Part shown: piece after piece, positions 1 to 64,000 of the stretch
Layout of the letters: each line of letters starts with the position of its first letter
Numbering within the stretch: position 1 is the stretch's first letter
Assembly: GCA_965242525.1 (NCBI GenBank)
Contig: OZ251459.1
Coordinates: 3,353,515-3,417,514 of the forward strand
From: an uncultured Candidatus Binatia bacterium
GTDB taxonomy: Bacteria; Desulfobacterota; Binatia; UBA9968; JAJDTQ01
Length of the DNA stretch: 64,000 nt
Direction: 5' to 3'
Translations under genes and position numbers: made by a program
Notes under the pieces: model-generated
What the model was told of the DNA's origin: nothing
Seen by the model: the letters and a program-made list of their open reading frames with translations, nothing else
The model's database searches: none

Positions 1-638
1 TGCGCGAGCGGCTGCCGCTGCTGTGGCAGGCGGCGCACCAGTTCGCCTCGCTCCAGATCCGCAACACCGCCACCATCGGCGGCAACATCTGCCGGGCCTC
101 GCCTTCCGGCGAGACCTTGGCGCCGCTGCTGGTGCTCGAAGCCCGGGCGGAGATGGCCTTCCCGGACGGCGCGCGCACCGAACCCTTCCGCGACTTCTTC
201 CGCGGCCCCGGCGAGACCAGCCTGGGGACCGGGGGCCTGCTCACGGGCGTCCACGTGCCGTTCCCGGAGGCGGGAAGCCGGGCCGTCTATCTCAAGCACG
301 CGGTGCGCGGCCCCATGGACATCGCCATGGTGGGGGTCGCGGTGATGGCGGCGCCCAACGCGGACAAGACCGCCCTGGGCGACGTGCGCATCGGCCTGGG
401 GGCGGTGGCGCCCACGCCCATCCGCGCCGCCCGGACCGAGGCGCTGGTGCGGGGCAAGGCCCCGGACGCCGCCCTGGTGAAGGAAGCGGGCGCCATGGCG
501 GCTTCCGAATCGAGTCCCATTACCGACCAGCGCAGCAGCGGCGAGTACCGCGGCTGGATCGTGGAGGCCCTCACCCGCCGGGGGCTGGAGCAGTGCTGGC
601 GCGCGATCACCACGGGCGGTCCCGAGGAGGTGGCATGA
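1..638 (+). CDS. Molybdenum hydroxylase FAD-binding (medium) subunit, CoxM/XdhB-like. Truncated at its 5' end by the window start.
   Basis: Frame 3 from position 3 reads REALPLLWQAAHQFASLQIRNTATIGGNICRASP..., the CoxM-type FAD-binding motif, continuing through the ORF-track entry 117..638. Stop TGA at 636-638 overlaps the next gene's ATG in an ATGA arrangement. Confidence 0.8.
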   Translation, partial: RERLPLLWQAAHQFASLQIRNTATIGGNICRASPSGETLAPLLVLEARAEMAFPDGARTEPFRDFFRGPGETSLGTGGLLTGVHVPFPEAGSRAVYLKHAVRGPMDIAMVGVAVMAAPNADKTALGDVRIGLGAVAPTPIRAARTEALVRGKAPDAALVKEAGAMAASESSPITDQRSSGEYRGWIVEALTRRGLEQCWRAITTGGPEEVA

Positions 639-1114
639 TGAGCCTGGAGATTACCCTCACGGTCAACGGCAAGACCCATACGGCCGCGCTGGAGCCCGCC
701 GCGGCGCTGGTGGACTTCCTGCGCGACACCCTGGGCTACAAGGGCGTCAAGCTCTGCTGCAACACCGGGGAATGCGGCGCGTGCACCATCCTCATGGACG
801 GCAAGCCGGTGAACTCCTGCGTGGTGCTGGGAGCGGACGCCGCGGGCGCCGACATCGTCACGGTGGAGGGCATCGCCGATGGCGACCGGCTCCACCCGGT
901 GCAGCAGGCGTTCATCGACACCGGCGCGGTGCAGTGCGGCTACTGCACGCCGGGCTTCATCGTGTCGGTCAAGGCGCTGCTCGACCGCTCGCCGCACCCC
1001 TCCGCGGAGGAGGTGGAGGAGGCCATCTCCGGCAACATCTGCCGGTGCACGGGCTACACCAAGATCTTCGACGCCGTGGAGCTGGCCGCCAAGCAACTCG
1101 AGGGAAGGAGTTAG
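635..1114 (+). CDS. Molybdenum hydroxylase 2Fe-2S small subunit (CoxS/XdhC-like), 159 aa.
   Basis: MMSLEITLTVNGK... with the two [2Fe-2S] cysteine clusters CNTGECGACT and CGYCTPG...CRCTGY. ATG at 635 overlaps the upstream stop. Confidence 0.85.
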   Translation: MMSLEITLTVNGKTHTAALEPAAALVDFLRDTLGYKGVKLCCNTGECGACTILMDGKPVNSCVVLGADAAGADIVTVEGIADGDRLHPVQQAFIDTGAVQCGYCTPGFIVSVKALLDRSPHPSAEEVEEAISGNICRCTGYTKIFDAVELAAKQLEGRS

Positions 1115-1119
1115 GAGCC

Positions 1120-3405
1120 ATGGCAAAGGCTGCACACACGGTCCTGGGGACCAACATGCCCCGCATGGGCGGGGTGGAGCGCGTGGTGGGCAAGGGCATC
1201 TACGGCATCGACCTGAACCTCCCCGACGCCCTCCACGGCGGAGTGCTGCGGAGCGCGCACGCCCACGCCAGGATCGTCCGCATCGACACCGGTGCGGCCA
1301 AGGCGCTGCCCGGGGTGCGCGCGGTGGTGACCGCGGCGGACGCGCCGGACGTGCGCTACGGCCGCTCCTACATCGACCGCTACATCCTCGCCCGGGACCG
1401 GGTGCGCTACATGGGCGACCCGGTGGCCGCGGTGGCCGCGGACAGCCCGGCCCTGGTCAGGGAGGCCCTCAGGAAGATCGAGGTGGTTTACGAGCCGCTG
1501 CCGGTGGTGGTGGACCCGGAAGCGGCCATGGAGCCGTCGGCGCCCACCATCCACGAGGACATGCCGCTGCCCAAGAACCTCCCGGAAGGCGCTCACGTGA
1601 AGAACGTGTGCGGCTACGCCCTCGTGGACATGGGCGACGCCGAAAAAGCCATGGCGGAAGCCGACTTGGTGGTGGAGGAGGCGTACGAGACCAGGATGAT
1701 CCACCCCCAGTACCTGGAGCCGCGCATCGCCGCGGCCCGGCCCGAGGAGGACGGGCGCATCACGGTGTGGGCCAACGCCCAGGCGCCGTTCCCGGTGCGC
1801 ACGGAGGTCGCCTCCCTCCTGGGGTTGCCGCTGAACCGCGTGCGGGTCATCTCCACGGACATCGGCGGCGGCTTCGGCGGCAAGGGCAGCGGGGTCACCT
1901 CCAGCGCCGGGCTGGAGCCCGTGTGCGCGCTGCTGGCCCTGGCCGCGGGGCAGCCGGTGATGATCGTGCTGGACAAGGCCGAGGAGACCGTCTCCACCAC
2001 CATCCGGTCCGGCGCGAAGATGTGGATCAAGAGCGGCGTCCGGAAGGACGGCGCGCTGGTGGCCCGCCAGGGCAAGGTGGTGTACGACGCCGGCGGCTAC
2101 TCCGGCTTCGGCAACCAGGCCGGTGGCCGGTGCACCCAGATGGTGGGCGGCTGGTACCGGGTTCCCAACGTCCGCATGGAGGGCTACACGGTCTATACCA
2201 ACAAGCAGGTGTGCGGCCCGGTGCGCGGCCCGGGCGGCCCCCAGGCCGCGTTCGCCCTGGAGTCCCACATGGACTCCATCGCCGCCCGGCTGGGCATGGA
2301 CCCCATCGAGTTCCGCCTGAAGAACGCGCCGCAAGCCGGGGACGGCATCGTCGGCGTTCCCAAGCTGCGGGACAGCTCTCTGGGCGAGACCCTGCGCATC
2401 GCCGCGGAGAAGATCGGCTGGGGCAAGGTGGAGTTGAAGGAGAACCAGGGCATCGGGTTCGCCACCGGCGCGTGGATCGAAGGCGCGGGTCCCGGCGGCG
2501 GCGCGGTGGTGAAGGTCAACGAGGACGGCTCGGCCACGGTGCACATCGGCAAGGTGGATTACGGCACCGCGGCCCGCTTCGGCATCCCCATGATCGTGGC
2601 CGAGGAGCTGGGCATCCCCACGGACGACGTCACCGTGCTGAACGTGGATACCGACGCCAGCCCCTGGGACGCCGGTACCGTGGGCAGCCGCTCCATGCTG
2701 GTGTCCGGCAACGCCGTCAAGCTCGCGGCCGAGGACGCTCGCAACCAGCTCCTGCGCATGGCCGCGTCGCAACTGGAAGCCAGCCCCGAGGACCTGGAGA
2801 TCCGGGACCGGCAGATCCGGGTGAAGGGCACGCCGTCCCGGTCCGTGCCGCTGGCCTCGGTGGCCACCGCGGCCCACAACGAGATCGGCGACGTCATCGG
2901 CCGGGGCTACTTCGACTCCAAGGCGTCCCAGGCCGACGAACGCGCCCGCGGCAGCTCCCAGCCCTTCACCACCCACGCGGCCCTGGTGGAGGTGGACACG
3001 GACACCGGCAACGTGAAGGTGCTGAAGTACGTGGCCGTCCACGACGTGGGTTTCGTGGTCCACCCCAAGGCGGTGGACGGACAGATCGAGGGCGCCGCGG
3101 CCATGAGCCTGGGCCAGGCGTTGTGCGAGCAGGTGGTGCACGACGACCTGGGGCGGACCCTGAACCCCACGTTCGTCGATTACCTGATGCCGACCGTCAA
3201 CATGCTGCCGCGCATCGAGGCGGTCACCGTGCCCGGCTATCCCGGGGCCGGACCCTACGGCACCAAGGGGGCCGGGGAGATCGGTTCGGTGCCGCCCATG
3301 GCCTGCATCGCCAACGCCATCCGCAACGCCACCGGAGTGCGCATCCACAAGCTGCCCCTGAGCCCCGAGAACGTGCTGCGGGCGCTCCGGGAAGCCGGGC
3401 AGTAG
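1120..3405 (+). CDS. Xanthine dehydrogenase-family molybdopterin-binding large subunit (CoxL/aldehyde oxidoreductase-like), 761 aa.
   Basis: MAKAAHTVLGTNMPRMGGVERVVGKGIYGIDLN... and GGGFGGKG motif. ATG at 1120 follows an AGGGAAGGAG RBS six nucleotides after the small-subunit stop. The track ORF 772..3405 is the same frame with a spurious upstream extension. Confidence 0.85.
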   Translation: MAKAAHTVLGTNMPRMGGVERVVGKGIYGIDLNLPDALHGGVLRSAHAHARIVRIDTGAAKALPGVRAVVTAADAPDVRYGRSYIDRYILARDRVRYMGDPVAAVAADSPALVREALRKIEVVYEPLPVVVDPEAAMEPSAPTIHEDMPLPKNLPEGAHVKNVCGYALVDMGDAEKAMAEADLVVEEAYETRMIHPQYLEPRIAAARPEEDGRITVWANAQAPFPVRTEVASLLGLPLNRVRVISTDIGGGFGGKGSGVTSSAGLEPVCALLALAAGQPVMIVLDKAEETVSTTIRSGAKMWIKSGVRKDGALVARQGKVVYDAGGYSGFGNQAGGRCTQMVGGWYRVPNVRMEGYTVYTNKQVCGPVRGPGGPQAAFALESHMDSIAARLGMDPIEFRLKNAPQAGDGIVGVPKLRDSSLGETLRIAAEKIGWGKVELKENQGIGFATGAWIEGAGPGGGAVVKVNEDGSATVHIGKVDYGTAARFGIPMIVAEELGIPTDDVTVLNVDTDASPWDAGTVGSRSMLVSGNAVKLAAEDARNQLLRMAASQLEASPEDLEIRDRQIRVKGTPSRSVPLASVATAAHNEIGDVIGRGYFDSKASQADERARGSSQPFTTHAALVEVDTDTGNVKVLKYVAVHDVGFVVHPKAVDGQIEGAAAMSLGQALCEQVVHDDLGRTLNPTFVDYLMPTVNMLPRIEAVTVPGYPGAGPYGTKGAGEIGSVPPMACIANAIRNATGVRIHKLPLSPENVLRALREAGQ

Positions 3406-3436
3406 GCCCGCGGGCGAGCCCCGGGCGCGTGGCCCC

Positions 3437-4783
3437 TTGCCGATGACGCGAACGCGCGGCGGCCCCTTCCGCCGGCTGTCGAAGCTCTACTACGGCTGGC
3501 GGATGGTGGGGCTGTTGTCCCTCATCCGCACCATCGGCGGCGGCGTCCACGGGTTCGGCTTCACCGTCTTCTTCCTGCCCGTCAGCGCCGAGTTGGGCAT
3601 CAGCCGGGCGGCCACCTCCTTTGCCTTCTCCCTGGCCCGGGCCGAAGGGGCCATCGAGGGTCCGCTGGCGGGTTGGCTCATCGACCGCTTCGGCGCCAAG
3701 CCCGTCATCCTCACCGCCACGCTACTGTGCGGCGTGGGCTACCTCCTGCTCGCCGGCATCGACGGCTACGCCGGCTTCGTGGCGGTTTACGTCGGGGTGG
3801 TCTCCCTGGCTTTCATCCCGGGCTTCGTGCACGCCCCCGCGGTGCTCATCACCCGATGGTTCACCCGCTATCGCGCCCGGGCGTTGACCTGCCTGAGCGC
3901 CGCCATGCCCATCGGCGGCGTCCTGGTCACGCCCCTGCTGGCGCTGGCCCTCCAGGCCTGGGGCTGGCGCACGGCCGCGGCGCTCACGGGCTGCCTGTTC
4001 CTGGCGGCGGCAGCGCCGTTGACCCTGGGGATTCGCCCGTCGCCCGAGAGCATGGGCCTGCCCCCGGACGGGGACGGAGCGCCGCCGCCTGCCGCGGGAC
4101 GGGGCGCGGCTCCGGGACGGTCCGCGCCGGAGTCCCGCCCGGAGCCGGACTACACCGTGCGCGGCGCCATGCGCACCTCGGTGTTCTGGCTGTTCGTCCT
4201 GTGGATGACCGCCCGGAGCGCCGCCTACACCATCGTCATCGTGCACTTCGTGCCGTTGATGGTGTGGAAGGGCATGACCGAGCAGGGCGCCGCGTTCCTG
4301 CTGTCGGGGTTCGCCTTCATGAACATCGTGGCCCACTTCGTCCTGGGGTGGATCGCCGACCGGACCAACAAGATGCGCTTGGTGACCCGGTGCATGGCGC
4401 TCTCGTCCATCGCCGTCCTGCCGCTCCTGTGGACCGACGCCCTGTGGGGCTCGTTGCTGTTCGCGGCCCTGTTCTCCGTGCTGGATGCGTCCATCCCGGT
4501 GGTGTGGGCCGCGGTGGGCGACTTCTTCGGGCGCAGACGCTTCGGCACCATCCGCGGGAACATGAGTTTCTTCTACATGTGGGGCAGCTTCGCCGGCCCC
4601 ACCATGGCCGGCGTCATCTATGACCGGTACGGCAGCTACGCCGGCGTGCTGTGGTTGTTGCTGGGCCTGGTGGCGGTCTCCGGCGCGGCCACGGGCCGCC
4701 TGGTGGAGCCGTGGAGCCGTCTTGGCCGCGGCGCGGATGATCCGCACGGCACGGGCGCCGACCTGCCCAGCGTCGATGGCTGA
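3437..4783 (+). CDS. MFS transporter, about 12 TM segments.
   Basis: Hydrophobic 448-aa protein with MFS-like loops (GWLIDRFG.KP, FFGRRRFGTIRG). The start could instead be the internal Met at 3503. Confidence 0.7.
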   Translation: MPMTRTRGGPFRRLSKLYYGWRMVGLLSLIRTIGGGVHGFGFTVFFLPVSAELGISRAATSFAFSLARAEGAIEGPLAGWLIDRFGAKPVILTATLLCGVGYLLLAGIDGYAGFVAVYVGVVSLAFIPGFVHAPAVLITRWFTRYRARALTCLSAAMPIGGVLVTPLLALALQAWGWRTAAALTGCLFLAAAAPLTLGIRPSPESMGLPPDGDGAPPPAAGRGAAPGRSAPESRPEPDYTVRGAMRTSVFWLFVLWMTARSAAYTIVIVHFVPLMVWKGMTEQGAAFLLSGFAFMNIVAHFVLGWIADRTNKMRLVTRCMALSSIAVLPLLWTDALWGSLLFAALFSVLDASIPVVWAAVGDFFGRRRFGTIRGNMSFFYMWGSFAGPTMAGVIYDRYGSYAGVLWLLLGLVAVSGAATGRLVEPWSRLGRGADDPHGTGADLPSVDG

Positions 4784-4806
4784 CCGCTGTCGGGAGCGAG
4801 GGGAAG

Positions 4807-5457
4807 ATGAACAGGCAGAAACGCACCGCCATCTACGGCCGCCTCCGGGAGCGCAACCCCCGTCCCGAGACCGAGCTCGACTGGGTGGATCCTTTCGAGT
4901 TGCTGGTGGCGGTGGTGCTGTCGGCCCAGGCCACGGACGTGGGCGTCAACAAGGCCACCGCGAAGTTGTTCCCGGCGGCCAACACGCCCGAACAGATCCT
5001 CGCGCTGGGGACCGACGGGCTCAAACGCTACATCCGCACCATCGGCCTCTTCAACAGCAAGGCCGAGAACATCATCAAGACCTGCCGCATCCTCATGGAC
5101 CGGCACGCAGGCCAGGTCCCGCGCAGCCGCGAGGCCCTGGAGGCCCTGCCCGGCGTGGGCCGGAAGACCGCCAACGTCATCCTCAACACCGCCTTCGGCC
5201 AACCCACCATCGCGGTGGACACCCACATCTTCCGCGTGGCCAACCGCACCCGCCTGGCCCGCGGCAAGACGCCCCTGGAAGTCGAGCAGCGCCTGACCCG
5301 CCTCACCCCCCCGGAGTTCCGCAAGGACGCCCACCACTGGCTCATCCTCCACGGCCGCTACGTCTGCAAGGCCCGCAAGCCCGAATGCCCCACCTGCTTC
5401 CTCGCCGACCTGTGCGAGTTCCCGGACAAGACGCGAGAACCGGCGTCCGAGCCGTGA
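4807..5457 (+). CDS. nth: Endonuclease III (DNA glycosylase/AP lyase).
   Basis: HhH-GPD motif LPGVGRKTANVILN and C-terminal 4Fe-4S ligands CKARKPECPTCFLADLC. Collinear with the Nth family over its full length. Confidence 0.9.
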   Translation: MNRQKRTAIYGRLRERNPRPETELDWVDPFELLVAVVLSAQATDVGVNKATAKLFPAANTPEQILALGTDGLKRYIRTIGLFNSKAENIIKTCRILMDRHAGQVPRSREALEALPGVGRKTANVILNTAFGQPTIAVDTHIFRVANRTRLARGKTPLEVEQRLTRLTPPEFRKDAHHWLILHGRYVCKARKPECPTCFLADLCEFPDKTREPASEP

Positions 5458-5489
5458 CCGCTACGGGTGGGGTCCGATTTGGAAACGGC

Positions 5490-5783
5490 TCAATCGGAAA
5501 GTGCGCCGAAAAATTTCTCCTTGTTTGAGAACCTCGCTCGATCTTCTTCGGTAGGTGGGTTACTCTGGTAGGGTGGACAGTGGTAGTAGTAGGTCCGCAC
5601 GACGCTTGATCTCGCGGCTATTGCCGAAACGAAAGCCCCATAGTCGATTCGCTGTCTGTTGAAGTGGTCGTCGAGCAGCTTGTCGATGTATCCCCCATCA
5701 AGAAAGACAACCGATCTGTCCACGAGGTGCGTCTCCTGTCGGCACGAAAAGGAGAGGGGTCCCTTGCAGGACCCCTCTCTCAT
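5490..5783 (-). pseudogene. N-terminal fragment (about 95 aa) of a NYN/LabA-like domain protein, probably a gene remnant.
   Basis: VVFLDGGYIDKLL ... VRTYYYHCPPY resembles the first half of the NYN domain (the FIDG.NL and YYY segments). No plausible start codon or RBS; it sits in the nth-hsdR gap. Confidence 0.3.
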
Positions 5784-6052
5784 GAAAAGCCCGACATCCA
5801 GAGTGAACGCCGGGGGGTATAAACAGCGGCGTTTGCACGCCTGAAAGATAAGCTAAACCCACAGGCCGCTCGTGTCAAGACCCAAGGGGCGTCGTCCAGG
5901 ATCTTGAGGTCGCCGGTTCATAGAGGGCGCCCAGCCGTTCGTGGCGAGGTTGTCCGTCTTGGCGCGGTTCTCCGCCACCGTGTTGGATTCCGAGGACTTC
6001 CAAGCTATCCTGCTTTCTCAGTACCGACAGACTACCGCAGTGCTGACCCGCC

Positions 6053-8584
6053 ATGAACGAAGCCACAGCGCGCATCAAGATCAACAGACTGCTGGAAGCG
6101 GCCGGATGGCGGTTCTCCGACGAAGGAGACCATCGGGCCAACATCCGCCTCGAATCCGGCGTCACCATTGAACCGGCCGGTCTCGACGCCCTCGGAGACA
6201 ATTTCGAGAAAACCGCCCAAGGATTCATCGACTTCCTTTTGCTGGACGCCAAGGGATTCCCACTGATCGTTCTGGAGGCCAAGGCCGAGAACAAGAACCC
6301 GCTGGTAGGCAAGGAACAGGCGCGCAGGTACGCCCGCGCGCAGAACTGCCGTTTCGTGATCCTCTCCAACGGCAATCTGCACTACTTCTGGGATCTGGAA
6401 CGCGGCAGCCCATACATCATCACCACGTTCCCCAGGCCGGAGTCGGTAACCGGCTATCGGGAAGTAACGCCCGACCCGCAGCGCTTGGCGGAAGAACGGG
6501 TCAGCGACGACTACATTGTCCTGACCCAGCGCCCCAATTACGCGTCGGAAGCGGCTTGGAAGAGTGAAGCCGAACGCCCCATCTTCATCCGCGCCCATAA
6601 GCTGCGCTTTCTGCGTCCCTACCAACTGAATGCCGTCCTTGCCTTGCAACGCGCGGTCCGGGACGGCAACGACCGCTTTCTGTTCGAGATGGCTACCGGC
6701 ACGGGCAAGACGCTCACTGCAGCCGCGGTCATAAAGCTGTTCCTGCGCTCCCGCAACGCGCGCCGCGTGCTGTTCCTAGTGGACCGTCTGGAGTTGGAGG
6801 ATCAGACCCATAAGGTTTTCACCGCGTTGCTTTCCGTCGACTTCCAGACGGTCATCTACAAGGAGAAGCGCGACGATTGGCGGCGCGCCGAGATCGTCGT
6901 CAGCACGGTCCAATCCCTGCTGTTCAACAACAAGTACCAGCAGCTCTTCTCGCCCACGGATTTCGATCTGGTAATCTCCGACGAGGCGCATCGCTCCATC
7001 GGCGGTAACGCCCGGGCTGTGTTCGATTATTTCGTGGGCTACAAGCTCGGGCTCACCGCGACCCCGCGCGACTACCTGAAGGGTGCAGACCCCCAACGAG
7101 CCGCCAGTCATCCACGGGAGGCTGAGCGCCGGTTGCTGCTGGACACTTACCGTACCTTTGGCTGCGAGAGCGGACAGCCCACCTTTCGCTACTCGCTGTT
7201 GGACGGCGTGAAGGATGGCTACCTGATCAGCCCGACGGTGGTGGATGCGCGCACGGACGTGACCACCCGGCTCCTGTCCGAAGAAGGGTTCGTGGTCTCC
7301 TTCACCGACGAGACGGGCGACGACCGGGATGAGGCATACAGGCAGCGCGAGTTCGAGAAGCGTTTCTTCTCCGAAGCCACCAACCGCTTGTTCTGCAGGA
7401 CCTTCTTGGAGAACGCCTTGCGCGATCCGGTTAGCCGAGAGGTGGGCAAGTCCATCATCTTCGGAGTCAGCCAGAACCATGCCGCCAAGCTCGTCCATAT
7501 CTTCAACGCGATGGCCCATCGCATGTTCCCTGGCAAGTATCAGTCCGACTTCGCCGTGCAGGTGACCTCGCAGATACCGGACGCCCAGCCGTTTACCGTG
7601 AACTTCACCAACAACAACCTGCTGGGCTCGGGCAATTTCCTGCCCACGTACAGGAGCAGCAAGGCCCGTGTCTGTGTTACTGTAGGTATGATGACCACCG
7701 GGTACGACTGTACCGACGTCCTGAACCTTGGCATGTTTCGGCCCATTTTCTCGCCCACCGATTTCGTCCAGATCAAGGGCCGCGGCACCCGCAGGCACCG
7801 GTTCCTCGACCAACTCCACGATCCGGCGCTCGCAGAGAACGTCAGGCAGCCCGAAAAGACCGCCTTCAAGCTCTTTGACTTCTTCGCCAATTGTGAGTAC
7901 TTTGAGGAAGAATACGATTACGACCAGGTCATCGACCTGCCCAAAGCCGTCACGGACAACGGGCCAACCGACGGTGTTGTGGACGGGCCGCACACAGTGT
8001 TGGAAATATACGAGCATTCGGGTCCGGACGACTTGTCAATGGTGAAGGAAGAAACCATCGGCGTCGAGGGCATGAAGATCGACCGCATGTTCTTCGAGCG
8101 GTTCGAGGATACAGTGAAGGAGAATGGATTCATCGCCACGTGCGTCGAAGCCGGGGAGTGGGAGAAAGTGATCGAGTACGTCAACCGGGAAGTCTTCGAC
8201 AAGCCGGAGGAATACTACAGTTTGGACAAGCTTCGCAGAGCCGCGGCGGTGGACCGTCGCCTGACCCTGCGGGAGATCCTTGAAAAGGTCTTCGGCCTCA
8301 TCCCGCGCTTCAAGTCGAGGGACGAGTTGCTGGAGGAGGAGTTCGCCAAGTTCGTCGCCGATTACAAACCCAAAGAGGCGACGGCCATCCCCGCCCTCAA
8401 GACTTACTTCAAAGCGTACGCCACCAGTAACCAGATCCGCGACATCATCGAAAGCCGTAACTACACAGACCTCGCCACCAACCCGGCCTTTTCCACCCGG
8501 GACTTTCGCGCAGTGCCAGAGAGATACCGCGCCATCATCCCGAATTACATCAAGGACTACGTGCCACTGAACCAGTTCGCCTGA
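6053..8584 (+). CDS. hsdR: Type I restriction enzyme R subunit-like: N-terminal PD-(D/E)xK nuclease plus SF2 DEAD/DEAH motor, 843 aa.
   Basis: HSDR_N-type nuclease motif LLDAKGFPLIVLEAKAE. Helicase motifs LRPYQLNAV (Q), MATGTGKT (I), VISDEAHRS (II), LGLTATP (III) and QIKGRGTRR (VI). Confidence 0.8.
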   Translation: MNEATARIKINRLLEAAGWRFSDEGDHRANIRLESGVTIEPAGLDALGDNFEKTAQGFIDFLLLDAKGFPLIVLEAKAENKNPLVGKEQARRYARAQNCRFVILSNGNLHYFWDLERGSPYIITTFPRPESVTGYREVTPDPQRLAEERVSDDYIVLTQRPNYASEAAWKSEAERPIFIRAHKLRFLRPYQLNAVLALQRAVRDGNDRFLFEMATGTGKTLTAAAVIKLFLRSRNARRVLFLVDRLELEDQTHKVFTALLSVDFQTVIYKEKRDDWRRAEIVVSTVQSLLFNNKYQQLFSPTDFDLVISDEAHRSIGGNARAVFDYFVGYKLGLTATPRDYLKGADPQRAASHPREAERRLLLDTYRTFGCESGQPTFRYSLLDGVKDGYLISPTVVDARTDVTTRLLSEEGFVVSFTDETGDDRDEAYRQREFEKRFFSEATNRLFCRTFLENALRDPVSREVGKSIIFGVSQNHAAKLVHIFNAMAHRMFPGKYQSDFAVQVTSQIPDAQPFTVNFTNNNLLGSGNFLPTYRSSKARVCVTVGMMTTGYDCTDVLNLGMFRPIFSPTDFVQIKGRGTRRHRFLDQLHDPALAENVRQPEKTAFKLFDFFANCEYFEEEYDYDQVIDLPKAVTDNGPTDGVVDGPHTVLEIYEHSGPDDLSMVKEETIGVEGMKIDRMFFERFEDTVKENGFIATCVEAGEWEKVIEYVNREVFDKPEEYYSLDKLRRAAAVDRRLTLREILEKVFGLIPRFKSRDELLEEEFAKFVADYKPKEATAIPALKTYFKAYATSNQIRDIIESRNYTDLATNPAFSTRDFRAVPERYRAIIPNYIKDYVPLNQFA

Positions 8585-8603
8585 ATCGTGAGGAGGAACC
8601 GCC

Positions 8604-10451
8604 TTGCTCGACTCCACCACCAAACACCGTATTGACACCGCCCGTGATATCCTCGTGGGCAAGGTGCCTGACCCCAAGAGTCAGGTGGAGCAGATCACCA
8701 TCGCGCTCATCTATAAGTTCATGGACGATATGGACGCCGAAAGCGAGGAGTTGGGAGGACGGCGCAGGTTTTTTGCCAACAGGTTCGCCCGCTACGGCTG
8801 GACGAAGTTGATGCGCTCCGGCCTGGGGGGGCACGAAACCCTGAACCTCTATGCCGAAGCCATCACCCGTATGCCCGAGAACCCCGGCATTCCACCCCTG
8901 TTCCGCAGCATCTTTAACAATGCCTACCTGCCCTACCGCGACCCGGAGACCTTGCGCGCCTTCCTAAAGGTCATCAACGAGTTCACCTATGACCACTCGG
9001 AGCGGCTGGGAGACGCTTTCGAGTACCTGCTGTCCGTCATGGGTTCCCAGGGCGACGCTGGCCAGTTCCGCACCCCGCGCCACATCATCGACTTCATCGT
9101 CGCCATCATCGACCCGAAAAAGGATGAGACTATGCTCGATCCGGCGTGCGGTACCGGAGGTTTCCTCATCTCCTCTTACAAACACATCCTGAAGACCAAC
9201 ACGGACGAGGACGGGAACAGCACTCTCACGCCCGAAGACCGCCGCCGACTCGCCGTCAACTTCAAGGGCTACGATATCTCTCCCGACATGGTGCGCCTCT
9301 CCCTCGTGAATATGTACCTCCACGGCTTCGCCGACCCGCACATCTTGGAGTACGACACCCTCACCAGCCAGGAACACTGGAACGAGTACGCCGACGTCAT
9401 ACTGGCCAACCCCCCTTTCATGTCACCCAAGGGCGGCATCCGCCCACACAACCGGTTTTCGGTCCAGTCCAAGCGTAGCGAAGTCCTGTTCGTGGACTAC
9501 ATGGCCGAGCACTTGAACCCTACTGGCCGAGCCGGAATCATCGTACCCGAAGGCATCATCTTCCAGAGTCAAGGCGCACACACGAAATTGCGCCGGATGC
9601 TGGTAGAGGATTTCCTCGTAGCGGTCATTTCATTGCCAGCCGGCGTGTTCCAGCCCTATTCCGGCGTGAAGACCTCGATCCTGATCCTGGACAAGGCGCT
9701 GGCCAAACGGACAAACCGCATCGCTTTCTTCGGGGTGGAGAACGACGGCTACGATCTAGGAGCACAGCGACGACCGATCGAGGAGAACGACTTGCCACGC
9801 GTAACGGCCGAGATCGTAGAGTATCTGGGCCACTCGCGAACCGATAAATTCCTGAACGCTGCCGAACCGATACGCGCCGGGCAAGTGGCGGAGCCTAGGG
9901 GTACGTATACGACGGTCGAACCGTCCAGAGGCTTTCAACCTAATAGCGGACTCATCGTCGAGAAGGAACAAATCGCCACTCTTGGAGGCTATGGCTTGAA
10001 TGCGGTGCGTTATCAGGAAGGCGACACCCGCAAGAAGAAATCAAAGTGGCCACTTGTGAAAGTTAAGGATGTGTGCCAAGCTATTTTGGGTGGTGGCACT
10101 CCTTCTACGAAAAACGAAGAGTACTGGCAAGGGAAGATTCCTTGGATCACAAGTGCCGACATCGTAAATCTCACGACTGCGAGACCACGTCGATATATCA
10201 CGGAGAAAGCAATAAAGGAATCGGCCACCAACTTGATCCCCAAAGACAATGTGGTAGTTGTAACAAGAGTTGGCCTCGGGAAACTATTCAGGAACAGTTT
10301 TGATATATGTATTAGTCAAGACTCACATGGGTTGATCGTGAAAGATGGAGTCAATGCGGATTATCTGGTACAGATACTGAAAGACAAGGTGAAGGAATTC
10401 AAGAAAAGCAGTCAAGGTTCGACCATACAGGGAGTTACAAAAAGAGACTAG
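8604..10451 (+). CDS. hsdM: Type I R-M HsdM (N6-adenine methyltransferase) fused to a single HsdS-like target-recognition domain. Reading frame is interrupted at 10449.
   Basis: TTG start after a GAGGAGG RBS. HsdM_N region, motif I DPACGTGGFL, motif IV NPPF. The C-terminal ~200 aa (KVKDVCQAILGGGTPSTKNEEYWQGKIPWITSADI...) resembles an HsdS TRD. Confidence 0.8.
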   Translation: MLDSTTKHRIDTARDILVGKVPDPKSQVEQITIALIYKFMDDMDAESEELGGRRRFFANRFARYGWTKLMRSGLGGHETLNLYAEAITRMPENPGIPPLFRSIFNNAYLPYRDPETLRAFLKVINEFTYDHSERLGDAFEYLLSVMGSQGDAGQFRTPRHIIDFIVAIIDPKKDETMLDPACGTGGFLISSYKHILKTNTDEDGNSTLTPEDRRRLAVNFKGYDISPDMVRLSLVNMYLHGFADPHILEYDTLTSQEHWNEYADVILANPPFMSPKGGIRPHNRFSVQSKRSEVLFVDYMAEHLNPTGRAGIIVPEGIIFQSQGAHTKLRRMLVEDFLVAVISLPAGVFQPYSGVKTSILILDKALAKRTNRIAFFGVENDGYDLGAQRRPIEENDLPRVTAEIVEYLGHSRTDKFLNAAEPIRAGQVAEPRGTYTTVEPSRGFQPNSGLIVEKEQIATLGGYGLNAVRYQEGDTRKKKSKWPLVKVKDVCQAILGGGTPSTKNEEYWQGKIPWITSADIVNLTTARPRRYITEKAIKESATNLIPKDNVVVVTRVGLGKLFRNSFDICISQDSHGLIVKDGVNADYLVQILKDKVKEFKKSSQGSTIQGVTKRD

Positions 10452-10607
10452 CCGAAATTGAGATACCTCTTCCTCCGCCGATCGTACAACGAGAAATCGT
10501 AGAAGAGATAGAGAGGTGCCAAAAAGTTATAGACGAGGCATTAGAATTGGTAACGCAGATGAACAGCAAAATAGAGACAACCCTAACGCGAGTGTGGGAA
10601 TCATAGT
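10439..10607 (+). pseudogene. Frameshifted conserved C-terminal segment of HsdS (LAEIEIPLPPPIVQREIVEEIERCQKVIDEALELVTQMNSKIETTLTRVWES). An A5 tract at 10439-10443 separates the two frames.
   Basis: Frame 2 downstream of the TAG at 10449 encodes the canonical HsdS 'IPLPPLxEQ' conserved region. One extra A in the A5 run would fuse it in frame, giving ...STIQGVTKKRLAEIEIPLPP... Confidence 0.6.
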
Positions 10608-10610
10608 TTT

Positions 10611-12278
10611 ATGAGAGAGAATCAAATGTATTGGGATATTCCGCAAATTGTCGGCGAGCCGCTGCATATACCTATCACTGGCGGCGACCGGATTTTCATC
10701 GTAGGTCCCAACGGTTCGGGAAAATCAGCGTTGATTCAGCACTTTGTCTCGTTACATGGGTCTCAGAATCAGCCTCAGGAAATCCAACGTATTGCAGCGC
10801 ATAGGCAGACATGGCTTACTTCGGGAAGCATTGATGTTACACCGAAGAAACGCAGACAGTTTGATGAAATCTTTAAGACATATGAAACCGATCCTGCCTC
10901 ACGATGGATGGATAGGAGTCCGCACGAGAGACAGTCAGCGGTGCTCTTTGATTTGGTTGCGCAAGAGAATGATCGAGCCCGTCGCATTACTCGTCAAGTT
11001 GACGATGGAAAGGAGTGTGAAGCGAAACGAATCGCTGCTAGAACAACATCTCCTTTCGCTCGACTCAACGATCTATTACAATGTGGAATGTTGACAATCA
11101 CACTTGAAGATTCGCTTGGGGAAGAGATACTGGCTCGGCATCGAGGTACGGAAACCTCCTTCAGCATGGCGCAGATGTCGGATGGGGAACGAAATGCTGC
11201 TATTATTGCCGCTAATGTATTGACTGTGAAACCTGATACTATATTGTTAATCGATGAACCGGAGCGGCATTTGCACAGGTCGATTATTGAGCCTTTTCTT
11301 TCTGCCGTGTTTGAACAACGACAAGACTGTGCGTTCATCATTTCGACACATGAGCTCGCCCTGCCGATTGCCAATCCAAGAGCACAAGTTCTTATGGTTC
11401 GATCATGTAGATGGGGGGCGGATACTGCAGAAGCGTGGGATGCGCAACTTCTCAAAGCAAGTCCGGAACTACCGGAAGATCTGAAACGCTTGATCCTGGG
11501 TGCTCGAAGGAGAATTTTGTTTGTCGAGGGCACCTCAGGCAGCTTAGACCTACCACTTTATACTACTCTATTCCCGAAGGTCTCCGTGGTGTCGCAGGGG
11601 AGTTGTACTGATCTCCTAAGGGCCGTAAAAGGCTTGCGAGAGACTACAAACCTGCATCACGTCGAGGCATTTGGTCTTATTGACCGGGATAACCGCGGAG
11701 AGGATGAGGTTAAACAATTGTTTGATAATGGAGTGTTTGCTCTCGAAGTGTACTCAGTGGAAGCGCTTTACTATTCTCTGGACGCTATTGAAGCGGTGGC
11801 TCGTTGGCAAGCGAATTCATTCAGGTGCAGCGCCGATGAGATGATCGCGTCTGTGAAAGAGGAAGCATTGCGTGTCTTGGAGGAAAGCGATTTGGCAGAA
11901 AGAATGGCAGCACGACGAAGTGCCGGTCGGATACATGCTGAATTATTGTCACAAATGCCTGATTGGAAATACATCAGAGACCATAGGGGTAGCAGATTCA
12001 AAGTTTCCGTGGAGTCTCCGTACTCAGAGGAACTGGAGCATTTTCGCAAACTTGTTGCCGAAAAGAGATTGGATGAACTCGTCGCACGCTATCCGTTACG
12101 CGAGAGTCGTCTATTCAATACCATTGCCAACGCTTTGAAGTGTCGTTACAGAAGTGACTACGAGCAGATGGTGCTTTCCCGGCTTAGAGACGCCGAGAAT
12201 CTGGCTCAGAAGCTGAAACAACGCGTCGGCCCTCTCGCGACGGAGCTTGAGCGGGCTACCTCCCGGGAAGCAGGCTGA
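10611..12278 (+). CDS. ABC-type ATPase fused to a DUF4435/TOPRIM-like domain: an OLD-family or fused AriA-AriB (PARIS)-like defence protein.
   Basis: Walker A GPNGSGKS, signature-like MSDGER, Walker B/H ILLIDEPERHLH. C-terminal half has TOPRIM-type acidic motifs ILFVEGTSGSLD and FGLIDRDNRGEDE. About 44% GC against a ~69% background, and begins four nucleotides after the hsdS end. Confidence 0.65.
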   Translation: MRENQMYWDIPQIVGEPLHIPITGGDRIFIVGPNGSGKSALIQHFVSLHGSQNQPQEIQRIAAHRQTWLTSGSIDVTPKKRRQFDEIFKTYETDPASRWMDRSPHERQSAVLFDLVAQENDRARRITRQVDDGKECEAKRIAARTTSPFARLNDLLQCGMLTITLEDSLGEEILARHRGTETSFSMAQMSDGERNAAIIAANVLTVKPDTILLIDEPERHLHRSIIEPFLSAVFEQRQDCAFIISTHELALPIANPRAQVLMVRSCRWGADTAEAWDAQLLKASPELPEDLKRLILGARRRILFVEGTSGSLDLPLYTTLFPKVSVVSQGSCTDLLRAVKGLRETTNLHHVEAFGLIDRDNRGEDEVKQLFDNGVFALEVYSVEALYYSLDAIEAVARWQANSFRCSADEMIASVKEEALRVLEESDLAERMAARRSAGRIHAELLSQMPDWKYIRDHRGSRFKVSVESPYSEELEHFRKLVAEKRLDELVARYPLRESRLFNTIANALKCRYRSDYEQMVLSRLRDAENLAQKLKQRVGPLATELERATSREAG

Positions 12279-12368
12279 ATCAATGGGCTCTTCCGGCTTT
12301 CGTGTGGGTAGGGATAGGGAGGAAAGGGGGGGTGAGACAGGGTAGAGGGAGCGGCAAGGGAGGGAGCA

Positions 12369-12650
12369 ATGCGCTACGTCGCGCTCATCCACGGTGGTGA
12401 CGGTTCCGGTTTCGGCATCAGCTTCCCCGACTTTCCCGGATATGCGTCGGATGGCGACACCGTGGAGGAAGCCTTCCACCGCGGCGCCGAGGCGCTGGCC
12501 TTTCACATCGAGGGCATGATCGAGGACGGAGAAACCATCCCGGAACCGCTCGGCGTCCAGGAGGTCAGGGCCGATCCGAGCCTTGCGGAATGGCGGGAGG
12601 GCGCGGACGTGGCCTTCGTTCCTCTCGTCCTCGACAAGGGTTCCCCGTGA
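12369..12650 (+). CDS. HicB-family (UPF0150) antitoxin-like protein; an orphan copy.
   Basis: MRYVALIHGGDGSGFGISFPDFPGYASDGDTVEEAFHRGAEALAFHIE is the HicB N-terminal RNase-H-like fold signature. Confidence 0.6.
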   Translation: MRYVALIHGGDGSGFGISFPDFPGYASDGDTVEEAFHRGAEALAFHIEGMIEDGETIPEPLGVQEVRADPSLAEWREGADVAFVPLVLDKGSP

Positions 12651-12712
12651 CGTGTCCGCGTCTCTCTGGATTACGGTTCGCTGCAGGCCATCCACAAAGG
12701 GCACTCATGGCC

Positions 12713-12901
12713 TCATTTGAGTACTTCCACCCCAAGGTCCCTGCATATCTTCTTCGCTAGGATGTCCTTTATCTCGGAATGCCGTGGAATCGCGGAACGC
12801 TTGTTCAAAGCAGGGTTGTGCCACCACGAATGCTTGCGGCCTTCCCGCAGGAGGTCACACCCCCGGCTTCGTAGATACTGCAAGAGTTCGTTTCTCTTCA
12901 C
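12713..12901 (-). CDS. hicA: HicA mRNA interferase toxin, 62 aa.
   Basis: MKRNELLQYLRSRGCDLLREGRKHSWWHNP...IPRHSEIKD matches the HicA dsRBD-like architecture (conserved G..H, P.H). Confidence 0.7.
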   Translation of the reverse strand: MKRNELLQYLRSRGCDLLREGRKHSWWHNPALNKRSAIPRHSEIKDILAKKICRDLGVEVLK

Positions 12902-13110
12902 AGGGTGACGGTTTCTTCCCTGAAGTCACTTCCCGCCGCCTTCAGGGCATCCCGCCGGTTGAATTCCAGTGCTTCCCGGAGCGTTACCGCCAAGGTGTCC
13001 ATCAACTCTTCATGGGTCCTTTCCTGGCAGTTCACTCCGGGCACTTCTTCGATCCATCCCAGCCACCAGTCGCCTTCCTGCTTGACGACGGCGGTATATT
13101 CCTTTTCCAT
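12898..13110 (-). CDS. hicB: HicB antitoxin; overlaps the hicA start by 4 nt.
   Basis: MEKEYTAVVKQEGDWWLGWIEEVPGVNCQERTHEELMDTLAVTLREALEF is HicB/UPF0150. The upstream in-frame Met at 13218 lacks an RBS. Confidence 0.6.
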   Translation of the reverse strand: MEKEYTAVVKQEGDWWLGWIEEVPGVNCQERTHEELMDTLAVTLREALEFNRRDALKAAGSDFREETVTL

Positions 13111-13263
13111 GGTGGTTGCCTCCGTACCAGGCCCCGTGATGCGGTCGGCTGCGCCGAAGCGGGTTTTCAGGTGCTGCCGGTCTGAGGGTTCAAGTCTATA
13201 CTGTCGGTCCGGGATCATGCAACGTCGCTGTCGTTCTGCCTATTTCACGACACGCTCCCGCAC

Positions 13264-14652
13264 TCACCTGAGCACGCTCATCACCGCACGTGCGTCCACC
13301 ACGTGGACGCCGGCGCGGGTGCGCGGAGCAGCGCCTCCCGGGACGAACAGCGCATGGCAGACTTCGGCGTTCCCGACATGGGGCAGGTTTCGGAGGGCGG
13401 CAAGGGCGCCGGCTCCGGACGGGGCGGCCGGCTTCACGGACCACTTGACTTCGCCCACCAGCAGCCGCCGGCCGTCCACCGAGAACGCGACGACGTCCAG
13501 TTCCGGCTCATGGCCCCGCCAGTACCTTTGCGCGGGCTCCCACGGGCCGAGTTCCGCCAGCCTGGTATCGGAGCGGTGCAGCAGGGGTACGGCCATGCGG
13601 CACAACTCTTCCCAGGCCAGGGACTCCAGGCCGGGGCAGTGCCGGTTCCAGTAGCGCAACCGCGTCTCCCGAGGCGCCGCGGCAAGGGCGGCCCGGTGGG
13701 GGGCGACCACCCGGAACCACAGCCGGAGAAAGGGGTCGTCGATCCGGTAGAGGCTTCGCTTGCCCGACTTCGGGTCGCTCCCGAAGGGCGTCTCGCGGCG
13801 CACGAACCCCATCTCCATCAGGGACGCCAGGGGCTTCGACAAGCCGGATGCGGGTTTGCCCAGACGGCTTGCGACCTCGCTGACCCGATGCGCGCCGTTG
13901 CCGATGACGTCCAGCACCGGGCGTAACGCAGTAGCCGGGGGCGTTTCCTCCCGCAGCAACCGGTCGGGCTCTCCATGCAGCGGTCCTGCAGGGTCGAGGA
14001 CCAGGGCGTCCACCGCAGCGTCGCAATCGTCTCCGAAGGGTTCGGCCAGCTCCCAATAGCGGGGCATCCCGCCCCACAGCGCATACGCGGAGACCAGGGC
14101 GCGGAGGTCGTCGAAGGGAAAGACCCGGGCAAGGTGTCCCGGTTGCAGCGGGCGCACGGCAAAGGCTTCCGCGGCCCGGCCGTACAGGGGCGCGGCGGCG
14201 TCGAGGATGGCGCTGCGCATCATGTGCTGGCTCGACCCGCAGACCACCAGCTTCAGCCGACGCTCCGGGCGGTCCAGCCAGTTCTGCAGGACGCCGGCCA
14301 GAGCAGGGTCCGCGTCGAGGAGGTAGGGCAGTTCGTCGAGTACGAACGGCCCCTGCCAGCCGGCCCGCTGGGCCTCCGCGTCGAGCCGCGTCAGGAACGA
14401 GCGCCAGTCCGGGTATTCGACGTCGGCAAAGCCGGGGAACCGTTCGGCGACCGCTCCGGCCAGGTAGCGCCGCTGCACCGGAGGCGCGGACTGGTCGGCC
14501 ACCGCGTAGAGGCCGTCGTGACGCCGGGTCCACTCGATGAGCAGGCGTGACTTGCCGACCCTGCGGCGCCCCCGGACGACGGCGAAGGCCCCGGGCCGCA
14601 AGAGCACGCGGTCCAGTCGGCGCATCTCTTCCGCGCGGTCGAGGAACTGCAT
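13264..14652 (-). CDS. Archaeal-type AAA+ ATPase with a DUF234 C-terminal domain (an 'ATP-binding protein' common in defence islands).
   Basis: MQFLDRAEEMRRLDRVLL...VVRGRRRVGKSRLL (Walker A); DUF234-like C-terminus. The true ATG is at 14652; the track's 14745 start is a high-GC extension. Confidence 0.6.
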   Translation of the reverse strand: MQFLDRAEEMRRLDRVLLRPGAFAVVRGRRRVGKSRLLIEWTRRHDGLYAVADQSAPPVQRRYLAGAVAERFPGFADVEYPDWRSFLTRLDAEAQRAGWQGPFVLDELPYLLDADPALAGVLQNWLDRPERRLKLVVCGSSQHMMRSAILDAAAPLYGRAAEAFAVRPLQPGHLARVFPFDDLRALVSAYALWGGMPRYWELAEPFGDDCDAAVDALVLDPAGPLHGEPDRLLREETPPATALRPVLDVIGNGAHRVSEVASRLGKPASGLSKPLASLMEMGFVRRETPFGSDPKSGKRSLYRIDDPFLRLWFRVVAPHRAALAAAPRETRLRYWNRHCPGLESLAWEELCRMAVPLLHRSDTRLAELGPWEPAQRYWRGHEPELDVVAFSVDGRRLLVGEVKWSVKPAAPSGAGALAALRNLPHVGNAEVCHALFVPGGAAPRTRAGVHVVDARAVMSVLR

Positions 14653-14791
14653 GGAACTATTATGTGGGTCGGTATTATGCCTGTCAACATAACCTCTGGA
14701 TACGCGCCGGCGGCAGCGAACTCCGCTCGACTTGGGGATTGACACGCCGCCGCCTCATCGCCTACCTTTGTCGCCGAACGCCAATCGTCCC

Positions 14792-14842
14792 CGTTCGTCC
14801 TGAGCGTAGCGAAGCGAAGTCGAAGGACGCGCTTCCCCGCGG
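14792..14842. repeat. RepA dispersed repeat, about 45 bp (CCCCGTTCGTCCTGAGCGTAGCGAAGCGAAGTCGAAGGACGCGC).
   Basis: Near-identical copies at 18641-18680, 18863-18901 (inverted), 19170-19212, 44726-44815 (two copies), 46142-46190 (inverted) and 55381-55430 (inverted). Confidence 0.85.
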
Positions 14843-14901
14843 GGAGAGGGAGTTCGAGCCGGAATCGACCAGACGTCCCCAAACCCACGAGAGGCGCCGT
14901 T

Positions 14902-16164
14902 GTGACCACACCCGACACTCCCCTGGAACCGGAAAAGCAGTCCGCTCCGCCGGACCCGGAGAAGCAGCCTGCGATGGTGCGCGTGGACTCCTACGCGGAG
15001 TGGCGCAACCGGGAGGGGGTCCCGCTGGTGGGCGGGATCTACATCGAGGACATGAAGGCGGTGGAGGTGGGGCCGTGGCCGCGCAAGGGCGACGGGGTCA
15101 AGGGCGCGCTGTGCTACCTGGACGGCGACAACGGCGGCGACGAGCACATCGTCGAGCTGGCGCCCGGGGGCTACACCGCGCCGTTGCGGCACATGTACAC
15201 CGAGGCCATCTACGTGGTGTCGGGCCACGGCTCGTGCTCGGTGTGGCGCGAGGGCGGGGAGAAACAGACCTTCGAGTGGGGGCCGGGAAGCTATTTCGTT
15301 CCGCCCACCAACGCCTGGCACCAGTTCTTCAACGCCAGCCTGTCGCAGCCCGCGCGCTGGTTCTCCGTCACCGACCTGCCCCAGCTCCTGCGCCAGTGGG
15401 CCAGCGAGGACTTCATCTTCCACAACCCCTACGACTTCGACGACCGCTACCGGGGCGAGCCCGACTACTTCAGCGCCGAGGCCAAGCTCTACCGCGGCCG
15501 GGTGTGGGAGACCAACTTCATCCCGGACATCCGCAAGCTGCCCCTCTACGAGTGGAAGAGCCGAGGGGGCGGCGGAACCAACGCGTTCATGGTGATGGGC
15601 GCCGGGATGATGGAGTCGCACGTGTCCCGCTTCGAGTCGGGCTACTACAAGAAGTCCCACCGCCACGGCCCCGGAGCGCACCTCTACATCATCGAAGGCG
15701 AAGGCTACGTGCTCGCCCAGCGGGGCGACGAGCCGCGCATCCGCTGCGACTGGAAGGAGGGGAGCCTCTACCTCTCCGGCGCGGGCCAGGGCCTGTGGCT
15801 GCACCAGCACTTCAACGTGGGCGCGACCCCGGCCACCTACCTGGTGATGAACCAGGGCCTGTCGCGCAAGTACGCGGTGAACCGCTGGCAGGCCCAGGAA
15901 TCCACGGTGCTCCGCACCGGCGAGGTGAGCGGCAAGAAGGGCGGCTACCAGGTGGAGTACGAAGACGAGGACCCGGAGGTCCACCGGATCTTCGAGGAAG
16001 AGCTGCGGCGGCGCGGGCTTGCCTGCAAGATGAAGAACATGGTGCCTTGGTGCACGGGCGAGTCCGGGGCGGAGGCGGTCAAGGTCTTCTTCCCGGACGA
16101 GCACGGGAACCTGCCGGGCGAGCATGGCGTCCTCCCGGACGAGGAGGGGAGCTTCGTCGATTGA
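14902..16164 (+). CDS. Bicupin (two cupin domains), gentisate/quercetin-dioxygenase-like.
   Basis: Two cupin motif sets: RHMYTE...PGSYFVPPTNAWHQFFN and HRHGPGAHLYIIEGEGY...GLWLHQHFN. Confidence 0.55.
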   Translation: MTTPDTPLEPEKQSAPPDPEKQPAMVRVDSYAEWRNREGVPLVGGIYIEDMKAVEVGPWPRKGDGVKGALCYLDGDNGGDEHIVELAPGGYTAPLRHMYTEAIYVVSGHGSCSVWREGGEKQTFEWGPGSYFVPPTNAWHQFFNASLSQPARWFSVTDLPQLLRQWASEDFIFHNPYDFDDRYRGEPDYFSAEAKLYRGRVWETNFIPDIRKLPLYEWKSRGGGGTNAFMVMGAGMMESHVSRFESGYYKKSHRHGPGAHLYIIEGEGYVLAQRGDEPRIRCDWKEGSLYLSGAGQGLWLHQHFNVGATPATYLVMNQGLSRKYAVNRWQAQESTVLRTGEVSGKKGGYQVEYEDEDPEVHRIFEEELRRRGLACKMKNMVPWCTGESGAEAVKVFFPDEHGNLPGEHGVLPDEEGSFVD

Positions 16165-16174
16165 CGGGCCGGCC

Positions 16175-17689
16175 ATGCACGACATCGCGGACGAACACGA
16201 CCACGACGGACCTTCCCCCGATGACGAGGAAGGACACCCCCTGTGGAAGCTCGACACCATCACCCTCACCAGCGTCGGCATCGACGTGGGCACGGCGACC
16301 TCCCAGATCCTGTTCTCGCGTCTGGTGCTGCGGCGGATGGGACGGGAGTTGTCCAGCCGCTTCGTGGTCACGGACCGGGAGACCCTCTACCTCTCCCCCA
16401 TACGCTTCACCCCCTACACCCCGGACCGTGAACGCATCGACGACGCGGCCCTGGGCCGTCTCGTGGACGCCGCCTACGGGGAGGCCGGCCTCACCCCGGA
16501 CCACGTGGACACCGGAGCCATCATCCTCACGGGCGAAGCCATCCGCCGGGACAACGCCCGGGCCATTGCCGACCTCTTCGCCGAGCAGCGGGGAGACTTC
16601 GTCTGCGCCACCGCGGGCCACAACTTCGAAGCGTTGCTGGCCGCCCACGGGTCCGGCGCAGTGGCCTGTTCCGCGGAACGGGGATGCCGCGTCCTCAACA
16701 TCGACATCGGCGGCGGCACCACCAAGCTGGCCCTGGCCGAGGCCGGGCGGGTGCTCGGCGCCGCGGCCTTCCACGTGGGCGGGCGGCTGCTCGCCACCGA
16801 CGGCGACGGGACCATCACCGTGCTGGAGCCGGGGGGCAGGACCCTCGCCCGGCGCGCGGGGCTGGACTGGAACGTGGGCGACCGGGCCGACCCCGACGAC
16901 GTCCGGCGGCTGGCCGGCCACATGGCGGACGCGGTCCTGGCCCTCGCCCGGGACGGCGGCGACGCCACGCCCGACCTGGAGCCGCTCTGGCTGACCCCGC
17001 CCCTGGATGGCGGCGGCCAATGCGACGCGGTGGTCTTCTCCGGCGGGGTGGGCGAGTACGTCTATGGCCGGGAGCGCGAGTCCTACGGCGACCTGGGGGC
17101 GCCGCTGGGCAAGGCGTTGCGGCAACGCATGGACCACGGCGCGTTGCCGGGAAGCCTGGTGGCCGCCCGCGAATGCATCCGGGCCACGGTCATGGGCGCG
17201 GCCCAGCACACCGTGCAGGTGTCCGGCAACACCATCCACCGCTCGGACGACTCGCTGTTGCCGCGCAAGAACCTCCAGGTCCTGCGTCCGCAGGTGGACC
17301 TGGAAGGCGACATCGACCCCGAAGCCATGGGCCGGACCGTCCGGGACCACTTCCGCGCCTTCGACCTGGTGGAGGGCGAGGCCGAGGCGGCGCTGGTCTT
17401 CGCGTGGCAGGGACCGCCCGCAGCCGCCCGCCTCGCAGCGTTCTGCCGCGGCCTGCTGGCGGGCCTGCCGGCCACCGTGGAGCGGAGACGCCCCCTCTAC
17501 CTGGTGTTCGACCACGACATGGCCGGCCTCGTGGGCACGGTGCTGAAGCAGGATTTCGGCATCGAGGCCCCCGTCCTGGCCCTGGACGGGGTCACCCTCC
17601 GGGACTTCGACTTCATCGACCTGGGCAGGGTGCTGGAGCCTTCGGGCGCCGTCCCCGTCACCATCAAGTCGCTGGTGTTCCGGTTCTAG
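16175..17689 (+). CDS. EutA-like ASKHA-fold ATPase (ethanolamine ammonia-lyase reactivase family).
   Basis: LTSVGIDVGTATSQILFSRLVL parallels the EutA N-terminal phosphate-1 motif (SVGIDIGTTTTQVIFSRLEL); a second nucleotide-binding block is NIDIGGGTTKLAL. ATG at 16175 is 11 nt after the bicupin stop. Confidence 0.6.
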   Translation: MHDIADEHDHDGPSPDDEEGHPLWKLDTITLTSVGIDVGTATSQILFSRLVLRRMGRELSSRFVVTDRETLYLSPIRFTPYTPDRERIDDAALGRLVDAAYGEAGLTPDHVDTGAIILTGEAIRRDNARAIADLFAEQRGDFVCATAGHNFEALLAAHGSGAVACSAERGCRVLNIDIGGGTTKLALAEAGRVLGAAAFHVGGRLLATDGDGTITVLEPGGRTLARRAGLDWNVGDRADPDDVRRLAGHMADAVLALARDGGDATPDLEPLWLTPPLDGGGQCDAVVFSGGVGEYVYGRERESYGDLGAPLGKALRQRMDHGALPGSLVAARECIRATVMGAAQHTVQVSGNTIHRSDDSLLPRKNLQVLRPQVDLEGDIDPEAMGRTVRDHFRAFDLVEGEAEAALVFAWQGPPAAARLAAFCRGLLAGLPATVERRRPLYLVFDHDMAGLVGTVLKQDFGIEAPVLALDGVTLRDFDFIDLGRVLEPSGAVPVTIKSLVFRF

Positions 17690-17810
17690 GCCCATATCCC
17701 TTCTCGAAGAGAATCTTGCATCTCCGATCCCCTCTTCGAAGGAGGTTCCGTATCTCAGCGCCAACGGACAGACGGCTGAACGTGGCGGGCCGAGAGCGGG
17801 AGTGAAGACG

Positions 17811-18572
17811 ATGGGAATCCTTGTGGAAAAGACCGGCCGTGCGGCCTCCCTGGTCATCGACCGGCCGCCCCTGAACGTGCTCGACTTGGCCTTGCTGCGG
17901 GAACTGCGGCAGGCCCTCGACGAGGTGGAGCGGGACGACGGGGTGGACCTCGTGACCATGAGGGGCGCGGGCGAACGCGCGTTCTCGGCCGGCGTGGACG
18001 TGAAGGACCACACCCGCGCCCAGGTCCCCGAGATGCTCGACCTGGTGCACGGCGTCGTACGGAAGCTCTTGAGCCTCCCTCAGCCCACGGTTGCGGTGGT
18101 GGACGGCCTCTGCCTGGGCGGAGGCTGCGAGCTGGCTTCGTCCTGCGACCTGGTCCTTGCCAGCGAAGAGAGCGTGTTCGCCACGCCCGAGATCACGGTG
18201 GGCTGCTTCCCGCCGGTGGCGCTGGCCCGGTTCTCCTCGCAGGTGGGGTATCACCGGGCCGCGGAGATGATACTCACGGGCCGCCGCCTGTCGGCCCATG
18301 AAGCCGCGTCCATGGGGCTGGTGAACCGCGTGGCGCCGCGAGACCGGCTGCCCCGGGCGCTGGCGGAGCTCCAAGACGACCTCCTGGACAAGAGCCAAGC
18401 GGTGCTGCGCATCACCCTCAAGGGCCTGCGGGAGACCGGCCTCGAGGGTCTCTCCGCGGCCTTGGCGCGTTCCGAACGGATCTACCTGGAAGAGTTGCTG
18501 GAGACCGAAGACGTGGAGGAAGGCGTCCGCGCCTTCGTGGAGAAGCGCAAGCCCAAGTGGCGGCACCGTTGA
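17811..18572 (+). CDS. Enoyl-CoA hydratase/isomerase (crotonase) family protein.
   Basis: Crotonase fold motifs AFSAGVDVK and VAVVDGLCLGGGCELA. ATG at 17811 is preceded by a GGGAG RBS; the GTG at 17802 is a less likely start. Confidence 0.75.
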   Translation: MGILVEKTGRAASLVIDRPPLNVLDLALLRELRQALDEVERDDGVDLVTMRGAGERAFSAGVDVKDHTRAQVPEMLDLVHGVVRKLLSLPQPTVAVVDGLCLGGGCELASSCDLVLASEESVFATPEITVGCFPPVALARFSSQVGYHRAAEMILTGRRLSAHEAASMGLVNRVAPRDRLPRALAELQDDLLDKSQAVLRITLKGLRETGLEGLSAALARSERIYLEELLETEDVEEGVRAFVEKRKPKWRHR

Positions 18573-18599
18573 GGAACCCCCGGACATGGAGGGCTGATT

Positions 18600-19230
18600 C
18601 CCCGACCCTCCCGTCCCCGGTTCGTCCTCGTCCCCGTTCGTCCCGAGCGTAGCGAAGCAAAGGAACCTCTGAAAAATGGCTCTTCCGGCTTTCGTGTGGG
18701 TAAGGTAGAAGGGAAAGGGAAGCGACATCTCCGCGGACACTCACCCCGTCATTCCCGCAAACGCCCCACCCTCCGTCATTCCCGCGAAAGCGGGAATCCA
18801 TCCACTTTCCTCGCTCTCGTTGTACAAACGGAACCCCTGAACAATCGGATAGAGGCAAGGCCCGTCCTTCGACTCCGCTACGCTACGCTCAGGACGAACG
18901 GAAATAGGGGCGTCAGGGTGAGGGAATCCATCCTGTATGTCTCGATTGTTCAGAGGCCCCAAACCCTCATACAGGGCGCCCACGGAGTTTGCTCGCAAGG
19001 TCTGGATTCCCGCTTTCGCGGGAATGACGTGAAGGGGCTTTCGCGGGAATGACGAGGCAGGGCTTTCACGGGGAGGATGAAATGGGGAGTGTCGCAACCC
19101 ACACGAATTCCGGAAGCGCCTGAAAAATCGAGACATGGAGCATGGGTTCCTTCACCCTGACCCCTATCTCCGTTCGTCCTGAGCGTAGCGAAGCGAAGTC
19201 GAAGGACGCGCTCATGCTCCCCCTGTCCCG
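18600..19230. repeat. A 630-bp intergenic mosaic of REP/MITE-like repeats: RepA x3, the palindromic RepB hairpin GGATTCCCGCTTTCGCGGGAATGAC with 23-bp tandem derivatives, and RepC GGCTCTTCCGGCTTTCGTGTGGGTA with its inverse CCCACACGAATTCCGGAAGCGCC.
   Basis: The same motifs recur at 12284-12310, 23940-23975, 35556-35582, 38460-38700 and 39305-39490. Track ORFs 18696..19052 and 18741..19136 are just translations of these repeats. Confidence 0.85.
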
Positions 19231-19242
19231 ATTGCGCGACGG

Positions 19243-20226
19243 TCAGGCGGGTTGGCTGGCCAGCGTCCGGCGCACCGCGGCAACGATGTCGTCCTTGCCC
19301 GGCACGAACCGGCCCTCCAGGGGCGGGGAGCAGGGGACCGGCGCGTTGGGCGCGGCGACCCGGAGGATCGGAGCGTCCAGGTAGTAGAGGGCTTGCTCCT
19401 GGACCCGGGCGGCGACCTCGGCGCCGACGCCGCCCTGCTCCACCGCCTCGTGGGCCACGATGAGCCTCGACGTCTTCCTCACCGAGTCCACCAGGGTCTC
19501 CACGTCCAGCGGCGCCAGACTGCGGAGGTCGATGACCTCCACGGAGACGCCTTCCCCGGCCAGCGCTTCGGCCGCTTCCAGGGCCGGCGCGACCATGTGG
19601 GAGAGCGCGGCCACGGTGGCATCGGCGCCGGACCGGAGCACCGCGGCCTTGCCCAAAGGCAGGCTGCCGCGGTCCTCCGGGACCGGCCCGCGGGAGAAGT
19701 AGAGGCCCCGGTGCTCGATGAACAGCACCGGGTTGTCGTCGCGGACCGCGGCCTTCAGCAGCCCTTCGGCGTCCGCGGGACTCGACGGCATGACCGCCTT
19801 CAGGCCGGGCACGTGCAGGAACCACGACTCCAGGCTCTGGGAATGGTGCGCGCCCATGTTGCCCTTGACCCCGCACTGGACCCGCACGGTCAGGGGCACT
19901 TTCAGTTGTCCGCCCGACATGTAGTGCAGCTTGGCCGCGTGGTTCACGAGCTGGTCCATGGCCAGCGTGATGAAGTCCACGAACATGACCTCCACCACCG
20001 GACGCAGCCCGGACAGGGCCGCGCCGACGGCGATGCCCATGACCGCGCCTTCGCTGATGGGAGTGTTCACCACGCGGTGGCCGCCCAGTTCCTCGGCGAT
20101 GCCCCGGGTGACCCCGAACGGTCCTCCCAGGGCCACGTCCTCGCCAAAGACGTACACCGATGCGTCCCGCCTCATCTCCGCCAGCAACCCCGCGCGGACC
20201 GCTTCCAGGTAGCTCATTTCCGGCAT
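19243..20226 (-). CDS. Alpha-keto acid (pyruvate/acetoin) dehydrogenase E1 component, beta subunit.
   Basis: Transketolase-like pyrimidine-binding and C-terminal domains (MSYLEAVRAGL..., FGEDVALGGPFGVT). ATG at 20226 has a GAGGT RBS. Confidence 0.8.
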   Translation of the reverse strand: MPEMSYLEAVRAGLLAEMRRDASVYVFGEDVALGGPFGVTRGIAEELGGHRVVNTPISEGAVMGIAVGAALSGLRPVVEVMFVDFITLAMDQLVNHAAKLHYMSGGQLKVPLTVRVQCGVKGNMGAHHSQSLESWFLHVPGLKAVMPSSPADAEGLLKAAVRDDNPVLFIEHRGLYFSRGPVPEDRGSLPLGKAAVLRSGADATVAALSHMVAPALEAAEALAGEGVSVEVIDLRSLAPLDVETLVDSVRKTSRLIVAHEAVEQGGVGAEVAARVQEQALYYLDAPILRVAAPNAPVPCSPPLEGRFVPGKDDIVAAVRRTLASQPA

Positions 20227-20233
20227 ACGGACC

Positions 20234-21226
20234 TCAAGCATAGACTTGGGTTGCGGCCTCCCGGGGCTTGGGCCAGGGAGACGAAAGGGCGAACCGCGCG
20301 GCTTCCTCCACCAGCGCCCGGGCGTCGCTCTCCGCCTCCTCCAGGTCCTTCGGGGAAGCGGCTTTCCTCCGCTTCAGGACGCGGGTGAAGCGGGCGATGG
20401 GGTCCTTCTTCTTCCAGTCGGCCAGCCGAGACAGCTCCCGGTACTTGCCGGGGTCGCCCTCGTAGTGCCCCCGGAGACGGTAGGTCAGGCATTCGACGAA
20501 CGCGGGACCCTTGCCCCCGCGGGCGCCGCGCACCGCCCGGTCCAGGGCGCCGCGCACCGCCAGGACATCGTTGCCGTCCACGGTGGCCGCGGAGATGTCG
20601 TAGGTCTCCGCATGCCGGGCGAGCCGCTCCACCCGCGTGTGGGCGGACAGCGGCGTGAACTCGGCGTAGCCGTTGTTCTCGCACACGAAGACCACCGGAA
20701 GCCGCCACAGGCTGGCGATGTTCAGGGACTCGTGGAAGGGGCCGGCCTGGCCGGCGCCGTCGCCGAAGAACACCACCGCCACCCGCCCGGCGCCCTTCTC
20801 CCGGGCCGCGAAGGCCGCGCCCAGGGCCAGCGGCGCCGTGCCCGCCACCACGCCGCTGGCGGTGACGAACCCGGACTCCGCGGCCGCCACGTGCATGGAC
20901 CCGCCCTTGCCGCGGCAATAGCCGGTGGCCCTCCCGGCGAGTTCGGCCATGAGCCGGTTCACGTCCGCGCCCTTGGCGATGGCGTGCCCGTGGGACCGGT
21001 GGCCGCCGAAGACCGTGTCCTCCCGGTCGAGCACGCTGCACGCCCCCACCGCCACCGCCTCCTGCCCGATGCCGAGATGGAGCAGGCCCACGATCTCCCG
21101 GGCCGCGTAGAGCGCGGACACCTTCTCCTCGAAGGCGCGGATCACCCACATGCGCCGGAGCAGCGACACCAGGTCCCGGTCACCGTCCCGGCGCGCCGCG
21201 GAACGCCCTTGCCCGGTTGCCTTCAT
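20234..21226 (-). CDS. TPP-dependent dehydrogenase E1 component, alpha subunit.
   Basis: TPP-binding motif GDGAGQAGPFHESLNIA...NNGYA, and the typical AcoA/PdhA fold. Confidence 0.8.
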   Translation of the reverse strand: MKATGQGRSAARRDGDRDLVSLLRRMWVIRAFEEKVSALYAAREIVGLLHLGIGQEAVAVGACSVLDREDTVFGGHRSHGHAIAKGADVNRLMAELAGRATGYCRGKGGSMHVAAAESGFVTASGVVAGTAPLALGAAFAAREKGAGRVAVVFFGDGAGQAGPFHESLNIASLWRLPVVFVCENNGYAEFTPLSAHTRVERLARHAETYDISAATVDGNDVLAVRGALDRAVRGARGGKGPAFVECLTYRLRGHYEGDPGKYRELSRLADWKKKDPIARFTRVLKRRKAASPKDLEEAESDARALVEEAARFALSSPWPKPREAATQVYA

Positions 21227-21227
21227 G

Positions 21228-22766
21228 CTACTCCTTCCGTTGGCTCCGCGGGTCGTCCAGCGGCGTCCTGGGTCCGTCCAGGGCCAGCCGCCGGAAACGC
21301 GCCCGGTCCACCTTGAAGTCGTGGGCGTCGGTCTCCGGCCATTGGTAGAACGCGTCCGGGATCTTGTAGCGCGGCAGGGTCCGCCCGAGCCAGGCGGCCA
21401 GCGCCGCGGCGCCGGGACGCTCCCCCCGTGTCTGCACGAACGCCACGCACCGCTGGCCGAACTCCTCGTCGGGGATGGGCGCCACCACCGCCCGGTCCAC
21501 CCCGTCGTGGTCGGTCAGGGCGCGCTCGATCTCCTCGGGGTGGATGGTCTCGCCGCCGGAGAAGAAGCGGTTGTCGCGCCGGCCGATGACCGTCAGGTAG
21601 CCGTCCTCGTCCACGCGCCCGAGATCCCCGGTGGCGAACCAGCCGTCCGGGGTCAGGGGACGCATCAGGCTCCCGCCCTCCACGTAGCCCATGAACAGGG
21701 TCTCTCCGGCCAACTGGATCTCCCCCTCGCCGCCGATCCGGAGGCGGCGGTACGGCAGCAGCTTCCCGGAAGTGAGCCGCTGGGCGGTGGTGGAACCGGG
21801 TCCCGCGGTAGCCACCTGGGAGGCCATCTCGGTGCAGCCGTAGCTGGCGAACACCGGCAGACCGCGAGCGCCCGCCCGTTGCAGCAGTTTCCGCGGGACC
21901 GGGCTGCCCCCCAGGACGATGCAGCGGAGCGAAGGGTAGCGCACGGACTCGGGCCGCTGCAACAACCTGTGGAGCTGGGTGGCCACCACCGACAGGTGCG
22001 TGACCTCGTAACGGTTCAGGACCGCGTCCAAGGTCTCTCCCCGGTCCGGCATCACCACCGCGGCCCCCGCCAGCAGGCAGCGGAAGAGGATACCGAGCCC
22101 GCCCACGTGGTAGAGCGGCAGGTCCAGCAGCCAGCGGTCCCCGGCCGCCAGCGGCAGGTTCCGGTTGGATCCCAGGGCGTTGTAGTAGTGGTTGCCGTAG
22201 GAGTGGAGCACCGCCTTGGGCGCGCCGGTGCTGCCGGAGGTAAAGACGATGGTCGCGGCGCGGCCGAGGGGCATGGCGGAACCCTGGGTATCCTCGACCA
22301 AGGGATCCCTGTCCGCGGCGAATTTGCGGCCGGCATGGGATTCGGCAAGATCCATGTGCGTATCGGCGACCGGCGAGGCTCCGGCCGCGGCAAGGTCCCG
22401 GCCCCGGATCAGGGTCGCGCGGTCTCCGAGCCCCTGCTCGTCCGGGACCTGGGCCACCAGCTTCCGGCAGTCGATGCGCCGCAGCAGGTCGGCCACCGGG
22501 CGGTTGGGCAGGCGGGTGTTCATGGGACAGCACACCGCGCCCAGCCGGAGCAGCGCCAACAGCCAGACGAGGTAGTCCGGGCTGTTGGGCGCCAGTACGG
22601 CCACGCGCTCGCCGGGGGCGCAACCGGCCCGTCGCAGGGCAGCGGCCGCGGCGGCGACGCGGCCGCGGAGTTCGGCGAAGGAGAGGACGCGGTCGCCGCG
22701 CACCACCGCGGGGCGGTCGCCGGAATGCTCGGCCGCTTCTTCGAGGGGGCAGCGGACCTCAGTCAT
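21228..22766 (-). CDS. menE: o-Succinylbenzoate--CoA ligase (adenylate-forming enzyme).
   Basis: AMP-binding motif TSGSTGAPKAV and GEL(x)xGxxxxxGY. Located directly downstream of menC. Confidence 0.75.
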   Translation of the reverse strand: MTEVRCPLEEAAEHSGDRPAVVRGDRVLSFAELRGRVAAAAAALRRAGCAPGERVAVLAPNSPDYLVWLLALLRLGAVCCPMNTRLPNRPVADLLRRIDCRKLVAQVPDEQGLGDRATLIRGRDLAAAGASPVADTHMDLAESHAGRKFAADRDPLVEDTQGSAMPLGRAATIVFTSGSTGAPKAVLHSYGNHYYNALGSNRNLPLAAGDRWLLDLPLYHVGGLGILFRCLLAGAAVVMPDRGETLDAVLNRYEVTHLSVVATQLHRLLQRPESVRYPSLRCIVLGGSPVPRKLLQRAGARGLPVFASYGCTEMASQVATAGPGSTTAQRLTSGKLLPYRRLRIGGEGEIQLAGETLFMGYVEGGSLMRPLTPDGWFATGDLGRVDEDGYLTVIGRRDNRFFSGGETIHPEEIERALTDHDGVDRAVVAPIPDEEFGQRCVAFVQTRGERPGAAALAAWLGRTLPRYKIPDAFYQWPETDAHDFKVDRARFRRLALDGPRTPLDDPRSQRKE

Positions 22767-23850
22767 GCCGCGCCTCGCGCAACAGCGCGCAGTCGATGCG
22801 GTGGTCCCGGGCCAGGTCGTCGTTCCAGGACAGGGCGTCCGGTCGGAACCGGATGCGCGGCCGGACCACGTCGGCGTCGAGCCAGCGGTAGGTGTCGAGG
22901 CCCGCGGGGACTGCCGCGCCGGTGGAGTCCCAGGCGAACCCTGCCACCGCCAGCGTCCCGACGCCGCTCTCGAAACAGCCGCTCGCCACCGGGCGCACGC
23001 CCAGGGCCAGCGCCTTGGCGGCCCATTCCCGGGCCCTTGCCGCGCCGCCCAGGAGCGTGGGCTTCAACACCACCGCGCCCACCTCCTGGCGTCCTTCCAG
23101 GTCGTCGGGTCCGAGCTCCAACAGGCTCTCGTCCAGCCCCACCGGGATGCCGGTGGCGTCGAAGAACTCTCCCAGGCGCGCCGGGTCGCGCAGGGGCTCC
23201 TCCAGGTACTCGACGCCCGCGTCGCCCGCCGCCTTGCCGAAGGCCACCGCCTGCTCCAGGCTCCAGCTCCGGTTGGCGTCCAGCCGGAGGCTCACGCCTT
23301 GCCCCACCGCGGCCCGCACCGCCCGCGTCAACTCCGCGTCTTCCGCCGCCCCTCGACTCCCCACCTTGAGCTTGACCGCGCGGCAACCCGCGTCCCCGAG
23401 TCGCGCGGCCTGCCGCAGCACTTCCTCCCGGGACCCCATCAGCAGACCGTTGACCGGGACTGCGCCGTCGAAGCCCGGCAACTCCCCGTCAGTCCCCGTG
23501 CGCATGCGCCGCGACAGGCTCGCCAGCGCGGTCTCCAGGCCGAAACGCACCGACGGCGAGGCCGCCTCGGGCGGCTCGCGGCCCAGCCACGATTCGAGGT
23601 CGCCGCCGCCGGGCTCGAACCCCGCGCCTCCCAGACGCCGGGCAAGGGCGGTGAACTCGGCCGCGGCGTCGTCCACGCTCTCGCGGCTGAACCCGGGCAG
23701 CGGCGCCGCGTCGCCCCAACCCCACGCCCCGGAATCCGCCTGCACCCGCACCAGCAGGCCCGTGCGCTCGCGCACCGCCCCGCCCGCCAGCGGCAGCGGC
23801 CGCGCCAGCGGCAGGCGGTAGCGAAAGATCCGGCAGCCCTCGATCCTCAT
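22759..23850 (-). CDS. menC: o-Succinylbenzoate synthase (enolase superfamily).
   Basis: Enolase-superfamily barrel with KLKVG...LRLDAN.SW...EEP; lies in the men gene context. Confidence 0.75.
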   Translation of the reverse strand: MRIEGCRIFRYRLPLARPLPLAGGAVRERTGLLVRVQADSGAWGWGDAAPLPGFSRESVDDAAAEFTALARRLGGAGFEPGGGDLESWLGREPPEAASPSVRFGLETALASLSRRMRTGTDGELPGFDGAVPVNGLLMGSREEVLRQAARLGDAGCRAVKLKVGSRGAAEDAELTRAVRAAVGQGVSLRLDANRSWSLEQAVAFGKAAGDAGVEYLEEPLRDPARLGEFFDATGIPVGLDESLLELGPDDLEGRQEVGAVVLKPTLLGGAARAREWAAKALALGVRPVASGCFESGVGTLAVAGFAWDSTGAAVPAGLDTYRWLDADVVRPRIRFRPDALSWNDDLARDHRIDCALLREARHD

Positions 23851-24042
23851 GATGCTAAGGTTAGCCAGGCTAGGAGCCTGTCCGAGTAAGGAATCCTGGA
23901 TTCCAGGTCAAGCCTAGAATGACCGGACGGAACTTCTCCCGTCATTCCCGCGAAAGCGGGAATCCAGAGGAAGCGAGCCCCACTTCCCCGTGGCGGGTCG
24001 CTTCCCTTTCATCGTGTTCCATTTTATTTCTCCTTCCCCCTT

Positions 24043-24069
24043 TTCATTGGCTACTTCGCCAAGTATAAT
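24043..24069 (+). promoter_or_regulatory. Candidate sigma70-type promoter (TTCATT-N15-TATAAT) for the low-GC cassette.
   Basis: Perfect TATAAT at 24064-24069, 77 nt upstream of the XRE gene ATG; the -35 is weak. Confidence 0.3.
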
Positions 24070-24145
24070 CTGTCTCAAGGGTAAAGCATGCCCTAACCGA
24101 TGTCAATACCCGACAGTTTATTTTTGTCGAACTCGACATTAAAGG

Positions 24146-24496
24146 ATGCTTGCTCTGTCTGAAATCTTTCAACAACGTTTAAGGGCTGCTAGGGGTACAC
24201 GCGAATGGAGCCAAAGCGATTTGGCTAAACGCGCGGGTTTGCCGCCTAGCTCGATTGCCCATTTTGAAACCGGACCGCGCAAGCCGTCTTTCGAAACCCT
24301 GCGTCGCTTGGCTAATGCCCTAGAAGTTACGACCGATTATCTTCTAGGGAGAGTCGAAGATCCAGGTCTTGCCGAATCAGGAGATCCGCTCTTCCGTGAT
24401 ATTGGCAACCTGACCGGCAGTGATCGCGACCTAGCGAGAGACTTCCTCAAAATGTTGACGGAACGCAGTTCGGCTAAGCAAGGGAGGATCAAATGA
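24146..24496 (+). CDS. XRE-family helix-turn-helix transcriptional regulator.
   Basis: HTH_XRE signature WSQSDLAKRAGLPPSSIAHFETG; AAAGGA RBS; about 50% GC. Confidence 0.8.
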   Translation: MLALSEIFQQRLRAARGTREWSQSDLAKRAGLPPSSIAHFETGPRKPSFETLRRLANALEVTTDYLLGRVEDPGLAESGDPLFRDIGNLTGSDRDLARDFLKMLTERSSAKQGRIK

Positions 24497-24708
24497 ATGT
24501 GCCCTTGGTTTAGAGTTAGCCAAAAGGATGGGGGGAGCTATCCAGGGTTTTGAAATTCAACCTTGCCCGTCACCTCTCTTGAAATGGCAGGACTCCACGA
24601 TATCGTCTGGAGCCGAAACTCGGCATCGCCACAGGGGTGTCAGGAATGCTGTCTGTACTGGGAAGTCATTTGCTGAGCAGATCGTTACCGCTATAACGGA
24701 GTCATCAA

Positions 24709-25578
24709 ATGGCTACGGGAAAAAGCTCGACTGTCTATCGCGCCCTTAGCTTGGGTGCGGGAGCGCAGAGTTCTGTTTTAGCACTCCTGCTATCTCGATC
24801 CGACCCCCATTTAGCTAAGCTTGGGTATCACAAGCCCAATGCCGCCATCTTCGCTGATACCGGATGGGAACCTGAGTATGTGTATCGTCATTTGGACTGG
24901 CTTGAGGGACAGCTTCGGTATCCGCTGATCCGAGTGTCCGAAGGCAATCTGAGGACTAACCTTAAACAGGCCCGCACTGTGTCAGGTCATCGTTTTGTTG
25001 ATGTCCCCTTATTCATAGTCGATGGGGACGGCAGGAAAGGGATGTTACGCCGACAGTGCACCACTCACTACAAAATCAGGCCGATTTATCGACAGATCCG
25101 AAAGCTTGCCGGAGGACAGCCTAGTCGACCGTTCCCCAAGGACACCCATGCTGAAATATGGCTCGGGATTTCGCTGGACGAGGTCGGCCGCATGAAGCCG
25201 AGCAAGGAACCGTGGGTAGAACATCGATGGCCGCTGGTGGACATCGGCATGACACGTCAAGATTGTATCGAATGGTTTCAGTCTGAGTATCCAGACCGCC
25301 ATCTACCTCGGTCGGCCTGCGTCATTTGCCCGTATCGTTCAGACAAACATTGGTTGGAATTGAAACGACATGAACCTACTAGCTACAAAGAGGCTGTGCA
25401 ATTCGACCGCTGGCTCCGAAGAAGCACCGAGACACCTCTACGCAAACTGCTGAACGGTCGCCCATATCTGCATTCGGCTCGGCGACCCCTCGCCAGCGTC
25501 ATGAAGGAACGGAAGACGGAAGACGTGGGCGATATAAATAACTTCAACAATGAATGCGAGGGTCTCTGTGGTGTCTGA
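24709..25578 (+). CDS. PAPS reductase / PP-loop ATP-pyrophosphatase-like protein (DndC/CysH-like fold). First gene of the 4-gene cassette.
   Basis: N-terminal degenerate PP-loop YRALSLGAGAQSSVLALL. C-terminal Cys-rich segments CTTHYKIRP and CVICPYRSDKHW. GGAG RBS. Confidence 0.5.
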   Translation: MATGKSSTVYRALSLGAGAQSSVLALLLSRSDPHLAKLGYHKPNAAIFADTGWEPEYVYRHLDWLEGQLRYPLIRVSEGNLRTNLKQARTVSGHRFVDVPLFIVDGDGRKGMLRRQCTTHYKIRPIYRQIRKLAGGQPSRPFPKDTHAEIWLGISLDEVGRMKPSKEPWVEHRWPLVDIGMTRQDCIEWFQSEYPDRHLPRSACVICPYRSDKHWLELKRHEPTSYKEAVQFDRWLRRSTETPLRKLLNGRPYLHSARRPLASVMKERKTEDVGDINNFNNECEGLCGV

Positions 25579-26818
25579 AACAGAGGCTGAAACAATCAGG
25601 CCAAGATATTCCTTATATCCCTACCAGCGTCAGGTGCTGGCCGACGTTCTTCGTGCCCTATCGTTTTCCGAACGTCGTGTGCTTGCTCATCTTCCTACTG
25701 GCGCCGGGAAAACCAGAATCGCAGCCCATGCTGCTTGCCATATGCTCAACGATCACGACACAGACAAGTCTCTTGTAATTTGGTTAGCGGCCACAGAGGA
25801 ACTCTGTGAGCAAGCAGCAGAGCAGCTTTCAAGGGCATGGATTTATCTGGGACGACGAGATGCCTGCATCCATCGACATTGGGGAACAAAGTCGGCGGAA
25901 CTACGGGACCTCCATTCGGGGTTTTTGGTGACAGGTCTTGCTAAACTTCGCTCCGCCGCTTTTTCAGATAACACTCTCCTTGCGCATCTTGCACACCGCG
26001 CTGCTGCGGTCATTTTTGACGAAGCCCATCAGGCAATTGCAGCAACCTACTCCTTTATTACAGAGCAACTATGCAGTGTAAAGCCACCTCTTCTTGGTCT
26101 TACAGCCACGCCGGGACGAACCGCGAATCTCACTGACGCAGATTATCTCCTTGCTAACATGTTCAATAATAACAAGGTTTCCATAGACCCAAGGGGACAC
26201 GGCAACCCTGTTACCTATTTGATCCAGAATCGCTACCTAGCCGATCCGCGATTTGTGTCTGTCAGATTCGATTCCGCCGCGTCGATTATTGACCCTTTAC
26301 CCGGTACAGACTACCGTACAGAAGACCTTGACGATTTGGGCCGCAGCCGCGAGCGCACGCGCAAGATTGTAGATCTCGCCGTGGCCGCAGCGGAGCATCA
26401 CCCTCGTACAATCATGTTTTGCCCTTCCGTTGAGAGTGTTTTGGAATGCAACAAACTCCTTCAAGCCAGGTCGGTCAAGACGGCTGTAGTCACGGCTCAC
26501 ACACCAAAGGAAGAACGTCGTGAAATCATCGAGACGTTCAGAAGTAACGACAGAGAGCACATGCTAATACTTAATTATGGCGTGCTCACTGCAGGTTTCG
26601 ATGCCCCTCGTACCCGCTGCGTCATCATCGCACGCCCGACCACTTCGCTGGTACTTTACTCGCAAATGGTCGGTCGAGCTATGCGTGGCCCGATGGCCGG
26701 GGGAAATTCCAAGGCCGAAATCTTTACGGTTACTGACACCAACCTTCCAGGGTTTGGTTCTGTGGTTGACGCCTTTACAAATTGGGAGGATCTATGGACG
26801 ACCAACTCGCCGAATTAG
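25550..26818 (+). CDS. SF2 DEAD/DEAH-box helicase.
   Basis: Motifs I HLPTGAGKT, II FDEAHQ, III LTATP and VI QMVGRAMRG. Overlaps the preceding gene by 29 nt. Confidence 0.8.
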   Translation: MNARVSVVSETEAETIRPRYSLYPYQRQVLADVLRALSFSERRVLAHLPTGAGKTRIAAHAACHMLNDHDTDKSLVIWLAATEELCEQAAEQLSRAWIYLGRRDACIHRHWGTKSAELRDLHSGFLVTGLAKLRSAAFSDNTLLAHLAHRAAAVIFDEAHQAIAATYSFITEQLCSVKPPLLGLTATPGRTANLTDADYLLANMFNNNKVSIDPRGHGNPVTYLIQNRYLADPRFVSVRFDSAASIIDPLPGTDYRTEDLDDLGRSRERTRKIVDLAVAAAEHHPRTIMFCPSVESVLECNKLLQARSVKTAVVTAHTPKEERREIIETFRSNDREHMLILNYGVLTAGFDAPRTRCVIIARPTTSLVLYSQMVGRAMRGPMAGGNSKAEIFTVTDTNLPGFGSVVDAFTNWEDLWTTNSPN

Positions 26819-28665
26819 AAAACGCAGACCGCAGCCTTTTTCCGAGCGACTATACAGTACAGGCTCTTCGAGACAGTCGGTATCACAATACCGCCTATGC
26901 CATTGCTGAACTCATTGATAACTCGATAGAGGCAAATGCTGCAAGAATCGATTTTCTTTGCATGGAAGAACTACAAAGCGTAGGCCCTCAGACACGGAGA
27001 CGAATCTCAGGAGTTGCCATACTGGACGACGGTGAGGGAATGGAAGTAAGGACACTCCTTGAGGCTCTTAGATTTGGGGGAGGAACACGACACAACTCGG
27101 ATAGAGGAATCGGCAAATATGGCATGGGTCTCCCCACATCCTCGATGTCTCAATGCAAGAGAGTTGACGTATGGACTTGGCAGGAAGGGGTGGACTCAAC
27201 TTGGCATTCCTATATCGATGCGGACGATATTGCTAACGGGAACCACAAGGTGCCTGTTCCTGATCGACAACAAATACCCGAGACATGGCGAATAGCCGGA
27301 AGCGATGAAATCTATGGACATCGCACCGGTACTCTTGTCGTGTGGAGCAAGCTAGACAAGGTTCAGTGGAAAACTAGCCGTGCGATCATCGACAATACCT
27401 CCCGCGAGGTAGGTCGTATTCATAGGCACTGGATTCATGCGGAAATGACCAAAATACGAGTCGTTTCTTTCCCTGCTAACCGGCCTACAGAGCCAGATAC
27501 GGGTCCCTCCTATATTGTAGCAAACGATCCTCTTTACTTGCTGAAGCCCACTTCTACTCCTCACCCTTGGGATGATAAAGAGATGTTTGTAGAGTGGTGT
27601 CCCCCAAGAGAATACCCGTGTCAAGTTGAGGGTCGAGAACACAGGATTTGGGTAAAATATTCTATCGTGAAACCAGAGGCATTGAGGACGGAGAGAGTTA
27701 CACAAAACCCAGGCAACGAAGCCCACGGGAAACACGCTAGACACAACATCGGGGTATCTGTTGTACGAGAAGATAGGGAAATTGTTCTTGAAGATGCTTT
27801 TCTCAGAGAGGGCGGCAGTACAGACCTTCCTCAGAATCGCTGGTGGGGTTGCGAAGTACTATTCTCTCGAGGTTGCGATGAGTTGTTTGGTGTAGATCAT
27901 AATAAGCAAATGGTGGCAAATTTTACGCAGGCAGCGAAAACTCTTACCCGTGACGATCGTGACCCTCATGTGATCCTAGAGGAGATGGGGATTGATGAAG
28001 AGGACATCATTCACAGGATAGTGGGAGACATCCGAAACCAAACGCGGGCCATGATGGATGCCATTCGGCAGATGTTTGAGCAGCGTCGAAAGTCGGTTGA
28101 CGATGGTGGGCGTACCAGTAGGCATAGGAACCCAGAAGATAAAGCTATAAGGATCGCTACTGACGCGGATCGGGACGCTATAGCAGCCGGTGAAGAGCAG
28201 CCGACTAAGACTGATATAGATCGTGAGCAAATTCCGCCTCAAGAACGACAGGAGCGCCTCGTAGAACAGTTCATTGAAGCCGGACAACCCGGCCAAGACG
28301 CGGAGAAGCGCGCGAAGCTGCTGATACAGGAAGATTTGTCCTACCAGTTCAGCTCGGAACAGGGAGACGGATTTCAGATTTTCAAGGTACGTTCTTATCA
28401 AGGAATTTTGCACATCAAGCTCAACACGGAGCATCCAATCTATGACCTTCTCAAACATATTGAAAATGATCTTCCGGAGAATGGAGATGAGGCGGATCCC
28501 AGGTTTCAGGCCAGTGTTGCGATCAGATTATTGCTATCTTCCTGGGCTCGGATGGAAGACCAGACAGAGGCACAGCAGGAACGAGCACGTATTCAAGATA
28601 CTGCCATGAACTGGGGGCGTCAAGTAGACAAGGCTATCCGCCAACTGCGTGACAGAAGCCGATGA
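26794..28665 (+). CDS. GHKL (Bergerat-fold, MORC/HATPase_c_3-like) ATPase.
   Basis: Bergerat motifs ELIDNSIEANA (N box), ILDDGEGM (G1) and GKYGMGLP (G2). The long C-terminal region is charged and helical. ATG at 26794 follows GGGAGG; TTG at 26782 is an alternative start. Confidence 0.75.
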   Translation: MDDQLAELENADRSLFPSDYTVQALRDSRYHNTAYAIAELIDNSIEANAARIDFLCMEELQSVGPQTRRRISGVAILDDGEGMEVRTLLEALRFGGGTRHNSDRGIGKYGMGLPTSSMSQCKRVDVWTWQEGVDSTWHSYIDADDIANGNHKVPVPDRQQIPETWRIAGSDEIYGHRTGTLVVWSKLDKVQWKTSRAIIDNTSREVGRIHRHWIHAEMTKIRVVSFPANRPTEPDTGPSYIVANDPLYLLKPTSTPHPWDDKEMFVEWCPPREYPCQVEGREHRIWVKYSIVKPEALRTERVTQNPGNEAHGKHARHNIGVSVVREDREIVLEDAFLREGGSTDLPQNRWWGCEVLFSRGCDELFGVDHNKQMVANFTQAAKTLTRDDRDPHVILEEMGIDEEDIIHRIVGDIRNQTRAMMDAIRQMFEQRRKSVDDGGRTSRHRNPEDKAIRIATDADRDAIAAGEEQPTKTDIDREQIPPQERQERLVEQFIEAGQPGQDAEKRAKLLIQEDLSYQFSSEQGDGFQIFKVRSYQGILHIKLNTEHPIYDLLKHIENDLPENGDEADPRFQASVAIRLLLSSWARMEDQTEAQQERARIQDTAMNWGRQVDKAIRQLRDRSR

Positions 28666-29519
28666 CTATGTACGGTTGGCCGGGAGACTTGTTGGCCGGC
28701 GTTTGTTCACGTGCCCAATATTTGATTATCGCAGCGCCATACATCAAGTCCGACGCTCTTGTCAGGGTTCTAGCTGACGTTAATCCAGGAGCCTCTCTTG
28801 TCTGCATCACGAGATGGAATCCGCATGACCTCGTTACAGGTGCATCCGATGTGGAATGTCGTACCATTGTCATTAAGCGAGAAGGTTTCTTTAGACTTCA
28901 TCCGTCACTCCATGCGAAATACTATCGAGCAGACAATGTGGTTTTAATTGGATCCGCTAATTTGACATCTTCCGCATTAGGCTGGACACGTCAACCTAAC
29001 CTGGAGATTCTTTGTCGTCCGGAAGATGATTTCGACGCTGACGCCTTTCAACAGTCTCTGTTCGATGGATCGAGAGAAATTGATGATGAAGAGTTCAAAT
29101 CTTGGAAATCCATTGCAGATATGACACTTCAAGGTAGGAGAAGAGTGGTTGACGAACCTCCTAGACTTGATACCTGGAGACCGGCGACTCGCGACCCCAG
29201 ACACTTGGAGTTCGCGTATCAGGGGAAAGACGATGAAATTGCTTCGTTCGACGAGCAACGAGCGGCACAGCGTGACATGCGGACTCTTCGGATTCCTCCA
29301 GGTTTGACCAGCGCGCAGGTTCGAACCTGGATCTCAGGTTGTCTTTTTGCCGCTTCCTTCACCAACACCATACTCCGGCTGCATAATATGGAAAACTTAG
29401 ATGTATCTCGTTCACTTGCAGACATCTACAAACTCAGCGTCACTGATGCACGAAGGGATATGGAAACCGTCCAAAATTGGCTTTCATTCCTTGCTCCACA
29501 GACTTTGACTCGAACTTAA
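28662..29519 (+). CDS. Phospholipase D-family (single HKD) nuclease, Nuc/BfiI-like.
   Basis: HKD motif HAKYYRADNVVLIGSANLT. The ATGA overlaps the GHKL gene's stop. Confidence 0.75.
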   Translation: MTMYGWPGDLLAGVCSRAQYLIIAAPYIKSDALVRVLADVNPGASLVCITRWNPHDLVTGASDVECRTIVIKREGFFRLHPSLHAKYYRADNVVLIGSANLTSSALGWTRQPNLEILCRPEDDFDADAFQQSLFDGSREIDDEEFKSWKSIADMTLQGRRRVVDEPPRLDTWRPATRDPRHLEFAYQGKDDEIASFDEQRAAQRDMRTLRIPPGLTSAQVRTWISGCLFAASFTNTILRLHNMENLDVSRSLADIYKLSVTDARRDMETVQNWLSFLAPQTLTRT

Positions 29520-29596
29520 AATCGATCCTCTTCCGATTCTCCTCGTGCACGGTCCGCATGTCCACTCCTATCGAAGGGGCTCATACCAAGAGATCC

Positions 29597-30493
29597 TCAC
29601 AGGACCCAACCGACGGAGAAGAGCGCGCTGTACAACAGGAGCAGCTTGGCCGTGTAAGCGAGTAACGGGTTCAACGAAGGCCCCTCGGAGACGAAGATCC
29701 TGCGGAAGGCCGGCAGCGCCGCGACCAGGACCGCGGCCGCGGCCGCGGACCAGGGACGACGGCCCGAAGCGAGGTAGAGGGCGAGGGGCAGCAGGCAGGC
29801 GGCCACCACCGCGGCCACGTATTCGGCGCGGACGAAGCCGCGTCCGAAACGCACGGCCAGGGTCCGCTTGCCGGTGCGCCGGTCCTCGTCCGCGTCCCGG
29901 AGGTTGTTGACCGCGAGGATGGCCACGGACAGCAGGCCCGGCGCCAGCCCGGCCGCCGCCACCGTGGCGTTGACGCTCAGGGTCTGCACGTAATAGGTCC
30001 CGGCCACCGCCACCGGTCCGAAGAACACCAGCACGAAGAGGTCGCCGAGCCCCAGGTAGCCCAGCGGCCGCGGTCCGCCGGTGTAGAGCAGCCCCGCGGC
30101 CACGGAGGACAGGCCGATGAGGGCCGCGGGCCATCCGCCGCGCCACACGAGGTAGAGGCCGCCCAGCAGGGTGAGGGCCAGCACCGCGGCGATGCCGCGC
30201 TTCATGGTCCCGGGGGCCAAGAGCCCGGCCTGGGTGACCCGCAACGGCCCCTGGCGGGACTCGGTGTCCGCGCCCTTCTCGAAGTCGAAGAGGTCGTTGG
30301 CGAAGTTGGTGGCCACCTGGATCAGCACCGCGCAGGCCAGCGCCGCCAGCGCCGAAGGCGCGTGGAACCCGCCGTCGTCCACGGCCATGGCGGCGCCCAC
30401 CACCACCGGGGCCACCGAAGCCCAGAGGGTCTTGGGTCTCGCCGCCAGGAACCAGACCGCGGCGGGGCCCGGCGGCTGGGCGCGGGTGCTCAA
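29597..30493 (-). CDS. menA: 1,4-dihydroxy-2-naphthoate polyprenyltransferase (UbiA family).
   Basis: UbiA-type motif NDLFDFEKGAD; nine predicted TM segments; lies in the men context. Confidence 0.8.
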   Translation of the reverse strand: MSTRAQPPGPAAVWFLAARPKTLWASVAPVVVGAAMAVDDGGFHAPSALAALACAVLIQVATNFANDLFDFEKGADTESRQGPLRVTQAGLLAPGTMKRGIAAVLALTLLGGLYLVWRGGWPAALIGLSSVAAGLLYTGGPRPLGYLGLGDLFVLVFFGPVAVAGTYYVQTLSVNATVAAAGLAPGLLSVAILAVNNLRDADEDRRTGKRTLAVRFGRGFVRAEYVAAVVAACLLPLALYLASGRRPWSAAAAAVLVAALPAFRRIFVSEGPSLNPLLAYTAKLLLLYSALFSVGWVL

Positions 30494-30521
30494 CGTTCCC
30501 CCGTGGCTTTCGCTCGCGGTC

Positions 30522-31343
30522 TCAAGGACGCCGGGGGAACTTGGAGAAGTCCGGCTTGCGCTTCTCGACGAAAGCGTTCCTGCCCTCCTGGCCCTCTTCG
30601 GTCATGTAGAAGAGCATGGTGGCGTTGCCCGCGAGCTCCTGCAGGCCGGCCTGGCCGTCGCAGTCCGCGTTGAACGCGGCCTTGAGGCAGCGGATGGCGA
30701 TGGGGGAGTTGGCCAGGATCTCGCGGCACCATTGGACCGTCTCCTCCTCCAGCCGCTCGTACGGCACCACCGCGTTCACCAGGCCCATGTCCAGGGCCTG
30801 GGCGGCGCTGTACTGGCGGCACAGGTACCAGATCTCGCGGGCCTTCTTCTGTCCCACGATGCGGGCCAGGTAGGTGGCGCCGTAGCCCCCGTCGAAGGAG
30901 CCCACCCGCGGGCCGGTCTGCCCGAAGACGGCGTTGTCCGCGGCGATGGTAAGGTCGCACATGACGTGCAGCACGTGGCCGCCGCCCACGGCGTAGCCCG
31001 CCACCATGGCGATGACCGGCATGGGGCAACTGCGCATCTGGCGCTGGAAGTCCAGCACGTTCAGCCGGTGCACGCCCGCGGCGTCCTTGTACCCGGAGTC
31101 CCCCCGCACCTTCTGGTCGCCGCCGGAGCAGAACGCCTCCCTGCCCGCGCCGGTGAGGATGACCACCCCGACGGTGTGGTCGTTGCGCGCGTCGTCCAGC
31201 GCCCGGATCATCTCTTCCACGGTCAGCGGCCGAAAGGCGTTCCGGACCTCCGGGCGGTTGATGGTGATCTTCGCGATGCCTTCGGTCTTGTGGTACAGGA
31301 TGTCGGTGTACTGCCCCGCCTCGCTCCATTGGATGGTTGCCAT
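30522..31343 (-). CDS. menB: 1,4-dihydroxy-2-naphthoyl-CoA synthase.
   Basis: Crotonase fold with MenB-specific blocks [12 protein letters not shown] and GQTGPKVGSFDGG. Confidence 0.9.
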
Positions 31344-31388
31344 GCTCCAGACCTCGATGTGACGCCCCCGGCCGCTCCGGCGCCCGGT

Positions 31389-32228
31389 TCAGGCTGCGGA
31401 CCCGTCGGCCGCAGTGCCCCGGCGTCCTCCAAGGGACGCCAAGTACTCGCGCAAGGTGCGAGAGTACGCCTCGGGGTTCTCGAAATGTGTGTTGTGGCCC
31501 GCGTCCGGGACGGTCGCGAGCCTGCCCTTTTCCGACAGGCTTACCATATCCCGCATGGTTTTTCCGTAGGCCGGGTCGAGCTCCCCCACCACCGCCAGCC
31601 AAGGCGCCGGCAGTTCCGCCAGCCGCGGCCACAGGGACGGCTGGGATCCCGTGCCCATGCGGCGGAGGGACCGGGCCAGGGCGGCCGGGTCGTTGCGCCG
31701 CCGCCGCTCCATCATGGCGCCGAAGCGCGTCTCGTTCCTGCGGATGGAACGGAACAGGGACTGCCGGTACCATTCCTCCAGGAACTCGGGGAGACCCTGC
31801 CGTTCCAACCGCAGCGCCTGGGACTCGTCCCATCCCCGCCGGCGCTCGCGTTCGTCCTCGGAATCCAGCCCGGGAGACGCGGACTCCAACACCAGTCCGC
31901 GGCAACGGCCGGGGTGGTTCGAGGCGAGCCACAGGGCCAGCCGCCCGCCCATGGAATAACCCACGGGCACGCATCGCTCCACGCCCAGGCGGTCCAGCAC
32001 CGCCAGCAACGCAAGGGCCGCCCGGGGCATGGGGTAGAGGCGCGCCGAGCATCCGGCGCTCAGCCCGTGTCCCGGAAGGTCCACCAGGATGCGCCGGTAG
32101 TCCGGGAACGCCTCCGCGACTTCCGCCCAGTCCCGGCCCGACCCCAGGAAGCCGTGGAGGAACAGCAGCGCCGGGTCCGTGCGGCTCCCGCGGACCTCGT
32201 AGTGCAGTCCATGGGGGTCGGCCGCCAC
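31389..32228 (-). CDS. menH: 2-succinyl-6-hydroxy-2,4-cyclohexadiene-1-carboxylate synthase (alpha/beta hydrolase).
   Basis: Nucleophile elbow GYSMGG; sits between menD and menB as in the canonical operon. Confidence 0.7.
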   Translation of the reverse strand: MAADPHGLHYEVRGSRTDPALLFLHGFLGSGRDWAEVAEAFPDYRRILVDLPGHGLSAGCSARLYPMPRAALALLAVLDRLGVERCVPVGYSMGGRLALWLASNHPGRCRGLVLESASPGLDSEDERERRRGWDESQALRLERQGLPEFLEEWYRQSLFRSIRRNETRFGAMMERRRRNDPAALARSLRRMGTGSQPSLWPRLAELPAPWLAVVGELDPAYGKTMRDMVSLSEKGRLATVPDAGHNTHFENPEAYSRTLREYLASLGGRRGTAADGSAA

Positions 32229-32229
32229 G

Positions 32230-33987
32230 CTAGACCCCTTCCAGCGCCGCTTGCCGCAGGCCCATGTGGAGGCCGCGGTTTTCTTCGCGCCGGGTCCGCA
32301 CCTCGATGAGGGTTGCCGCGGGTCTGCGCCGGGCCTCGTCGTAGGCCGCGGTGAACTCGTCGGTGGTCGAGGGTCGGGCGTAGGCCGCGCCGAACAAGGC
32401 CGCGGCGTGCTCGAAGGTCAGGCCGTGGGGGGCCGCGAAGTAGCGCTCGAACACGTCCGGGAACCCGGCGATGGGAAGGAACGAGAAAATCCCTCCGCCG
32501 TCGTTGTTCAGGATGACCACGACCAGGGGGGTACGGAGGTCCCGGGCGAGGCTCAGGGAGTTGAGGTCGTGCAGGAACGCCACGTCCCCCACCAGGAGCG
32601 TCGTGGGCCGGCCCAGGCCCCGGGCGAACCCCGCGGCCGTGGCGATGGCCCCGTCCACGCCGCTGGCGCCCCGGTTGGCGGCCACCGCGGGGGGCTCGTC
32701 GAGCCTTGGGCAACCAAAAGCGTCCATGTCGCGGACGGGCATGCTCGACGCCAGGAACAGCCCTTCGCCCGCGCCCATGCGGCGCGACACGAGCCACGCC
32801 ACCTTGGGCTCGTTCAAGCCCCGGTCTTGGTTGAAGCATTCGGCGAAGCCGCGCCCCACGCGCTCGGACGCCTGCCGCCAACCGGCCAGCCAGTCGGCGT
32901 CGCCCGCGGCCTGCCCGACCCGCTCCTTCAGGGACTCGCAGAAGGCCGCCACCGGCAGCCGGAGCCGCTGCGTGGCCCGGTGGATGGGGTCCTGCCGGTG
33001 GGGGTGGTCGTCCACCACCACGTAGTCACCGGGGCGGACCGCCTCCAGGTGGTCCATGAGCCGTCTCGAAGTCAACCGCCCTCCCAGATGGATCACCGCC
33101 TCGATACGGCGCCGCCGCATGAAGGTCTCGGAGAAGAGCAGGGTGTCGTGGTAGGGCACGGAGTTCCCGGGCCTGCCATCCAGACGGAGACCCGAGGTCA
33201 CGTCGGGCAGGAGCGGCCAGCCCAGGGACACGGCGAGGTCGGCGGCGGCCCGGCGCGCCGCGGGGTCGGCGAGGCGTCCAGCCACCAGGATGCCGCGGGG
33301 TCGGCGTCCCGCCAGCGCCGCCAGCCGGTCCAAGGCCTCCCGGCTTGGCCGGGCGGACGCGTTCTCGTAACGGGTGTAGGGGCGCTCCCCGGCGCGCCAG
33401 GCTTCCAGCGGCGCAAGGCAGGGCTCCGGGTCCTCGCCCTCGTCCGTGGGCGCCAGAGGCTCGCGGAACATGCAGTTGAGATGCACCACGCCGCCGGACG
33501 GACCGCGGCAACGGCTCACCGCCTGGTCGACCGTGGTCAGGACCACCGAGGGATCGACGCTCCGGGAAGGACACGGCAGGGTCGCGGACCATTCCGCATA
33601 GCCGCGGAAGAACCGGACCTGGTCCATGGTCTGGTTGGCCCCGGCGTCCTGGAGCTCCGGCGGGCGGTCGCCGCTCAGGACCAGCAGCGGCGCGCGCTCC
33701 AGCGACGCCTCCACCACGGCCGGCCACACGTTGGCCAGGGCGCTGCCCGAGGTGGTGACCACCGCGGCCGGCGCGCCCGCGGCCCGGGCGTGTCCCAGTG
33801 CGTGGAAGGCCGCGCCGCGCTCGTCGTAGTGGACGACGGCGCGGGCTTGGCGGTGGCGCGCTGCCGCCACTACGAGGGGCGCACTGCGGGACCCGGGGGC
33901 TATGCAGAAGGTGTCGATGCCGTTGCGGACCAGCTCTTCGACGAGCAGCCCCGCCCACAGGTGGTTCAGGTTGGCGGCCCCGGTCAT
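32230..33987 (-). CDS. menD: 2-succinyl-5-enolpyruvyl-6-hydroxy-3-cyclohexene-1-carboxylate synthase (TPP enzyme).
   Basis: MTGAANLNHLWAGLLVEELVRNGIDTFCIAPGSRS is the MenD N-terminus; TPP motif GDVAFLHDLN...NNDGGGIF. True ATG at 33987; the track's 768-aa ORF is an upstream extension. Confidence 0.85.
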   Translation of the reverse strand: MTGAANLNHLWAGLLVEELVRNGIDTFCIAPGSRSAPLVVAAARHRQARAVVHYDERGAAFHALGHARAAGAPAAVVTTSGSALANVWPAVVEASLERAPLLVLSGDRPPELQDAGANQTMDQVRFFRGYAEWSATLPCPSRSVDPSVVLTTVDQAVSRCRGPSGGVVHLNCMFREPLAPTDEGEDPEPCLAPLEAWRAGERPYTRYENASARPSREALDRLAALAGRRPRGILVAGRLADPAARRAAADLAVSLGWPLLPDVTSGLRLDGRPGNSVPYHDTLLFSETFMRRRRIEAVIHLGGRLTSRRLMDHLEAVRPGDYVVVDDHPHRQDPIHRATQRLRLPVAAFCESLKERVGQAAGDADWLAGWRQASERVGRGFAECFNQDRGLNEPKVAWLVSRRMGAGEGLFLASSMPVRDMDAFGCPRLDEPPAVAANRGASGVDGAIATAAGFARGLGRPTTLLVGDVAFLHDLNSLSLARDLRTPLVVVILNNDGGGIFSFLPIAGFPDVFERYFAAPHGLTFEHAAALFGAAYARPSTTDEFTAAYDEARRRPAATLIEVRTRREENRGLHMGLRQAALEGV

Positions 33988-35333
33988 TGCGGAAGGTTCA
34001 GGGCGCGGGTGAAGTGGCCGATCTTGTAGTCGAGCTCGCGCCATTCGTCCCCGGGCGCGGACCCGGCGACGATGCCCGCGCCGGCGAAGACCGAGAGCGT
34101 CGAGCCTTCCACCAGCCCGGAGCGGATGGCCACCGCGAACTCGGCCCGGTCGCGCCCCACCCAGCCCACGGGTCCAGCGTACCAGCCCCGGTCGAAGGGC
34201 TCGGTCTCGCGGATCCGTCGGACCGCCAAGTCCGTGGGGTAGCCTCCGACGGCCGGCGTGGGGTGCAGCGCGTCCACCAGGTCGGCGTCGCCCACACCGT
34301 CCCGAAGCACGCCCCGGAACGAGGTCATGAGGTGCTGGCACTGGCGCAGTTTCACCACCGACGGGCCGGCGTCCGCGCTCAGCGAGCGGCACAGGCGCAC
34401 CATGCCCTCCCGCACGCCCCGGGCCACGTAGTCCTGCTCCCGCCGCTCCTTCTCGCTGGCCATGAGGTCCCGTTCCAGTTGCCGGTCCAGGGAGACGTCG
34501 TCGTCGCGCACGCGCGTGCCCGCAATGGCCTCGCACAGAACCTGCCGTCCGTCCCGGCGGTAGAGCCGCTCGGGCGAGACCCCGAGGAAGGCGCTACCGT
34601 ATGGGTCCGGGATGAAGCAGAAGCGGTAGCAACGGGCCGCCCCGGGAGACAGGGCTTCGAGACACGCCCAGGGGTCCAGCTCCCCGGTGAACCCGAAGGT
34701 GGATCTCCGGGCGAGCACGAGTTTCTCCAGAGGCCCCTCGGACAGGAGGGCGAGGGTCCCGGTCACCGCGGCCTCCCAGCCGCTCCGGTCCGGCAGGTCC
34801 CGGCGCTCCCCCGCGGCCGCAGGGACGCCCTCCGAAGCCGCGGGATGGAACGCCAGCGTGTCCACCTCTTTCAGCAGGGCGTCCTCGGCGGTCTCCGAAC
34901 ACAGCCACTGGCAAGCGAGCATGCTGTCCCCGCCTCGTTGGCTCAACTCGAACCGCGGCAACACGAAACTGCAGGTAGCTAAGCCGCGCCAAGCCGGAGC
35001 GCACGCCCTCCCGCGGTCGAACCGCATTCCCCCGAAATAGCGCGTCCCCGCGCCCCCGGCGTCCAAGCGCCGGCGCAACTCCTCGAACAGCGCATGGACG
35101 CCGGCCGGGCCGGCGCACGCCGTCATGTCCGCGGCGCCGACCCCGGCCACCTCCTCGCCGCCGTCCCGGTCGGCCCAGTACGTCTTGACGGCGCGGGGGT
35201 CCTGCGCCCGCAGCCATGCCAGGGCGTCGGTGGGCGGGATCGGGGTCTCCACCCGGACGATGCCGGCCGGGCCGAGCCGGGAACACTCCCGCTGGATCCG
35301 ATCCCGCAATCTCTCCCGCAGGTTGCGTTCCAT
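33984..35333 (-). CDS. menF: Isochorismate synthase.
   Basis: Chorismate-binding C-terminal domain (PTPAVGGYP, GWYAGPVGW). ATGA overlap with menD. Start MERNLRE at 35333. Confidence 0.8.
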   Translation of the reverse strand: MERNLRERLRDRIQRECSRLGPAGIVRVETPIPPTDALAWLRAQDPRAVKTYWADRDGGEEVAGVGAADMTACAGPAGVHALFEELRRRLDAGGAGTRYFGGMRFDRGRACAPAWRGLATCSFVLPRFELSQRGGDSMLACQWLCSETAEDALLKEVDTLAFHPAASEGVPAAAGERRDLPDRSGWEAAVTGTLALLSEGPLEKLVLARRSTFGFTGELDPWACLEALSPGAARCYRFCFIPDPYGSAFLGVSPERLYRRDGRQVLCEAIAGTRVRDDDVSLDRQLERDLMASEKERREQDYVARGVREGMVRLCRSLSADAGPSVVKLRQCQHLMTSFRGVLRDGVGDADLVDALHPTPAVGGYPTDLAVRRIRETEPFDRGWYAGPVGWVGRDRAEFAVAIRSGLVEGSTLSVFAGAGIVAGSAPGDEWRELDYKIGHFTRALNLPQ

Positions 35334-35555
35334 TCGGGCTTCCGTCGGCCCTTCCGTCCCTTCAGGGTCTCGTGCGGGTCGTGACACTCTCCCCCCACGT
35401 GATGAGGCGCGCTTCCCTCCCGTTCCGACCATGCCGTTCCCGGTTCGCCATTGCGGGGAACTCCGATTCCCTCCCCACAGCCCCGCCGCATCCCCCTCCC
35501 TGTCCCTCCCCCTCAAGGGGGGAGGGGACGCCAAGCCGCAAGCCCTTGCCGCTCT

Positions 35556-35582
35556 TGTACACGAAAGCCGGAAGAGTCCCCA
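35556..35582. repeat. RepC (inverse copy) in the menF upstream region.
   Basis: GTACACGAAAGCCGGAAGAGTCCCC, compared with RepC copies at 12284, 18675 and 38491. Confidence 0.6.
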
Positions 35583-35654
35583 AACGCAGACGGGCGGCCG
35601 GTAGTCTCTGCGCCTACCGGCCGCCCGTCTGGCTCGGGAACCGCCCGGGAGCGT

Positions 35655-36106
35655 CAGTTCCCGGCGAGCTCCTTCCTGATGTTGTCGATGAACAGGTTGA
35701 GCATCTGGTCGGCCTTCTTGCGGATGATGGGCTGGCCGAACTCGCCGATCTTGCCGAGGATGTTGACGTCGGTCTCCACCGTCAACTCGGTTTCCCCGGC
35801 GCTCAACTCCTTGAGCGACATGGTGGACTTTCCGCGCATGGCCCCGGCCACCCGGCGGTCTTCCGCCTCGGCCCGCAGCGCCGCGCGCCAGGCGTCCCGA
35901 TCCTTCTCTTCCAGGACGATCCTGCCTTGCAGGCTCAAGGCGATGGGTCCCACCCGCACCTTCAGGGTCCCCTGGTAAGTGTCCCCGTCCACCTGCTCCA
36001 CGTCCTCGACTCCGGGCAGGCATCCGGCCACCCTGGGGATGTCCATGAGGAGTTGCCACAGGGGCTCCCGTCCTGCCGGCACCGTTGCGCTCTGGCTGAA
36101 TTTCAC
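35655..36106 (-). CDS. coxG: CoxG-like SRPBCC protein (carbon monoxide dehydrogenase subunit G family).
   Basis: VKFSQSATVPAGREPLWQLLMDIPRVAGCLPG...; GTG start after GGAGGAC. Follows the FAD subunit gene. Confidence 0.7.
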
Positions 36107-36129
36107 TTGGGTCCTCCCCCCTCCGACGT

Positions 36130-36993
36130 TCAGGCGTTGGCGATGGCGCGCTCCAGCGCGCGCCGGACGAACACCGCGGCCATCTGGGTCTTGTAGGACG
36201 CGGATCCCCGGAAGTCGCTCACCGGGTCGGTGGCTTCCCTGGCCTTCTCCCCGGCTTCCCGAAGCCCCTCGGGCTTCACCGGCTGGCCCCGGAGCACGGC
36301 CTCGGCGTCCGCGGCGCGCACCGGCGTGGTGTTGACGCTGCCCATGGCGATGCGCACGTCCTCGATCGTGGTCTTGCCCGGGTCCAGGGTCACCACCGCG
36401 GCTGCGCTGACCGTGGCGTAGTCGTCCGCGGAGCGCGGCAGGAACTTGAGGTAGGCCCCGCCGCTGTGGGCGGGCATCAACGGCACGTTGACGCCGCTCA
36501 GGACCTCGTCCGGCTCCAGCACGGTCTCGTAGTAGTCTCTGAAGAAGTCTTCGGCCGCTACCGTCCGGCTGCCGCGGGAGGAACTCAACTCGAAGGAGGC
36601 GCCCAGGGCGATGAGCGACGGCGGCGGGTCCTGGTTGGGGTCCGCGTGGGCGAGGCCGCCCCCCACCGTGGCCATGGTGCGCACCCGCTGGGTGGCCACG
36701 TGGTGGTAGGTCTCGGCCAGCATGGGCAGCTTCTCCTGCACCACCGGGGAGGCGTCCAGGGCGGCGTGGCTCATGAGGCCGCCGATGTGCACGCTGCCGT
36801 CGTTCTCGGACACGCCGCCCAGGTCCGACACGTTGCGGAGGCTGATGACGCACGCGGGCTGCACGAGCTGCTGCTTCATCATGATGACCAGGGCGGTGCC
36901 GCCGGCGATCAGCTTGCCGTCGGGTCCCAGCTCCTTCAGGGCCGCGTGGGCCTCTTCGAGGCTTCCCGGAGTACGGTAATCGAAAGCGATCAT
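36130..36993 (-). CDS. Molybdenum hydroxylase FAD-binding medium subunit (CoxM-like).
   Basis: MIAFDYRTPGSLEEAHAAL...IAGGTAL...TVGGGLAHADP. ATGA overlap with the small-subunit stop. Confidence 0.85.
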   Translation of the reverse strand: MIAFDYRTPGSLEEAHAALKELGPDGKLIAGGTALVIMMKQQLVQPACVISLRNVSDLGGVSENDGSVHIGGLMSHAALDASPVVQEKLPMLAETYHHVATQRVRTMATVGGGLAHADPNQDPPPSLIALGASFELSSSRGSRTVAAEDFFRDYYETVLEPDEVLSGVNVPLMPAHSGGAYLKFLPRSADDYATVSAAAVVTLDPGKTTIEDVRIAMGSVNTTPVRAADAEAVLRGQPVKPEGLREAGEKAREATDPVSDFRGSASYKTQMAAVFVRRALERAIANA

Positions 36994-37472
36994 TCCTCGA
37001 CCCCTTGCCCGGCGAACTCGTGCGCCTTCTCGATGGATTCGATGATCTTGTAGTAGCCGGTGCAGCGGCACAGGTTGCCCATCATCCAGTCCTTGATATC
37101 TTCCTCGTTGGGCCGGGGGTTGCGGTCCAGCAAGGCCTTGGCCGCCACCACCTGGCCGGGGGTGCAGATGCCGCACTGGAAGCCGCCGTAGCGGATGAAG
37201 CTCTGCTGCACCGGATGGAGCTCGCCGTCCCGGGCCAGCCCTTCCACCGTGGTCACGTCGTGCCCGTCGGCAAAGACCGCCAGGGCCAGGCACGAGCTCA
37301 CCATCTCGCCGTCCATGAGCACCGTGCACGCGCCGCACACGCCGACGCTGCACCCTTCCTTGGTTCCGGTGAGGCCCAGGTCGTACCGGAGCACGTCCAC
37401 CAGCAAGCGGTTGGTGGGCACGTCCAGTTCGTGCTCCGTCCCGTTGACGCGAAACTTGATCTTCTTGTCCAT
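36990..37472 (-). CDS. Molybdenum hydroxylase 2Fe-2S small subunit (CoxS-like).
   Basis: CSVGVCGACTV and CGICTPG...CRCTGY cysteine clusters. Confidence 0.85.
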   Translation of the reverse strand: MDKKIKFRVNGTEHELDVPTNRLLVDVLRYDLGLTGTKEGCSVGVCGACTVLMDGEMVSSCLALAVFADGHDVTTVEGLARDGELHPVQQSFIRYGGFQCGICTPGQVVAAKALLDRNPRPNEEDIKDWMMGNLCRCTGYYKIIESIEKAHEFAGQGVEE

Positions 37473-37650
37473 GAAATCCGTCTCCGATCGTGGGGTTTGT
37501 TGCTCGGAGGGTCTGGGGATACCCGAAAAGCCGCTCCGTTATAGGAAGAATCAAGGCAAAGTGCAAGCAAGGCTCCGGGGCTTGGCTCCCCGCTTCGTTC
37601 CGGCGTCCCCGGAGCGCATGCGTCCCGCCGCAGGGGGTGGAACGGGCGGT

Positions 37651-38232
37651 TCAGGCGCTTTCCACGGGCTTGTCCATGAACCGGCCGATGCGCTGCGCGA
37701 GGTCTTCCAGCCGTTTGCCGCCGCCCCGGTCCAGCAGCACCGAACGCGAGTCGGACAGGAGCAGGCGGAGCGAGCGGGCCGGAAAGGACTTGCGCCCTGC
37801 GGTGGAGCCGGCCACGGCGTAGCCGCTGTAAACCTGGTCGTCGGCGAGCTTCAGGCCCCGGACCTCGTGGAAGTCCAGGGTCAACCGGCGCCGCCCCAGC
37901 AGGCTGGCGCGGGTCATATGGACCTTGCCCGCGCGCCGGTCGATGCGGATGGCGCGCTTGAGCGTGAGCAGGAACAGGGCAACCCCGAAGAGGACGGCGT
38001 TCATGGCCGGGAAGTACCACAGGTTCCCCACCGGGCTGTGGAGACCCTGGGCGCGGATGGCCTGGAACACCGGCGCCGACAGCAACAGCAGCAGGACCGC
38101 GATGCCCAGGCACAGGGCCGCGGGGAAGCGTCCGCCGCGCCAGACCAAGCGGATCTCGTCCTCGCCCGCAGGTTCCGTGCGGAACCCCAGCCGGTTGCCG
38201 ATGGACTCGAAGTGTCGCGGGTCGCCTGTCAT
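37651..38232 (-). CDS. Hypothetical membrane protein (2 TM).
   Basis: ORF with two hydrophobic helices; no recognisable domain. Confidence 0.4.
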   Translation of the reverse strand: MTGDPRHFESIGNRLGFRTEPAGEDEIRLVWRGGRFPAALCLGIAVLLLLLSAPVFQAIRAQGLHSPVGNLWYFPAMNAVLFGVALFLLTLKRAIRIDRRAGKVHMTRASLLGRRRLTLDFHEVRGLKLADDQVYSGYAVAGSTAGRKSFPARSLRLLLSDSRSVLLDRGGGKRLEDLAQRIGRFMDKPVESA

Positions 38233-38274
38233 AGCGGTGACCGGCCCCGGGCCGCCCGCCGCGACCGGACCGGG

Positions 38275-38451
38275 CTATTGCTCCGGCTTGACCCCGTGCT
38301 TTTGCAGCGTCCGGTCGGAGCGGTCCCGGATATCCTGCTGCGCACCCCGGGCCTGGGCGCGGATCTTCTCGCCGCAGGTCTGGCAGATGCCGCCGTTCAG
38401 CGGGGCGACCTTGGCGCACACCATGCAGCGCTCCCGTGGCTGCCTCTCCAT
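38275..38451 (-). CDS. Small zinc-ribbon protein, 58 aa.
   Basis: MERQPRERCMVCAKVAPLNGGICQTCGEKI contains CxxC...CxxC. The upstream part of the track ORF 38275..38670 is a repeat translation. Confidence 0.4.
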   Translation of the reverse strand: MERQPRERCMVCAKVAPLNGGICQTCGEKIRAQARGAQQDIRDRSDRTLQKHGVKPEQ

Positions 38452-38459
38452 GGCACCGA

Positions 38460-38700
38460 GCTTAACCGAAAACACGGGACGAGAAAACAGGCTCTTCCGG
38501 CTTTCGTGCGGGCAAGTTTCGTGTGGGCAAGGCAGGAGGGAAAGGGCCATGGGGTTTGCTCGCAAGGTCTGGATTCCCGCTTTCGCAGGAATGACGAGCG
38601 GGTGGGCTTTCGCGGGTATGACGAGGCGGGCTTTCGCAGGTATGACGGGATAGGGAGTGTCGCAACCCACACGAATTCCGGAAGCGCCCCGAAAGATACC
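38460..38700. repeat. Repeat cluster: RepC, then the 45-bp block shared with 18976, then three tandem ~23-bp RepB-derived units, then inverse RepC.
   Basis: AGTTTGCTCGCAAGGTCTGGATTCCCGCTTTCGC is identical to 18976-19010. Tandem units GGGCTTTCGCGGGTATGACGAGG. Confidence 0.8.
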
Positions 38701-38766
38701 GGACCGGCCGGCGGCTCGACCCGGTGCGGACCTTCCCCCGGTCGGGAAGCCGGTCGCAGGGACGGG

Positions 38767-39261
38767 TCAGGGCAGCGGCTCGATCTGGCGCGGACCCTCC
38801 AGGATCATTTGCAGCCCGTACTTGGGATCGTCCCTGACCGTGCCCGTGAGCTCCACCTCCTGTCCCTGGAACCGGTCCGGATGGGCGTCCTCGCGCAGGA
38901 AGGAATCCACCGCGGACGAGAATATGACCGCGGTGAAGGCGGACCGGGACGGGCCGAAGTCCAGGAAGTAGGTGTTGCTCCTGGACGAGTGCCCCACGCG
39001 GAAGACCCGTCCCCGGACCCGCGCCCGCGTCCCTGCAAGCTCCCGGAGCCGCTCCACCTCCACCACGTCCACCACCGGCAGCTCAGCCGTGACTGTGGAT
39101 TCGAGGGCCGAAACGCCGGACGGAAAGCCGTCGCACGGCGGCGCGCCGGTCCAGAGCCGGTACGAGAAATGGCTCAGGGAACCGGAAAGGAACACCGCCA
39201 GCAGAAGCGCCGCGGACCGAACCGAAAGCCGCTTTTGGAATACCGAGAACCTGAACGCCAT
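38767..39261 (-). CDS. Hypothetical exported protein (N-terminal signal peptide).
   Basis: MAFRFSVFQKRLSVRSAALLLAVFLSGSLS is a signal peptide. The start codon lies inside the 60-bp RepD copy. Confidence 0.45.
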   Translation of the reverse strand: MAFRFSVFQKRLSVRSAALLLAVFLSGSLSHFSYRLWTGAPPCDGFPSGVSALESTVTAELPVVDVVEVERLRELAGTRARVRGRVFRVGHSSRSNTYFLDFGPSRSAFTAVIFSSAVDSFLREDAHPDRFQGQEVELTGTVRDDPKYGLQMILEGPRQIEPLP

Positions 39262-39310
39262 GACCCGACTCCCTGGAATAGGGAATCGGCGTGACGGCGG
39301 GGATCTTTAG
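39251..39310. repeat. RepD copy 1: a 60-bp direct repeat carrying RBS plus ATG on the minus strand.
   Basis: CTGAACGCCATGACCCGACTCCCTGGAATAGGGAATCGGCGTGACGGCGGGGATCTTTAG; 57/60 identical to 40051-40110. Confidence 0.8.
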
Positions 39311-39490
39311 GGAGTTATCCGGCAAAATAGATTCCCGCTTTCGCGGGAATGACGGGGGCAGGCGTCTGCGGCATGACGGGGCGAGCGTCCGCGGGAATGC
39401 CGGCCTGAGTGTCCTCGGGAATGACGGCGTGACCCCTGTCGCCCCCCTTCTCCTGCCTTACCCACACGAAAGCCCGAAGGCCCAGCCCAG
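39305..39490. repeat. Degenerate tandem array of RepB-type units (GGAATGACGG, GCATGACGGGG, GGGAATGCCGG, GGGAATGACGG) followed by inverse RepC.
   Basis: Successive ~22-25 bp units each ending in ...GGGAATGACG(G); CCCACACGAAAGCCCGAAGGCC at 39461. Confidence 0.7.
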
Positions 39491-39498
39491 CCAAGCGG

Positions 39499-39816
39499 CT
39501 AACTGGCCACTGTCGGGGAGAGCCTCAGCACGGCAATAGCAATGGTGGCGGCCAGTCCCATGCCTCCGATGATTCCCCCCAACCACCATACCTTGAGTTT
39601 TTGGAGGTCTTCCTTGGTAGCAAAGTACTGTATATGGGTTTCAAAGTGCTGCAAATGGGTTTCGAGTTTCTGCAGGTCTTCCTTGGTAGCGAGGTACCGG
39701 AAGTGGGTTTCCAGTCTCGTGAGCCGATTTTCCAGACCATCGCTGACCCCCCTGCTGCCGCTCTCCGCTGCGGGCGGGTCAGGAGGAGCCTTGAAATCCG
39801 GGTTGGCGCTCATCAC
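39499..39816 (-). CDS. Small tail-anchored coiled-coil protein with an internal tandem repeat (XhlA-like architecture).
   Basis: Protein repeat ETHFRYLATKEDLQKL / ETHIQYFATKEDLQKL, encoded by the DNA direct repeat CAGGTCTTCCTTGGTAGC(A/G)A(A/G)GTAC at 39606 and 39675. C-terminal TM GGIIGGMGLAATIAIAV. Confidence 0.45.
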   Translation of the reverse strand: MMSANPDFKAPPDPPAAESGSRGVSDGLENRLTRLETHFRYLATKEDLQKLETHLQHFETHIQYFATKEDLQKLKVWWLGGIIGGMGLAATIAIAVLRLSPTVAS

Positions 39817-40050
39817 TGTTTCTCCATGTCCTTATGCCAGTCCTGCCGAGGCACGGCCTTCTCCCTTCGTCCCAAAGAACCGACCACCGCCAGCCGAGCG
39901 CAGCCGGTTTGGTTTTTCTCCCGACCGCCCATGCAGGTCTCACTCTACTGCAACGGGACCCTGGAATGCAACGTTTTCCGCACTCCACAAGGCTATCGTT
40001 CCGTCGTTCCCTTGCATACGGGACAGGGTATCAGGACAACTTCCAGGGAC

Positions 40051-40110
40051 CTGGACGCCATGACCCGACTCCCTGGAACAGGGAATCGGCGTGACGGCGG
40101 GATTCTTTAG
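40051..40110. repeat. RepD copy 2.
   Basis: Direct repeat of 39251-39310; here the embedded ATG opens only a 22-codon ORF. Confidence 0.8.
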
Positions 40111-40182
40111 CGATTCTTCGACAGGGTTCCCTCGGCGACCCGTACGTCCGGACGCTCCGGGCAGGCGCCGCGCCCGGCCCGT

Positions 40183-41511
40183 TCAGGGCAGGCACATTTC
40201 GAGGATGAGCCGCTCCATGGCGGCCTGGGGTTCGACGCCGGAGGACTTGAGGCGGGCGTCGGTCTCCCGGACCAGGCGGAGGAAAACCCTGAGCTTGGGG
40301 AGGGGGAACTTCTCGGCTCGCTGCAACGTCAGGTAGTTGGCGTAGGGGCTCTTGGTGGGCATTCCTTCGGTGTCCGCAGGCACCTGCTGCTGGAACTGGG
40401 CAAAGGACATGGACCGGCGCCAGACTCCGGCCAACTCGTGGTCGAGGAGTTGGCGGGCGCTGAGGAGGCGGCGCACTTGGCTGGCGATGGCCCCCAGCAC
40501 CCGCAGCGGGTACTCGCCGTTGGCCAGGAGGCGCCTGAGAAAGCCCAGGGACTGAAGCGCGTCCCTCCGTCCCAGGGAATCGGTCAGGTCGAACACCCAG
40601 CTCTCCGACTGGTCGATGAAGACCTCGTCCACGTCGGACGGGCCCACGGTGTCGGAGTCCCCCACGTACAGGAGCAGCTTCTCGATCTCCTGCTGGACCG
40701 TCCATAGCTCGTTGCCGCACCGGGACAGCAGGGTCTCCCGGGCCCGGGGGTCGATGCGCTTGCGCGCCTGCCGAAGGCCCTGGTCCAGGAACGCGGCCAG
40801 GAACTCGCGGCGGATGCGCCCGCTCCGGTCCCGCTCCACCCCGAGATCGACGACGCAGCCGTTGCGGCCCAACTGCTTGTAGGCGCGTCCGCGCTTGTCC
40901 ACCTGGGAGGCCAGCAGCAGCAGGCGGCAACCGTCGGGCAACCCTCGCTCCAGCAGTTGCAGGATCCGGCCCTGCTCGTCGGCCTTGGGGTTGCCCAAAG
41001 GGAGCTTCTGTTCGCGGCAATACTGCCACACCGCCTGGACCTCCCGCGCGCGGGTCCGGTAGTCCTTGAGGGTTTGGGCGAGCTCCGACGGGTCCTGCGC
41101 CTCCTGCCACTGCTCCCGCGTCCAGCCCTCCGAACGCAGCAACGCCATGAAGGCGCGTCCGCTCTCGTCCCTCTGCCCCTCCTCCCAGAGGCCCAGCGAC
41201 TTCTCGAGCAGGTCCGTCTTCCGTTCCGCGGGGGCGAACCAGGGGACGGACTCCACCACCACCGTGCACGTGGGGGCGAACAGGGACGGGGTCAGGAGGG
41301 CGGCTTCGATGTCCGCCCACGGAGCGGTCCGCGCGTCGAACCTCGACGTGTCGAGGCCGCGTTCCGAATCCGGGGCGACGACCTTCAGCACCGCCCGGCT
41401 CGTGCTGCGGACGCGGTACTCGTCCCCGTGGAGCAGGATGACGGACGGCCCCTTTCCTTCGCGAAGGCTCTGCAGGAGCGTCCTTGCGCCGTCGGTGGCG
41501 GCTGCGGCCAT
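40183..41511 (-). CDS. holA: DNA polymerase III delta subunit.
   Basis: DNA_pol3_delta N-terminal domain (VILLHGDEYRV...) and the overall clamp-loader delta architecture. Confidence 0.75.
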   Translation of the reverse strand: MAAAATDGARTLLQSLREGKGPSVILLHGDEYRVRSTSRAVLKVVAPDSERGLDTSRFDARTAPWADIEAALLTPSLFAPTCTVVVESVPWFAPAERKTDLLEKSLGLWEEGQRDESGRAFMALLRSEGWTREQWQEAQDPSELAQTLKDYRTRAREVQAVWQYCREQKLPLGNPKADEQGRILQLLERGLPDGCRLLLLASQVDKRGRAYKQLGRNGCVVDLGVERDRSGRIRREFLAAFLDQGLRQARKRIDPRARETLLSRCGNELWTVQQEIEKLLLYVGDSDTVGPSDVDEVFIDQSESWVFDLTDSLGRRDALQSLGFLRRLLANGEYPLRVLGAIASQVRRLLSARQLLDHELAGVWRRSMSFAQFQQQVPADTEGMPTKSPYANYLTLQRAEKFPLPKLRVFLRLVRETDARLKSSGVEPQAAMERLILEMCLP

Positions 41512-41515
41512 GGGG

Positions 41516-41713
41516 TCAGCGCCTCGACACCCACATCTGGTTCTTGTCGTTCCAGACGTAGTCCGATTTCCACACCTTCAGACCCACCGTGAAGTCGCCG
41601 CCGGACCTCGACAGGAAGACTTTCTGGGTCGAATGGGGGATGTCCACCCTGGCCACCAGCATGACCTGCTTGTTCAAGTCCCGCCGCACCAGCACTCGGT
41701 CCCCCACCTCCAT
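41516..41713 (-). CDS. Small hypothetical protein (66 aa) upstream of holA.
   Basis: MEVGDRVLVRRDLNKQVMLVARVDIPHSTQ... The rest of track ORF 41516..42907 runs antisense to the FAH gene. Confidence 0.3.
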   Translation of the reverse strand: MEVGDRVLVRRDLNKQVMLVARVDIPHSTQKVFLSRSGGDFTVGLKVWKSDYVWNDKNQMWVSRR

Positions 41714-42031
41714 GGCGGTACGCTGTACCCTGGCTCGCCTCACACCCCGAAGGGTAACACCGGCGGCCCGGCCGCGCAATTTCACCGGAGGCGCCCGCGG
41801 CCGTAAACGCGGCTGCGACCGCGGCTTGACAACCATACGGCGCTTCTCTATGAGGATAGGGGCGGGGCCGCCGGACGCTTGGGCCGGCGGCGGAGTCCGC
41901 ACGGACCGTCCGGTCCGAGGGGCCACGCAGGACCCGCCCGCCGCATCCATTCCTGCCGTTGGAGACAGAGAGCGTAGCGCTGGGGAACCTGCGCCGGATC
42001 GGTCCCCGGGACCGGGATCAGGAGGCCGTCG

Positions 42032-42979
42032 ATGCGTTTCGTCACTTACAACTTCCAGAGGGAGAACCGTCTCGGCCTGATGACCGGCGAGGACCAGATC
42101 ATGGACCTCCGGCAGGTCAGCAAGCGCTATCTGCCGGGGTCCGCGGCCTCGTACCTGGACAGCATGCAGGCGTTCCTCGACGCCGGCGCCAAGGCGTTGC
42201 AAACCGCCAGGAAAGCGGCCCGCTACGTGGAGGAGCTGGATTCCAAGGGCGTCCGACGGCTCGCCCAGATTGACGTCCTGGTGAAGCGCAACCGCGCCCG
42301 GCTGTTGTCGCCCATCCCCGCGCCGCGAAAGAACGTCATCTGCCTGGGGGTGAACTACCAGGAGCACATCGACGAGGGCGACCGGGTCCGGGACGTGAAA
42401 CTCGACACGCCCCAGGCCCCGGTGTTCTTCACCAAGCCGGCCACCGCGGTCATCGGGGACCAGGGCCGGGTGCTGGCCCATTCGGCCACCGACAAGATCG
42501 ACTGGGAGGTGGAGTTGGCCGTGGTCATCGGCCGCAAGGGCAGGAACATCCCCCGGGCCAAGGCCAACGACTACGTCTTCGGTTACACCGTCTGCCTGGA
42601 CATGACCGCCCGGGACCTCCAGCGCCGCCACCTCCAGTGGTTCAAGGGCAAGGCCCTGGACACTTTCTGCCCCCTGGGTCCCTGCATCGTGCACAAGAGC
42701 GCCATGCCCGACCCGCAGAACGTCAGGCTCCAGTGCCGCGTCAACGGCGAGACCATGCAGGACGGCAACAGCCGGGACATGATCTTCGACATCCCCACCA
42801 CCATCGAGCAGCTTTCCCATGGCATGACACTGGAACCCGGCGACGTCATCAGCACGGGAACCCCGTCGGGGGTGGGTTTCGCCCGCACGCCGCCCGTTTT
42901 CCTCCACCCCGGGGACAAAGTGGAAGGGGAAGTGGAGGGCGTCGGCGTGCTCGAAGTCAAGATCGCCGCGGCCCGTTAG
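42032..42979 (+). CDS. Fumarylacetoacetate hydrolase (FAH)-family hydratase/decarboxylase.
   Basis: FAH-fold blocks NYQEHIDE, PVFFTKP, DWEVELAVVIGR and GDVISTGTPSGVG. Confidence 0.8.
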   Translation: MRFVTYNFQRENRLGLMTGEDQIMDLRQVSKRYLPGSAASYLDSMQAFLDAGAKALQTARKAARYVEELDSKGVRRLAQIDVLVKRNRARLLSPIPAPRKNVICLGVNYQEHIDEGDRVRDVKLDTPQAPVFFTKPATAVIGDQGRVLAHSATDKIDWEVELAVVIGRKGRNIPRAKANDYVFGYTVCLDMTARDLQRRHLQWFKGKALDTFCPLGPCIVHKSAMPDPQNVRLQCRVNGETMQDGNSRDMIFDIPTTIEQLSHGMTLEPGDVISTGTPSGVGFARTPPVFLHPGDKVEGEVEGVGVLEVKIAAAR

Positions 42980-43023
42980 CGGGGCCGGCAGGTCCCGTCG
43001 GACGCGGGTTCCGAGAGCTCCCC

Positions 43024-43224
43024 GTGGTCATCCGCATCAACGGCAAAGACAGCGAGGTGGCGGCCGACATCAGCGTCGCCCGACTGCTGGAGGACCTGGA
43101 GTTGCGGCCCGGGCGCGTGGTGGTGGAGCTCAACGCCCGGGTGCTCTCGCGCGACGCCCACGGCGCCACGCGCCTCGAGCAGGGGGACGAGGTGGAGATC
43201 GTCCACTTCGTGGGCGGTGGATAG
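43024..43224 (+). CDS. thiS: Sulfur carrier protein ThiS.
   Basis: 66 aa, (V)VIRINGK...EVEIVHFVGGG with C-terminal GG. GTG start. Followed directly by thiG. Confidence 0.7.
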   Translation: MVIRINGKDSEVAADISVARLLEDLELRPGRVVVELNARVLSRDAHGATRLEQGDEVEIVHFVGGG

Positions 43225-43230
43225 AGAACC

Positions 43231-44040
43231 ATGACCGATCCCGTATCCCAAGGCCCGGGGGCGGCGCCCTCCGATGGCCTGCGTCTGGCCGGGAGGGAGT
43301 ACCGCTCCCGGTTGATCGTCGGCACGGGCAAGTACCGCGACTTCGAGGAAACCCGCAAGGCCATCGAGGCTTCCGGGGCCGAGATCGTGACGGTGGCGGT
43401 CCGGCGCGTCAACGTGGTCGATCTGGACCGGGAGAACCTGCTCGACTACCTGGATCCCGCCAAGTTCACCATCCTCCCCAACACCGCGGGCTGCCATACC
43501 CCGGACGAAGCCGTGCGGACCTGCCGCCTGGCCCGGGAAGCGGGGGTCGGCAGCATGATCAAGCTCGAAGTCATCGGCGACGACAGGACGCTCTTCCCCG
43601 ACACCCCGGGCACCCTCGAAGCCGCGCGGCTGCTGGTGGAGGACGGCTTTACGGTGCTGCCGTACATCAGCGACGACGTGGTCACCGCCCGGAAGCTCGA
43701 AGACATGGGCTGCGCCGCGGTGATGCCCCTGGCCGCGCCCATCGGCTCCGGCCTGGGTATCCGCAACCCCTACAACATCCGCATCATCCAGGAGAACGTC
43801 TCCATCCCGGTCATCGTGGATGCGGGGGTGGGGACCGCCTCCGACGCCGCCATCGTCATGGAGATGGGCTGCGACGGCGTGCTCATGAACACGGCCATCG
43901 CCGGGGCCCGGGACCCGGTTCTCATGGCCGACGCCATGAAGCTCGCGGTGGAGGCCGGGCGCAAGGCGTTCCTGGCCGGGCGCATCCCCAGGAAGCTCTA
44001 CGCCACCGCGTCGAGTCCCATCGAAGGACTCCTCGCCTGA
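43231..44040 (+). CDS. thiG: Thiazole synthase.
   Basis: RLIVGTGKY...KLEVIGD...[14 protein letters not shown] is the ThiG TIM-barrel signature. Confidence 0.9.
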
Positions 44041-44073
44041 CCGGCGTCCCGCGGGGAACGTCGGGCCGGACCC

Positions 44074-44745
44074 TTGAGAGCCGTCGATTTCGACCTGTAC
44101 CTCGTCACCGACCGCAAGGCCACCGCGGGCCGGGACCTGCTGTGGGTGCTGGAGCAGGCGTTGGAGGGCGGAGTCCGGGCGGTGCAACTGCGGGAAAAGG
44201 ACCTGGGCGGGCGGGCGCTGCTGGAGCTCGCGCGAGAAGTGAAGCGGCTGTGCGACGGCTACGGCGCCGAGCTCTTCGTCAACGACCGCGTGGACGTGGC
44301 TTTGGCCGCGGACGCCGCGGGCGTGCACCTGGCCGCGGACTCCATGCCCGCGGCGACGGCCCGGGCGCTCCTCGGCGCGGACCGCAAGATCGGCGTGTCC
44401 ACCCACTCCCCCGCGGAGGTCCGCGCCGCGGCCCGGGCGGGCGCAGACTTCGTGGTCTTCGGACCGGTGTTCGCCACCCCGTCCAAGACGCGGTTCGGCG
44501 ACCCCCAGGGACCCGCGGCCCTCGGGGCCGTCACGGACGGCGCGCAACTGCCGGTCTTCGCCATCGGCGGCGTCACCGAGCGCAACCTGCCCGAGATCAA
44601 GGCCGCCGGCACGGACCGGGTCGCCCTGGTCTCCGCGGTATCGGAGGCGCCCGACCCCAAGGCCGCGGCCCGGCGCCTCCTGGCGGCGTTGCGGGTCCGG
44701 GACCCGGCCAAGGAAACTCGGAACAACGATTCCCGTTCGCCCTAA
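44074..44745 (+). CDS. thiE: Thiamine-phosphate synthase.
   Basis: DLYLVTD...VQLREKD...GADFVVFGPVFATPSK...FAIGGV. Confidence 0.85.
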   Translation: MRAVDFDLYLVTDRKATAGRDLLWVLEQALEGGVRAVQLREKDLGGRALLELAREVKRLCDGYGAELFVNDRVDVALAADAAGVHLAADSMPAATARALLGADRKIGVSTHSPAEVRAAARAGADFVVFGPVFATPSKTRFGDPQGPAALGAVTDGAQLPVFAIGGVTERNLPEIKAAGTDRVALVSAVSEAPDPKAAARRLLAALRVRDPAKETRNNDSRSP

Positions 44746-44815
44746 GCGTAGCGTAGCGAAGTTCCCCGTTCATCCTGAGCGTAGCAAAGCGAAGTCGAAG
44801 GACGTGCTCTTCCAC
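44726..44815. repeat. Two tandem RepA copies overlapping the thiE 3' end.
   Basis: CGTTCGCCCTAAGCGTAGCGTAGCGAAG, then CCCCGTTCATCCTGAGCGTAGCAAAGCGAAGTCGAAGGACGTGC. Confidence 0.8.
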
Positions 44816-44944
44816 AGCGAGAAGGAGCCCAAGCCGGAATGGATCAGAAGTTCCCTGAGCATTCGAGCCCCGGGACACCGGCCCAAGGCTGCCCGGAAAC
44901 GTGACGCGGCCTGCCGCGGGTGACCGGAGAAAGGGAGGGAATCA

Positions 44945-45745
44945 ATGAGGGATCTCGGACTCCAGGGCAAGGTGGTCCTCATCACCGGCGGCGCCGGGGT
45001 GCTGGGCAGCGCTTTCGCGCAAGGGTTCATCGACCACGGCGCCAGGGTCGCAGTCAACGACCTCAGGGAAGAGAAGGCGCTGGAATGCATCGACCGGCTC
45101 ACCGGCCCGGCCGTGGAGGCCATCCCCGCCCCTGGCGACGTGTCGGACGACGCCGACGTGGCGCGGATGGCGACGGGGGTGGTGGAACGCTACGGCGCCA
45201 TCGACGTGCTGGTCAACGCCGCGGCCGTGCAGATCTATCCGCCCAAGACCCTGAGCGAGATGGAGCCCGGCGAGTGGGACTTCGTGCTGGACATCTGCCT
45301 CAAGGCCGCCTACCTGTGCGCGCGCCACGTGGCGCCGGTGATGAAACGGCAGGGAGCCGGCAAGATCGTCAACATCGCGTCCATCGCCGGTCACCGGGGC
45401 ACGGCCGGAGGCTCGGCCTACAGCGCGGCCAAGGGCGGAGTGGTGATGCTCACCCGGCAGATGGCCGTGGAACTGGGGCCGGACAACATCAACGTGAACT
45501 CCGTGAGTCCGGGCTTCACGCCCAACCGCCTCACCACCGTTTACGAGTACGAGGCCCTGTCCAAGGGCGAGGGGAGGGGGCCCGAGCCTTCCCACGCCGC
45601 AGGCGAGTTCACCCCGCCGGCGCTGGGAAGGAAGGGCGAGGTCGAGGACTTCGTGGGTCCGGTGCTGTTCCTCGCCTCCCGCTGGGCCGACTACATCACC
45701 GGCGCCGACCTGCCCGTGGAGGGAGGCCGCATGGCCGCCCGGTAA
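44945..45745 (+). CDS. SDR-family oxidoreductase.
   Basis: TGGAGVLG Rossmann motif and catalytic S...YSAAK. Confidence 0.8.
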   Translation: MRDLGLQGKVVLITGGAGVLGSAFAQGFIDHGARVAVNDLREEKALECIDRLTGPAVEAIPAPGDVSDDADVARMATGVVERYGAIDVLVNAAAVQIYPPKTLSEMEPGEWDFVLDICLKAAYLCARHVAPVMKRQGAGKIVNIASIAGHRGTAGGSAYSAAKGGVVMLTRQMAVELGPDNINVNSVSPGFTPNRLTTVYEYEALSKGEGRGPEPSHAAGEFTPPALGRKGEVEDFVGPVLFLASRWADYITGADLPVEGGRMAAR

Positions 45746-45863
45746 CGCCCGCGGGAAGGGCCTCCACTGCCGCGGTACGGCTCCGCACGCGCCGACGCTT
45801 GCCCACATGCGCGGCCAACTGTTAGATTGGCTGCTGACCCTTCCCCCAACGTCGTCCCTCCGG

Positions 45864-45939
<76 letters not shown>

Positions 45940-46141
45940 GCCTTTTCCGTTACTTGGTCCGAACTTCTCGAGTGGTGACGAGGTAACTGATCGATTTGAC
46001 CAAGTTTCATGCTGGGGGGTCACTGCTGTCCGGGATATTTCTCGTCAGTGTGCCGTAACCTGTCGTAGTCAAAGGGGAAAGCCTTCATTTGGGCTGTCAC
46101 CGACTTGAACGGCGCCAAGGATTCGAAGCACCCTCTTCCAT

Positions 46142-46190
46142 GGAGACGAGCGCGCCCTTCGACTCCGCTTCGCTACGCTCAGGACGAACG
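46142..46190. repeat. RepA (inverted copy).
   Basis: GCGCGCCCTTCGACTCCGCTTCGCTACGCTCAGGACGAACGGGG. Confidence 0.8.
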
Positions 46191-46219
46191 GGGATGGAAG
46201 GTCACGTGAGGGAACGCCC

Positions 46220-47916
46220 TCAACCACGGTTCGATTTTTCGTCGGCAAGCCCGTATGTCTCCCGGGCCTGCCGTCGTGACACGTATCCGTCCTCGACGTC
46301 CTGGCGCACGAGTTCCGGGGGACGTTCCCGGGGGTTGCCGTAACCGCCGCCTCCGCTGCGGAAGACGGCGAGTCTGGCGCCGGCCCGCAGCGACCGGGTT
46401 TCCAGGATATCGACTTCGGACGGCTCTTCGCCCGGTTGCTGGATCGTGGTCCTGGAGGTGGGCGGGCCTCCGCCGCCGTTCAGGCCCCATGACGCCTGTC
46501 GATGGTTTGCCGAGCGCACCGTGAGCATGCAGTCGGACAGGAACTCGTACTCGCGGACGAACCCGGCGCCGCCGCGCCAGCGCCCGGGGCCGGCCGAGTC
46601 CGGCCAGATCTCGTAACGGCGGACGGTAACGGGATATTCCGTCTCCAGGATCTCCACCGGCGTGCCGGGGGCGAAATGGTTGACCGGCATCACGATGGAC
46701 GCTCCGTCATGGTCGCGGGTGCCGCCCAGCGAGGTGATCAGGATCTCGTACTGGACGGTGGGCCGGCCCGAACGGCCTTCCCCGTAGCCGACGGCAATGG
46801 CGCCGGCGCCCAGGCCGGAGGGGGCCACCGCCCGGCGGGGGTTGAAGCGTCCGACCGCGGCGAGGACGCAGTTATAGACCAAGTGGGACGTGGGAAAGTA
46901 GTGGTTGACGGTTGCCGGGAAACGGGGGCTCAGCACGAGCCCCGGCGGCATCTCGAACTCGACGGCCTCGAACGCGCCCGCGTTCATGGGGATGCTCGGG
47001 TCCGACGCCGCCAGGACCGCTTGCATGGAGACCGCCCGAGCCGTTACCCCCGTCGTGTTCACGGGTCCGGGGGCCTGGGGGTCGCTGCCGGAGAAGTCGA
47101 GGGTCAACCGCTCCCCGGCCTTGACGGCCCGGACATGCACCCGCACTGGCCTGGACCGGTCCGCGCCGTCGTGGTCCAGGAACCCTTCCGCCTCGAACTC
47201 CCCGTCCGGCCATGAGGCGATCTCGCTGCGGACCCGGTTCGTCGTGCGCGTCAGCAGTTCCTCGACAGCGCCGAGCAGGGTGTCCGCGCCGTATTCGCGC
47301 AGCAGCGCCTGGAACCGGCTGGCCCCGAGCCTCGTGGCCCCCACCTGTCCGCGCAGGTCGCCGAGCACCACGTCCGGAATGCGGCTGTTGTTGCGAAGGA
47401 TCGCCTCCACCTCGGGCTGTACTCCCTCGGACGTGGCGAACCGCACCGGCGGCAGCAGGATCCCGTCGTGGAAGATCTCGCGCGCGGCGGCACCGCTCGA
47501 CCCCGGCACAAGGCCGCCGACGTCGGCCTTGTGGGCCACGCTGACGCCGAAAGCCACCACCCTGCCCTCGTGGAAAGCCGGCGTCGCCACGACCATGTCG
47601 GGCACATGGCTGTTCCCCGCCTTGTAGGGATCGTTGGAAACGAACGAATCCCCTTCGCTCATGTCCGCCGCCGGATAGCGTTCCAGGACGCCGGCCACCG
47701 ACTGCGAATACAGCAGGGAATGGTATTGGAGGCCTCCGCCCACCATGATTACCCGGCCGTCGCGGTCGGTCAGCCCGGCGGTGCCGTCCTGGGACTCGCG
47801 CAGGATCGGCGAGTAGCCGCTGTGGAACAGCGCGTGCGCCATGGACGCGGTGACCTCCCGCAGCCGGCTCAGCACGACCTCGATGGTGATGGGATCCAGG
47901 CTCATGACGCCCTCTC
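46220..47916 (-). CDS. hyuB: Hydantoinase B / 5-oxoprolinase-family subunit.
   Basis: MSLDPITIEVVLSRL... Hydantoinase_B family throughout. ATG at 47916; track ORF 46220..49408 is a run-on through hyuA antisense frames. Confidence 0.8.
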
Positions 47917-49971
47917 GATGACCAGGTTGCCGAAACCATCGACGGTGGCCTGCTGCGATTCGGGCACCACCGTCGTCGCATCCGGTTGTTCGATTACGGC
48001 AGGCCCGTGGATCCGGTCGCCCCCCAGCAACCGGCCGCGGTCGAGCACCGCGGCCTCCAGGAACCCTCCGCGCTTCAGGTCGAAAAGCGGTCTCCGGCCG
48101 ATGACGGCGTTTTCGACGTTTCCGTCCCCCGCTTCCACGGGCGGCGGAGTGAGCCGCGGCACAGCGATCTCGACCAGGAGCCGGAACGTGACGATTTCGG
48201 CGTCCTCGTCTTCGGCGCTCACGCCGTACACCGCGCCATGGCGTTGGTCGAAGCGCGCCTTGAGGTCGGCCTTGTCCGCTTCCACCATCTCCCGGTCCGG
48301 ACAATCGATGGACAGGTCGTACCCCTGGTGCAGGTAGCGCATGTCCACCTGCCGCCGGAACACCGCCTCCGAGAGGTCGAAACGCTCCTCCCGGACGTCC
48401 TCCACGGCCCGGAGGCGCAACTCCTCGAACCGCCGGTTCATGCGTCGGACGTCGTAACCGCTCACCAGGCCGAGGTCCGATTGCAGGTAGAGATGCCGGA
48501 CCCTGGTCTGGAGCAGCCCCAGGGCGCTGTTGAGGCCGGGGTTCGGCGGCGCCAGGACCGCGGGTATCCGGAGTTCCTCGGCCAGCAGGCCCGCGTGGAG
48601 CGGTCCCGCGCCGCCGAAGGCCACCAGGACGAAGTCGCGCGGATCCACGCCGCGGTATTGCAGCGCAAGCCTGAGCTCCACCGACATGTGGTTGTTGACG
48701 ATCCTGAGGACCCCGGCCGCTGCCTGCACCACGTCGAGACCCAGCGGTTCGGCCAAGCCCGTGCGAACGGCCGCCTCCGCCCTGGACCGATCCAGCCGCA
48801 GCCGCCCGCCGAGGGCGCTGCTGTCCCCGAGGGCCCCCAGCAGGAGGTTGGCGTCGGTCACCGTCGGCAGCTCGCCGCCCCTGCCGTAGCAGGCCGGCCC
48901 CGGGTCCGCGCCCGAACTCCGCGGTCCGACCTTCATCAGGCCGTCCTTTCCGATCCAGGCGATGGCGCCGCCTCCCGCCCCCAGGGTGTGGACGGCCAGC
49001 ATCGGCGTCGCGAGGTCCTGCCCCGCGACCCGGCCCGCGGTGGTCTCCTCGGACCGCCCGTCGCGGATCACGCTGATGTCGGTGGAAGTGCCGCCCATGT
49101 CGAAGGTGACCAGGTTCTTGCGTCCCAGGAGCGCGGCCAGCTCGATGCCGGACACGACCCCGGCCGCGGGTCCCGAGAGCAGCGTCTGGTTGGGATAGCG
49201 GGCTCCGACGTTCATGCGCATCAGGCCGCCGTTGGACTGCATGAGGAAGATCTGCGGGGTCTCGACCCCGGCGGCGCGCAGCCTGTCCACCAGCCGCAGC
49301 AGGTAGGTTTCCATGGACCTGCCCACGAAGGCGTCGATGACCGTGGTGGAAAGGCGCGGGTATTCGCGGATGGTGGGCAGGATGCGCGACGATACCGACA
49401 CGCGCCACTCCGGCGCCATCTCGGCCACGAGCGCCGCGGTCCTCTCCTCGTGCTCGGGGTTTCGGAAACTGAACAGGAAGTTGACGGCGACCGCCTCGAC
49501 TTGCTTCTCCTTCAGCCGCGCAATCGCCCGTCTGGCGTCGTCCTCGTCGAGGGGCGTCCGCACGTTGCCGAGGTAGTCCAGGCGCTCGGTGACCTCTTCG
49601 GTCAGCGATTGCGGCGCCAACAGCGGCGGTTTGACGTAGTAGGGATCCGCCAGGTCCTCCGGCGCCGGCTGCGACCAGCCGCGCCCTTCATAGACCGCCC
49701 GGAAGCCGCGGGTGATCAGCAGGCCCGTGCGCGCGCCCCGGTTTTCCAGGATGGCGTTGGTGGCCACCGTGGTGCCGTGCACCAGGAACTCGATCCCGCC
49801 CGGCTCGACCCCGGAGCGGAACAGCTCGTCGAGGGCGTTCATCACCGCGGCCGACGGATCCTCCGGCATCGAGGGGACCTTGGCGGTCCGCCGTTCGCCG
49901 GTGGCGGGGTCGAACGCGATCAGGTCGGTGAACGAGCCTCCGGTATCGATGCCGACCATCCACGACGTCAT
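47902..49971 (-). CDS. hyuA: Hydantoinase A / N-methylhydantoinase A-family subunit.
   Basis: MVGIDTGGSFTDL (Hydant_A_N) and the ASKHA-fold hydantoinase domain. Confidence 0.8.
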   Translation of the reverse strand: MTSWMVGIDTGGSFTDLIAFDPATGERRTAKVPSMPEDPSAAVMNALDELFRSGVEPGGIEFLVHGTTVATNAILENRGARTGLLITRGFRAVYEGRGWSQPAPEDLADPYYVKPPLLAPQSLTEEVTERLDYLGNVRTPLDEDDARRAIARLKEKQVEAVAVNFLFSFRNPEHEERTAALVAEMAPEWRVSVSSRILPTIREYPRLSTTVIDAFVGRSMETYLLRLVDRLRAAGVETPQIFLMQSNGGLMRMNVGARYPNQTLLSGPAAGVVSGIELAALLGRKNLVTFDMGGTSTDISVIRDGRSEETTAGRVAGQDLATPMLAVHTLGAGGGAIAWIGKDGLMKVGPRSSGADPGPACYGRGGELPTVTDANLLLGALGDSSALGGRLRLDRSRAEAAVRTGLAEPLGLDVVQAAAGVLRIVNNHMSVELRLALQYRGVDPRDFVLVAFGGAGPLHAGLLAEELRIPAVLAPPNPGLNSALGLLQTRVRHLYLQSDLGLVSGYDVRRMNRRFEELRLRAVEDVREERFDLSEAVFRRQVDMRYLHQGYDLSIDCPDREMVEADKADLKARFDQRHGAVYGVSAEDEDAEIVTFRLLVEIAVPRLTPPPVEAGDGNVENAVIGRRPLFDLKRGGFLEAAVLDRGRLLGGDRIHGPAVIEQPDATTVVPESQQATVDGFGNLVIERAS

Positions 49972-50011
49972 GGCGACCTCCGAGACGATTGGCCCGCGCC
50001 GGCCCGGTGCG

Positions 50012-51016
50012 TTAACGCGAAAGGTCCACTACCACGCGCCCGCGGACCTTGCCCGCGAGGATGCGCTCGACGTGGGCGTCGAGCTCCTCCAGGGAGCAGT
50101 CGATGGCCACCGCGTCGAGTCGGGGCAGCTTCCATTCCGCGGCCATCTTCCGCCACAGCACGGTGCGGACGTCCACGGGGCAGTCCGGGGTGGCCACGCC
50201 GATGAGGCGCACGTCCCGGAGGATGAAGGGGAAGACCGTGGTGGGCAGGTCCGCGGAGGCCGCGTTGCCGCAGCAGGTGACCACGCCGCCGTACCTGGTG
50301 GACTTGAGCGCGGTGGCCAGGATGTTGCCCCCCACCGTGTCCACCACCCCGGCCCACAGGCCCTTGGACAGGGGCCGTCCCGACCGGTCGTCCACCGCCT
50401 CCCGGGAGATGACTTCGGCGGCCCCTAGGTCCGTGAGGAAGTCCTTCTCCGCTTCCTTGCCGGTGGAGGCCACCACCCGGTAGCCGGCCCGGGCCAGTAT
50501 GCCCACCGCCAGACAGCCCACGCCGCCGGTGGCCCCGGTCACCAGGACGTCGCCCGAACCCGGCTCGACCCCGGATTCCCGAAGCCGCAGCACGGACAGG
50601 GCCGCGGTGAAGCCCGCGGTGCCATAGACCATGCTTTCCCTGAGGGTGAGGCCGTCGGGGCGTTTCACCGCCCAGGCCCCGGGCACGCGCACGTACTCGG
50701 CAAAGCCGCCGTCGGTGTTCGCGCCGAGGTCGAAGCCCGTGAGCACCACCTCGTCGCCCTTGGCGAAGCCGCCGACCCGGCTCTCCGCCACCGTGCCCGC
50801 GGCGTCGATGCCCGGGGTGTGCGGGTAGTTGCGGGTCACGCCCTTGTTGCCGGACGCCGAGAGCGCGTCCTTGTAGTTGAGGGAGGACCAGGCCACCGCC
50901 ACCAGCAGGTCCCCGTCCGGCAGGTCGTCCACCGTCCTTTGGCTGACGGCGCGGGTGAAGGTCTTGTCCTCGTTCTCGCTCACGACCATGGCTCGGAAGC
51001 GCTTGGGGTCCGGCAT
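50012..51016 (-). CDS. YhdH/AcuI-family NADPH:quinone (acrylyl-CoA) oxidoreductase (MDR superfamily).
   Basis: MDR fold with the YhdH-specific N-terminus (VAWSSLNYKDAL) and cofactor site GATGGVG. Confidence 0.75.
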   Translation of the reverse strand: MPDPKRFRAMVVSENEDKTFTRAVSQRTVDDLPDGDLLVAVAWSSLNYKDALSASGNKGVTRNYPHTPGIDAAGTVAESRVGGFAKGDEVVLTGFDLGANTDGGFAEYVRVPGAWAVKRPDGLTLRESMVYGTAGFTAALSVLRLRESGVEPGSGDVLVTGATGGVGCLAVGILARAGYRVVASTGKEAEKDFLTDLGAAEVISREAVDDRSGRPLSKGLWAGVVDTVGGNILATALKSTRYGGVVTCCGNAASADLPTTVFPFILRDVRLIGVATPDCPVDVRTVLWRKMAAEWKLPRLDAVAIDCSLEELDAHVERILAGKVRGRVVVDLSR

Positions 51017-51063
51017 GATGGGGTCTCCTTTCGGCTAGGTATCGGATCCGTCCGGGGCGGCGC

Positions 51064-53361
51064 TCAACTCGCGCGCCGGCGCTCCTGCAGGCGCTGCCAC
51101 ACCTTGGGGGGCGACAGCGGCAGGTCGCAGATGCGCAGGTCCACGGCGTCGTCCACCGCCGCGGCAATGGCGGACGCGGCCGGCAGCACGCCGCCCTCGC
51201 CCATGCCCTTGGCGCCGAACGGCCCGGGGCCGTTGCCGCTTTCCACCAGCTCGGAGACGAAGCTCTCCGGCAGGTCGTGGAAGGCGGGCACGCGGTAGTC
51301 GATGAGGTTGGGGTTCAGGAGCTGGCCGTCCTCATAGACCATCTCTTCCAGCAGGGTGTGGCCCAGGCCGAACAACACGCCGCCTTCGTCCTGGCCCTCG
51401 CACTGCAACGGGTTGATGGCCCGTCCCACGTCCGCCATGGACACGTACTTGAGGATGCGGATGACGCCGGTGTCCGGGTCCACCTCCAACTCGACTCCGC
51501 CCCAGCCCACTTCCCAGAAGGTGGTGGGGGATCCCAGCACCGCGGTCTTGCTCTTCCTGTCCCGGTAAACCCCCCGCCCCACGATCTCGGTGGCGGAGCT
51601 GCCGAAGTACTCGGCGATGACTTGGCCGTAGGGCACGCCCCGGCCCTTGCCGCCGCGCACCCGGCCGCCCTTGAGGGTGAGCCGGTCGGCCTTCTCGCCC
51701 GTGACCCTGGCCGCGGCCCGCAGCAACTGCTTCTTCACGTCCCGGGCCGCCCGCTGGGTCGCCAGCCCCATGACGGTCATGGAGCTGCTGGCGCTGGTGG
51801 ACACGTCGAAGGGCGTCACGTCCGTGTCCAACTGGGCCACGGACACCTGCTCCAGGGCGATGCCCAGCTCTTCCGCCACCACTTGGCTGAGGGCGGTGCG
51901 GCAGCCCTGTCCCACCTCCACGCTGCCGGTGAGCAGCACCGCGCTGCCGTCCGAGGACATCTTCACGGTGGCGCCGGCCACCTTGTAGGTGCCGCCCGCG
52001 TCCTTCATGCACACGCTCAGCCCCTTGCCCACGTTGGGCCGGGACGCCTTCTTCCAGTCCAGCGCCCTGGCCACCTTGCGCAGCCCCTGCTTCAGGTCGC
52101 AGTCCACCGGGGTGTCGCCGGGGGTGTAGGCCTCGCCCTTGTCCAGCAGGTTCCCGAGGCGGAAGTCCAGGGGGTCCATGCCGAGCCGCTTGGCGATCAT
52201 GTCCATCTGCGACTCGTAGGCCCAGGCCACCTGGACCGCGCCGAAGCCGCGGAAGGCCCCCGCGGGCACCGTGTTGCTATAGACGCCGTGGGCGTCGATC
52301 TTCACGTGGGCGACCCGGTACGGCCCCACCGCGCGGTACCCGGCCTTCTGGGTCACCCGGGGCCCGGCGTCGGCGTAGGCGCCGGTGTCCATGTAGATCT
52401 CCAACTCCCGCGCCACCAGCTTGCCCTTCCCGCTGACGCCGGTCTTGATGCGGATGCGCGCCGGATGGCGGGTCACGGTCTTGAAGCTCTCGTTGACGCT
52501 GAGGGCCAGCTTGACCGGGCGGCGGGTCCTCACGGACAGGGCCGCGGCAATGGGGTCCGCCTTGACGTAGAGTTTGCCGCCGTAGCCGCCGCCCACGTAG
52601 GGCACCACCACGCGCACCCGGTTGAGGGGCAGCCTGAAGATCCCGGCCAAGTGGCCCCGCAGCGTGAACGGGTCCTGGCACGAGCTCCACACCGTCAAAC
52701 GGTCGCCGTCGTAATGGGCGATGCAGATATGGGGCTCCAGCGAGTAGTGCTGGACCTTGGAGAACCGGAAGACGTCCTCGAACACGTGGTCGGAGCGGGC
52801 GAAGCCGTCCTCCACGTTCCCCCGTGCGTAGCCGAAGTGGTAGCACACGTTGGTGCCCTCGAAGCGCGCAGGCGCGCCGTACCGGGAGCCGCGCAACTCG
52901 GCCTTGGCCACCTCGGCGTCGTGCACCAGCGGCGCCCCCGGCGCCAGAGCGTCGTCCACCGTGTCCACGAACGGAAGCTCCTCGTACTCCACGTCGATGA
53001 GCTCCAGGGCCTCCTCGGCCGTCGTCTCGTCCGCGGACAGCACCGCGGCCACCGGGTCGCCCACGTAGCGGACCTTGTCCACGGCCACCACGGACTGGTC
53101 CTTGTAGGTGGCGCCGTACCGGTAGTCGAGGCCGCCCAGGTCGTCGCGCGTGAGCACGTCGATGACCCCCGGCAAGGCCCTGGCCCGGCTGGCGTCCACC
53201 TTAAGGATGCGGGCGTGGGGCAGGGGGCTTCTCAGGATCCTGGCGTAGGCCATTCCCGGAAGCTCCAGGTCCCCGGTGTAGAACGCCTTGCCCGACACCT
53301 TCTCCACCGCGTCGAGCCGCACGGCGGCGCGCCCGGCCACTGACAGTCTGGGTTTTTTCAT
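51064..53361 (-). CDS. Orphan xanthine dehydrogenase-family Mo-binding large subunit, 765 aa.
   Basis: Ald_Xan_dh_C and C2 domains (VPYVGGGYGGKL; GEGGVLPAASAIAAAV). No adjacent S/M subunit genes. Confidence 0.8.
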   Translation of the reverse strand: MKKPRLSVAGRAAVRLDAVEKVSGKAFYTGDLELPGMAYARILRSPLPHARILKVDASRARALPGVIDVLTRDDLGGLDYRYGATYKDQSVVAVDKVRYVGDPVAAVLSADETTAEEALELIDVEYEELPFVDTVDDALAPGAPLVHDAEVAKAELRGSRYGAPARFEGTNVCYHFGYARGNVEDGFARSDHVFEDVFRFSKVQHYSLEPHICIAHYDGDRLTVWSSCQDPFTLRGHLAGIFRLPLNRVRVVVPYVGGGYGGKLYVKADPIAAALSVRTRRPVKLALSVNESFKTVTRHPARIRIKTGVSGKGKLVARELEIYMDTGAYADAGPRVTQKAGYRAVGPYRVAHVKIDAHGVYSNTVPAGAFRGFGAVQVAWAYESQMDMIAKRLGMDPLDFRLGNLLDKGEAYTPGDTPVDCDLKQGLRKVARALDWKKASRPNVGKGLSVCMKDAGGTYKVAGATVKMSSDGSAVLLTGSVEVGQGCRTALSQVVAEELGIALEQVSVAQLDTDVTPFDVSTSASSSMTVMGLATQRAARDVKKQLLRAAARVTGEKADRLTLKGGRVRGGKGRGVPYGQVIAEYFGSSATEIVGRGVYRDRKSKTAVLGSPTTFWEVGWGGVELEVDPDTGVIRILKYVSMADVGRAINPLQCEGQDEGGVLFGLGHTLLEEMVYEDGQLLNPNLIDYRVPAFHDLPESFVSELVESGNGPGPFGAKGMGEGGVLPAASAIAAAVDDAVDLRICDLPLSPPKVWQRLQERRRAS

Positions 53362-53467
53362 GGCGTCTCCGAACTCCCCATTCTCTTAGCCGAAGTTCCA
53401 GGCCCAAGCAACGTCGGGGCGCACCGAGGGCCATGCACGGATCGAGGATCGGGAGACGGACGTTCCG

Positions 53468-55372
53468 TCAGTTCCGGATCCGCAGTTCCCTCAGTTCCTC
53501 GAGTTCCGACCAGCGCTCCACCGTCTCTTCGAGGGCCGCCTTCGCGGTCTCCAACTCGTCCAGCACGGGCCGGACGGCGTCGAAGGGCCGCGCGTAGAAA
53601 TCCGGCTGCCGGGTCTCTTCCTCCAGCGCGGCCACCGCCTTTTCCATGGCCTCGATGCGGTCCGGCAGTCCGTCCAGCTCCAGTTGCAGCTTGTAGCTGA
53701 GCTTGGTCGAGCGGGACCCCGGCTCGCGCGGCTGCCGCGGCGCGTTGCGGGCGGCCTTCCGGTTGGGGTCGTCGGTGACGGCCAGGGCCTTGCCGCGCCT
53801 GGCCCAGTCGGTGTAGCCGCCGGCATGGCGCCGGACCACGCCCGCGTCCTCGAACACCAGGGTGCTGGTGACGCAGTTGTCCAGGAAGCTGCGGTCGTGG
53901 CTCACCACCAGGAGGGTGCCGCGGTAGTCCACGAGCTGCTCCTCCAGCACCTCCAGGGTGTCGATGTCCAGGTCGTTGGTGGGTTCGTCCAGCACCAGCA
54001 GGTTCGCCGGCCGGGTGAGCAGCCGGGCCAGGAGGACGCGGTTGCGCTCGCCGCCGGACAGGGCCGCCACCGGGCTCATGGCCCGCTTGGGAGTGAACAG
54101 GAAACCCTTGAGGTAGCCCACCACGTGGCGCGGCCTGCCGTTCACCACCACGTGGTCGCGGCCGTCCGCCACGGTTTCGGCCACGGTCTTCTGCGGGTCC
54201 AACCGCCGCCGGAGCTGGTCGAAATAGCCGATCTCCAGGTTCGCGCCCACCTCCACGGTCCCCGAATCCGGGGCGATCTCTCCCACGAGGATGCGCAGCA
54301 GGGTGCTCTTGCCCACGCCGTTGTTGCCGATGAGCCCCATGCGGTCGCCGCGCACGATCCGTAGCGAGAGGTTGCGGATCAGCGGCTCGGCGCCGTAGCC
54401 GTGGGTCACGTTGCGGAGCTCCACCACCTTCCGGCCCGACTGCTCCCCGTGCTGGACGCGGATGCGCGCCTGTCCCTGGGGCTTGAGACGCCCGGCGGCC
54501 TGCTCCCGCATGGCCATGAGGGCGCGCACACGGCCTTCGTTGCGGGTCCGGCGCGCCTTGAGGCCCTGCCGGATCCACGCCTCCTCCTGGGCCAGACGCT
54601 TGTCGAACAGGGCGTCGCGCCGGGCGTCCTCGGCCAAGGCCTTCTCCTTGAGGGCGAGGTAGTCGTCGTAGTCGCCGGGCCAGCTCACCAGCCGGGTCCG
54701 GTCGATCTCCACGATCCGGGTGGCCAGCCGCCGCAGGAAGGCGCGGTCGTGGGTGATGAACAGCACGCTGCCCGCGTAGTCGTAGATCCGGTCCTCCAGC
54801 CACCGGATGGTGCTCAGGTCGAGATGGTTGGTGGGCTCGTCGAGCAGCAGCAACTCGGCGTTGCCCACGATGGCCCGGGCCAGCCCTACCCGGCGCCGCC
54901 AACCGCCGGAGAGCTCCCCCAGCCGCATTTCCGCGGGCAGGTCCATCTCGCTCAGGACCGTCTCCACCCGCTGGTCCACGCGCCAACCGCCGTGGGCGTC
55001 GATCTCCCGATGCAACGCCTCCAACTCCAGCAGCCCCTTGCGGTCCAGCGCCTCCCGGGAGCGCCGTTCGTAGAGGTCGATGAGGCCTTGCAGGTCGGCC
55101 AGGCCCGCGGTCACGTATTCCCGCACCGTCCGGCCGAGCTCTTCGGGGAGCGCCTGCTCCAGCTCGCTGATGCGGATGCGGCTCTGGTAACGGACCTCGC
55201 CGCGGTCGGGTTGGAGCCGGCCGGTGATGAGCCGGAGCATGGAGGTCTTGCCCGCGCCGTTGCGCCCGATCAGGCACACCCGCTCCCCCGGCTCGATGGC
55301 GAAGTCGGCATGGGCGAACAACCGCTGGTCGCCCAACTCCAGGGAGACGTCTTCGAGGCTGACGAGAGGCAT
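53468..55372 (-). CDS. ABC-F family ATPase (Uup/EttA-like) with a C-terminal coiled coil.
   Basis: Two ABC cassettes (GRNGAGKTS; GNNGVGKST; LSGG signatures), no TM domain, charged helical C-terminus. Confidence 0.8.
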   Translation of the reverse strand: MPLVSLEDVSLELGDQRLFAHADFAIEPGERVCLIGRNGAGKTSMLRLITGRLQPDRGEVRYQSRIRISELEQALPEELGRTVREYVTAGLADLQGLIDLYERRSREALDRKGLLELEALHREIDAHGGWRVDQRVETVLSEMDLPAEMRLGELSGGWRRRVGLARAIVGNAELLLLDEPTNHLDLSTIRWLEDRIYDYAGSVLFITHDRAFLRRLATRIVEIDRTRLVSWPGDYDDYLALKEKALAEDARRDALFDKRLAQEEAWIRQGLKARRTRNEGRVRALMAMREQAAGRLKPQGQARIRVQHGEQSGRKVVELRNVTHGYGAEPLIRNLSLRIVRGDRMGLIGNNGVGKSTLLRILVGEIAPDSGTVEVGANLEIGYFDQLRRRLDPQKTVAETVADGRDHVVVNGRPRHVVGYLKGFLFTPKRAMSPVAALSGGERNRVLLARLLTRPANLLVLDEPTNDLDIDTLEVLEEQLVDYRGTLLVVSHDRSFLDNCVTSTLVFEDAGVVRRHAGGYTDWARRGKALAVTDDPNRKAARNAPRQPREPGSRSTKLSYKLQLELDGLPDRIEAMEKAVAALEEETRQPDFYARPFDAVRPVLDELETAKAALEETVERWSELEELRELRIRN

Positions 55373-55380
55373 GGGGAATC

Positions 55381-55430
55381 GAAAAGCGCGTCCTTCGACT
55401 TCGCTACGCTACGCTCAGGACGAACGGGGG
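55381..55430. repeat. RepA (inverted copy).
   Basis: GCGCGTCCTTCGACTTCGCTACGCTACGCTCAGGACGAACGGGGG. Confidence 0.8.
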
Positions 55431-55494
55431 ACGTTGTTCGGAATTGCCCCCCGTTCGTAATTTCCCCCGATCGTAAATCCTCGATCCCCGATGC

Positions 55495-56373
55495 TCACTG
55501 GCTGGCGACGAACGCGCGCAGCACCTCGTTGAACTCCGCGGGATGCTCCCGGTACGAGAAATGGCCGGCCTGGTTGATGATGTGCATTTGGGTGCGGCGC
55601 TCGCTTCCGGCCATGACCTCGAACAGGCGCATGCCCTGGTCCAGGGTGGCGGTGGGGTCGTTGTAGCCCCATACCAGGAGGGTGGGCTTGCCCAGCCCCC
55701 GGTCCCGGAGCCAGCCCAAGGTCTCCTCCTTCTGGCGCGCGTGCTGCAGCAGGAAGCGGTTGGTCTTGAGCCCCTGCGTCTCCATCTTCTCCACTGCTTC
55801 CCGGTACTTGGGCAGTTGGGCGATGGCGGTGCAGGCGTCGAGCCACTCGTCGGTGACGTGGGCGGCCGAGTACGAATAGCGCTCGAACACCCATCGCTGG
55901 CTCTCCCGCCCCAGCCGCGGCTCCGGGGCGTTGGCGAAGACGATGTCGTTCCTGCCCACCCCCGGGGCCAGGGTGTTCGTGTCCACCGGGATGCAGGACT
56001 TCACCAGGTCGCCCCGCTCCAGGGTCATGCGCGCCACAAGGTAGGCGCCGCGGGAATGGCCCACGAGGTGCACGTTGCCGAGCTTCAGGGTCTCCAGGAA
56101 GGCCAGCGCGTGCCGCACCACCGCGGCCATGGTGTAGTCCTCGTCGCTCCGGGGGTTGTCGGTCATCCCCTGCCCCAGCTTGTCCACCGCATGGACGTGG
56201 AACCACTGCGCCAGGCCGTCGAAGTTGAGGCCCCAGTCCAGAGCGCAGTCCGCGGCGTCGTTGGAGCCGAAGTTGCCGCCGTGGAACAGCACCAGAGGCT
56301 CGCCGCTACCTTTCTCGAAGTAGCGGGTGCGGATGCCGCCCACGTCCACGAATCTTTCGTCCGCCTGGTTCAT
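55495..56373 (-). CDS. Alpha/beta hydrolase, meta-cleavage-product (BphD/MhpC-like) hydrolase family.
   Basis: Nucleophile elbow GHSRGA and C-terminal H (AGHFSY). Start MNQADERF at 56373. Confidence 0.65.
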   Translation of the reverse strand: MNQADERFVDVGGIRTRYFEKGSGEPLVLFHGGNFGSNDAADCALDWGLNFDGLAQWFHVHAVDKLGQGMTDNPRSDEDYTMAAVVRHALAFLETLKLGNVHLVGHSRGAYLVARMTLERGDLVKSCIPVDTNTLAPGVGRNDIVFANAPEPRLGRESQRWVFERYSYSAAHVTDEWLDACTAIAQLPKYREAVEKMETQGLKTNRFLLQHARQKEETLGWLRDRGLGKPTLLVWGYNDPTATLDQGMRLFEVMAGSERRTQMHIINQAGHFSYREHPAEFNEVLRAFVASQ

Positions 56374-56768
56374 CACGGTCCTCCTCACCGGCCGGCCTGT
56401 GCCGGCCGCGGGTCGCGTTCCCCATGGAGCGGCTCCACGCCGCGTCCTCCTGCCCCGGACGGCGCACCCGGCCCGAGGGTGTCCCAATGTAACGGATTGT
56501 CCCCGGAAGGTTAACCCGTTCCTCCGGATCTGCCAGATCTGCGGTTGACGTTGGAGACGGCGTCGGCCATGAACTCAAAAGGGCAGTCCATGCGTTCATT
56601 CCACTGAAAGCGGAATGGTTTCGATCCGTGTCGCCATGAAGGGCATCCTCCGGGCGCGGGGACCGGGGTTTCCGGGCGGATCGGCGCGGCGGGGGCATGC
56701 TTGGAAATCATCGGGCAATCGGATAAGGGAAGGTGAGCCGGAAGGCGCGAGACCCAAGGAGGCAAGCT

Positions 56769-57593
56769 ATGGCGAAACCGAACGGCGACGAGCATCCCAT
56801 GCTGGGGGAGGGGCTGGGGCGGCTGCGCGGCAGGACGGCGGTCATCACCGGGGCCAACAGCGGCATCGGACGGGCCACGGCCCGCCTGTTCGCGCGCGAA
56901 GGCGCCAACGTCCTGTGCTGCGACATCCAGGAAACCACGACGCCCCGGGTGGACCAGCTCATCATCGAGGAGGGCGGCGAAGCCACCTTCCTGAACGTGG
57001 ACGTGACCGCGTCCGACGGCCCGGAGACGATGGTCAAGACGGCGCTGGACCGGTACGGCGGCGTGGACATCCTCTACAACAACGCGGGCGGCGGCATCCG
57101 CAAGCCCATCCACGAGTTCACCGACGAAGAGTGGAACTTCATCATGGACCTCAACCTGAACGCCATCTTCCGGTCGGTGCGGGCGGTCATCCCGCATTTC
57201 CTGGAGAAGGGCAGCGGCAACATCGTGAGCACCGCGTCCACCTTCGGCCTGCTGGCGTCGGAGAACTACCCGGCCTACTGCGCCACCAAGGCGGCGGTCA
57301 TCAACCTGACCCGGGAAATGGCGCTGGACTACGGCCCCAAGGGCGTCCGCGTGAACTGCGTCTGTCCGGGCGCCACCGAGACCCCGCGCTTCCGGGGGCA
57401 TCCGCCGGTTCCGTCGCTCCAGGCCGCCACCGACGAGCAGCGCAAGCGCATGGCCGACAGCAACAAGGCCCTGCTGCGCATGGCGCGGCCGGAGGAGATC
57501 GCCTACGGCGTCCTCTTCCTGGTGTCCGACGAGGCTTCCTTCGTCACCGGCCACGCCCTGGTGGTGGATGGCGGCCAGACCATCGACGCGTAG
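56769..57593 (+). CDS. SDR-family oxidoreductase.
   Basis: TGANSGIG; NNAG; Y..xK (YCATK). Confidence 0.8.
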   Translation: MAKPNGDEHPMLGEGLGRLRGRTAVITGANSGIGRATARLFAREGANVLCCDIQETTTPRVDQLIIEEGGEATFLNVDVTASDGPETMVKTALDRYGGVDILYNNAGGGIRKPIHEFTDEEWNFIMDLNLNAIFRSVRAVIPHFLEKGSGNIVSTASTFGLLASENYPAYCATKAAVINLTREMALDYGPKGVRVNCVCPGATETPRFRGHPPVPSLQAATDEQRKRMADSNKALLRMARPEEIAYGVLFLVSDEASFVTGHALVVDGGQTIDA

Positions 57594-57700
57594 CGGGAGG
57601 CCGCGGGCCGTGGAGGACGCAAAGCGGGGAGCAGGGGAAAAGAGGGCCTTCGTGGCGTGCGGCCGGCCTGCGAAAGCGGGTTCTCGACAAGGGTAACGAC

Positions 57701-58753
57701 ATGGGAGAGATACTCGGCCTCGGCATCACGCATTATCCCGGACTCGGCTTCCAGGGGAACATGACTCGCCGCATCAAGGTGTGCCTGGAAGATCCGGCGC
57801 TTCCGGAACGGCTGCGCAGCGTCGAGAACTGGCCGGCGCCCATGCGCGAGCAGTGGGGCGCGGACGACGGCCGGAGCCACTCGGACGCGCATCGGCAGGC
57901 CATGATCGACCGCTTCCGCATCGCCCGCCGCACCCTGGACGAATTCCGACCCGACCTGTGCGTGCTGTGGGGCGACGACCAGTACGAGAATTACCGGGAA
58001 GACTGCGTACCCGCCTTCTCCATCCTCGCCTATGAATCGGTGGACGCGCAGCCGTGGCTGCACAGCCGCCGGGGCGTCAACGTCTGGGACGAGCCCGACC
58101 ACAAGACCTTCGCCATCGAGGGCCATCGGGAAGGCGGCAAGCACCTGGCGTCGAGCCTGCTGGAGAACGGCTTCGACGTGGCCTACTCCTACAAGCCGCT
58201 GCACCGCGGGCTGGGGCACGCCTTCGTGAACTCGATCCTGTACCTGGACTGGGACCGCGCGGGGTTTCCCTACCCGGTGGTGCCCTTCACCGTGAACAGC
58301 TACGGGCGCAAGCTGGTGGGCAGCCGGGGCGTCCCGCTGACCCCTTCGGCCGCCCGCAGCATTGAAGACCAGTGGGACCCTCCGGGCCCGCAGCCCTGGC
58401 GCTGCTTCGACATCGGCGCCGCAACGGTGCGCGCGTTCCTGGGGAGTCCGTGGCGGGTGGCCCTCATCGCCTCGTCGAGCTGGTCCCATTCGTTCCTCAC
58501 CGCCAAGCACTCCTTCCTGTACCCGGACGTGGAATCGGACCGCCGCTACTTCCAGGCCCTCCGGGACGGCGACTGGGAGACCTGGCGGAACACGAACCTG
58601 CCGGAGGCCGAGGACCGCGGCCACCACGAGCTCCTCAACTGGTTCGCCCTGGCCGGCGCCATGGCCGAGATCGACCGCAAGCCCGACGACATCGTGTTCC
58701 TGGAGTCGTGGATCTCCAACTCCAACAAGGTGTTCGCGGTGTTTCGGCCGTGA
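57701..58753 (+). CDS. Class III extradiol ring-cleavage dioxygenase (LigB family).
   Basis: MGEILGLGITHYPGL N-terminus and LigB-fold His ligands (SSWSHSF). Confidence 0.65.
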   Translation: MGEILGLGITHYPGLGFQGNMTRRIKVCLEDPALPERLRSVENWPAPMREQWGADDGRSHSDAHRQAMIDRFRIARRTLDEFRPDLCVLWGDDQYENYREDCVPAFSILAYESVDAQPWLHSRRGVNVWDEPDHKTFAIEGHREGGKHLASSLLENGFDVAYSYKPLHRGLGHAFVNSILYLDWDRAGFPYPVVPFTVNSYGRKLVGSRGVPLTPSAARSIEDQWDPPGPQPWRCFDIGAATVRAFLGSPWRVALIASSSWSHSFLTAKHSFLYPDVESDRRYFQALRDGDWETWRNTNLPEAEDRGHHELLNWFALAGAMAEIDRKPDDIVFLESWISNSNKVFAVFRP

Positions 58754-58948
58754 GGAGGGGTTGTCGTCCGTGCAGGTGGAGTCGGGGAGGGGCTGGCTAT
58801 CGGAGAAAGCAGGGGCCGGCATACGGAGATGCCGCAGGGTCCCCGCGGTATGGGATATTGCGGGATAATAGGCTATAGGATAGTCATGGAAGAAGCTCTG
58901 GATCAGGGTGCAGGTTCTTCAGACAATGAAAGGGGGGTCTCTATTATG

Positions 58949-59131
58949 TCAAAAAACGAACCAGAGAACGAACGCCCGAAAATCTACGTCACGTCTCGCG
59001 GTGAACGGTACGTCAAGGCCGAGGAGTTGCTCACAAGCAAACGCGGGCGAGAGGCGCTTGAAAGGATGGCAGCGTTTGCGAAAGAACTCCGCGCCTCGAA
59101 GTCTCCACCGAAAAGGGACGACGATCGTTAA
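58949..59131 (+). CDS. Small hypothetical protein in an AT-rich islet.
   Basis: MSKNEPENERPKIYVTSRGERYV... in a ~50% GC region. Start chosen at the internal Met with GGGGGG upstream. Confidence 0.3.
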   Translation, partial: SKNEPENERPKIYVTSRGERYVKAEELLTSKRGREALERMAAFAKELRASKSPPKRDDDR

Positions 59132-59161
59132 CACCCCTACGGACCACGGCAGGTATTTGGT

Positions 59162-59866
59162 GTGGCTCTCGGTTGGCTCCTGATCCCTGCTCTCGGGGGC
59201 TATTGGTTCCTCAGGCACTGCTACCGGACCCGTTTCACCGTGGAACGCGCGTCCGGTTACCATCTCTTCTTTCAGACCGCTATTGCCGGTGGTCTTCTAG
59301 TCATCTTCGCGTACATACTCACCTCGCTCGGCGCATTTCTATGCCCGCCAGGCAGTGATCTGTGGACTTCCTTCGTTCCCTTCCCGTACTCCGGCACCGC
59401 GATATTGAGCGCACTGTTGGGAGTCGTGCTGCCTCCGGTCATCAACTATGGCTATGGCAAAGAGGAGGCAGCCAAACGGGCAGCGGAAGAAAACATCGAT
59501 CTTATCGAGTTGCTCCTGGCGGAATCCGTGGAACGCCAGATATATGTAGAGCTTTCATTGAAGAGCGGAAAATCGTACATCGGATTCGCTCTCAACACCG
59601 GACTTGGTGTGAACAGCGAATCCGACATCGCGATCATTCCTGCGTTGAGCGGGTACAGAAGCCACGACACCCACGAATTGGAAATCACAACCGACTATGC
59701 CCCTGTGATCCTGGATTCCGTCGAGCGCGGTCAGGACTTGGAAGACCTTAGAGATTTTCGAATCGTCTTTCCCCTGTCGGAAGTGGTGTCCGCCCGCTTG
59801 TTCGATGAGGACGTGTACCGGCGCTTCCAGCAAGACCGCGACCACGCCGCCTACCCCCGCGACTGA
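59162..59866 (+). CDS. Hypothetical membrane protein (3 TM) in an AT-rich islet.
   Basis: ORF with N-terminal TM helices; no recognised domain. Confidence 0.45.
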   Translation: MALGWLLIPALGGYWFLRHCYRTRFTVERASGYHLFFQTAIAGGLLVIFAYILTSLGAFLCPPGSDLWTSFVPFPYSGTAILSALLGVVLPPVINYGYGKEEAAKRAAEENIDLIELLLAESVERQIYVELSLKSGKSYIGFALNTGLGVNSESDIAIIPALSGYRSHDTHELEITTDYAPVILDSVERGQDLEDLRDFRIVFPLSEVVSARLFDEDVYRRFQQDRDHAAYPRD

Positions 59867-60741
59867 TACAGGAAGAAGACCCCCGCCACCACCAGGACCG
59901 CGGCCAGGCCGTCCTTCAGGGTGACGGCTTCGTCGCCCCGGAGGATCAGGCGCGCCAGCGAGAACGTCACCAGCGGCTGGACGTTCCAGATGGGGGCGAC
60001 GATGATGGCCGGGGCGTGGGCGACCGCCAGGTAGGTGAAGACGGAGCCCACCCCCTGGAAGAACCCGGAGAGCAGGAGGTAGGCGTAGCTGTCTCCCGAG
60101 ATCCATATGCCTTCCCGCCAATCGACCCGCAGCATGCGGCCGAGCAGCACCACCAGGACGAGGCCGGTGACGTGGGTGACCAGCGCCCCGGGAATGGGCG
60201 CGCCTCCCGACAGGATCGCCACCTTCTTGAGGATCGGCCCGAAGCCGAAGAAGACGATGGAAAGCAGGGGGTTGAGGAACGCCTTGTAGCGCACGGGTCC
60301 CGCGGGGCCTCCGTCGGCGCCCCCGCGGGTGATGAGCAGCAGGCCGGTCACGATCAGGACCACGCCCACCAGGATGAGAGGGGCCGCGGACTCGCCCAGC
60401 AGGACGATGGCGTACACCGCGGTAAGCAGCGGCGCGGAGTTGGCGATGGACTGGGCCTTGGCCGCGCCGATCTCGTCGATGCCCTTGAGCACGAAGGTGC
60501 GGCCCAGGAAGCTCCCCACCAGCCCCACGGAGACGAAGACCCCGGCCGCGGCAAGGGGCATGCGGAGCTGGACCTCGCCGGATGGAAGGGCGACGATCAG
60601 GACCAGCACCAGCACCGATCCCGCCTGCTGCAACAGCACCGCGGCGCTGACGTTGGAGTTCCTGAGACCGCGCTTCACCAGCACCGGCGACGTCCCCCAG
60701 AACAGGGCCGCGGCCAGTGCGTAGAGGATGCCCGCTTCCAC
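59851..60741 (-). CDS. EamA/DMT-family transporter.
   Basis: 10-TM protein with duplicated EamA halves; GTG start. Confidence 0.75.
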   Translation of the reverse strand: MEAGILYALAAALFWGTSPVLVKRGLRNSNVSAAVLLQQAGSVLVLVLIVALPSGEVQLRMPLAAAGVFVSVGLVGSFLGRTFVLKGIDEIGAAKAQSIANSAPLLTAVYAIVLLGESAAPLILVGVVLIVTGLLLITRGGADGGPAGPVRYKAFLNPLLSIVFFGFGPILKKVAILSGGAPIPGALVTHVTGLVLVVLLGRMLRVDWREGIWISGDSYAYLLLSGFFQGVGSVFTYLAVAHAPAIIVAPIWNVQPLVTFSLARLILRGDEAVTLKDGLAAVLVVAGVFFLYQSRG

Positions 60742-60832
60742 CCCTACGGGATAACACCCCCGGGAGCGGGCCGGAAGGAGCGGGCGAGGCGCCGGACCAG
60801 TTCGGCCAGGCCCACGAACCGCAGCCGGACTC

Positions 60833-60960
60833 TACTCGGCGCCGGGCAGGGAGCGGCAGAGGAACGTCTTGCCGGCCCTGCGGACCCCCGCAAGCCAGAC
60901 CACGGACTTCTCGGCCCAGAGTCCCTCAATGGCCTCGGTCCAGTAGCTCCGCCGTACCAT
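60833..60960 (-). pseudogene. 42-codon N-terminal remnant of an AAA ATPase (AAA_14/DUF4143-type), ending in TAG.
   Basis: MVRRSYWTEAIEGLWAEKSVVWLAGVRRAGKTFLCRSLPGAE*, a Walker A GVRRAGKT with no following domain. Confidence 0.4.
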
Positions 60961-61129
60961 ACGTCAGGACTCTTGCATATAGTGCTACCAAACGCAAAAA
61001 CGCCCGACGTTTGGTACAACCTCCATCCTTCCCGATGCGCCGTTTCCAACTCGTAATTTCCCCTTGGTCGTGGTTAGATGAAAGTAGGCGCCGAACGTAT
61101 CGGAACCGCCCTGCGAAAGGAGGACGAAG

Positions 61130-61810
<681 letters not shown>

Positions 61811-61933
61811 CGGCAACGAGGGGCGGCCGTTCCCCGGCGAAGTTCCTCGGCGAACTCGATGCTTGCCGGGGCAGTGGCCCGGACCGACAGATTACGCGCT
61901 TCGACGATGGTGAGGGAAGGACAAGGCATCCAC

Positions 61934-62665
61934 ATGGAAATGAGAGGGACAGCCCGCCTGTGTGTTCCGGCCGTAGTGCTTTTGCTCATGGCGATGGGCG
62001 TGTTTTCGGCGCCGGCGCAAACCTTTGAGGAGGCCGTGGCGGCATATGAGCGCGGCGACTACGCCGCGGCCTATGGCGGGTTCCAGGTGCACGCGGAGCA
62101 GGGCGATGCAAGCGCTCAGTACAATCTCGGTTACATGTACCTCAATGGGGAGGGTGTGCCCCAAGACTATGCAGGGGCGGCGAAGTGGTTTCGCCGGGCC
62201 GCAGATCAGGCCTTTGCCCCTGCTCAGCTCCATCTTGGGACCATGTACCATAAGGGGCAGGGAGTACCCCAGGACTATGCCGAGGCAGCAAAGTGGTTTC
62301 ACCAAGCTGCGGATCAGGGCTTTGGCCCCGCTCAGTTCCTTCTCGGATTCATGTACGACAATGGGCAGGGAGTGCCCCAGGACTATACGGAGGCGGCAAA
62401 GTGGTATCGCCAGGCTGCGGATCGGGGCGATGCTTCCGCTCAACTCAACCTCGGGCTCATGTACCACAAGGGGCAGGGCGTTCCGCAAGACTTCGTTCAG
62501 GCATACCTGTGGTTGAACCTTTCCGCATCCCGAAGATCGGATAAGAGGGTGCAGGAGTTGCGCGATGAAGTAGCAGCCCGTCTGACCCCGGCAGACCTCG
62601 CCCTGGCCCAGCGGTTGTCGCGGGAGTGGCAGCCCAAAGCAGAAGGGACTTATCCAGCAAACTAG
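61934..62665 (+). CDS. Secreted Sel1-repeat (TPR-like) protein.
   Basis: Signal peptide MRGTARLCVPAVVLLLMAMGVFSAPAQT, followed by five Sel1 repeats (Y..G.GV.QDY.EA.KWYR.AA.QG). Confidence 0.75.
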   Translation: MEMRGTARLCVPAVVLLLMAMGVFSAPAQTFEEAVAAYERGDYAAAYGGFQVHAEQGDASAQYNLGYMYLNGEGVPQDYAGAAKWFRRAADQAFAPAQLHLGTMYHKGQGVPQDYAEAAKWFHQAADQGFGPAQFLLGFMYDNGQGVPQDYTEAAKWYRQAADRGDASAQLNLGLMYHKGQGVPQDFVQAYLWLNLSASRRSDKRVQELRDEVAARLTPADLALAQRLSREWQPKAEGTYPAN

Positions 62666-62767
62666 TCAAGCGAGGTGTATCGTGAGGCTTGCCCCTCCGC
62701 CTGATACGACAACGGAGAAGGTGCTCAACAAGATTGCCGAGTTGGAATAAAGGAAAAGGAGACAAAC

Positions 62768-63190
62768 ATGGGCAACAAGTTTATCAGGGGCTGCTTGCTT
62801 GTCGTGATGGTGGCGAGTTTGGGCGGGTGTGCGTCGTCGCCAAAAAGTATTAGTGCGAGTTACGTTTCGCCTCTCCAATACCAATCATATGACTGTGACC
62901 AGATTGCCCAAGAGATGCACCGGATCACCCGCAAGGTTCAGGAAGTGACCGGAGTTCAATCGAGTAAGGCATCGGGGGATGCCGTAGCTGTGACGGCATC
63001 TCTACTGTTCTGGCCGGCCCTCTTCTTTCTGGCGGCGGGAGAAGACAAGAGCGCTGAATTGGCGCGTCTCAAAGGCGAGGCTGAAGCGTTGGAACAGGCT
63101 GCTGTACAGAAGAAGTGCACGGCGTTGCTTGATCAGATCGAGCGTGAACGAAAGGCTGCGGAAAAGAAAGCTGCCGAAACCACGGAGTAG
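62768..63190 (+). CDS. Hypothetical lipoprotein.
   Basis: Lipobox LGGC at residues 18-21; coiled-coil C-terminus; low-GC context. Confidence 0.5.
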   Translation: MGNKFIRGCLLVVMVASLGGCASSPKSISASYVSPLQYQSYDCDQIAQEMHRITRKVQEVTGVQSSKASGDAVAVTASLLFWPALFFLAAGEDKSAELARLKGEAEALEQAAVQKKCTALLDQIERERKAAEKKAAETTE

Positions 63191-63344
63191 CCCATTGAGT
63201 AGTAGGCTTTTTCCACTTTTGAGTGAGTCAAAGTGAGCGGGCAGTGGAGCCGGTGGTTAGGCCTGACGGGAACGGGCTAACGGCGCCGATATGTGGCCAA
63301 GCAGCAAGATTGTTGTGGGAAACAATACTCGTGAGGTAGGGGTA

Positions 63345-64000
63345 TGGAGATGAACATCGCCAGAAAACAGGGGGCCCAGTTAGCGCTATGGGCAGATGAC
63401 CCTGGCGCCGAGGTCCCGGAGTATCTGTCGCGCCAGTTGATCACCTACATCGGCAACAAGCGCGCCCTGCTCGGACACATCGCCGCAGCGGTCGAACAGG
63501 TCAAGCAGCGTCTTGGAAAGACACGTCTCCGGATATTCGACGCCTTCAGCGGCTCCGGGGTGGTCTCCCGATATTTCAAGGCGCATGCCGCCCTGCTGAT
63601 CAGCAACGACATCGAAGAATACGCCGCCGCAACCGCACGCTGTTACCTGAGCAACAGGAGCGGAGTTGACCTTGAGGCGGTAACCGAGGCCGCCGCCGAC
63701 CTGAACCAAAGGGTGGATACCGAGAAGTTTCCAACGGGCTTCATCGAAGAATTGTACTCGCCCAAAGACGAAAAGCGCATCACCAGGGAGGACCGCGTCT
63801 TCTACACGAAGAGCAACGCACAGCGGCTGGACAACTACCGCCGCCTCATAGACACACTACCGGCTGAAATGCAGGATATGCTCCTTGGGCCTCTGCTCAG
63901 CAGCGCGTCCGTTCACGCCAACACAGCAGGGGTCTTCAAGGGCTTCTACAAGAACCGAGAGACCCGGATCGGCCAATTCGGTGGCAGCGGAGCTGATGCC
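63345..64000 (+). CDS. D12-class (Dam-like) N6-adenine DNA methyltransferase, 3'-truncated by the window end.
   Basis: TYIGNKRALL (parallels Dam WAGGKYPLL) and FDAFSGSGVV (parallels the FxGxG AdoMet motif). ATG at 63345 with a GAGGTAGGGGT upstream region. The frame is still open at 64000. Confidence 0.5.

Follow-up and report, generated by a model that had tools for sequence, protein, structure and literature searches.

Clustering of defence functions is the hallmark of a defence island, a concept reportedly set out by Makarova and coworkers in 2011. Among Type I R-M systems, half-size HsdS subunits with a single TRD and one conserved helix are expected to dimerise and to read a symmetric site, and NgoAV is an example of a Type I system with a half-size or phase-variable HsdS. 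The P2/P4 hotspots are defence hotspots flanked by core genes (PMC9122126). PARIS and its trigger Ocr have been described elsewhere (PMC9122126, PMC11464382; Rousset et al. 2022, Burman et al. 2024), PrrC and PARIS have been termed R-M guardians (PMC12707154), and RloB occurs in Type I loci (PMC12065111). Ronin is a decoy system consisting of HsdS and HsdM without HsdR, together with a small effector, RonA (bioRxiv 10.1101/2023.04.06.535777).

Here, we analyzed a 64,000-nt stretch of DNA from an uncultured Candidatus Binatia bacterium (the window). Like core-gene-flanked hotspots and defence islands, the locus studied is flanked by conserved anchors, has an atypical GC content and differs in its defence cargo between close relatives. 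Unlike the P2/P4-type hotspots, it is not set in a framework of phage, satellite or integrase genes within the window, and it is anchored by nth and a gene for a DUF234 ATPase. We read the locus as a chromosomal, mosaic defence hotspot in which cargo is swapped between conserved anchors, and we give this reading a probability of roughly 80%. The cargo is an operon-like cassette, hsdR - hsdM::half-hsdS - ariAB, in which 19-20 nt separate neighbouring genes; hic genes come next. The features are as follows.

4807..5457, plus strand: nth (endonuclease III), conserved left flank; Pfam HhH-GPD (6e-25) and EndIII_4Fe-2S
5490..5726, minus strand: N-terminal remnant of an NYN protein, 78 codons of ~190, from a homologue profile; GC3 0.54
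5752..5779, minus strand: terminator-like 12-bp GC-rich hairpin and T-run seen in the sequence, just upstream of the NYN remnant
6053..8584, plus strand: hsdR, 843 aa, apparently intact; HSDR_N nuclease and ResIII/SF2 motor
8604..10451, plus strand: in-frame fusion of hsdM and the TRD of hsdS, 615-aa ORF; M part ~8604-10055, TRD 10056-10448
10442..10606, plus strand: C-terminal conserved helix (CR) of HsdS in the -1 frame; translation KRLAEIEIPLPPPIVQREIVEEIE...RVWES
10626..12278, plus strand: fused ariAB, 550 aa; OLD-type ABC ATPase (residues ~1-285) and DUF4435/TOPRIM nuclease
12286..12308, plus strand: dispersed repeat GGCTCTTCCGGCTTTCGTGTGGG, a single copy with a purine-rich tract after it; precedes the orphan hicB
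12369..12650, plus strand: orphan hicB-like gene, 93 aa; Pfam HicB_lk_antitox 1.1e-18
12713..12901, minus strand: hicA toxin gene, 62 aa; Pfam HicA_toxin PF07927 3.6e-7, 30.6 bits (cutoff 27)
12898..13110, minus strand: small HicB/UPF0150-like antitoxin gene, 70 aa; 4-nt overlap between its stop and the start of hicA
13264..14652, minus strand: DUF234 ATPase, 462 aa; ATPase_2 AAA+, winged helix, then a DUF234 domain of the PD-(D/E)XK superfamily
14797..14828, plus strand: REP-like dispersed repeat GTCCTGAGCGTAGCGAAGCGAAGTCGAAGGAC, 32 nt

The island is a compositional mosaic

The initial annotation had described a single ~9 kb island of lower GC content at 5470-14750. Both windowed and per-gene composition were strongly heterogeneous, in agreement with a GC content below that of the flanks; homogeneity was not found. 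The low-GC tract extends over positions 5,460-13,250, with 44-62% GC compared to ~70% in the flanks, but the DUF234 gene lies outside it and is host-like in GC. By stretch, the GC content is 57-62% at 5,250-10,000, 44-50% at 10,000-12,250, the lowest part of the tract, and 58-63% at 12,250-13,250, near the end of which the tract stops; it is 68-75% on both sides. By gene, it amounts to 59.5% in hsdR, 58.4% in the hsdM part, 43.8% in the TRD plus CR and 49.4% in ariAB, against 68.4% in nth and 68.0% in the bicupin gene of the host. GC3 is 0.45-0.80 in the island genes versus 0.94 in host genes, and at least four strata can be told apart: 0.54, 0.77-0.80 (hsdR and hsdM), 0.45-0.47 (TRD, CR and ariAB) and 0.65-0.79. 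The locus is a real defence island in a patch of foreign DNA, and it is built up of four or more compositional layers, as a mosaic and not as one 9 kb insert.

All genes listed in the initial annotation were found with Pfam, PADLOC and NCBIfam, including the NYN remnant through a homologue profile. The PADLOC models matched hsdR, hsdM/S, AriAB and the DUF234 ATPase. Composition, Pfam and PADLOC hence all indicate several clustered defence systems in DNA of atypical composition, and every part of the island belongs to a known kind.

Different cargo lies between conserved anchors in related genomes

We compared the locus in three related genomes, L170, L083 and L001. The nth gene (GC3 0.94) is 98.6% identical at the nucleotide level to that of L170, 96% to that of L083 and 86% to that of L001, and the same flanks enclose different cargo in each. 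In L170 (97% nucleotide identity in the flanks), nth is followed by SIR2, a Type III MTase fragment, an rve fragment and Phd. L083 (94-96%) carries half-hsdS, AriAB and hic genes after nth, without hsdR and hsdM, and in L001 (86%) only a CoA-transferase gene follows. Gene order after nth is therefore not conserved in the clade and, together with the heterogeneous composition and the PADLOC matches, the differing cargo bears out the description of the locus as a defence island. We propose that nth and the segment with the NYN remnant form the left anchor, and that the small hicB and the DUF234 ATPase gene form the right one.

The 404-bp segment at 5479-5882 that holds the NYN remnant is common to L170, and a second copy is present in L171. 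The fragment itself scored only E=0.13 against Pfam NYN and had no match in NCBIfam; a word-indexed homologue search returned two equally short copies and nothing longer, a pairwise comparison with the NYN protein of L172 gave no alignment, and a search of PDB with the fragment profile gave no match. In an exhaustive HMMER search, the profile had 223 matches with E<1e-10, to proteins of ~190 aa and there to the N-terminal ~75 residues. Pfam NYN was above threshold in 7/8 tested profile matches (1e-11 to 5e-15), which indirectly confirms the NYN identity of the fragment. In the full homologues of ~190 aa, the domain spans residues 4 to ~170; of its ~145 profile positions, only those in the first ~75 residues are represented here. 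The fragment had been proposed as a candidate for an undescribed function, and it turned out to be a dead remnant of 78 codons.

The DUF234 ATPase matched Pfam ATPase_2 (1.5e-9), DUF234 (2e-8) and HTH_IclR (1e-4) as well as the PADLOC model PDC-S27 (PDLC04985; 1.6e-24, residues 32-436). The DUF234 domain has been placed in the PD-(D/E)XK class (PMC3424549). The gene has 70% GC and a GC3 of 0.84, a promoter-like site of its own at 14687-14659 and a start, MQFLDR, that is the same in L170. It is 95% identical at the nucleotide level to its counterpart in L170 and 93% to that in L083, with a dN/dS of 0.18-0.23 (0.23 against L083). Because it has 70% GC and is kept at 93-95% nucleotide identity beside differing cargo, the DUF234 ATPase is a conserved flank and not cargo: in the closer relatives, it is the conserved right-hand anchor. 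It shares with PDC-S27, itself a computational candidate only, the HMM-matched ATPase_2 - wHTH - DUF234 architecture, and with its host-like GC content and its stability among the relatives, it behaves here as a resident gene. It would be an older resident candidate defence gene. Suggested earlier as a candidate for an undescribed function, it is a resident flank and is already catalogued as candidate PDC-S27.

REP-like repeats had been thought to bound the island on both sides. Both repeats are real dispersed repeats, each with 6 matches in the window versus 0 expected, but they belong to different families, neither occurs at the left edge, and they do not form a bounding pair. The repeat at 14,797 was also found in L081, L083 and L170, and in L170 it lies on the opposite side of the DUF234 gene. 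We found no bounding direct or inverted repeats around the island, no tRNA within 15 kb of it and no integrase domain in it with Pfam, the rve fragment being present in L170 only. Since integrase, tRNA target and flanking direct repeats were not found, we infer the mechanism of cargo exchange, which would most likely be homologous recombination.

A single integrative mobile element, a genomic island or satellite inserted beside nth, could instead have delivered everything at once. The low-GC tract is indeed contiguous, and an rve-family fragment occupies the same site in L170. The lack of mobility signatures in the window, the number of GC3 strata and the presence of sub-blocks in different combinations in the relatives nevertheless make such an element very improbable. 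A recombination tract inside hsdS-ariAB also argues against it. Over positions 10,215-11,560, the window and L083 differ by a dS of 0.5-0.96, compared to 0.08-0.16 in the flanks and 0.13 in AriAB residues 313-550. A diverged allele has thus replaced the 3' half of the TRD, the CR helix and the first two-thirds (~310 residues) of AriAB, a pattern that agrees with selection on recognition parts. The replaced AriAB residues comprise the ATPase and reach into the beginning of the TOPRIM domain, and residues 313-550 are untouched.

The Type I R-M system has an out-of-frame HsdS helix

The hsdR gene matched Pfam ResIII (1.9e-36) and HSDR_N (1.3e-6), PADLOC REase_I (6e-56) and, with a score below the curated cutoff, the NCBIfam model for EcoAI/FtnUII-family R subunits (1.5e-62). 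Its product is 71% identical, end to end and collinear over 843 aa, to the HsdR of L172 and 68% identical to that of L089; Pfam, PADLOC and this collinearity all identify an HsdR with a PD-(D/E)xK nuclease and an SF2 translocase. The hsdM::TRD ORF matched Pfam N6_Mtase (9.9e-51) and Methylase_S (3e-16) and PADLOC MTase_I (PDLC03021; 5.3e-95) and Specificity_I (2e-29). The M part is 77% identical to that of the natural 825-aa M-S fusion of L089 and, in line with the Pfam and PADLOC matches, is an N6-adenine methyltransferase. The fusion of the TRD to HsdM is a natural layout in the family, found in L089 (825 aa), in L173 (603 aa) and in the fragments P0127 and P0128. At the junction of the two parts, GC3 falls from 0.77 to 0.47. 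Unrelated genomes contain the cassette as well (HsdR 68-71%, HsdM 77% and AriAB 60% identical), and hsdR-hsdMS carries different add-ons in L172 and L173; L089 and L172 have an AAA_15 + DUF3226 pair at the corresponding position of the cassette.

The hsdM::TRD ORF stops at a TAG created by a frameshift (10449-10451), and the CR would join the TRD only with a -1 shift at the A5 run at 10439-10443. Its translation aligns without interruption to intact half-HsdS homologues, which read through at this point, and to both CRs of L089. With the shift at the A-run, the junction peptide would read GVTKKRLAEIEIPLPPP; an alternative reconstruction, in which the lost base lies in the Leu codon after the A-run, would give GVTKRDLAEIEIPLPPP. 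A complete HsdS, with either two TRDs and two helices or an in-frame half-S, is thus not encoded as sequenced. As in Type I systems with a half-size HsdS, there are a single TRD and one conserved helix, with a homopolymer tract at the truncation point. In contrast to systems such as NgoAV, the TRD is fused to the C terminus of HsdM and the helix is out of frame. The Type I R-M system recognised in the initial annotation is thus present with hsdR, hsdM and hsdS, but it is non-canonical and not fully intact. HsdS carries the DNA recognition for both methylation and restriction, and a poly-A run marks the point where its terminal helix leaves the frame; as judged from the sequence, the R-M system is therefore probably off or in decay at present.

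Alternatively, the frameshift might be a switch: the poly-A run would phase-vary the R-M system, or a -1 ribosomal or transcriptional slip would yield some full-length M-half-S protein. The half-hsdS of L083 needs the same -1 shift at the same run, which is A6 in L083 and A5 in the window, and the two alleles differ by a dS of 0.75-0.96. Moreover, the CR tail is constrained at the protein level in its own frame only (pS 0.54 against pN 0.15; Fisher p=1.2e-5), and in neither allele would any homopolymer have been longer than the A-run before the slip. However, the canonical X XXY YYZ heptamer is missing from both the window and the L083 allele, and a run of A5-A6 is short if transcriptional slippage is to occur. 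Each allele has only three runs of at least 5 nt, so that two independent hits could well fall on the same run (chance of roughly 1 in 3). The gene caller did not predict the half-hsdS of L083 as a gene, and the other reconstruction places the lost base in the Leu codon and not in the A-run. On balance, we consider a switch doubtful. A programmed -1 frameshift was considered and, the canonical slippery heptamer being absent, is retained as a minority alternative only.

A merged AriAB protein is linked to hsdS

The ariAB gene starts 19 nt past the hsdS stop codon. Its product matched Pfam AAA_21 (2.8e-16, 60.9 bits, cutoff 27), ABC_tran (3.9e-9) and, over residues 302-398, DUF4435 (5.4e-8, 33.3 bits, cutoff 27). 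The PADLOC model for merged AriAB, PDLC02982, matched with 3e-53 (residues 180-535 on model positions 210-556 of 570). The Walker A and B motifs, the TOPRIM Glu (E301) and the DxD motif (D353, D355) are invariant in 32 AriAB homologues. The protein hence has three features of PARIS: an OLD-type ABC ATPase of the AAA_15/AAA_21 kind, a DUF4435/TOPRIM domain with catalytic Glu and DxD, and a match to the merged-AriAB model. PARIS is further characterised by its response to anti-restriction proteins, by tRNA cleavage and by the growth arrest that it causes. As in merged PARIS proteins, a single chain carries the AAA_21/OLD-type ABC ATPase followed by DUF4435/TOPRIM, with conserved catalytic motifs. 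The entry P0001 is an identical sequence of 550 aa.

In a Foldseek search, the AF2 model of AriAB matched SMC, PtuA, GajA and OLD heads (E ~1e-7). The TOPRIM region is modelled with low confidence (pLDDT 46-73), and the matches were to generic ABC heads with a TM of 0.2-0.34, which did not tell PARIS apart from OLD or GajA. A phmmer search of PDB at E<=0.001 found neither AriA nor AriB, and a PDB search with the C-terminal half did not find AriB at E<=10. The family profile matched AriA (8ux9_B) weakly, with E=0.0038 over 63 residues of the signature/Walker B region, and AriB was not among the matches listed. Similarity to the two-gene PARIS of E. coli B185 is thus only remote (AriA E=0.004 with the family profile). 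While AriA has 464 residues, the ATPase here has ~285, and much of the coiled coil and of the trigger-binding scaffold is missing. Because similarity to characterised PARIS is only remote, the trigger and target of AriAB may differ from those of E. coli PARIS. A plasmid search with AriAB returned only genes annotated "AAA family ATPase", 31-36% identical.

Among close AriAB relatives (>52% identity), hsdS or hsdMS lies directly upstream in 6/8 contexts, the number on which this linkage rests: it was seen in the window, L083, L087, L089, L091 and L092 and not in L081 and L085. We had considered hsdS linkage as a trait of the whole AriAB family, and this was rejected: at 33-54% identity, Methylase_S was found in 3/39 upstream ORFs, and the linkage is confined to the closer clade. 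In one of these three, L099 (41% identity), hsdM lies upstream as well. No recurrent partner was found among the downstream neighbours of AriAB relatives.

The AriAB clade thus usually sits directly 3' of hsdS/hsdMS, which matches the layout of the restriction-linked guardians PrrC and Rlo. Indeed, PrrC in EcoprrI and RloA/RloB/RloC likewise pair an ABC-type ATPase with a nuclease, are encoded inside a Type I hsd operon or as its last genes and, as for AriAB, are expected to act when restriction is blocked. The likeness seen here is in layout and domains, and no sign of physical masking by the HsdMS complex was seen. The effector of PrrC is an anticodon-nuclease domain, whereas that of AriAB is DUF4435/TOPRIM. 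Furthermore, L083 has retained ariAB although hsdR and hsdM are absent, so AriAB has no strict need for the R-M system.

A proposed model of layered defence

We propose that the Type I enzyme would be the first line of defence and AriAB a second-line guardian that would sense phage anti-restriction proteins, as PARIS senses Ocr; indeed, AriAB adjoins a Type I R-M system, the kind whose inhibitor Ocr triggers PARIS. Once activated, AriAB would stop translation through its TOPRIM nuclease. Unlike in the two-gene PARIS of E. coli, the nuclease is fused and no release is possible. Because ATPase and nuclease form one polypeptide, activation would not proceed by AriB release and would rather require a conformational change or oligomerisation, like that of OLD and GajA. 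We infer the activity of every part of the island.

In a further alternative, the low-GC block from half-HsdS to AriAB would be a self-contained decoy-guardian unit, Ronin- or PrrC-like, in which AriAB and an HsdS with a single TRD may together detect DNA-mimic anti-restriction proteins; the -1 shift at the poly-A run that yields this HsdS would be tolerated or programmed. This would explain why the block moves and recombines as one piece, why it persists in L083 without hsdR and hsdM, and why both halves of the split HsdS are under purifying selection in two diverged alleles. L083 resembles Ronin in that it keeps an hsdS piece beside an abortive-infection effector after loss of the nuclease subunit. 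However, L083 has no hsdM, its hsdS piece carries a frameshift and was missed by the gene caller, and its effector is a 550-aa ATPase-nuclease instead of a 61-aa membrane peptide. We regard such a unit, proposed by analogy, as highly unlikely.

With AriAB as a guardian of the R-M system, the locus is a clean natural example of layered immunity in one operon, with Type I R-M and a PARIS-type guardian 3' of the specificity gene. The habitual linkage to hsdS in one clade of merged AriAB proteins predicts a response to inhibitors of Type I enzymes, and the compact three-gene cassette is suited to testing it. Current concepts are unchanged, as earlier work has already described each of the systems, the logic of guardians and the behaviour of hotspots.

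Decay and selection coexist in the island

Part of the island is decaying, since HsdS is frameshifted and NYN is truncated. The whole interval might thus be a tolerated sink for DNA, mostly decaying, in which defence genes cluster at a harmless insertion site and do not cooperate. Besides these two lesions, several observations fit: the 93-aa hicB has a dN/dS of 0.77 against L083, hsdR and hsdM have been lost from L083, rve and Type III MTase genes are fragments in L170, and the hsdR-hsdMS cassettes of L172 and L173 have broken hsdM genes and IS insertions. Nevertheless, hsdR, the hsdM part and ariAB are full length and without internal stops, and purifying selection acts on AriAB (dN/dS 0.29 against L083), hicA (0.14), the 70-aa hicB (0.03) and the DUF234 gene. 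The adjacency of hsdS and ariAB, moreover, repeats in unrelated genomes. We therefore find it unlikely that the interval is only a sink, and favour the mosaic hotspot with swapped cargo.

The hic genes are on both sides of this divide. HicA has a toxin domain above the Pfam cutoff. The only Pfam match of the 70-aa HicB is UPF0150-like and weak (E=0.033), and the gene is predicted in L083 too; HicA and this HicB would form a functional toxin-antitoxin pair. The 93-aa HicB has the antitoxin fold, without a DNA-binding tail and without a hicA gene on the same strand, and it is, like the NYN piece, a putative leftover. In L173, a HicB-like gene with 37% identity follows the same R-MS cassette.

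Gene content and composition of the nth locus

Scans against Pfam, PADLOC and NCBIfam gave the following genes in and beside the island; the start of the DUF234 gene was set by comparison with L170, a related genome with the same nth locus.

4807-5457, nth
6053-8584, hsdR, 843 aa (HSDR_N and ResIII)
8604-10451, 615-aa ORF, N6_Mtase followed by a single Methylase_S domain
10626-12278, ABC-ATPase and DUF4435 protein, 550 aa (PADLOC AriAB model, 3e-53)
12369-12650, HicB-like gene, 93 aa (hicB93)
12713-12901, minus strand, hicA
12898-13110, minus strand, 70-aa partner of hicA (hicB70), 4-nt overlap with hicA
13264-14652, minus strand, ATPase_2-wHTH-DUF234 protein (PADLOC candidate PDC-S27, 1.6e-24)

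DUF234 is a member of the PD-(D/E)XK superfamily (PMC3424549). In a 500-nt sliding profile, GC was 68 to 75% up to ~5,250, 57 to 62% from there to 10,000, 44 to 50% at 10,000-12,250 and 58 to 63% to 13,250, beyond which it returned to ~70%. GC3, computed per gene, was 0.94 for nth and for the MFS and bicupin genes, 0.84 for the DUF234 gene, 0.77 to 0.80 for hsdR and the hsdM part, 0.65 to 0.79 for the hic genes, 0.54 for the NYN fragment and 0.45 to 0.47 for the target recognition part (TRD) of hsdS, its conserved tail and ariAB. The initial annotation, which described a lower-GC island at 5470-14750, was thus correct as to composition, but the low-GC tract consists of several strata and stops at ~13,250, short of the DUF234 gene.

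We found no direct or inverted repeats bracketing the island and no tRNA near it. REP-like repeats at 12,284 and 14,792 had been taken as its bounds. Both are indeed dispersed repeats: the 32-mer at 14797 occurs 6 times in the window, and the 23-mer at 12286 has 6 matches. The two belong to separate families, however, and neither is located at the left edge, so they do not delimit the island.

Exchange of cargo in related genomes

A genome scan with nth as query recovered one syntenic relative, L001 (a MAG labelled Candidatus Binatia, 86% nucleotide identity), with the order nth, CoA-transferase, bicupin. The contexts of AriAB and NYN-fragment homologues led to L083 and L170, which come from PANK22-1 metagenomes and are much closer. 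L083, with flanks at 94 to 96%, has nth, 157 bp, half-hsdS, ariAB, hicB93, hicA, hicB70 and DUF234; window positions 5462-10053 are absent from it, and its genes on the right differ. L170 (97%) has nth, the NYN-fragment segment, a 148-aa ORF and an rve fragment, followed by a C-terminal fragment of a Type III MTase, a SIR2 protein and Phd, and then by part of hicB70, a REP copy, DUF234 and bicupin. Its copy of the 14797-type repeat lies on the opposite side of the DUF234 gene from that in the window. Gene order is clearly not conserved among the three relatives, in keeping with the island proposed. Since the cargo differs in L083 and L170, ~5883-12924 represents exchangeable cargo, and the DUF234 ATPase, previously counted among the island's contents, is flank like bicupin. 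The locus is thus a mosaic hotspot with conserved anchors.

L001 carries its own insert upstream of nth (6,700-10,000, 52 to 62% GC), in place of only 124 bp in the window. The insert encodes a HEPN_Swt1 protein and one that resembles ornithine cyclodeaminase. In this lineage, foreign DNA is therefore accepted on either side of nth.

The 78-codon ORF at 5490-5726 matched Pfam NYN at E=0.13 only, and a word-indexed search gave just two relatives, equally short. An exhaustive HMMER run, for which a profile was built from the three NYN fragments, returned 223 proteins at E<1e-10, many of them ~190 aa long and aligned over their first ~75 residues; NYN was above the Pfam cutoff in 7 of 8 tested. 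The ORF had thus rightly been called an NYN remnant, with ~40% of the protein remaining. On L171, a contig from the same metagenome series as L170, a second copy (327-738, 89% identity) of the 404-bp NYN-fragment segment, together with a 53-bp piece of nth (1114-1166), adjoins secA, so the nth-NYN junction has been duplicated or moved.

The Type I system and its frameshift

HsdR is full length and shares 71% identity end to end with HsdR of L172, a locus with the same cassette; its C-terminal third is 68% identical to HsdR of L089. For the HsdM part, identity is 77% to an M-S fusion of 825 aa in L089, which has two TRDs and two conserved helices. M-S fusion is therefore native to this family, and further examples occur in L173 (603 aa) and as fragments P0127 and P0128. 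The window M-S ORF has one TRD and meets a TAG (10449-10451) right after ...STIQGVTKRD, while the expected HsdS continuation, KRLAEIEIPLPPPIVQREIVEEIE...RVWES, lies in the -1 frame up to 10606. Intact half-size HsdS homologues (65 to 69% identity, 185 to 311 aa) have no break at this point. As sequenced, the specificity module is without its dimerisation helix. The hsdR, hsdM and ariAB genes are intact. Because the S subunit provides DNA recognition for methylation and restriction alike, a frameshift in S is a safe off state for the whole system.

The same -1 shift is required in both hsdS alleles; the A-run at this site is A5 in the window and A6 in L083. In its own frame, the tail encoding the conserved helix (CR) showed pS 0.54 versus pN 0.15 (Fisher p=1.2e-5); the remaining two frames contained stop codons and lacked this asymmetry. 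Translation of the CR tail therefore continued through most of the divergence. In each allele, only three homopolymers are at least 5 nt long, and the run at the frameshift site would have been the longest or joint-longest before the slip, which makes independent slippage at the same run in both alleles, resembling phase variation, a reasonable explanation. In another reconstruction, the lost base falls in the next Leu codon and not in the A-run. A tolerated or programmed -1 shift is possible, but the canonical slippery heptamer is absent there. That half-HsdS and AriAB together form a decoy-guardian unit complete in itself, relying on a tolerated -1 shift, seems to us quite improbable.

Identity between the window and L083 is mosaic. 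It was 90 to 92% at 10,080-10,214, 61 to 88% from 10,215 to ~11,560, 88 to 98% at 11,565-12,284, and ~90 to 100% for most windows across the hic genes and DUF234. By segment, dS was 0.75 in the 3' half of the TRD (dN/dS 0.11), 0.96 in the CR tail (0.17), 0.49 to 0.74 in AriAB residues 1-312 (0.14 to 0.44) and 0.13 in residues 313-550 (0.34), and 0.08 to 0.15 in the flanking MFS and nth genes (0.31 to 0.35). In one lineage, a diverged allele has therefore replaced the 3' half of the TRD, the CR helix and AriAB up to about residue 310, a part that comprises the ATPase and the beginning of the TOPRIM domain.

Breaks in the hsdR-hsdMS cassette recur in other genomes. In L089, an N-terminal piece of hsdM is duplicated (1989-2351) and a Fic gene has been inserted between hsdR and hsdMS, IS copies (DDE_Tnp_1; 5296-6609, 8732-10045) split the S part in L173, and L172 has a 184-aa hsdM stump (6396-6950).

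AriAB and its linkage to hsdS

AriAB has both defining domains, and the Walker A/B motifs, TOPRIM Glu and DxD are invariant across 32 homologues. Merged forms are documented (PMC9122126) and make up two clades (PMC11464382); by architecture and model match, we assign this protein to PARIS-type merged AriAB. Its likeness to the solved E. coli PARIS is remote: the family profile matched 63 residues of AriA at E=0.004, and the matches listed did not include AriB. The AF2 model (pLDDT 75.9, TOPRIM part weak) gave generic matches only, to SMC, PtuA, GajA and OLD heads. The nuclease of AriAB is covalently attached, so the AriB-release step of PARIS cannot apply; OLD- or GajA-like conformational activation therefore appears more likely.

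Among the eight close contexts (homologues above 52% identity, including the window), six link hsdS or hsdMS to ariAB: the window, L083, L087 (hsdM-hsdS-ariAB, ariAB starting at the base after the hsdS stop, hsdR further on), L089 (hsdR ... hsdMS-ariAB), L091 and L092 (hsdS-ariAB, then hsdR in L092). The link is missing from L085 and L081. In contrast, in a metagenome scan of mostly 33 to 45% identical relatives, Methylase_S occurred in only 3 of 39 upstream ORFs (L091, L092 and a third that fits L099, with hsdM further upstream). The link is therefore a trait of this AriAB clade and not of all merged AriAB. As a cassette, hsdR-hsdMS-ariAB is recurrent. At the ariAB position, L172 and L089 have AAA_15 plus DUF3226, and L173 a HicB-like gene 37% identical to hicB93; NYN genes lie a few genes from the cassette in L089 and L172. 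Such varied add-ons follow the "restriction-linked ORF" layout known for PrrC and RloA/B (PMC12707154, PMC12065111). BREX loci with internal PARIS-like modules have also been reported (PMC12839542).

In L081 (264-4035), an ariAB allele with 84% nucleotide identity occupies another chromosomal site, preceded by a 535-aa AAA_15 ATPase (PD-T4-4_A-like, 6.5e-36) and a 93-aa ORF, with enolase next; the same REP family is present. Thus, ariAB also moves without hsdS.

Proposed working of the locus

We propose that Type I restriction would be a first layer, now off or decaying owing to the S frameshift, and that AriAB may act as an abortive-infection backup set off by anti-restriction proteins. HicA and HicB70 could form a stabilising or abortive toxin-antitoxin pair, and the DUF234 ATPase-nuclease may be an older resident candidate defence gene. 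Purifying selection acts on ariAB, hicA, hicB70 and DUF234. hicB93 (dN/dS 0.77) and the NYN piece are probably relics. Cargo would be swapped through homologous recombination in the anchors, because the locus is without site-specific machinery.

All components are of described kinds (Type I R-M, merged PARIS, HicAB, PDC-S27, NYN), and a guardian beside R-M and hotspot turnover are both already described. What is new is an AriAB clade for which attachment to hsdS or hsdMS is habitual, a recurrent frameshift in the M::half-S layout, and a recombination tract over those parts of the hsdS-ariAB block that encode recognition and the ATPase.

Other features of the window

The 12286-type repeat, GGCTCTTCCGGCTTTCGTGTGGG, is found at 12286, 18678, 19098, 35576, 38490, 38666 and 39461, often trailed by a purine-rich tract. 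It forms two MITE-like inverted pairs 150 to 400 bp apart, and one lone copy lies upstream of the orphan hicB. The stretch 18,629-21,226 is missing from L170, the closest relative. It begins with ~600 nt of clustered dispersed repeats (59 to 60% GC, no convincing ORF), among which both families have copies in inverted orientation: the 32-nt REP at 18864 (minus) and 19176 (plus), the second family at 18678 (plus) and 19098 (minus).

ARAGORN called an 82-nt tRNA-Asn (anticodon ATT) at 46752-46833. This call is probably false; the Rfam gathering scan gave tRNA-Thr at 45864 only. Further 58% GC stretches lie near the window end (59,000-60,000 and 62,000-64,000).

A second, larger low-GC island (23,900-30,000, 49 to 58% GC) ends adjoining a predicted tRNA-Ala(GGC) (30308-30382, minus strand, ARAGORN). 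Its four co-directional genes encode an SspD-like protein (289 aa, no Pfam match), a PbeA-like SF2 helicase (422 aa), a GHKL ATPase (627 aa; HATPase_c_3, MzaB-like) and a DrmC-like PLD nuclease (285 aa). They gave no clean match to one named defence system, and this island may be more unusual than that beside nth.

Follow-up and report, generated by a model that had tools for sequence, protein, structure and literature searches.

Type I restriction–modification enzymes of the R2M2S1 kind are built from three separate subunits, and a full HsdS specificity subunit has two conserved regions that pair as an antiparallel coiled coil (1yf2). In some of these systems the specificity gene is phase-variable through a homopolymer, for instance G[12] in Salmonella enterica serovar India and G[n] in Mannheimia haemolytica (Atack et al. 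2019, PMC7383803). A REBASE survey of phase-variable Type I hsd genes used a mononucleotide tract of at least 9 bases as its criterion, and the shortest varying example cited is G7 (PMC7383803). Truncated HsdS proteins can be active, as discussed in the same work (PMC7383803). In the papers found by a literature search for characterised HsdM-HsdS fusions, the name 'hsdMS' denotes a pair of adjacent genes rather than a fusion, for example PA2735 and PA2734 of P. aeruginosa.

Here, we analyse an M-S fusion gene that is cut short by a one-base shift of the reading frame in a 64,000-nucleotide window (the whole stretch of DNA that was analysed). The lesion appears to be an ordinary frameshift, from mutation or assembly error, and an annotation issue rather than a new mechanism. 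The locus comprises the following features:

6053..8584, + strand: hsdR-like restriction subunit, 843 aa, apparently intact (Pfam ResIII, DEAD, HSDR_N)
8604..10451, + strand: truncated M-S fusion ORF, TTG start, 615 aa, with a premature TAG at its end
10439..10443, + strand: A5 run, where one base was most likely lost (A6 to A5; bounded strictly to 10440-10448), from homologue comparison
10448..10607, + strand: out-of-frame (-1) remnant of 52 codons, with the conserved HsdS C-terminal helix and the original stop TAG at 10605-10607 (translation, Methylase_S, 1yf2, AlphaFold)
10449..10451, + strand: premature frame-0 stop TAG (sequence and translation)
10611..12278, + strand: predicted fused AriA-AriB (PARIS-type ABC ATPase plus DUF4435), 555 aa (PADLOC, Pfam)

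The R and M-S genes and their relation to Type I enzymes

The product of the ORF at 8604-10451 is identical to the database protein P0001 and ends, in translation, with ...SQGSTIQGVTKRD ahead of the stop. In this ORF an N6-adenine methylase and a single HsdS-type target-recognition domain are joined in one polypeptide, an assignment that rests on Pfam, PADLOC and solved HsdM and HsdS chains matching the two halves of the protein. The N-terminal part matches Pfam N6_Mtase (residues 133-407, 173 bits) and PADLOC MTase_I (5e-95, the N-terminal 475 residues), and its translation contains DPACGTGGF and NPPF, that is, the AdoMet motif and the NPPF of a gamma-class N6-adenine methylase. The S part matches Pfam Methylase_S at residues 480-613, reaching no further than profile position 126 of 168, and the PADLOC Type I specificity subunit at residues 459-612. 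Among structures in the PDB, solved HsdM chains match the M part at 1e-40 to 1e-11, including those of T. tengcongensis (5ybb_A, 1e-40) and EcoKI M (2y7c, 3e-30), while HsdS chains match the S part.

Upstream, as in Type I systems, lies the hsdR-like gene, the product of which combines an N-terminal PD-(D/E)xK nuclease with an SF2 helicase/translocase motor; the D...EAK nuclease motif, GTGKT and DEAH are all visible in its translation, and PADLOC identifies it as REase_I (6e-56). Its homologues, with 76-79% identity over residues 3-843, lie upstream of M-S on the same strand in 78 loci. The system differs from the R2M2S1 enzymes in that M and S form one polypeptide rather than separate subunits, and its R subunit scores only 212 bits against the NCBIfam EcoAI/FtnUII-family R model, under the 550-bit cut-off. 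Judged by these matches, the system appears to work like a Type I restriction–modification enzyme but with a fused M-S, and, having one recognition domain and one helix per polypeptide, it would presumably act as a homodimer on a symmetric site.

The gene that follows has its ATG 4 nt past the original M-S stop. It matches PADLOC AriAB (PDLC02982, 3e-53, residues 180-535) as well as Pfam AAA_21, ABC_tran and DUF4435, and is predicted to encode the fused ABC-type ATPase and DUF4435/TOPRIM-like effector of a PARIS system. A homologue occupies the same place after the M-S gene in one of the related loci (L003). The block of about 5.5-13 kb that holds these genes has a GC content of 46-61%, against about 70% in the host, and is a horizontally acquired island.

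The interrupted end of the M-S gene

Frame 0 at 10434-10451 reads GTT ACA AAA AGA GAC TAG. The frame shifts after K613, the stop follows three codons on, and the 52-residue C-terminal helix is lost. In the -1 frame, the sequence from CTA at 10448 reads LAEIEIPLPPPIVQREIVEEIERCQKVIDEALELVTQMNSKIETTLTRVWES, coding over 10448-10604 up to the TAG at 10605-10607, with no further lesion, whereas both remaining frames contain stop codons across the same stretch; a 52-codon open frame arises by chance in 3-4% of shuffles at the composition of the tail. Once a single base is restored, the Methylase_S match grows from profile positions 4-126 of 168 (64.2 bits) to 4-167 of 168 (94.3 bits), a gain of 30 bits, and the recognition domain is then followed by a conserved helical region, as in a complete specificity module, which frame 0 does not encode. 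The repaired recognition domain and tail align to both HsdS halves of 1yf2 through each conserved helical region (the span aligned to the repaired module being residues 228-412), and they match each HsdS half, helix included, of Type I enzymes (1yf2, M. jannaschii HsdS; 5ybb, T. tengcongensis M and S; 7bst, EcoR124I/II). The repaired protein is also colinear to its C-terminal end with 13 single-domain homologues in an alignment at 73-78% identity, and the family-invariant residues I643, I657 and W665 are all retained in the tail. An AlphaFold model of the repaired protein, which is poor overall and unreliable outside the helix (mean pLDDT 35, from a 14-sequence alignment), has as its sole confident element one long helix spanning residues 626-666 (pLDDT 79-91). 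Altogether, the Methylase_S gain, the alignment to 1yf2, the colinear homologues, the predicted helix and the rarity of such a frame among shuffles indicate that the 52-codon tail is the missing end of the M-S gene and more than a chance open frame. Independent translation of the tail was considered and rejected, there being no ATG, GTG or TTG with a ribosome-binding site at the tail start.

The position of the indel can be bounded by comparison with homologues, which agree with frame 0 through the invariant K613 and with the -1 frame from the invariant L616 on; the lesion therefore lies strictly within 10440-10448. The motif G[VIL][TS]K-x-x-L occurs 120 times in the 120 closest database proteins; x-x was RQ in 49 of these instances, KQ in 45, GQ in 12 and KR in 4, with few others, while RD, RE and RR occurred in none. 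Only one single-base repair gives a dipeptide attested in homologues, namely an extra A, by which the codons become AAA AAG AGA and x-x becomes KR. This A, added to the A5 run, yields GVTKKRLAEIEIPLPP and a full-length M-S of 667 aa. P0031 likewise has the KKRL of the repaired protein, as does P0004 in its second domain; P0004 contains the exact string GVTKKRLAEIEI, and at the equivalent place L002 reads ACA AAA AAG, an in-frame A6. An alternative repair, GVTKRDLAEIEI, in which the base is lost after GAC, was rejected because RD and RE are absent from the 120 homologous motif instances and KR is present. Loss of one A from an A6 run is therefore the most parsimonious placement as judged from the homologues, though not a proven one.

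These results bear out part of the sequence-only reading of this DNA. It had described a frameshift in which the TAG at 10449-10451 ends frame 0 and the tail continues at once in another frame, and its coordinates were all right. The truncation of the HsdM-HsdS fusion just before the conserved HsdS C-terminal helix, which it had also claimed, is supported by Pfam, the homologue alignment and 1yf2, and the extra A that it had proposed for the A5 run at 10439-10443 does fuse both frames into a homologue-like protein.

Disruption of M-S genes across the family

The R + M-S pair belongs to a family with more than 589 matching stretches in GTDB species representatives from many phyla; the loci compared here are the best 80 of these matches, which do not include the source genome itself. 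All 120 of the closest proteins are M-S fusions; 31 of them form a class with one recognition domain and about 650-680 aa, and 86 form a class with two domains and about 820-870 aa. One-domain proteins end in a single conserved helix, and among the 120, P0001 is the only short protein without any conserved-helix entry motif. An uninterrupted M-S with a tail of the ...RVWGE type is present in 69-70 of the best 80 loci. Clear lesions elsewhere in the M-S gene were found in 7 of about 78 of these loci, or about 9%: nonsense codons in four (L007, L018, L025 and L074), frameshifts in two (L043 and L061) and an IS insertion in one (L066). In L007, a TAA has taken the place of the Gln codon in SQGST and lies 10 codons before the A5 site. 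Two of the lesioned loci are on contigs with short-read-assembler style names.

The present locus resembles these seven pseudogenes in that one inactivating lesion interrupts a horizontally acquired R + M-S operon that is otherwise conserved, but the lesion lies at a different position and all remaining sequence is undecayed. Given a disruption rate of about 9% in the family, one more broken M-S copy is unremarkable. Such lesions may be tolerated because loss of specificity silences restriction and modification together. Thus a widespread family of R + M-S fusion systems is often found inactivated, in about 9% of species-representative loci, and the present copy adds one more example. The protein database contained no relative nearer than 76% identity, the cluster of P0001 having a single member, and two exact DNA scans of metagenome contigs for sister strains carrying the tract gave no match.

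Origin of the one-base deficit

We favour a model whereby a genuine and recent deletion changed A6 to A5 in the codons ACA AAA AAG AGA, within a Type I-like R + M-S operon that had been acquired horizontally, a reading to which we give about an even chance. In a single-domain M-S, the C-terminal helices of two protomers would have to pair, thereby mimicking the antiparallel coiled coil found in a complete HsdS; by analogy to that subunit, we infer that two one-domain M-S protomers each give one helix to the coiled coil. In the absence of the helix, assembly of the (M-S)2 recognition complex should fail, methylation would be lost, and restriction would be lost along with it because HsdR depends on the (M-S)2 complex. 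This joint loss would be harmless to the cell, which fits the finding of nonsense, frameshift or IS lesions in about 9% of related loci. Within the codons ACA AAA AAG AGA, the short A run would simply be the most mutable spot and not an evolved switch. On this basis it is reasonable to regard the restriction–modification system as probably OFF in this copy. The lesion is probably recent, given that the lengths and motifs of R, M and AriAB are intact and that the tail is free of lesions.

That the organism in fact has A6 and an intact 667-aa M-S, and that the deposited sequence is one A short through an assembly or consensus error, is the most serious alternative, which we consider tenable though clearly short of an even chance. 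The under-call of one base in a homopolymer is a classic error of long-read assemblies. The deficit here is exactly of this typical kind, and the source is probably a long-read metagenome-assembled genome from a Binatia-like host: P0001 is encoded on a contig of 4,149,062 bp, and the ThiG of the host has its nearest matches in MAG proteins from Binatia and 'Deltaproteobacteria'. In addition, the tail, the R gene, the M motifs and AriAB are perfectly intact, and, by our rough estimate, an indel density of one in 64 kb would not be unusual for such assemblies. However, in about 36 other ORFs scanned in the window Pfam domain coverage was essentially complete and no other frameshift was detected. 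The window contains 184 homopolymers of at least 5 bases, 34 of them with 6-7 bases, and the longer runs within the genes checked, including the T6, G7 and C6 inside the M-S gene itself, are all in frame. Moreover, the lesions in about 9% of the family include nonsense codons and an IS, which are impossible as homopolymer errors. We roughly weighed the lesion rate of about 9%, multiplied by the share of frameshifts, against about one error per 64-300 kb in a 2-kb gene; this weighting puts a real mutation at around even, an error appreciably lower, and leaves the small remainder to slow phase variation, a functional truncate and recoding. Our preference is therefore for a real recent lesion over a single homopolymer consensus error. 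We note that an undecayed tail is equally expected from a sequence error, which counts against the reading as a real deletion.

Three further explanations would give the A5 allele a function, and all fare worse. The sequence-only reading had invoked homopolymer phase variation, in which the tract would slip between A5 (OFF) and A6 (ON) to make restriction and methylation phase-variable, and had named an inactivating mutation or a sequencing error as its alternatives; these alternatives are now the best-supported readings, while a contingency locus is improbable. As in phase-variable hsdS and hsdM genes, a frameshift in a mononucleotide run truncates the specificity polypeptide of a Type I-like system, it does so in the specificity part, where phase-variable hsdS tracts are known (PMC7383803), and the OFF allele is otherwise undecayed. 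The likeness appears to be only superficial, failing on tract length and conservation: A5/A6 is well under the 9-base criterion and also under the shortest cited G7 (PMC7383803), and the tract is not conserved in orthologues. At nine homologous sites the codons vary (ACA AAA AAA CGG, ACA AAA AAG CAG, ACG AAG AAA CGA, ACG AAA AGA CAG, ACC AAG AAA CAA, ACT AAA GGA CAA, AAG AAG and others), with A6 or A7 only in L002 and L001, both in frame; to judge from these codons, the A run appears to be an accident of Lys codons. Nor are there simple repeats or inverted hsdS modules nearby that could serve a switch, as a search of 5-13.5 kb for tandem repeats, inverted hsdS modules and invertible segments gave only short chance-level repeats, and the family lesions are scattered over nonsense, IS and frameshift types rather than recurrent at the A5 site. 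Mixed A5/A6, if found, would show homopolymer switching on exceptionally short tracts and in a non-pathogenic lineage from the environment; no observation here suggests it. An active 615-aa truncate, for instance a methylase that works without the C-terminal helix, we regard as less probable still. It keeps its methylase motifs and almost all of the recognition domain, and active truncated HsdS proteins provide a precedent (PMC7383803). Those proteins, however, keep one conserved helical region, whereas here the sole conserved helix is removed and no functional half of domain plus helix is left. P0001 stands alone in this respect among the short proteins of its 120 closest relatives, and the conservation of the tail in intact loci of the family argues in the same direction.

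Recoding, whereby a -1 ribosomal frameshift or transcriptional slippage on A5 would supply some full-length M-S beside the truncate, has the least to commend it and is scarcely credible here. The shift needed is indeed -1, as in programmed frameshifting of the dnaX or IS type, where such a shift on A-rich sequence restores the frame; tRNA-Lys on the AAA at 10440-10442 could re-pair perfectly on the AAA at 10439-10441, and a Shine-Dalgarno-like AGGGAG is present at 10429-10434. Yet the zero-frame heptamer is A AAA AGA and not the canonical X XXY YYZ, and no stimulatory RNA structure is predicted downstream (fold of 10444-10540, z -0.48). The AGGGAG lies just 4 nt upstream and encodes the conserved Gln-Gly, and from what is known of dnaX and prfB a spacing of 4 nt favours +1 shifts, not -1. 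A5 is also too short for efficient transcriptional slippage, and, unlike in the programmed cases, no homologue has a gene split at the A5 site, the disrupted ones carrying their lesions elsewhere. We also place very little credence in the idea that the A5 allele is alive through low-level -1 slippage, by the ribosome or in transcription, on A AAA AGA, giving a small fixed fraction of full-length protein beside an excess of helix-less M-S, or, in a milder form, through a slow A5/A6 switch. Were such slippage true, it would tune restriction–modification, and the PARIS gene too, through lost translational coupling at 10605-10611.

For the annotation of this genome, the deposited 615-aa protein P0001 should be flagged as frameshifted, and the methylation motif of the system is not to be expected unless reads show A6.

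The fused gene behind the frameshifted methylase

The fused methylase–recognition (M-S) gene is followed directly on its 3' side by another gene:

10611-12278, +, fused AriA-AriB (PARIS-type) gene (PADLOC AriAB, 3e-53; Pfam AAA_21/ABC_tran and DUF4435)

Its ATG lies 4 nt downstream of the original M-S stop but 160 nt from the premature one, so that early termination would end any translational coupling between the two genes. Among the best 80 related loci, the M-S to AriAB order recurs in only one, L003, from a Nitrospirales MAG, where an AriAB homologue lies downstream of the M-S gene at 7496-9114. The matches to this homologue are split over two frames (query 2-302 and 300-546), and it appears to be frameshifted as well.

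Composition of the M-S gene and disruption in its family

GC content, ~0.59 over the methylase part, falls within the M-S gene and stays at 0.46-0.51 across the recognition domain, the out-of-frame tail and AriAB (window 9500-12300), which suggests a mosaic origin. The recognition domain itself (GGTPSTKNExYWxGDIPWITSADIV...) is highly identical among homologues from many phyla (alignment A1), and such conservation across phyla is unusual for a kind of domain that normally diversifies. Disruption recurs in the family and was found in 7 of the ~78 species-representative loci (L007, L018, L025, L074, L043, L061 and L066). At 6801-6803 of L007, a TAA replaces the Gln of SQGST, just 10 codons upstream of the position of the frameshift in the window, and L066 carries an IS3-like insertion.

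Further candidate defence genes in the window

The edge of the restriction-modification island holds a gene with a candidate defence match:

13267-14754, -, ATPase_2 + DUF234 protein (PADLOC candidate defence family PDC-S27, 2e-24)

A second low-GC island (24143-29907, ~50% GC versus 70% in the host) contains six genes in the same orientation:

within 24143-29907, +, HTH_3 regulator
within 24143-29907, +, SspD-like protein (PADLOC, 2e-14)
within 24143-29907, +, ResIII/DEAD helicase, PbeA-like
within 24143-29907, +, HATPase_c_3 protein, MzaB-like
within 24143-29907, +, PLD-like nuclease, DrmC-like
within 24143-29907, +, 133-aa ORF

Fitting no one known system, this set is a candidate composite defence island.

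The thiG–thiE junction and tRNA calls

Elsewhere in the window, thiG and thiE adjoin in one frame (43225-44742, +) with a single stop codon (44038-44040) between them. The Pfam domains of both are complete, so the junction reflects normal tight gene packing rather than a lesion. These two calls by ARAGORN lie on the reverse strand:

30308-30382, -, tRNA-Ala(GGC), within a UbiA-family ORF
46752-46833, -, tRNA-Asn, 82 nt, with the odd anticodon ATT

Both are probably false positives; Rfam at the gathering threshold confirms just tRNA-Thr(CGT) at 45864-45936.

Follow-up and report, generated by a model that had tools for sequence, protein, structure and literature searches.

A probable single-polypeptide PARIS gene adjoining Type I restriction-modification genes in an uncultured Candidatus Binatia bacterium

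We analyzed a 64,000-nucleotide stretch of DNA (hereafter, the window) from an uncultured Candidatus Binatia bacterium and found that a gene at positions 10611..12278 (+), which we call ariAB, encodes a complete ABC ATPase in covalent fusion with a Toprim nuclease that resembles AriB and bears a helical domain. The gene is most probably a single-polypeptide PARIS, the "merged" AriAB form that combines AAA_21 and DUF4435, and it would be transcribed together with the specificity end of a Type I restriction-modification (R-M) operon, to which its translation is probably coupled.

Domain architecture and conservation of ariAB

ORF calling on the window found ariAB as a 555-codon frame running from ATG 10611, which would yield a protein of 555 aa. 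The probable true start is ATG 10626, giving 550 aa, because most homologs begin at the equivalent of M6, as does P0001, an identical database protein of 550 aa. The sequence GAGAGAG precedes this second ATG.

All of the motifs that had been quoted in an earlier note on this DNA are present in the translation. The ABC ATPase half (residues 1-285; 10611..11465, +) contains a Walker A motif, GPNGSGKS, at residues 32-39 (nucleotides 10704-10727), a Q-loop region at residues 63-68, the signature MSDGER at residues 189-194 (11175-11192), a Walker B motif, LLIDEPE, at residues 212-218 (11244-11264), and an H-loop at residues 245-248. It is followed by the Toprim core of the DUF4435 domain (residues ~299-398; 11505..11804, +), which carries ILFVEGTSGSLD at residues 302-313, with FVEG at 304-307, and IDRDNRGEDE at residues 357-366, with IDRDN at 357-361. 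The remainder of the protein is a C-terminal all-helical domain (residues ~399-555; 11805..12275, +).

We assessed the conservation of these motifs in an alignment of 47 homologs. Five acidic residues of the Toprim core (E306, D313, D358, D360, and E384) are invariant in this alignment, and they correspond in order and spacing to the metal ligands of AriB, which are E26, D30, D88, E90, and E122 (PMC11464382); the nuclease half has an AriB-like Toprim fold with conserved metal-binding acidic residues. Within the ATPase half, Walker A, the signature (S190, G192, and E193), and H247 are conserved, A63, H64, and R65 of the Q-loop region are invariant and Q66 nearly so, and D215 of Walker B is invariant with E216 nearly so. 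Judged from its sequence, every catalytic motif of ariAB is intact.

Profile searches placed the gene within PARIS. The rule under which these systems were originally detected calls for AAA_21 or AAA_15 above its gathering score together with DUF4435 (Rousset 2022, PMC9122126). In ariAB, Pfam AAA_21 scored 60.9 bits against a cut-off of 27 (E=2.8e-16), AAA_15 scored 24.7 bits, under its cut-off of 32.1, and DUF4435 (PF14491) scored 33.3 bits against a cut-off of 27 over residues 302-398 of the same polypeptide; ABC_tran also matched. The strongest PADLOC match was to the fused AriAB model PDLC02982 (E=3e-53, 179 bits), aligning residues 180-535 to profile positions 210-556 of 570 and leaving the N-terminal 180 residues outside the best stretch. 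A second AriAB model and the separate AriA and AriB models matched more weakly, with AriB (PDLC02983) at E=1.7e-7. The description of the gene as fused and AriAB-like, for which the earlier note had proposed an HMM search, was therefore borne out.

The same note had argued that the ATPase half is shorter than a typical AriA and that the protein may consequently be a distinct variant. The ATPase is indeed short, but this is the norm for the whole merged AAA_21 and DUF4435 class, since the PADLOC model has 570 positions and the listed members of the family are mostly 535-560 aa. AlphaFold2, run on the full-length protein with a 47-sequence alignment, predicted a two-domain protein (pLDDT 84, pTM 0.56), and the C-terminal half modeled alone gave a pLDDT of 86 and a pTM of 0.81. 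In the predicted secondary structure, a short insertion of four helices and ~80 aa (residues ~78-158; 10842..11084, +) separates the Walker A lobe from the signature motif, occupying the position of the coiled-coil and trigger-binding region of AriA. No other part of the ATPase half varies as much, column entropy peaking at residues 81-110 and 121-150.

Searching 5.8 billion proteins yielded more than 100 full-length relatives of 535-571 aa that are 54-79% identical to AriAB and share its Pfam architecture. When the C-terminal domain was searched exhaustively as an HMM, 2115 cluster representatives were recovered, 503 of them at E<=1e-30; the full-length proteins among the hits were again mostly 535-560 aa and carried the domain at ~275-550. 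IMG/VR viral contigs encode eleven of the relatives. We also found that ariAB is under purifying selection, with a dN/dS of 0.28 against the homolog at locus L020 and 0.31 against that at L018, and similar values in both halves. Given these selection estimates and the number of full-length homologs that share its architecture, the ORF is more than a chance reading frame.

Upstream R-M genes and the surrounding island

Two R-M genes precede ariAB on the same strand. The first, hsdR (6053..8584, +), encodes a Type I restriction subunit of 843 aa with Pfam ResIII, HSDR_N, and HSDR_N_2 domains, and it is 72% identical to the hsdR of a Caldilineaceae MAG locus (L001) that shares the order hsdR, hsdM·S, ariAB. 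The second (8604..10451, +; 615 aa) combines hsdM with a single-TRD half-S in the same ORF, with matches to N6_Mtase and Methylase_S, and it is truncated by a frameshift; the L001 locus has an intact 676-aa hsdM·S fusion. The frameshift site, an A5 run at ~10439-10443, and the out-of-frame S C-terminus together span 10439..10606 (+). A change of 1 nt in the A-run (ACAAAAAG, ~10437-10444) stops the hsdM·S ORF at 10451, and the conserved S C-terminus (KKRLAEIEIPLPP...VWES, then stop) runs on in the -1 frame to TAG 10604-10606. A -1 slip on the Lys codons at ACAAAAAG would restore ...TKKRLAEIEIPLPP...VWES and the stop.

The same S frameshift occurs in independent metagenome assemblies, those of L020 and L021, and is therefore inherited rather than a sequencing error. 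It could be an inactivating mutation that has been passed on, or it could be a site of slippage-dependent, phase-variable expression. The adjacent R-M system may accordingly be inactive, and this weakens a literal "guarding" role for ariAB in this genome. The frameshift also bears on the earlier statement that the gene starts 4 nt after the hsdS terminus: the two genes do abut, but the terminus at 10606 is reached only in the shifted frame, and the spacing from the S stop to the ariAB start is 4 nt or, more likely, 19 nt. With either start codon, the arrangement of S and ariAB is operonic.

Together with the R-M genes, ariAB occupies an island of low GC bounded by nth (4807-5457) and a cluster comprising HicB, HicA-HicB, and ATPase_2 genes. 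The composition of ariAB is foreign relative to its host, with a GC content of 0.493 and a GC3 of 0.47, compared to a GC of ~0.70 in the flanks, a whole-window mean of 0.657, and a GC3 of 0.94 in the housekeeping neighbor nth. The earlier contrast of about 44% GC with a background of about 69% was thus right in that the gene is far AT-richer than its surroundings, although it set the gene's own value too low. The hsdR and hsdM genes have a GC of 0.59 and a GC3 of 0.80, and the hsdS target-recognition domain has a GC of 0.45. The ariAB allele of the window (10611-12278) is itself a recombinant mosaic when compared with the alleles at L018 (2368-4035) and L020 (8001-9641): in the ATPase half, dS is 0.23 to L018 and 0.72 to L020, while in the nuclease half it is 0.62 to L018 and 0.18 to L020.

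The L020 and L021 loci, whose flanks are 92-96% identical to the window, lack the segment 5462..10053, which holds a 97-aa ORF, hsdR, hsdM, and the 5' part of the TRD (blastn against L020). The order of genes in L020 is nth, a 3' remnant of the S-TRD, an intact 546-aa ariAB with 83% nucleotide identity to that of the window, and the same Hic genes. Given that these relatives have lost hsdR and hsdM and yet have kept an intact ariAB, we conclude that ariAB is autonomous. The clean 4.6-kb deletion in this near-isogenic relative (L020 7272-7430) amounts to a natural "knockout" of the R-M system.

Several further features of the island and its counterparts were observed. Toxin-antitoxin genes with Pfam HicB_lk_antitox and HicA_toxin matches occupy 12369..13218, directly 3' of ariAB, and are syntenic in L020; an orphan HicB-like antitoxin gene (12369-12650, +) stands beside a convergent pair made up of HicA (12713-12901, -) and its probable HicB partner (12898-13218, -). 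A HicA gene also lies 3' of the ariAB homolog in L022. At the island edge, the 97-aa ORF (5490-5783, -; VFLDGGYIDKLL...) had no Pfam match; we take it to resemble the N-terminal part of an NYN/LabA-like protein. Genes with NYN domains adjoin ariAB in L002 and L026. Downstream of the homolog in L026 are a 350-aa AAA_15/AAA_21 ATPase and a DUF3226 protein (8920-10601), and upstream of the homolog in L018 is a 535-aa AAA_15/AAA_21 ATPase (264-1871); these ATPases may be additional ATPase-based defense modules stacked with AriAB. Elsewhere in the window, ARAGORN called an 82-nt "tRNA-Asn" with the unusual anticodon ATT (46752-46833, -), which may be spurious or may represent an atypical tRNA-like element.

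Linkage to R-M genes and alternative readings

We compared the neighborhoods of ariAB across its relatives. In the clade of at least 44% identity, ~14 of 27 loci are adjacent to R-M genes, and at about half of the loci ariAB directly follows hsdS, at a distance of 0 to 26 nt or with a short overlap. The hsdS stop and the ariAB ATG are separated by 0 nt (TGA-ATG, TAG-ATG, or TAA-ATG) in L004, L011, L024, and L030. In three further loci hsdS runs into ariAB, by 20 nt in L007 and L029 and by 4 nt in L001. The order hsdM-hsdS-ariAB-hsdR, in some cases with further genes before hsdR, occurs in L004, L005, L007, L011, L024, L029, and L030. L026 has hsdR, then after an interval an M·S fusion followed by ariAB, L006 has an Eco57I-like IIG enzyme upstream of ariAB, and L003 retains only an S remnant. 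In the clade of 30-41% identity, only ~5 of 45 informative loci are R-M-adjacent, and the upstream neighbors are heterogeneous, including integrases, a resolvase, HerA, and a ligase.

The suggestion that ariAB guards the R-M system therefore finds support only in gene context, given its position directly 3' of hsdS in about half of the closest loci, but the linkage is not obligatory, as L020 demonstrates. A first alternative is that AriAB is a guardian of the PrrC kind, kept latent by binding physically to the upstream Type I Hsd complex and firing when that complex is inhibited, instead of binding an anti-restriction protein itself. The slot that prrC occupies, between hsdS and hsdR, is filled by ariAB in the seven loci with that gene order, the abutment of stop and start codons suggests stoichiometric co-expression of AriAB with S, and PrrC follows the same domain logic of an ABC ATPase N-domain and a nuclease C-domain (PMC2610378, PMC3506569). 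We nevertheless regard this alternative as unlikely. The partner R-M systems belong to at least three unrelated architectures (an M·S fusion with an 843-aa R, classical hsdMSR, and the Eco57I-like IIG enzyme of L006), the S moiety in the window is frameshifted, and R-M neighbors are missing from roughly one in two close loci and from ~90% of the distant ones. In a close relative, moreover, ariAB has outlasted hsdR and hsdM, remaining intact and subject to purifying selection. Obligatory linkage to a Type I R-M system, which is a trait of PrrC, was not found in the family: L020 and L021 have neither hsdR nor hsdM, and many members are stand-alone. Nor did the Pfam hits include a PrrC-type or HEPN family of the kind expected for a HEPN-type ACNase C-domain (PrrC/RloC); the C-terminal half is DUF4435/Toprim.

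A second alternative, which the earlier note had also entertained, is that the gene encodes a class-1 OLD-family nuclease, a DNase unrelated to PARIS that carries ATPase and Toprim in a single chain and is triggered by inhibition of RecBCD or something similar. OLD proteins have the same single-chain layout, and Foldseek aligned the full AriAB model with the Ts OLD structure 6p74 at E=2e-6. Against the PARIS reading, solved AriA matched AriAB only marginally by sequence (E=0.0028, over the signature to Walker B region alone), and HMM comparison detected no similarity to solved AriB. In the structure comparison, AriB scored above every OLD and GajA structure. Pfam Toprim_OLD (PF20469) gave no match at E<=1, whereas DUF4435 passed its cut-off, and AriAB was the best PADLOC hit by 40 orders of magnitude, with the ATPase-Toprim model matching the Walker B region only. 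We therefore consider an OLD-family identity very improbable, and prefer the reading of the gene as a merged AriAB.

The idea that the gene encodes an ordinary ATPase subunit of the ABC transporter or ABC-F type, or that it is a remnant of a mobile element, in decay and without function, draws on PDB and NCBIfam sequence hits to ABC-F proteins and transporter NBDs and on the degraded state of the island, with its frameshifted S and truncated neighboring ORF, but it is effectively refuted by the Pfam, PADLOC, NCBIfam, dN/dS, and structure comparisons: the NCBIfam hits all fall far under their cut-offs (the best at 43 bits versus 380) and cover P-loop or signature segments only, there is a single NBD with no permease gene nearby, the C-terminal 270 residues are a Toprim and helical domain, and dN/dS is ~0.3 with all motifs invariant.

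Proposed mechanism and relation to known systems

The work that discovered PARIS already described single-gene ariAB fusions, along with HMMs for AAA_21 and DUF4435 (PMC9122126), and these fusions form two clades ("merged 1 and 2") in the PARIS phylogeny (PMC11464382). The class is listed as "PARIS_II_merge" in DefenseFinder, a name that also occurs in genome surveys, and as AriAB in PADLOC. The window gene shares with it the AAA_21-type ABC ATPase, DUF4435, and length (550-555 aa, against a model of 570 positions), and we found no structural difference between the two. Since the fused class has already been described, the gene adds a member rather than a new kind of system, and it stands out only in its context, namely its abutment to a frameshifted hsdM·S, its foreign composition, and its mosaic allele. 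We found no functional or structural experiments on any fused AriAB in the searchable literature, and no description of the tight coupling of hsdS to ariAB or of the PrrC-like slot in the literature we searched.

The best-characterized comparison is the PARIS of E. coli B185 (AriA and AriB; PDB 8UX9, 8V46), which likewise combines an ABC ATPase with a DUF4435/Toprim nuclease bearing a C-terminal helical domain, has the five-residue acidic pattern in common with AriAB, and presumably works by the same logic of an ATPase sensor restraining a toxic nuclease. It differs in that it is encoded by two genes in a P4 satellite hotspot, and AriB is released from an AriA hexamer, whereas AriAB is one polypeptide encoded in an R-M operon and its nuclease cannot be released. 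In AriA (464 aa), Ocr is bound by IS1, a coiled coil, and IS2, which also build one of the hexamer's two interfaces (PMC10802264, PMC11464382). This coiled-coil and IS1-IS2 region, which provides both the hexamer CC interface and trigger binding, was not found in AriAB, where the ~80-aa insertion takes its place. With an insert of only ~80 residues, the oligomeric state, the trigger site, and the trigger itself may all differ from those of AriA.

By analogy with the restraint, triggering, and tRNA cutting described for E. coli PARIS (PMC11464382, PMC10802264, PMC12409363), we propose that the ATPase module of resting AriAB would hold the Toprim domains inactive and non-dimerised, and that it would do so without the need for R-M proteins. 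A phage-derived cue would then alter the ATP-dependent way in which the ATPase domains engage head to head. To judge from E. coli PARIS and from where the gene lies, the most likely cue would be an anti-restriction protein or a DNA mimic acting to disable the neighboring R-M enzyme. Two nuclease domains within the oligomer could subsequently pair and cut host RNA, by analogy a tRNA such as tRNA-Lys, such that translation would stop and the infection would be aborted. We infer both the trigger and the target in this scheme, the target (tRNA or DNA) purely by analogy. Given that the nuclease is tethered and that a short insert replaces the coiled coil, the release-from-hexamer step cannot apply, and activation must differ from that of E. 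coli PARIS; it must instead be a rearrangement within the complex, closer in spirit to OLD or GajA.

Comparison with other fused systems helps to delimit the class. [quoted passage not shown] PrrC, from the EcoprrI Type Ic locus, similarly fuses an ABC-type NTPase N-domain to a nuclease C-domain, its gene also follows hsdS, just as ariAB lies between hsdS and hsdR in many of the homologous loci, and both are proposed to serve as a second line that acts once restriction has been disabled (PMC2610378, PMC3506569). The nuclease of PrrC is, however, a HEPN-type ACNase and that of AriAB a Toprim/DUF4435 domain, and, unlike PrrC, AriAB accompanies several unrelated R-M architectures, is often stand-alone, and persists after the loss of hsdR and hsdM.

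A bolder possibility, to which we give rather little credence, is that the hsdS-coupled, fused AriAB is a dedicated "restriction-guardian" module that dispenses with both the AriA hexamer and nuclease release. Its tethered Toprim domains would pair once a switch within the complex had occurred, and what sets that switch would possibly be the condition of the co-expressed Type I methyltransferase/specificity complex, as for PrrC, and not direct capture of an anti-restriction protein.

For this genome, the practical consequence is that the gene should be annotated as a PARIS-type (AriAB) defense gene and not as an "AAA family ATPase." More broadly, merged AriAB offers a compact setting, built from one gene, for studying how a Toprim nuclease that stays tethered is controlled by its ABC ATPase. 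The coupling of hsdS to ariAB and the PrrC-like slot are modest additions to what has been described, although they make the mechanism of the class testable: the recurrent stop-start junctions, together with that slot, lead to the prediction that this class of PARIS monitors attacks on restriction.

Follow-up and report, generated by a model that had tools for sequence, protein, structure and literature searches.

A non-canonical EutA-family ATPase and its bicupin partner in a Candidatus Binatia genome: a possible ATP-driven metalloenzyme maturation pair

The 64,000-nucleotide stretch of contig OZ251459.1 from an uncultured Candidatus Binatia bacterium (hereafter, the window) carries, between positions 14902 and 18572, three co-directional genes of the forward strand with a coding-type GC3 pattern (GC3 0.89–0.95). 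The first one (14902–16164) codes for a bicupin of 420 aa, with a GC3 of 0.95 and matches to Cupin_2, Cupin_7 and Cupin_1 at aa 56–157; the second (16175–17689) for a EutA-family ASKHA ATPase of 504 aa; the third (17802–18572), which follows the ATPase gene after 112 nt, for a crotonase/enoyl-CoA hydratase of 256 aa. The place of the three genes is that given in a preliminary description of this DNA, in which the bicupin was said to nearly abut the ATPase; this holds, although the exact figures are 504 aa for the ATPase instead of 505 and, as read from the sequence, 10 nt (16165–16174) instead of 11 between the bicupin stop codon and the ATG of the EutA-like gene. So short a spacer suggests that the two genes are co-transcribed, and no terminator-like sites were found in positions 14500–19400 of the window.

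The ATPase matches PF06277 (EutA) with 386 bits, against a gathering threshold of 27, along profile positions 2–474 of 475, in agreement with its earlier assignment to the EutA family rather than to the hydantoinase or acetate kinase types. The EutA N-terminal motif reported before is also present (SVGIDVGTATSQILFSRLVL in the window, SVGIDIGTTTTQVIFSRLEL in E. coli EutA). The family alignment places the ASKHA phosphate-1 motif SVGIDVGT at aa 33–40 (16271–16294) and the phosphate-2 motif DIGGGTTK at aa 177–184 (16703–16726), both on the forward strand; G35, D37 and G39 of the former are invariant or nearly so, and D177, G179, G180 and T182 of the latter, as well as G290 and G291 of the adenosine motif, are invariant. 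The AF2 model (pLDDT 87.4) has the two-lobed ASKHA fold, and its Foldseek matches were Ppx/GppA, HgdC, MreB, PilM and EutJ (E 1e-10 to 1e-7); no P-loop family was matched, and the fold is not that of a SIMIBI P-loop NTPase. The intact nucleotide motifs and the confident ASKHA model support a predicted ATPase competence.

Canonical EutA uses ATP to pull damaged cobalamin from ethanolamine ammonia-lyase (EAL). The full-length PF06277 match and the database name, 'ethanolamine ammonia-lyase reactivating factor EutA', would fit a genuine EutA that serves an EAL or other B12 enzyme, either of them encoded elsewhere in the genome, with an incidental bicupin next to it. However, the ATPase misses all four NCBIfam EutA equivalogs (NF007991–NF007994; 315, 255, 221 and 201 bits versus cut-offs of 598, 769, 952 and 799, respectively), and eight further proteins of the cupin-linked clade scored 271–340 bits on the best of these equivalogs (cut-off 598), compared to 1069 for E. 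coli EutA. The window protein is 34% identical to E. coli EutA; identities to EutAs linked to eutBC are 29–34%, and those within the non-canonical clade 39–85%. The phylogenetic check that had been proposed gave a neighbour-joining tree in which 54 cupin-cluster proteins were split in 100 of 100 bootstraps from six canonical controls, all with eutBC adjacent (E. coli, Listeria, C. difficile, Cetobacterium and two haloarchaea), with the window ATPase outside these six. Moreover, eutBC were found within 10 kb in none of 85 related loci, versus adjacent in 6 of 6 canonical controls. That the window itself is devoid of eutBC and of genes for other B12-dependent enzymes, as first described, is borne out by tblastn, in which the E. 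coli proteins EutB and EutC gave only hits with E > 0.6, and by Pfam scans of its GC3-supported ORFs, in which no B12-binding or EAL domain was found; the window also lacks a cobalamin riboswitch. The identity of ethanolamine-lyase helper was, thus, rejected on the equivalog scores, the lack of eutBC in the window and within 10 kb in the related loci, and the separation in the tree. Together with the co-diversification and the clade-specific N-terminal tails described below, these data bring the genuine-EutA reading close to refuted, and we give it hardly any probability. Judged from its sequence, the ATPase falls in a large and unstudied branch that is non-canonical and splits off deep in the EutA family; the search for EutA-like homologues alone returned 7,664 of them.

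The 85 loci, which comprise 80 loci from GTDB species, the earlier loci and the window, come from at least 10 phyla and bear out the proposal of a non-canonical partner for the EutA-like protein. Of the 57 loci that span 15 kb or more, 46 have a bicupin homologue (about 19% of the long loci have no bicupin within 10 kb), and it directly abuts the ATPase, on the same strand, for 43 of 101 EutA-like genes. The flanks change completely from one locus to another, while the bicupin and the ATPase stay together. The distance matrices of the two proteins are correlated with r = 0.90, and each of the four clades of EutA-like proteins has its own counterpart among four bicupin clades (ARI 1.0). The match stays exact where a genome carries two pairs (L020, L041, L049 and L065), which argues that the pairs are cognate. 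We looked for a fusion of the two proteins, and for publications describing their pairing, and found neither.

The partner set originally put forward also included the crotonase, and the ATPase was thought to act possibly in a CoA-thioester or aromatic substrate pathway. The bicupin keeps its place in this set on account of the co-diversification; the crotonase does not, and is a neighbour outside the conserved module. It matches the superfamily model ECH_1 with 173 bits; its best NCBIfam match is EchA19 (176 bits versus 400), so that it reaches no particular subfamily. Both catalytic Glu positions are retained, as read from the sequence. The retained Glu, and the co-directionality of the three genes in the window, L001, L012 and L013, would fit a CoA-thioester pathway reactivase working with both bicupin and crotonase. 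The analysis of neighbourhood conservation showed, instead, that only the bicupin/ATPase pairing is kept: a crotonase beside the pair is confined to the three nearest Binatia loci (L001, L012 and L013; 81–84% identity), which have the whole surrounding synteny in common, at spacings from less than 20 to about 320 nt. It is absent next to the pair in L002/L003, L004–6 and L014–16 of the same clade, as well as in the three other clades; in L002/L003, an ECH of 32% identity is located some 9 kb from the pair. Since the crotonase is outside the partner set, the CoA-thioester idea is unsupported; its absence beside the pair in other lineages limits this idea to a lineage-specific add-on, and we consider it very improbable. 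Likewise, E1 and the men genes downstream count as neighbours and not as components. An aromatic or organic-acid pathway is suggested only indirectly, by neighbours seen in other clades, such as a Rieske oxygenase, an FNR-type reductase, a PhtD-like protein, a class II aldolase and UbiD/UbiX; none of them lies beside the pair of the window.

The bicupin has an N-terminal cupin at about aa 45–160, with a Cupin_2 score of 57.6 bits in this half, and a C-terminal one at about aa 200–315; its AF2 model, of only moderate confidence (pLDDT 72.7), shows two beta-barrels. Foldseek found OxdC, MncA and gentisate dioxygenase (E about 1e-16), at a TM of only about 0.41 and 12–17% identity, and none of these neighbours points to a function. 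No NCBIfam model was reached, gentisate 1,2-dioxygenase giving 24 bits versus 442 and the 5-aminosalicylate 1,2-dioxygenase equivalog 29 bits versus a cut-off of 650. Homologues number in the thousands at 62–90% identity. The predicted metal site is in the C-terminal cupin (15658–15816, forward strand), with His253-x-His255-x4-His260 as motif 1 and His301-Gln-His303-Phe-Asn305 as motif 2. Among 63 family members of 24–92% identity, H253 and H301 are conserved in all and H255 and H303 in 62; N305 is found in 51, and H260 is variable. The site was observed in a further alignment as well. The N-terminal barrel has a partial site (H/Q97, E101 and H140). The two barrels, with the conserved C-terminal HxH...H site, place the protein among the bicupins of the cupin superfamily, and on the basis of canonical cupin motifs H253, H255, H301 and H303 are probably metal ligands.

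The conservation of these His argues that the bicupin is a metalloenzyme in its own right. It speaks against a scheme in which the ATPase reactivates a third enzyme and the bicupin is not the client but a small adaptor subunit, as DdrB is for DdrA. Two-subunit complexes are indeed known for diol and glycerol dehydratase reactivases, and co-diversification would fit any obligate complex equally well. However, no third partner is conserved, the commonest neighbours after the bicupin being transporters and a regulator, each in fewer than half of the loci, and bicupins are also found alone; thus, we regard this scheme as improbable.

A metal signal, made up of the ATPase tail, the bicupin His site and the nickel transporter and NikR genes of related loci, was absent from the preliminary description. 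The window ATPase begins with a His/Asp/Glu-rich tail (MHDIADEHDHDGPSPDDEEGHPLWKLDTITLT; 16175–16270, forward strand), upstream of the first ASKHA motif. In the non-canonical clade this N-terminal extension (MHDIADEHDHD...) is 25–60 aa long and rich in His and Asp; by contrast, the N-termini of the six eutBC-linked EutAs are 6–9 aa and have no His. At least 3 His were counted in the tail of 99% of 120 close homologues, of 83% of 92 EutA-like ORFs from genome loci and of 54% of 129 distant representatives, and a His-rich tail was found in 0 of 95 enterobacterial EutAs. Residues 1–14 are disordered in the AF2 model. The tail is a candidate metal-binding arm; it is missing from one of the paired clades, E2, to which the NikR-adjacent protein of L174 belongs.

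HoxN-type transporters were found in 18 related loci and NikR in 3. In L174, on a Phyllobacterium plasmid, the order is bicupin, EutA-like gene, HoxN/NixA transporter (432 bits versus 333) and NikR (204 bits versus 83); a palindrome resembling a NikR box lies between the last two genes. NikR was above cut-off also in L021 and L082. Homologues of HoxN type were found in 17 loci beyond L174, one of them directly upstream of a pair (L041, Caulobacter); most 'NiCoT-like' neighbours are distant relatives (42–70 bits versus 333). In L023, L031 and L047, an AAA+ ATPase whose C-terminal tail is rich in His is located beside bicupins. The window itself carries no nickel or other metal transporter, and the sole hint in its own clade is an Opp/Nik-type ABC transporter, below cut-off (312.6 bits versus 350).

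Taking canonical EutA as a model for the action of the ATPase on the bicupin, we propose, with moderate confidence, that the two genes form a cognate module of a metal-dependent bicupin and an ASKHA ATPase that matures or reactivates it, possibly with nickel as the metal. The bicupin would be an enzyme with a 3–4 His active site in the C-terminal barrel; the ATPase would physically bind its bicupin and, at the expense of ATP, open the metal site, so that the metal could be loaded or exchanged, or an oxidised or incorrect one taken out. The disordered His/Asp-rich tail would act as a metal-carrying arm, and nickel is the leading candidate. A catalytic role of the ATPase is also possible, since ASKHA proteins are frequently kinases, and the hydantoinase-A-type subunits of acetone carboxylase and oxoprolinase phosphorylate or adenylate small substrates. 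The pair could be a two-component ATP-dependent enzyme, in which the ATPase phosphorylates or adenylates a small substrate and the bicupin performs a coupled metal-dependent step. The ASKHA fold with its intact nucleotide motifs, the tight adjacency in the window and the constant catabolic and transport contexts (ABC and TTT transporters, an IclR regulator, oxygenases and decarboxylases) would agree with such an enzyme. On the other hand, when bicupins were selected on their own, the ATPase was present in only 3 of 28 testable metagenome loci, and its absence from the other 25 is not what one would expect of an obligate catalytic subunit. The tail with its His and Asp residues is typical of metal handling and not of substrate phosphorylation, genes for nickel uptake and for its regulator are linked with the pair, and the only characterised function in PF06277 is that of a protein-directed reactivase (PMC9426561). 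For these reasons, we hold a two-component enzyme to be unlikely. Bicupins mostly without the ATPase point, rather, to an accessory role for the latter, in parallel with some EAL enzymes, which function without EutA (PMC9426561).

In public annotation, the ATPases of this clade are labelled 'EutA', and the bicupin occasionally 'ethanolamine ammonia lyase-activating protein', labels that imply an ethanolamine/B12 metabolism where none is evident. The data suggest that the pair is a new kind of ATP-driven enzyme-maturation pair. The family is known only for the rescue of a B12 enzyme; with a sister clade that serves metallo-cupins, the reactivase principle would reach metal centres held by the protein itself. 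A broader claim, which we advance only tentatively, is that the non-canonical EutA clade represents a new class of ASKHA-type, ATP-driven nickel insertases or reactivases, and the co-evolving bicupins a so far unrecognised family of nickel-dependent enzymes that is widely distributed among bacteria of soil and freshwater. If nickel were confirmed, this would be a type of chaperone unrelated to the known GTPase-based nickel maturation systems. Comparative genomics has revealed organisms with nickel transporters and no known nickel enzyme (PMC2667541); the HoxN/NikR genes abutting the pairs are a concrete candidate for such cases, and the nickel reading, if true, would explain some of these genes. 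As the pair is present in cultured isolates, namely Phyllobacterium zundukense, Sinorhizobium spp., Caulobacter sp. S45, Paenibacillus thalictri, Aromatoleum toluclasticum, Noviherbaspirillum humi and Limnohabitans sp. 15K, the maturation idea is directly testable.

Compared with the EutA of E. coli and Salmonella, the window ATPase shares the full-length PF06277 domain, the ASKHA nucleotide motifs and the N-terminal SVGIDxGT...FSRL motif, and the mode of action proposed for it, in which ATP drives a tightly bound cofactor out of a client enzyme or exchanges it, is taken from EutA. It differs in that its clade adjoins a bicupin and never eutBC, in the His/Asp-rich extension and in its proposed client, which would hold a protein-bound metal and not cobalamin. 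The diol and glycerol dehydratase reactivases DdrAB and GdrAB, ASKHA/Hsp70-like ATPase chaperones that exchange a damaged cofactor, have the ASKHA type of ATPase in common with it. UreG, HypB and CooC drive nickel delivery with nucleotides, His-rich stretches are found in the UreE and HypB tails and in CooJ, and their genes lie near nickel transporters and NikR. The likeness to the present system is functional only, in the His-rich tail and the nickel-gene neighbourhood of related loci: those proteins are SIMIBI P-loop NTPases, and with its ASKHA fold the window ATPase would be unrelated to them in mechanism and in evolution. The bicupin shares its architecture and its cupin motifs with His ligands with gentisate 1,2-dioxygenase, OxdC, MncA, QueD and acireductone dioxygenase, and cupins that use nickel, such as the Ni-quercetinase QueD, are a precedent. 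It stands apart from gentisate 1,2-dioxygenase, OxdC and MncA by the low identity and TM given above, and from the known metallo-cupins by NCBIfam scores far short of all cut-offs and by the location of its conserved site in the C-terminal cupin, where there is one more invariant His (HQHF). A dedicated ATPase is not known to be required by any of these five enzymes. The ferredoxin XylT is a small [2Fe-2S] reductant and not an ATPase, and its client, catechol 2,3-dioxygenase, is a vicinal-oxygen-chelate enzyme and not a cupin; as an accessory protein of a catabolic operon that restores the oxidised metal centre of this enzyme, it sets a precedent for a dedicated protein that rescues the metal centre of a ring-cleaving oxygenase.

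The window has a G+C content of about 70%, and its gene calls were picked by codon-position GC analysis. It carries, one after the other and co-directional, a 420-aa bicupin (14902-16164; Pfam Cupin_2 on the N-terminal half), a 504-aa EutA-family protein (16175-17689; Pfam EutA PF06277, 386 bits over the full length), and a 256-aa crotonase (17802-18572; Pfam ECH_1, 173 bits), separated by gaps of 10 nt and 112 nt, respectively. The preliminary description had these genes, their families and the EutA N-terminal motif right, the motif agreeing with that of E. coli EutA; only the length of the EutA-like protein (given as 505 aa) and the first gap (given as 11 nt) had to be corrected. As it had also stated, the window is devoid of eutBC and of other B12 enzymes: tblastn with the E. 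coli queries found no EutB or EutC in the 64 kb, and Pfam scans found no B12-dependent enzyme among the other coding ORFs. The Rfam scan of the window gave a tRNA as its sole match, no cobalamin or NiCo riboswitch was found in the window or in 7 related loci, and a promoter/terminator scan around the genes was uninformative.

On sequence grounds, the ATPase is a member of the Pfam EutA family that lies outside the functional equivalog. Its highest score with the four NCBIfam EutA equivalog models was 315 bits, vs. a cut-off of 598, and eight more proteins of its clade scored 271-340 bits, E. coli EutA reaching 1069. As a canonical reference, we used six EutAs, each adjoining eutB/eutC, from E. 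coli, Listeria, C. difficile, Cetobacterium, Natronorubrum and Haladaptatus. In all 100 bootstraps, a neighbour-joining tree split them from a set of 54 relatives of the window protein, which places the latter outside the canonical, eutBC-linked EutAs, and the identity of the window ATPase was 29-34% to the six canonical proteins vs. 39-85% to its own clade. The AF2 model showed a confident ASKHA fold (pLDDT 87.4), for which the nearest solved structures were Ppx/GppA, the HgdC activator, MreB and EutJ, while no solved structure of any EutA homologue was found; the nucleotide-binding motifs are invariant in the family. No cupin or other extra Pfam domain was fused to eight unusually long EutA-family representatives; at E < 1e-30, the PF06277 family amounts to roughly 840 clusters. 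The database name of the ATPase is uniformly EutA, though it fails the equivalog cut-offs; that it is a true EutA serving a distant ethanolamine ammonia-lyase is, beside the scores and the tree, hardly credible.

To follow the two genes across genomes, one genome per GTDB species was scanned with the family alignment as query, yielding 80 loci (49-85% identity) from Binatia, Dehalococcoidia, Verrucomicrobiia, Acidobacteria, Actinomycetota, Paenibacillus and many Alpha-, Beta- and Gammaproteobacteria; at none of the 80 was EutB or EutC present within 10 kb. Close homologues of the ATPase (70-84% identity), and likewise of the bicupin, are abundant in Binatia and 'Deltaproteobacteria' MAGs and, in contigs containing both, the order bicupin then EutA-like is kept in wholly different flanks. 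Plasmids of Phyllobacterium and Sinorhizobium carry the pair as well, at 35-41% identity. Among the complete chromosomes with the pair are two of Binatia (OY729432.1 and OY762897.2) and one of Dehalococcoidia (OZ252022.1). A bicupin directly abutted 43 of 101 EutA-like genes on the same strand, and was present in 46 of the 57 loci of at least 15 kb. Moreover, the distance matrices of the two proteins were correlated (r = 0.90, 38 adjacent pairs), and each of four deep EutA-like clades had its own counterpart among four bicupin clades (adjusted Rand index 1.0), the window pair belonging to a clade of Binatia, Dehalococcoidia and Verrucomicrobiia. This match includes four genomes with two pairs each, from different clades, which is impossible from species phylogeny alone; thus, bicupin and EutA-like proteins are cognate pairs. 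The non-canonical partner set proposed from the sequence is therefore real, but it consists of the bicupin alone. No published description of an EutA-bicupin pairing was found in the literature.

A crotonase gene, instead, was found behind the pair only in the three Binatia loci nearest to the window (L001, L012 and L013), which have the entire regional synteny in common, including the convergent E1-alpha/beta genes, menE and menC; no such adjacency was observed elsewhere in the clade of the window nor in the other clades. The crotonase was thus rejected as a module member: it is a neighbour, not a component, and the idea of the preliminary description that the system acts on a CoA-thioester is very improbable.

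The region around the pair has features of its own. Directly downstream of menE/menC, on the minus strand, lie genes for the E1-beta and E1-alpha subunits of a TPP-dependent 2-oxoacid dehydrogenase (19243-21226), with no E2/E3 gene nearby, an arrangement that L001 and L012 share and L013 shares in part. A low-GC island (23900-29550, ~50-54% vs. ~70%) interrupts the menaquinone operon between menC (22759-23850) and menA (29597-30493), which are adjacent in L001. It encodes a 289-aa protein with a weak SspD-like match, a DEAD/ResIII helicase (PbeA-like), a 627-aa HATPase_c_3 protein (MzaB-like) and a PLD-like nuclease (DrmC-like); since no complete known defence system was matched in it, it may be an uncharacterised defence island. 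A second low-GC island (6053-12650, 47-60%), just upstream of the pair, carries a type I restriction enzyme (843 aa), a fused type I methylase/specificity protein (615 aa), a fused PARIS-like AriAB ATPase-Toprim protein (555 aa, 179 bits) and a HicB antitoxin. PIN, PhdYeFM and DUF2441 genes occupy the matching position in L001, so that this site is a defence and toxin-antitoxin hotspot. Divergent from the bicupin, on the minus strand, is an ATPase_2/DUF234 protein with a wHTH domain (13264-14745; PADLOC candidate family PDC-S27, 85 bits), and the equivalent flanking positions of L001 hold AAA_14/DUF4143 proteins. The window also encodes two xanthine-dehydrogenase-family molybdoenzyme large subunits with CO-dehydrogenase-type FAD and 2Fe-2S subunits (772-3405, 36130-37566, 36990-37472, 51064-53361) and a hydantoinase-A gene (47902-49971), of an ASKHA family separate from that of the EutA-like protein.

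The dependence between the two partners was analysed in the reverse direction with 79 metagenome loci selected by their bicupin, 28 of which had sufficient flank. The ATPase was present in 3 of these 28 and, in addition, the bicupins of L007 and L095 (61-67% identity) had no ATPase, so that an obligate pairing was rejected. The contexts of stand-alone bicupins were too varied to point to a substrate. Since the ATPase rarely occurs without a cupin, and the cupins of the family often occur without the ATPase, the distribution is that of an accessory factor and its client. A parallel for ATPase-less bicupins is offered by ethanolamine ammonia-lyases that are known to function without EutA (PMC9426561). 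Beside the stand-alone bicupins, a two-component ATP-dependent enzyme, formed by the EutA-like protein and the bicupin together, appears unlikely, though it is the alternative to be taken most seriously. In soil and sediment metagenome contigs (L097-L171), a clade of stand-alone bicupins was observed (~374 aa, 39-47% identity to the window protein), usually without an EutA-like neighbour and in heterogeneous contexts; its median-length representative has a C-terminal Cys-x8-Cys tail as in the window clade (Cys375/Cys384 in the window protein).

In Proteobacteria and Acidobacteria, the pair genes reside in large clusters with an IclR regulator, a fused ABC permease, an ATPase, a PhnS/Fbp-like binding protein, a cytosolic PhtD/NMT1-like protein, one or two small monocupins, a TPP enzyme, a HIBADH-like dehydrogenase, a class II aldolase, a Rieske oxygenase with FNR-type reductase and, sometimes, UbiD/UbiX. 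The pathway looks like the catabolism of an aromatic or other organic acid; no neighbour family of the large proteobacterial clusters reached a curated NCBIfam cut-off, and so it is left without a name. In Burkholderiales and relatives (L018, L035, L037, L046, L059, L062, L079 and similar loci), large conserved clusters contain two EutA-like paralogues of different clades, 1-2 bicupins, two small monocupins, a NiCoT-like transporter, IclR, a Rieske oxygenase and reductase, a PhtD-like protein, a class II aldolase, a TPP enzyme and an ABC transporter, none at a curated family cut-off.

The database names of the bicupin are inconsistent, ranging over 'ethanolamine ammonia lyase-activating protein', 'quercetin dioxygenase-like', 'oxalate decarboxylase/phosphoglucose isomerase-like' and 'hypothetical' (P0208, NCBI PYJ14859.1; L010/L174); structure comparison gave generic bicupin matches only, and a PDB sequence search marginal ones only. 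Among 63 bicupins (24-92% identity), none lacks His253 or His301, and His255 and His303 are each missing in one member. Three of these residues (His253, His255 and His301) sit in the C-terminal barrel where cupins canonically have their ligands, and the site in the N-terminal barrel is only partial. With such a site in the bicupin itself, its role as an adaptor for a third client seems quite improbable.

The non-canonical ATPases, in turn, have a disordered, His/Asp-rich N-terminal extension (MHDIADEHDHDG... in the window, ...DHDHDHD... in many others). A tail with at least 3 His was present in 99% of the close homologues (n = 120), 83% of the ORFs from genome loci (n = 92) and 54% of the distant representatives (n = 129), and one paired clade has no such tail; the His tail was found in 0 of 95 enterobacterial EutAs, and in the six canonical reference EutAs the N-terminus is 6-9 aa long and contains no His. 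On a Phyllobacterium zundukense plasmid, genes for a HoxN/NixA nickel/cobalt transporter (432 bits vs. a cut-off of 333) and then for NikR (204 bits vs. 83) come after the second pair (L174). NikR exceeded the cut-off also in loci of Rhodospirillales (L021) and Limnohabitans (L082), and HoxN-type homologues, most of them distant family relatives, occurred in 17 further loci, in one case directly upstream of a pair (Caulobacter sp. S45, L041). By our own rough estimate, which assumes that ~1 gene in a few thousand encodes such a transporter, chance would account for well under one occurrence in these loci. A NikR-box scan revealed one good site, a NikR-box-like palindrome in the hoxN-nikR spacer of L174, a weaker site upstream of the L021 nikR, and none upstream of any bicupin gene. 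In the window clade, an Opp/Nik-type transporter (L004) is ambiguous as a nickel transporter, and in the window itself the metal evidence consists of the conserved His site and the tail only. An AAA+ ATPase (gene family 26, proteasome-ATPase/CDC48-like) with a His-rich C-terminal HDHDHGHGHEHHH tail is found near some bicupins, directly adjoining them in L023, L031 and L047 and present also in L038 and L084; this could be another, unrelated ATPase that handles metal for the bicupin family.

Co-diversification, the His/Asp tail and the nickel genes are the most informative features, and go beyond the preliminary description. Together with the conserved His site of the bicupin, they suggest an ATPase that would bind its cognate bicupin and use ATP to open the metal site, and then to load, exchange or remove the metal, its His/Asp tail acting as the putative metal carrier and nickel being the leading candidate. 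By analogy, the pair may extend a known reactivase/chaperone family to clients of a new class, and the ATPase would be a reactivase or an insertase; the model for the proposed metal exchange is the exchange of damaged cobalamin by EutA.
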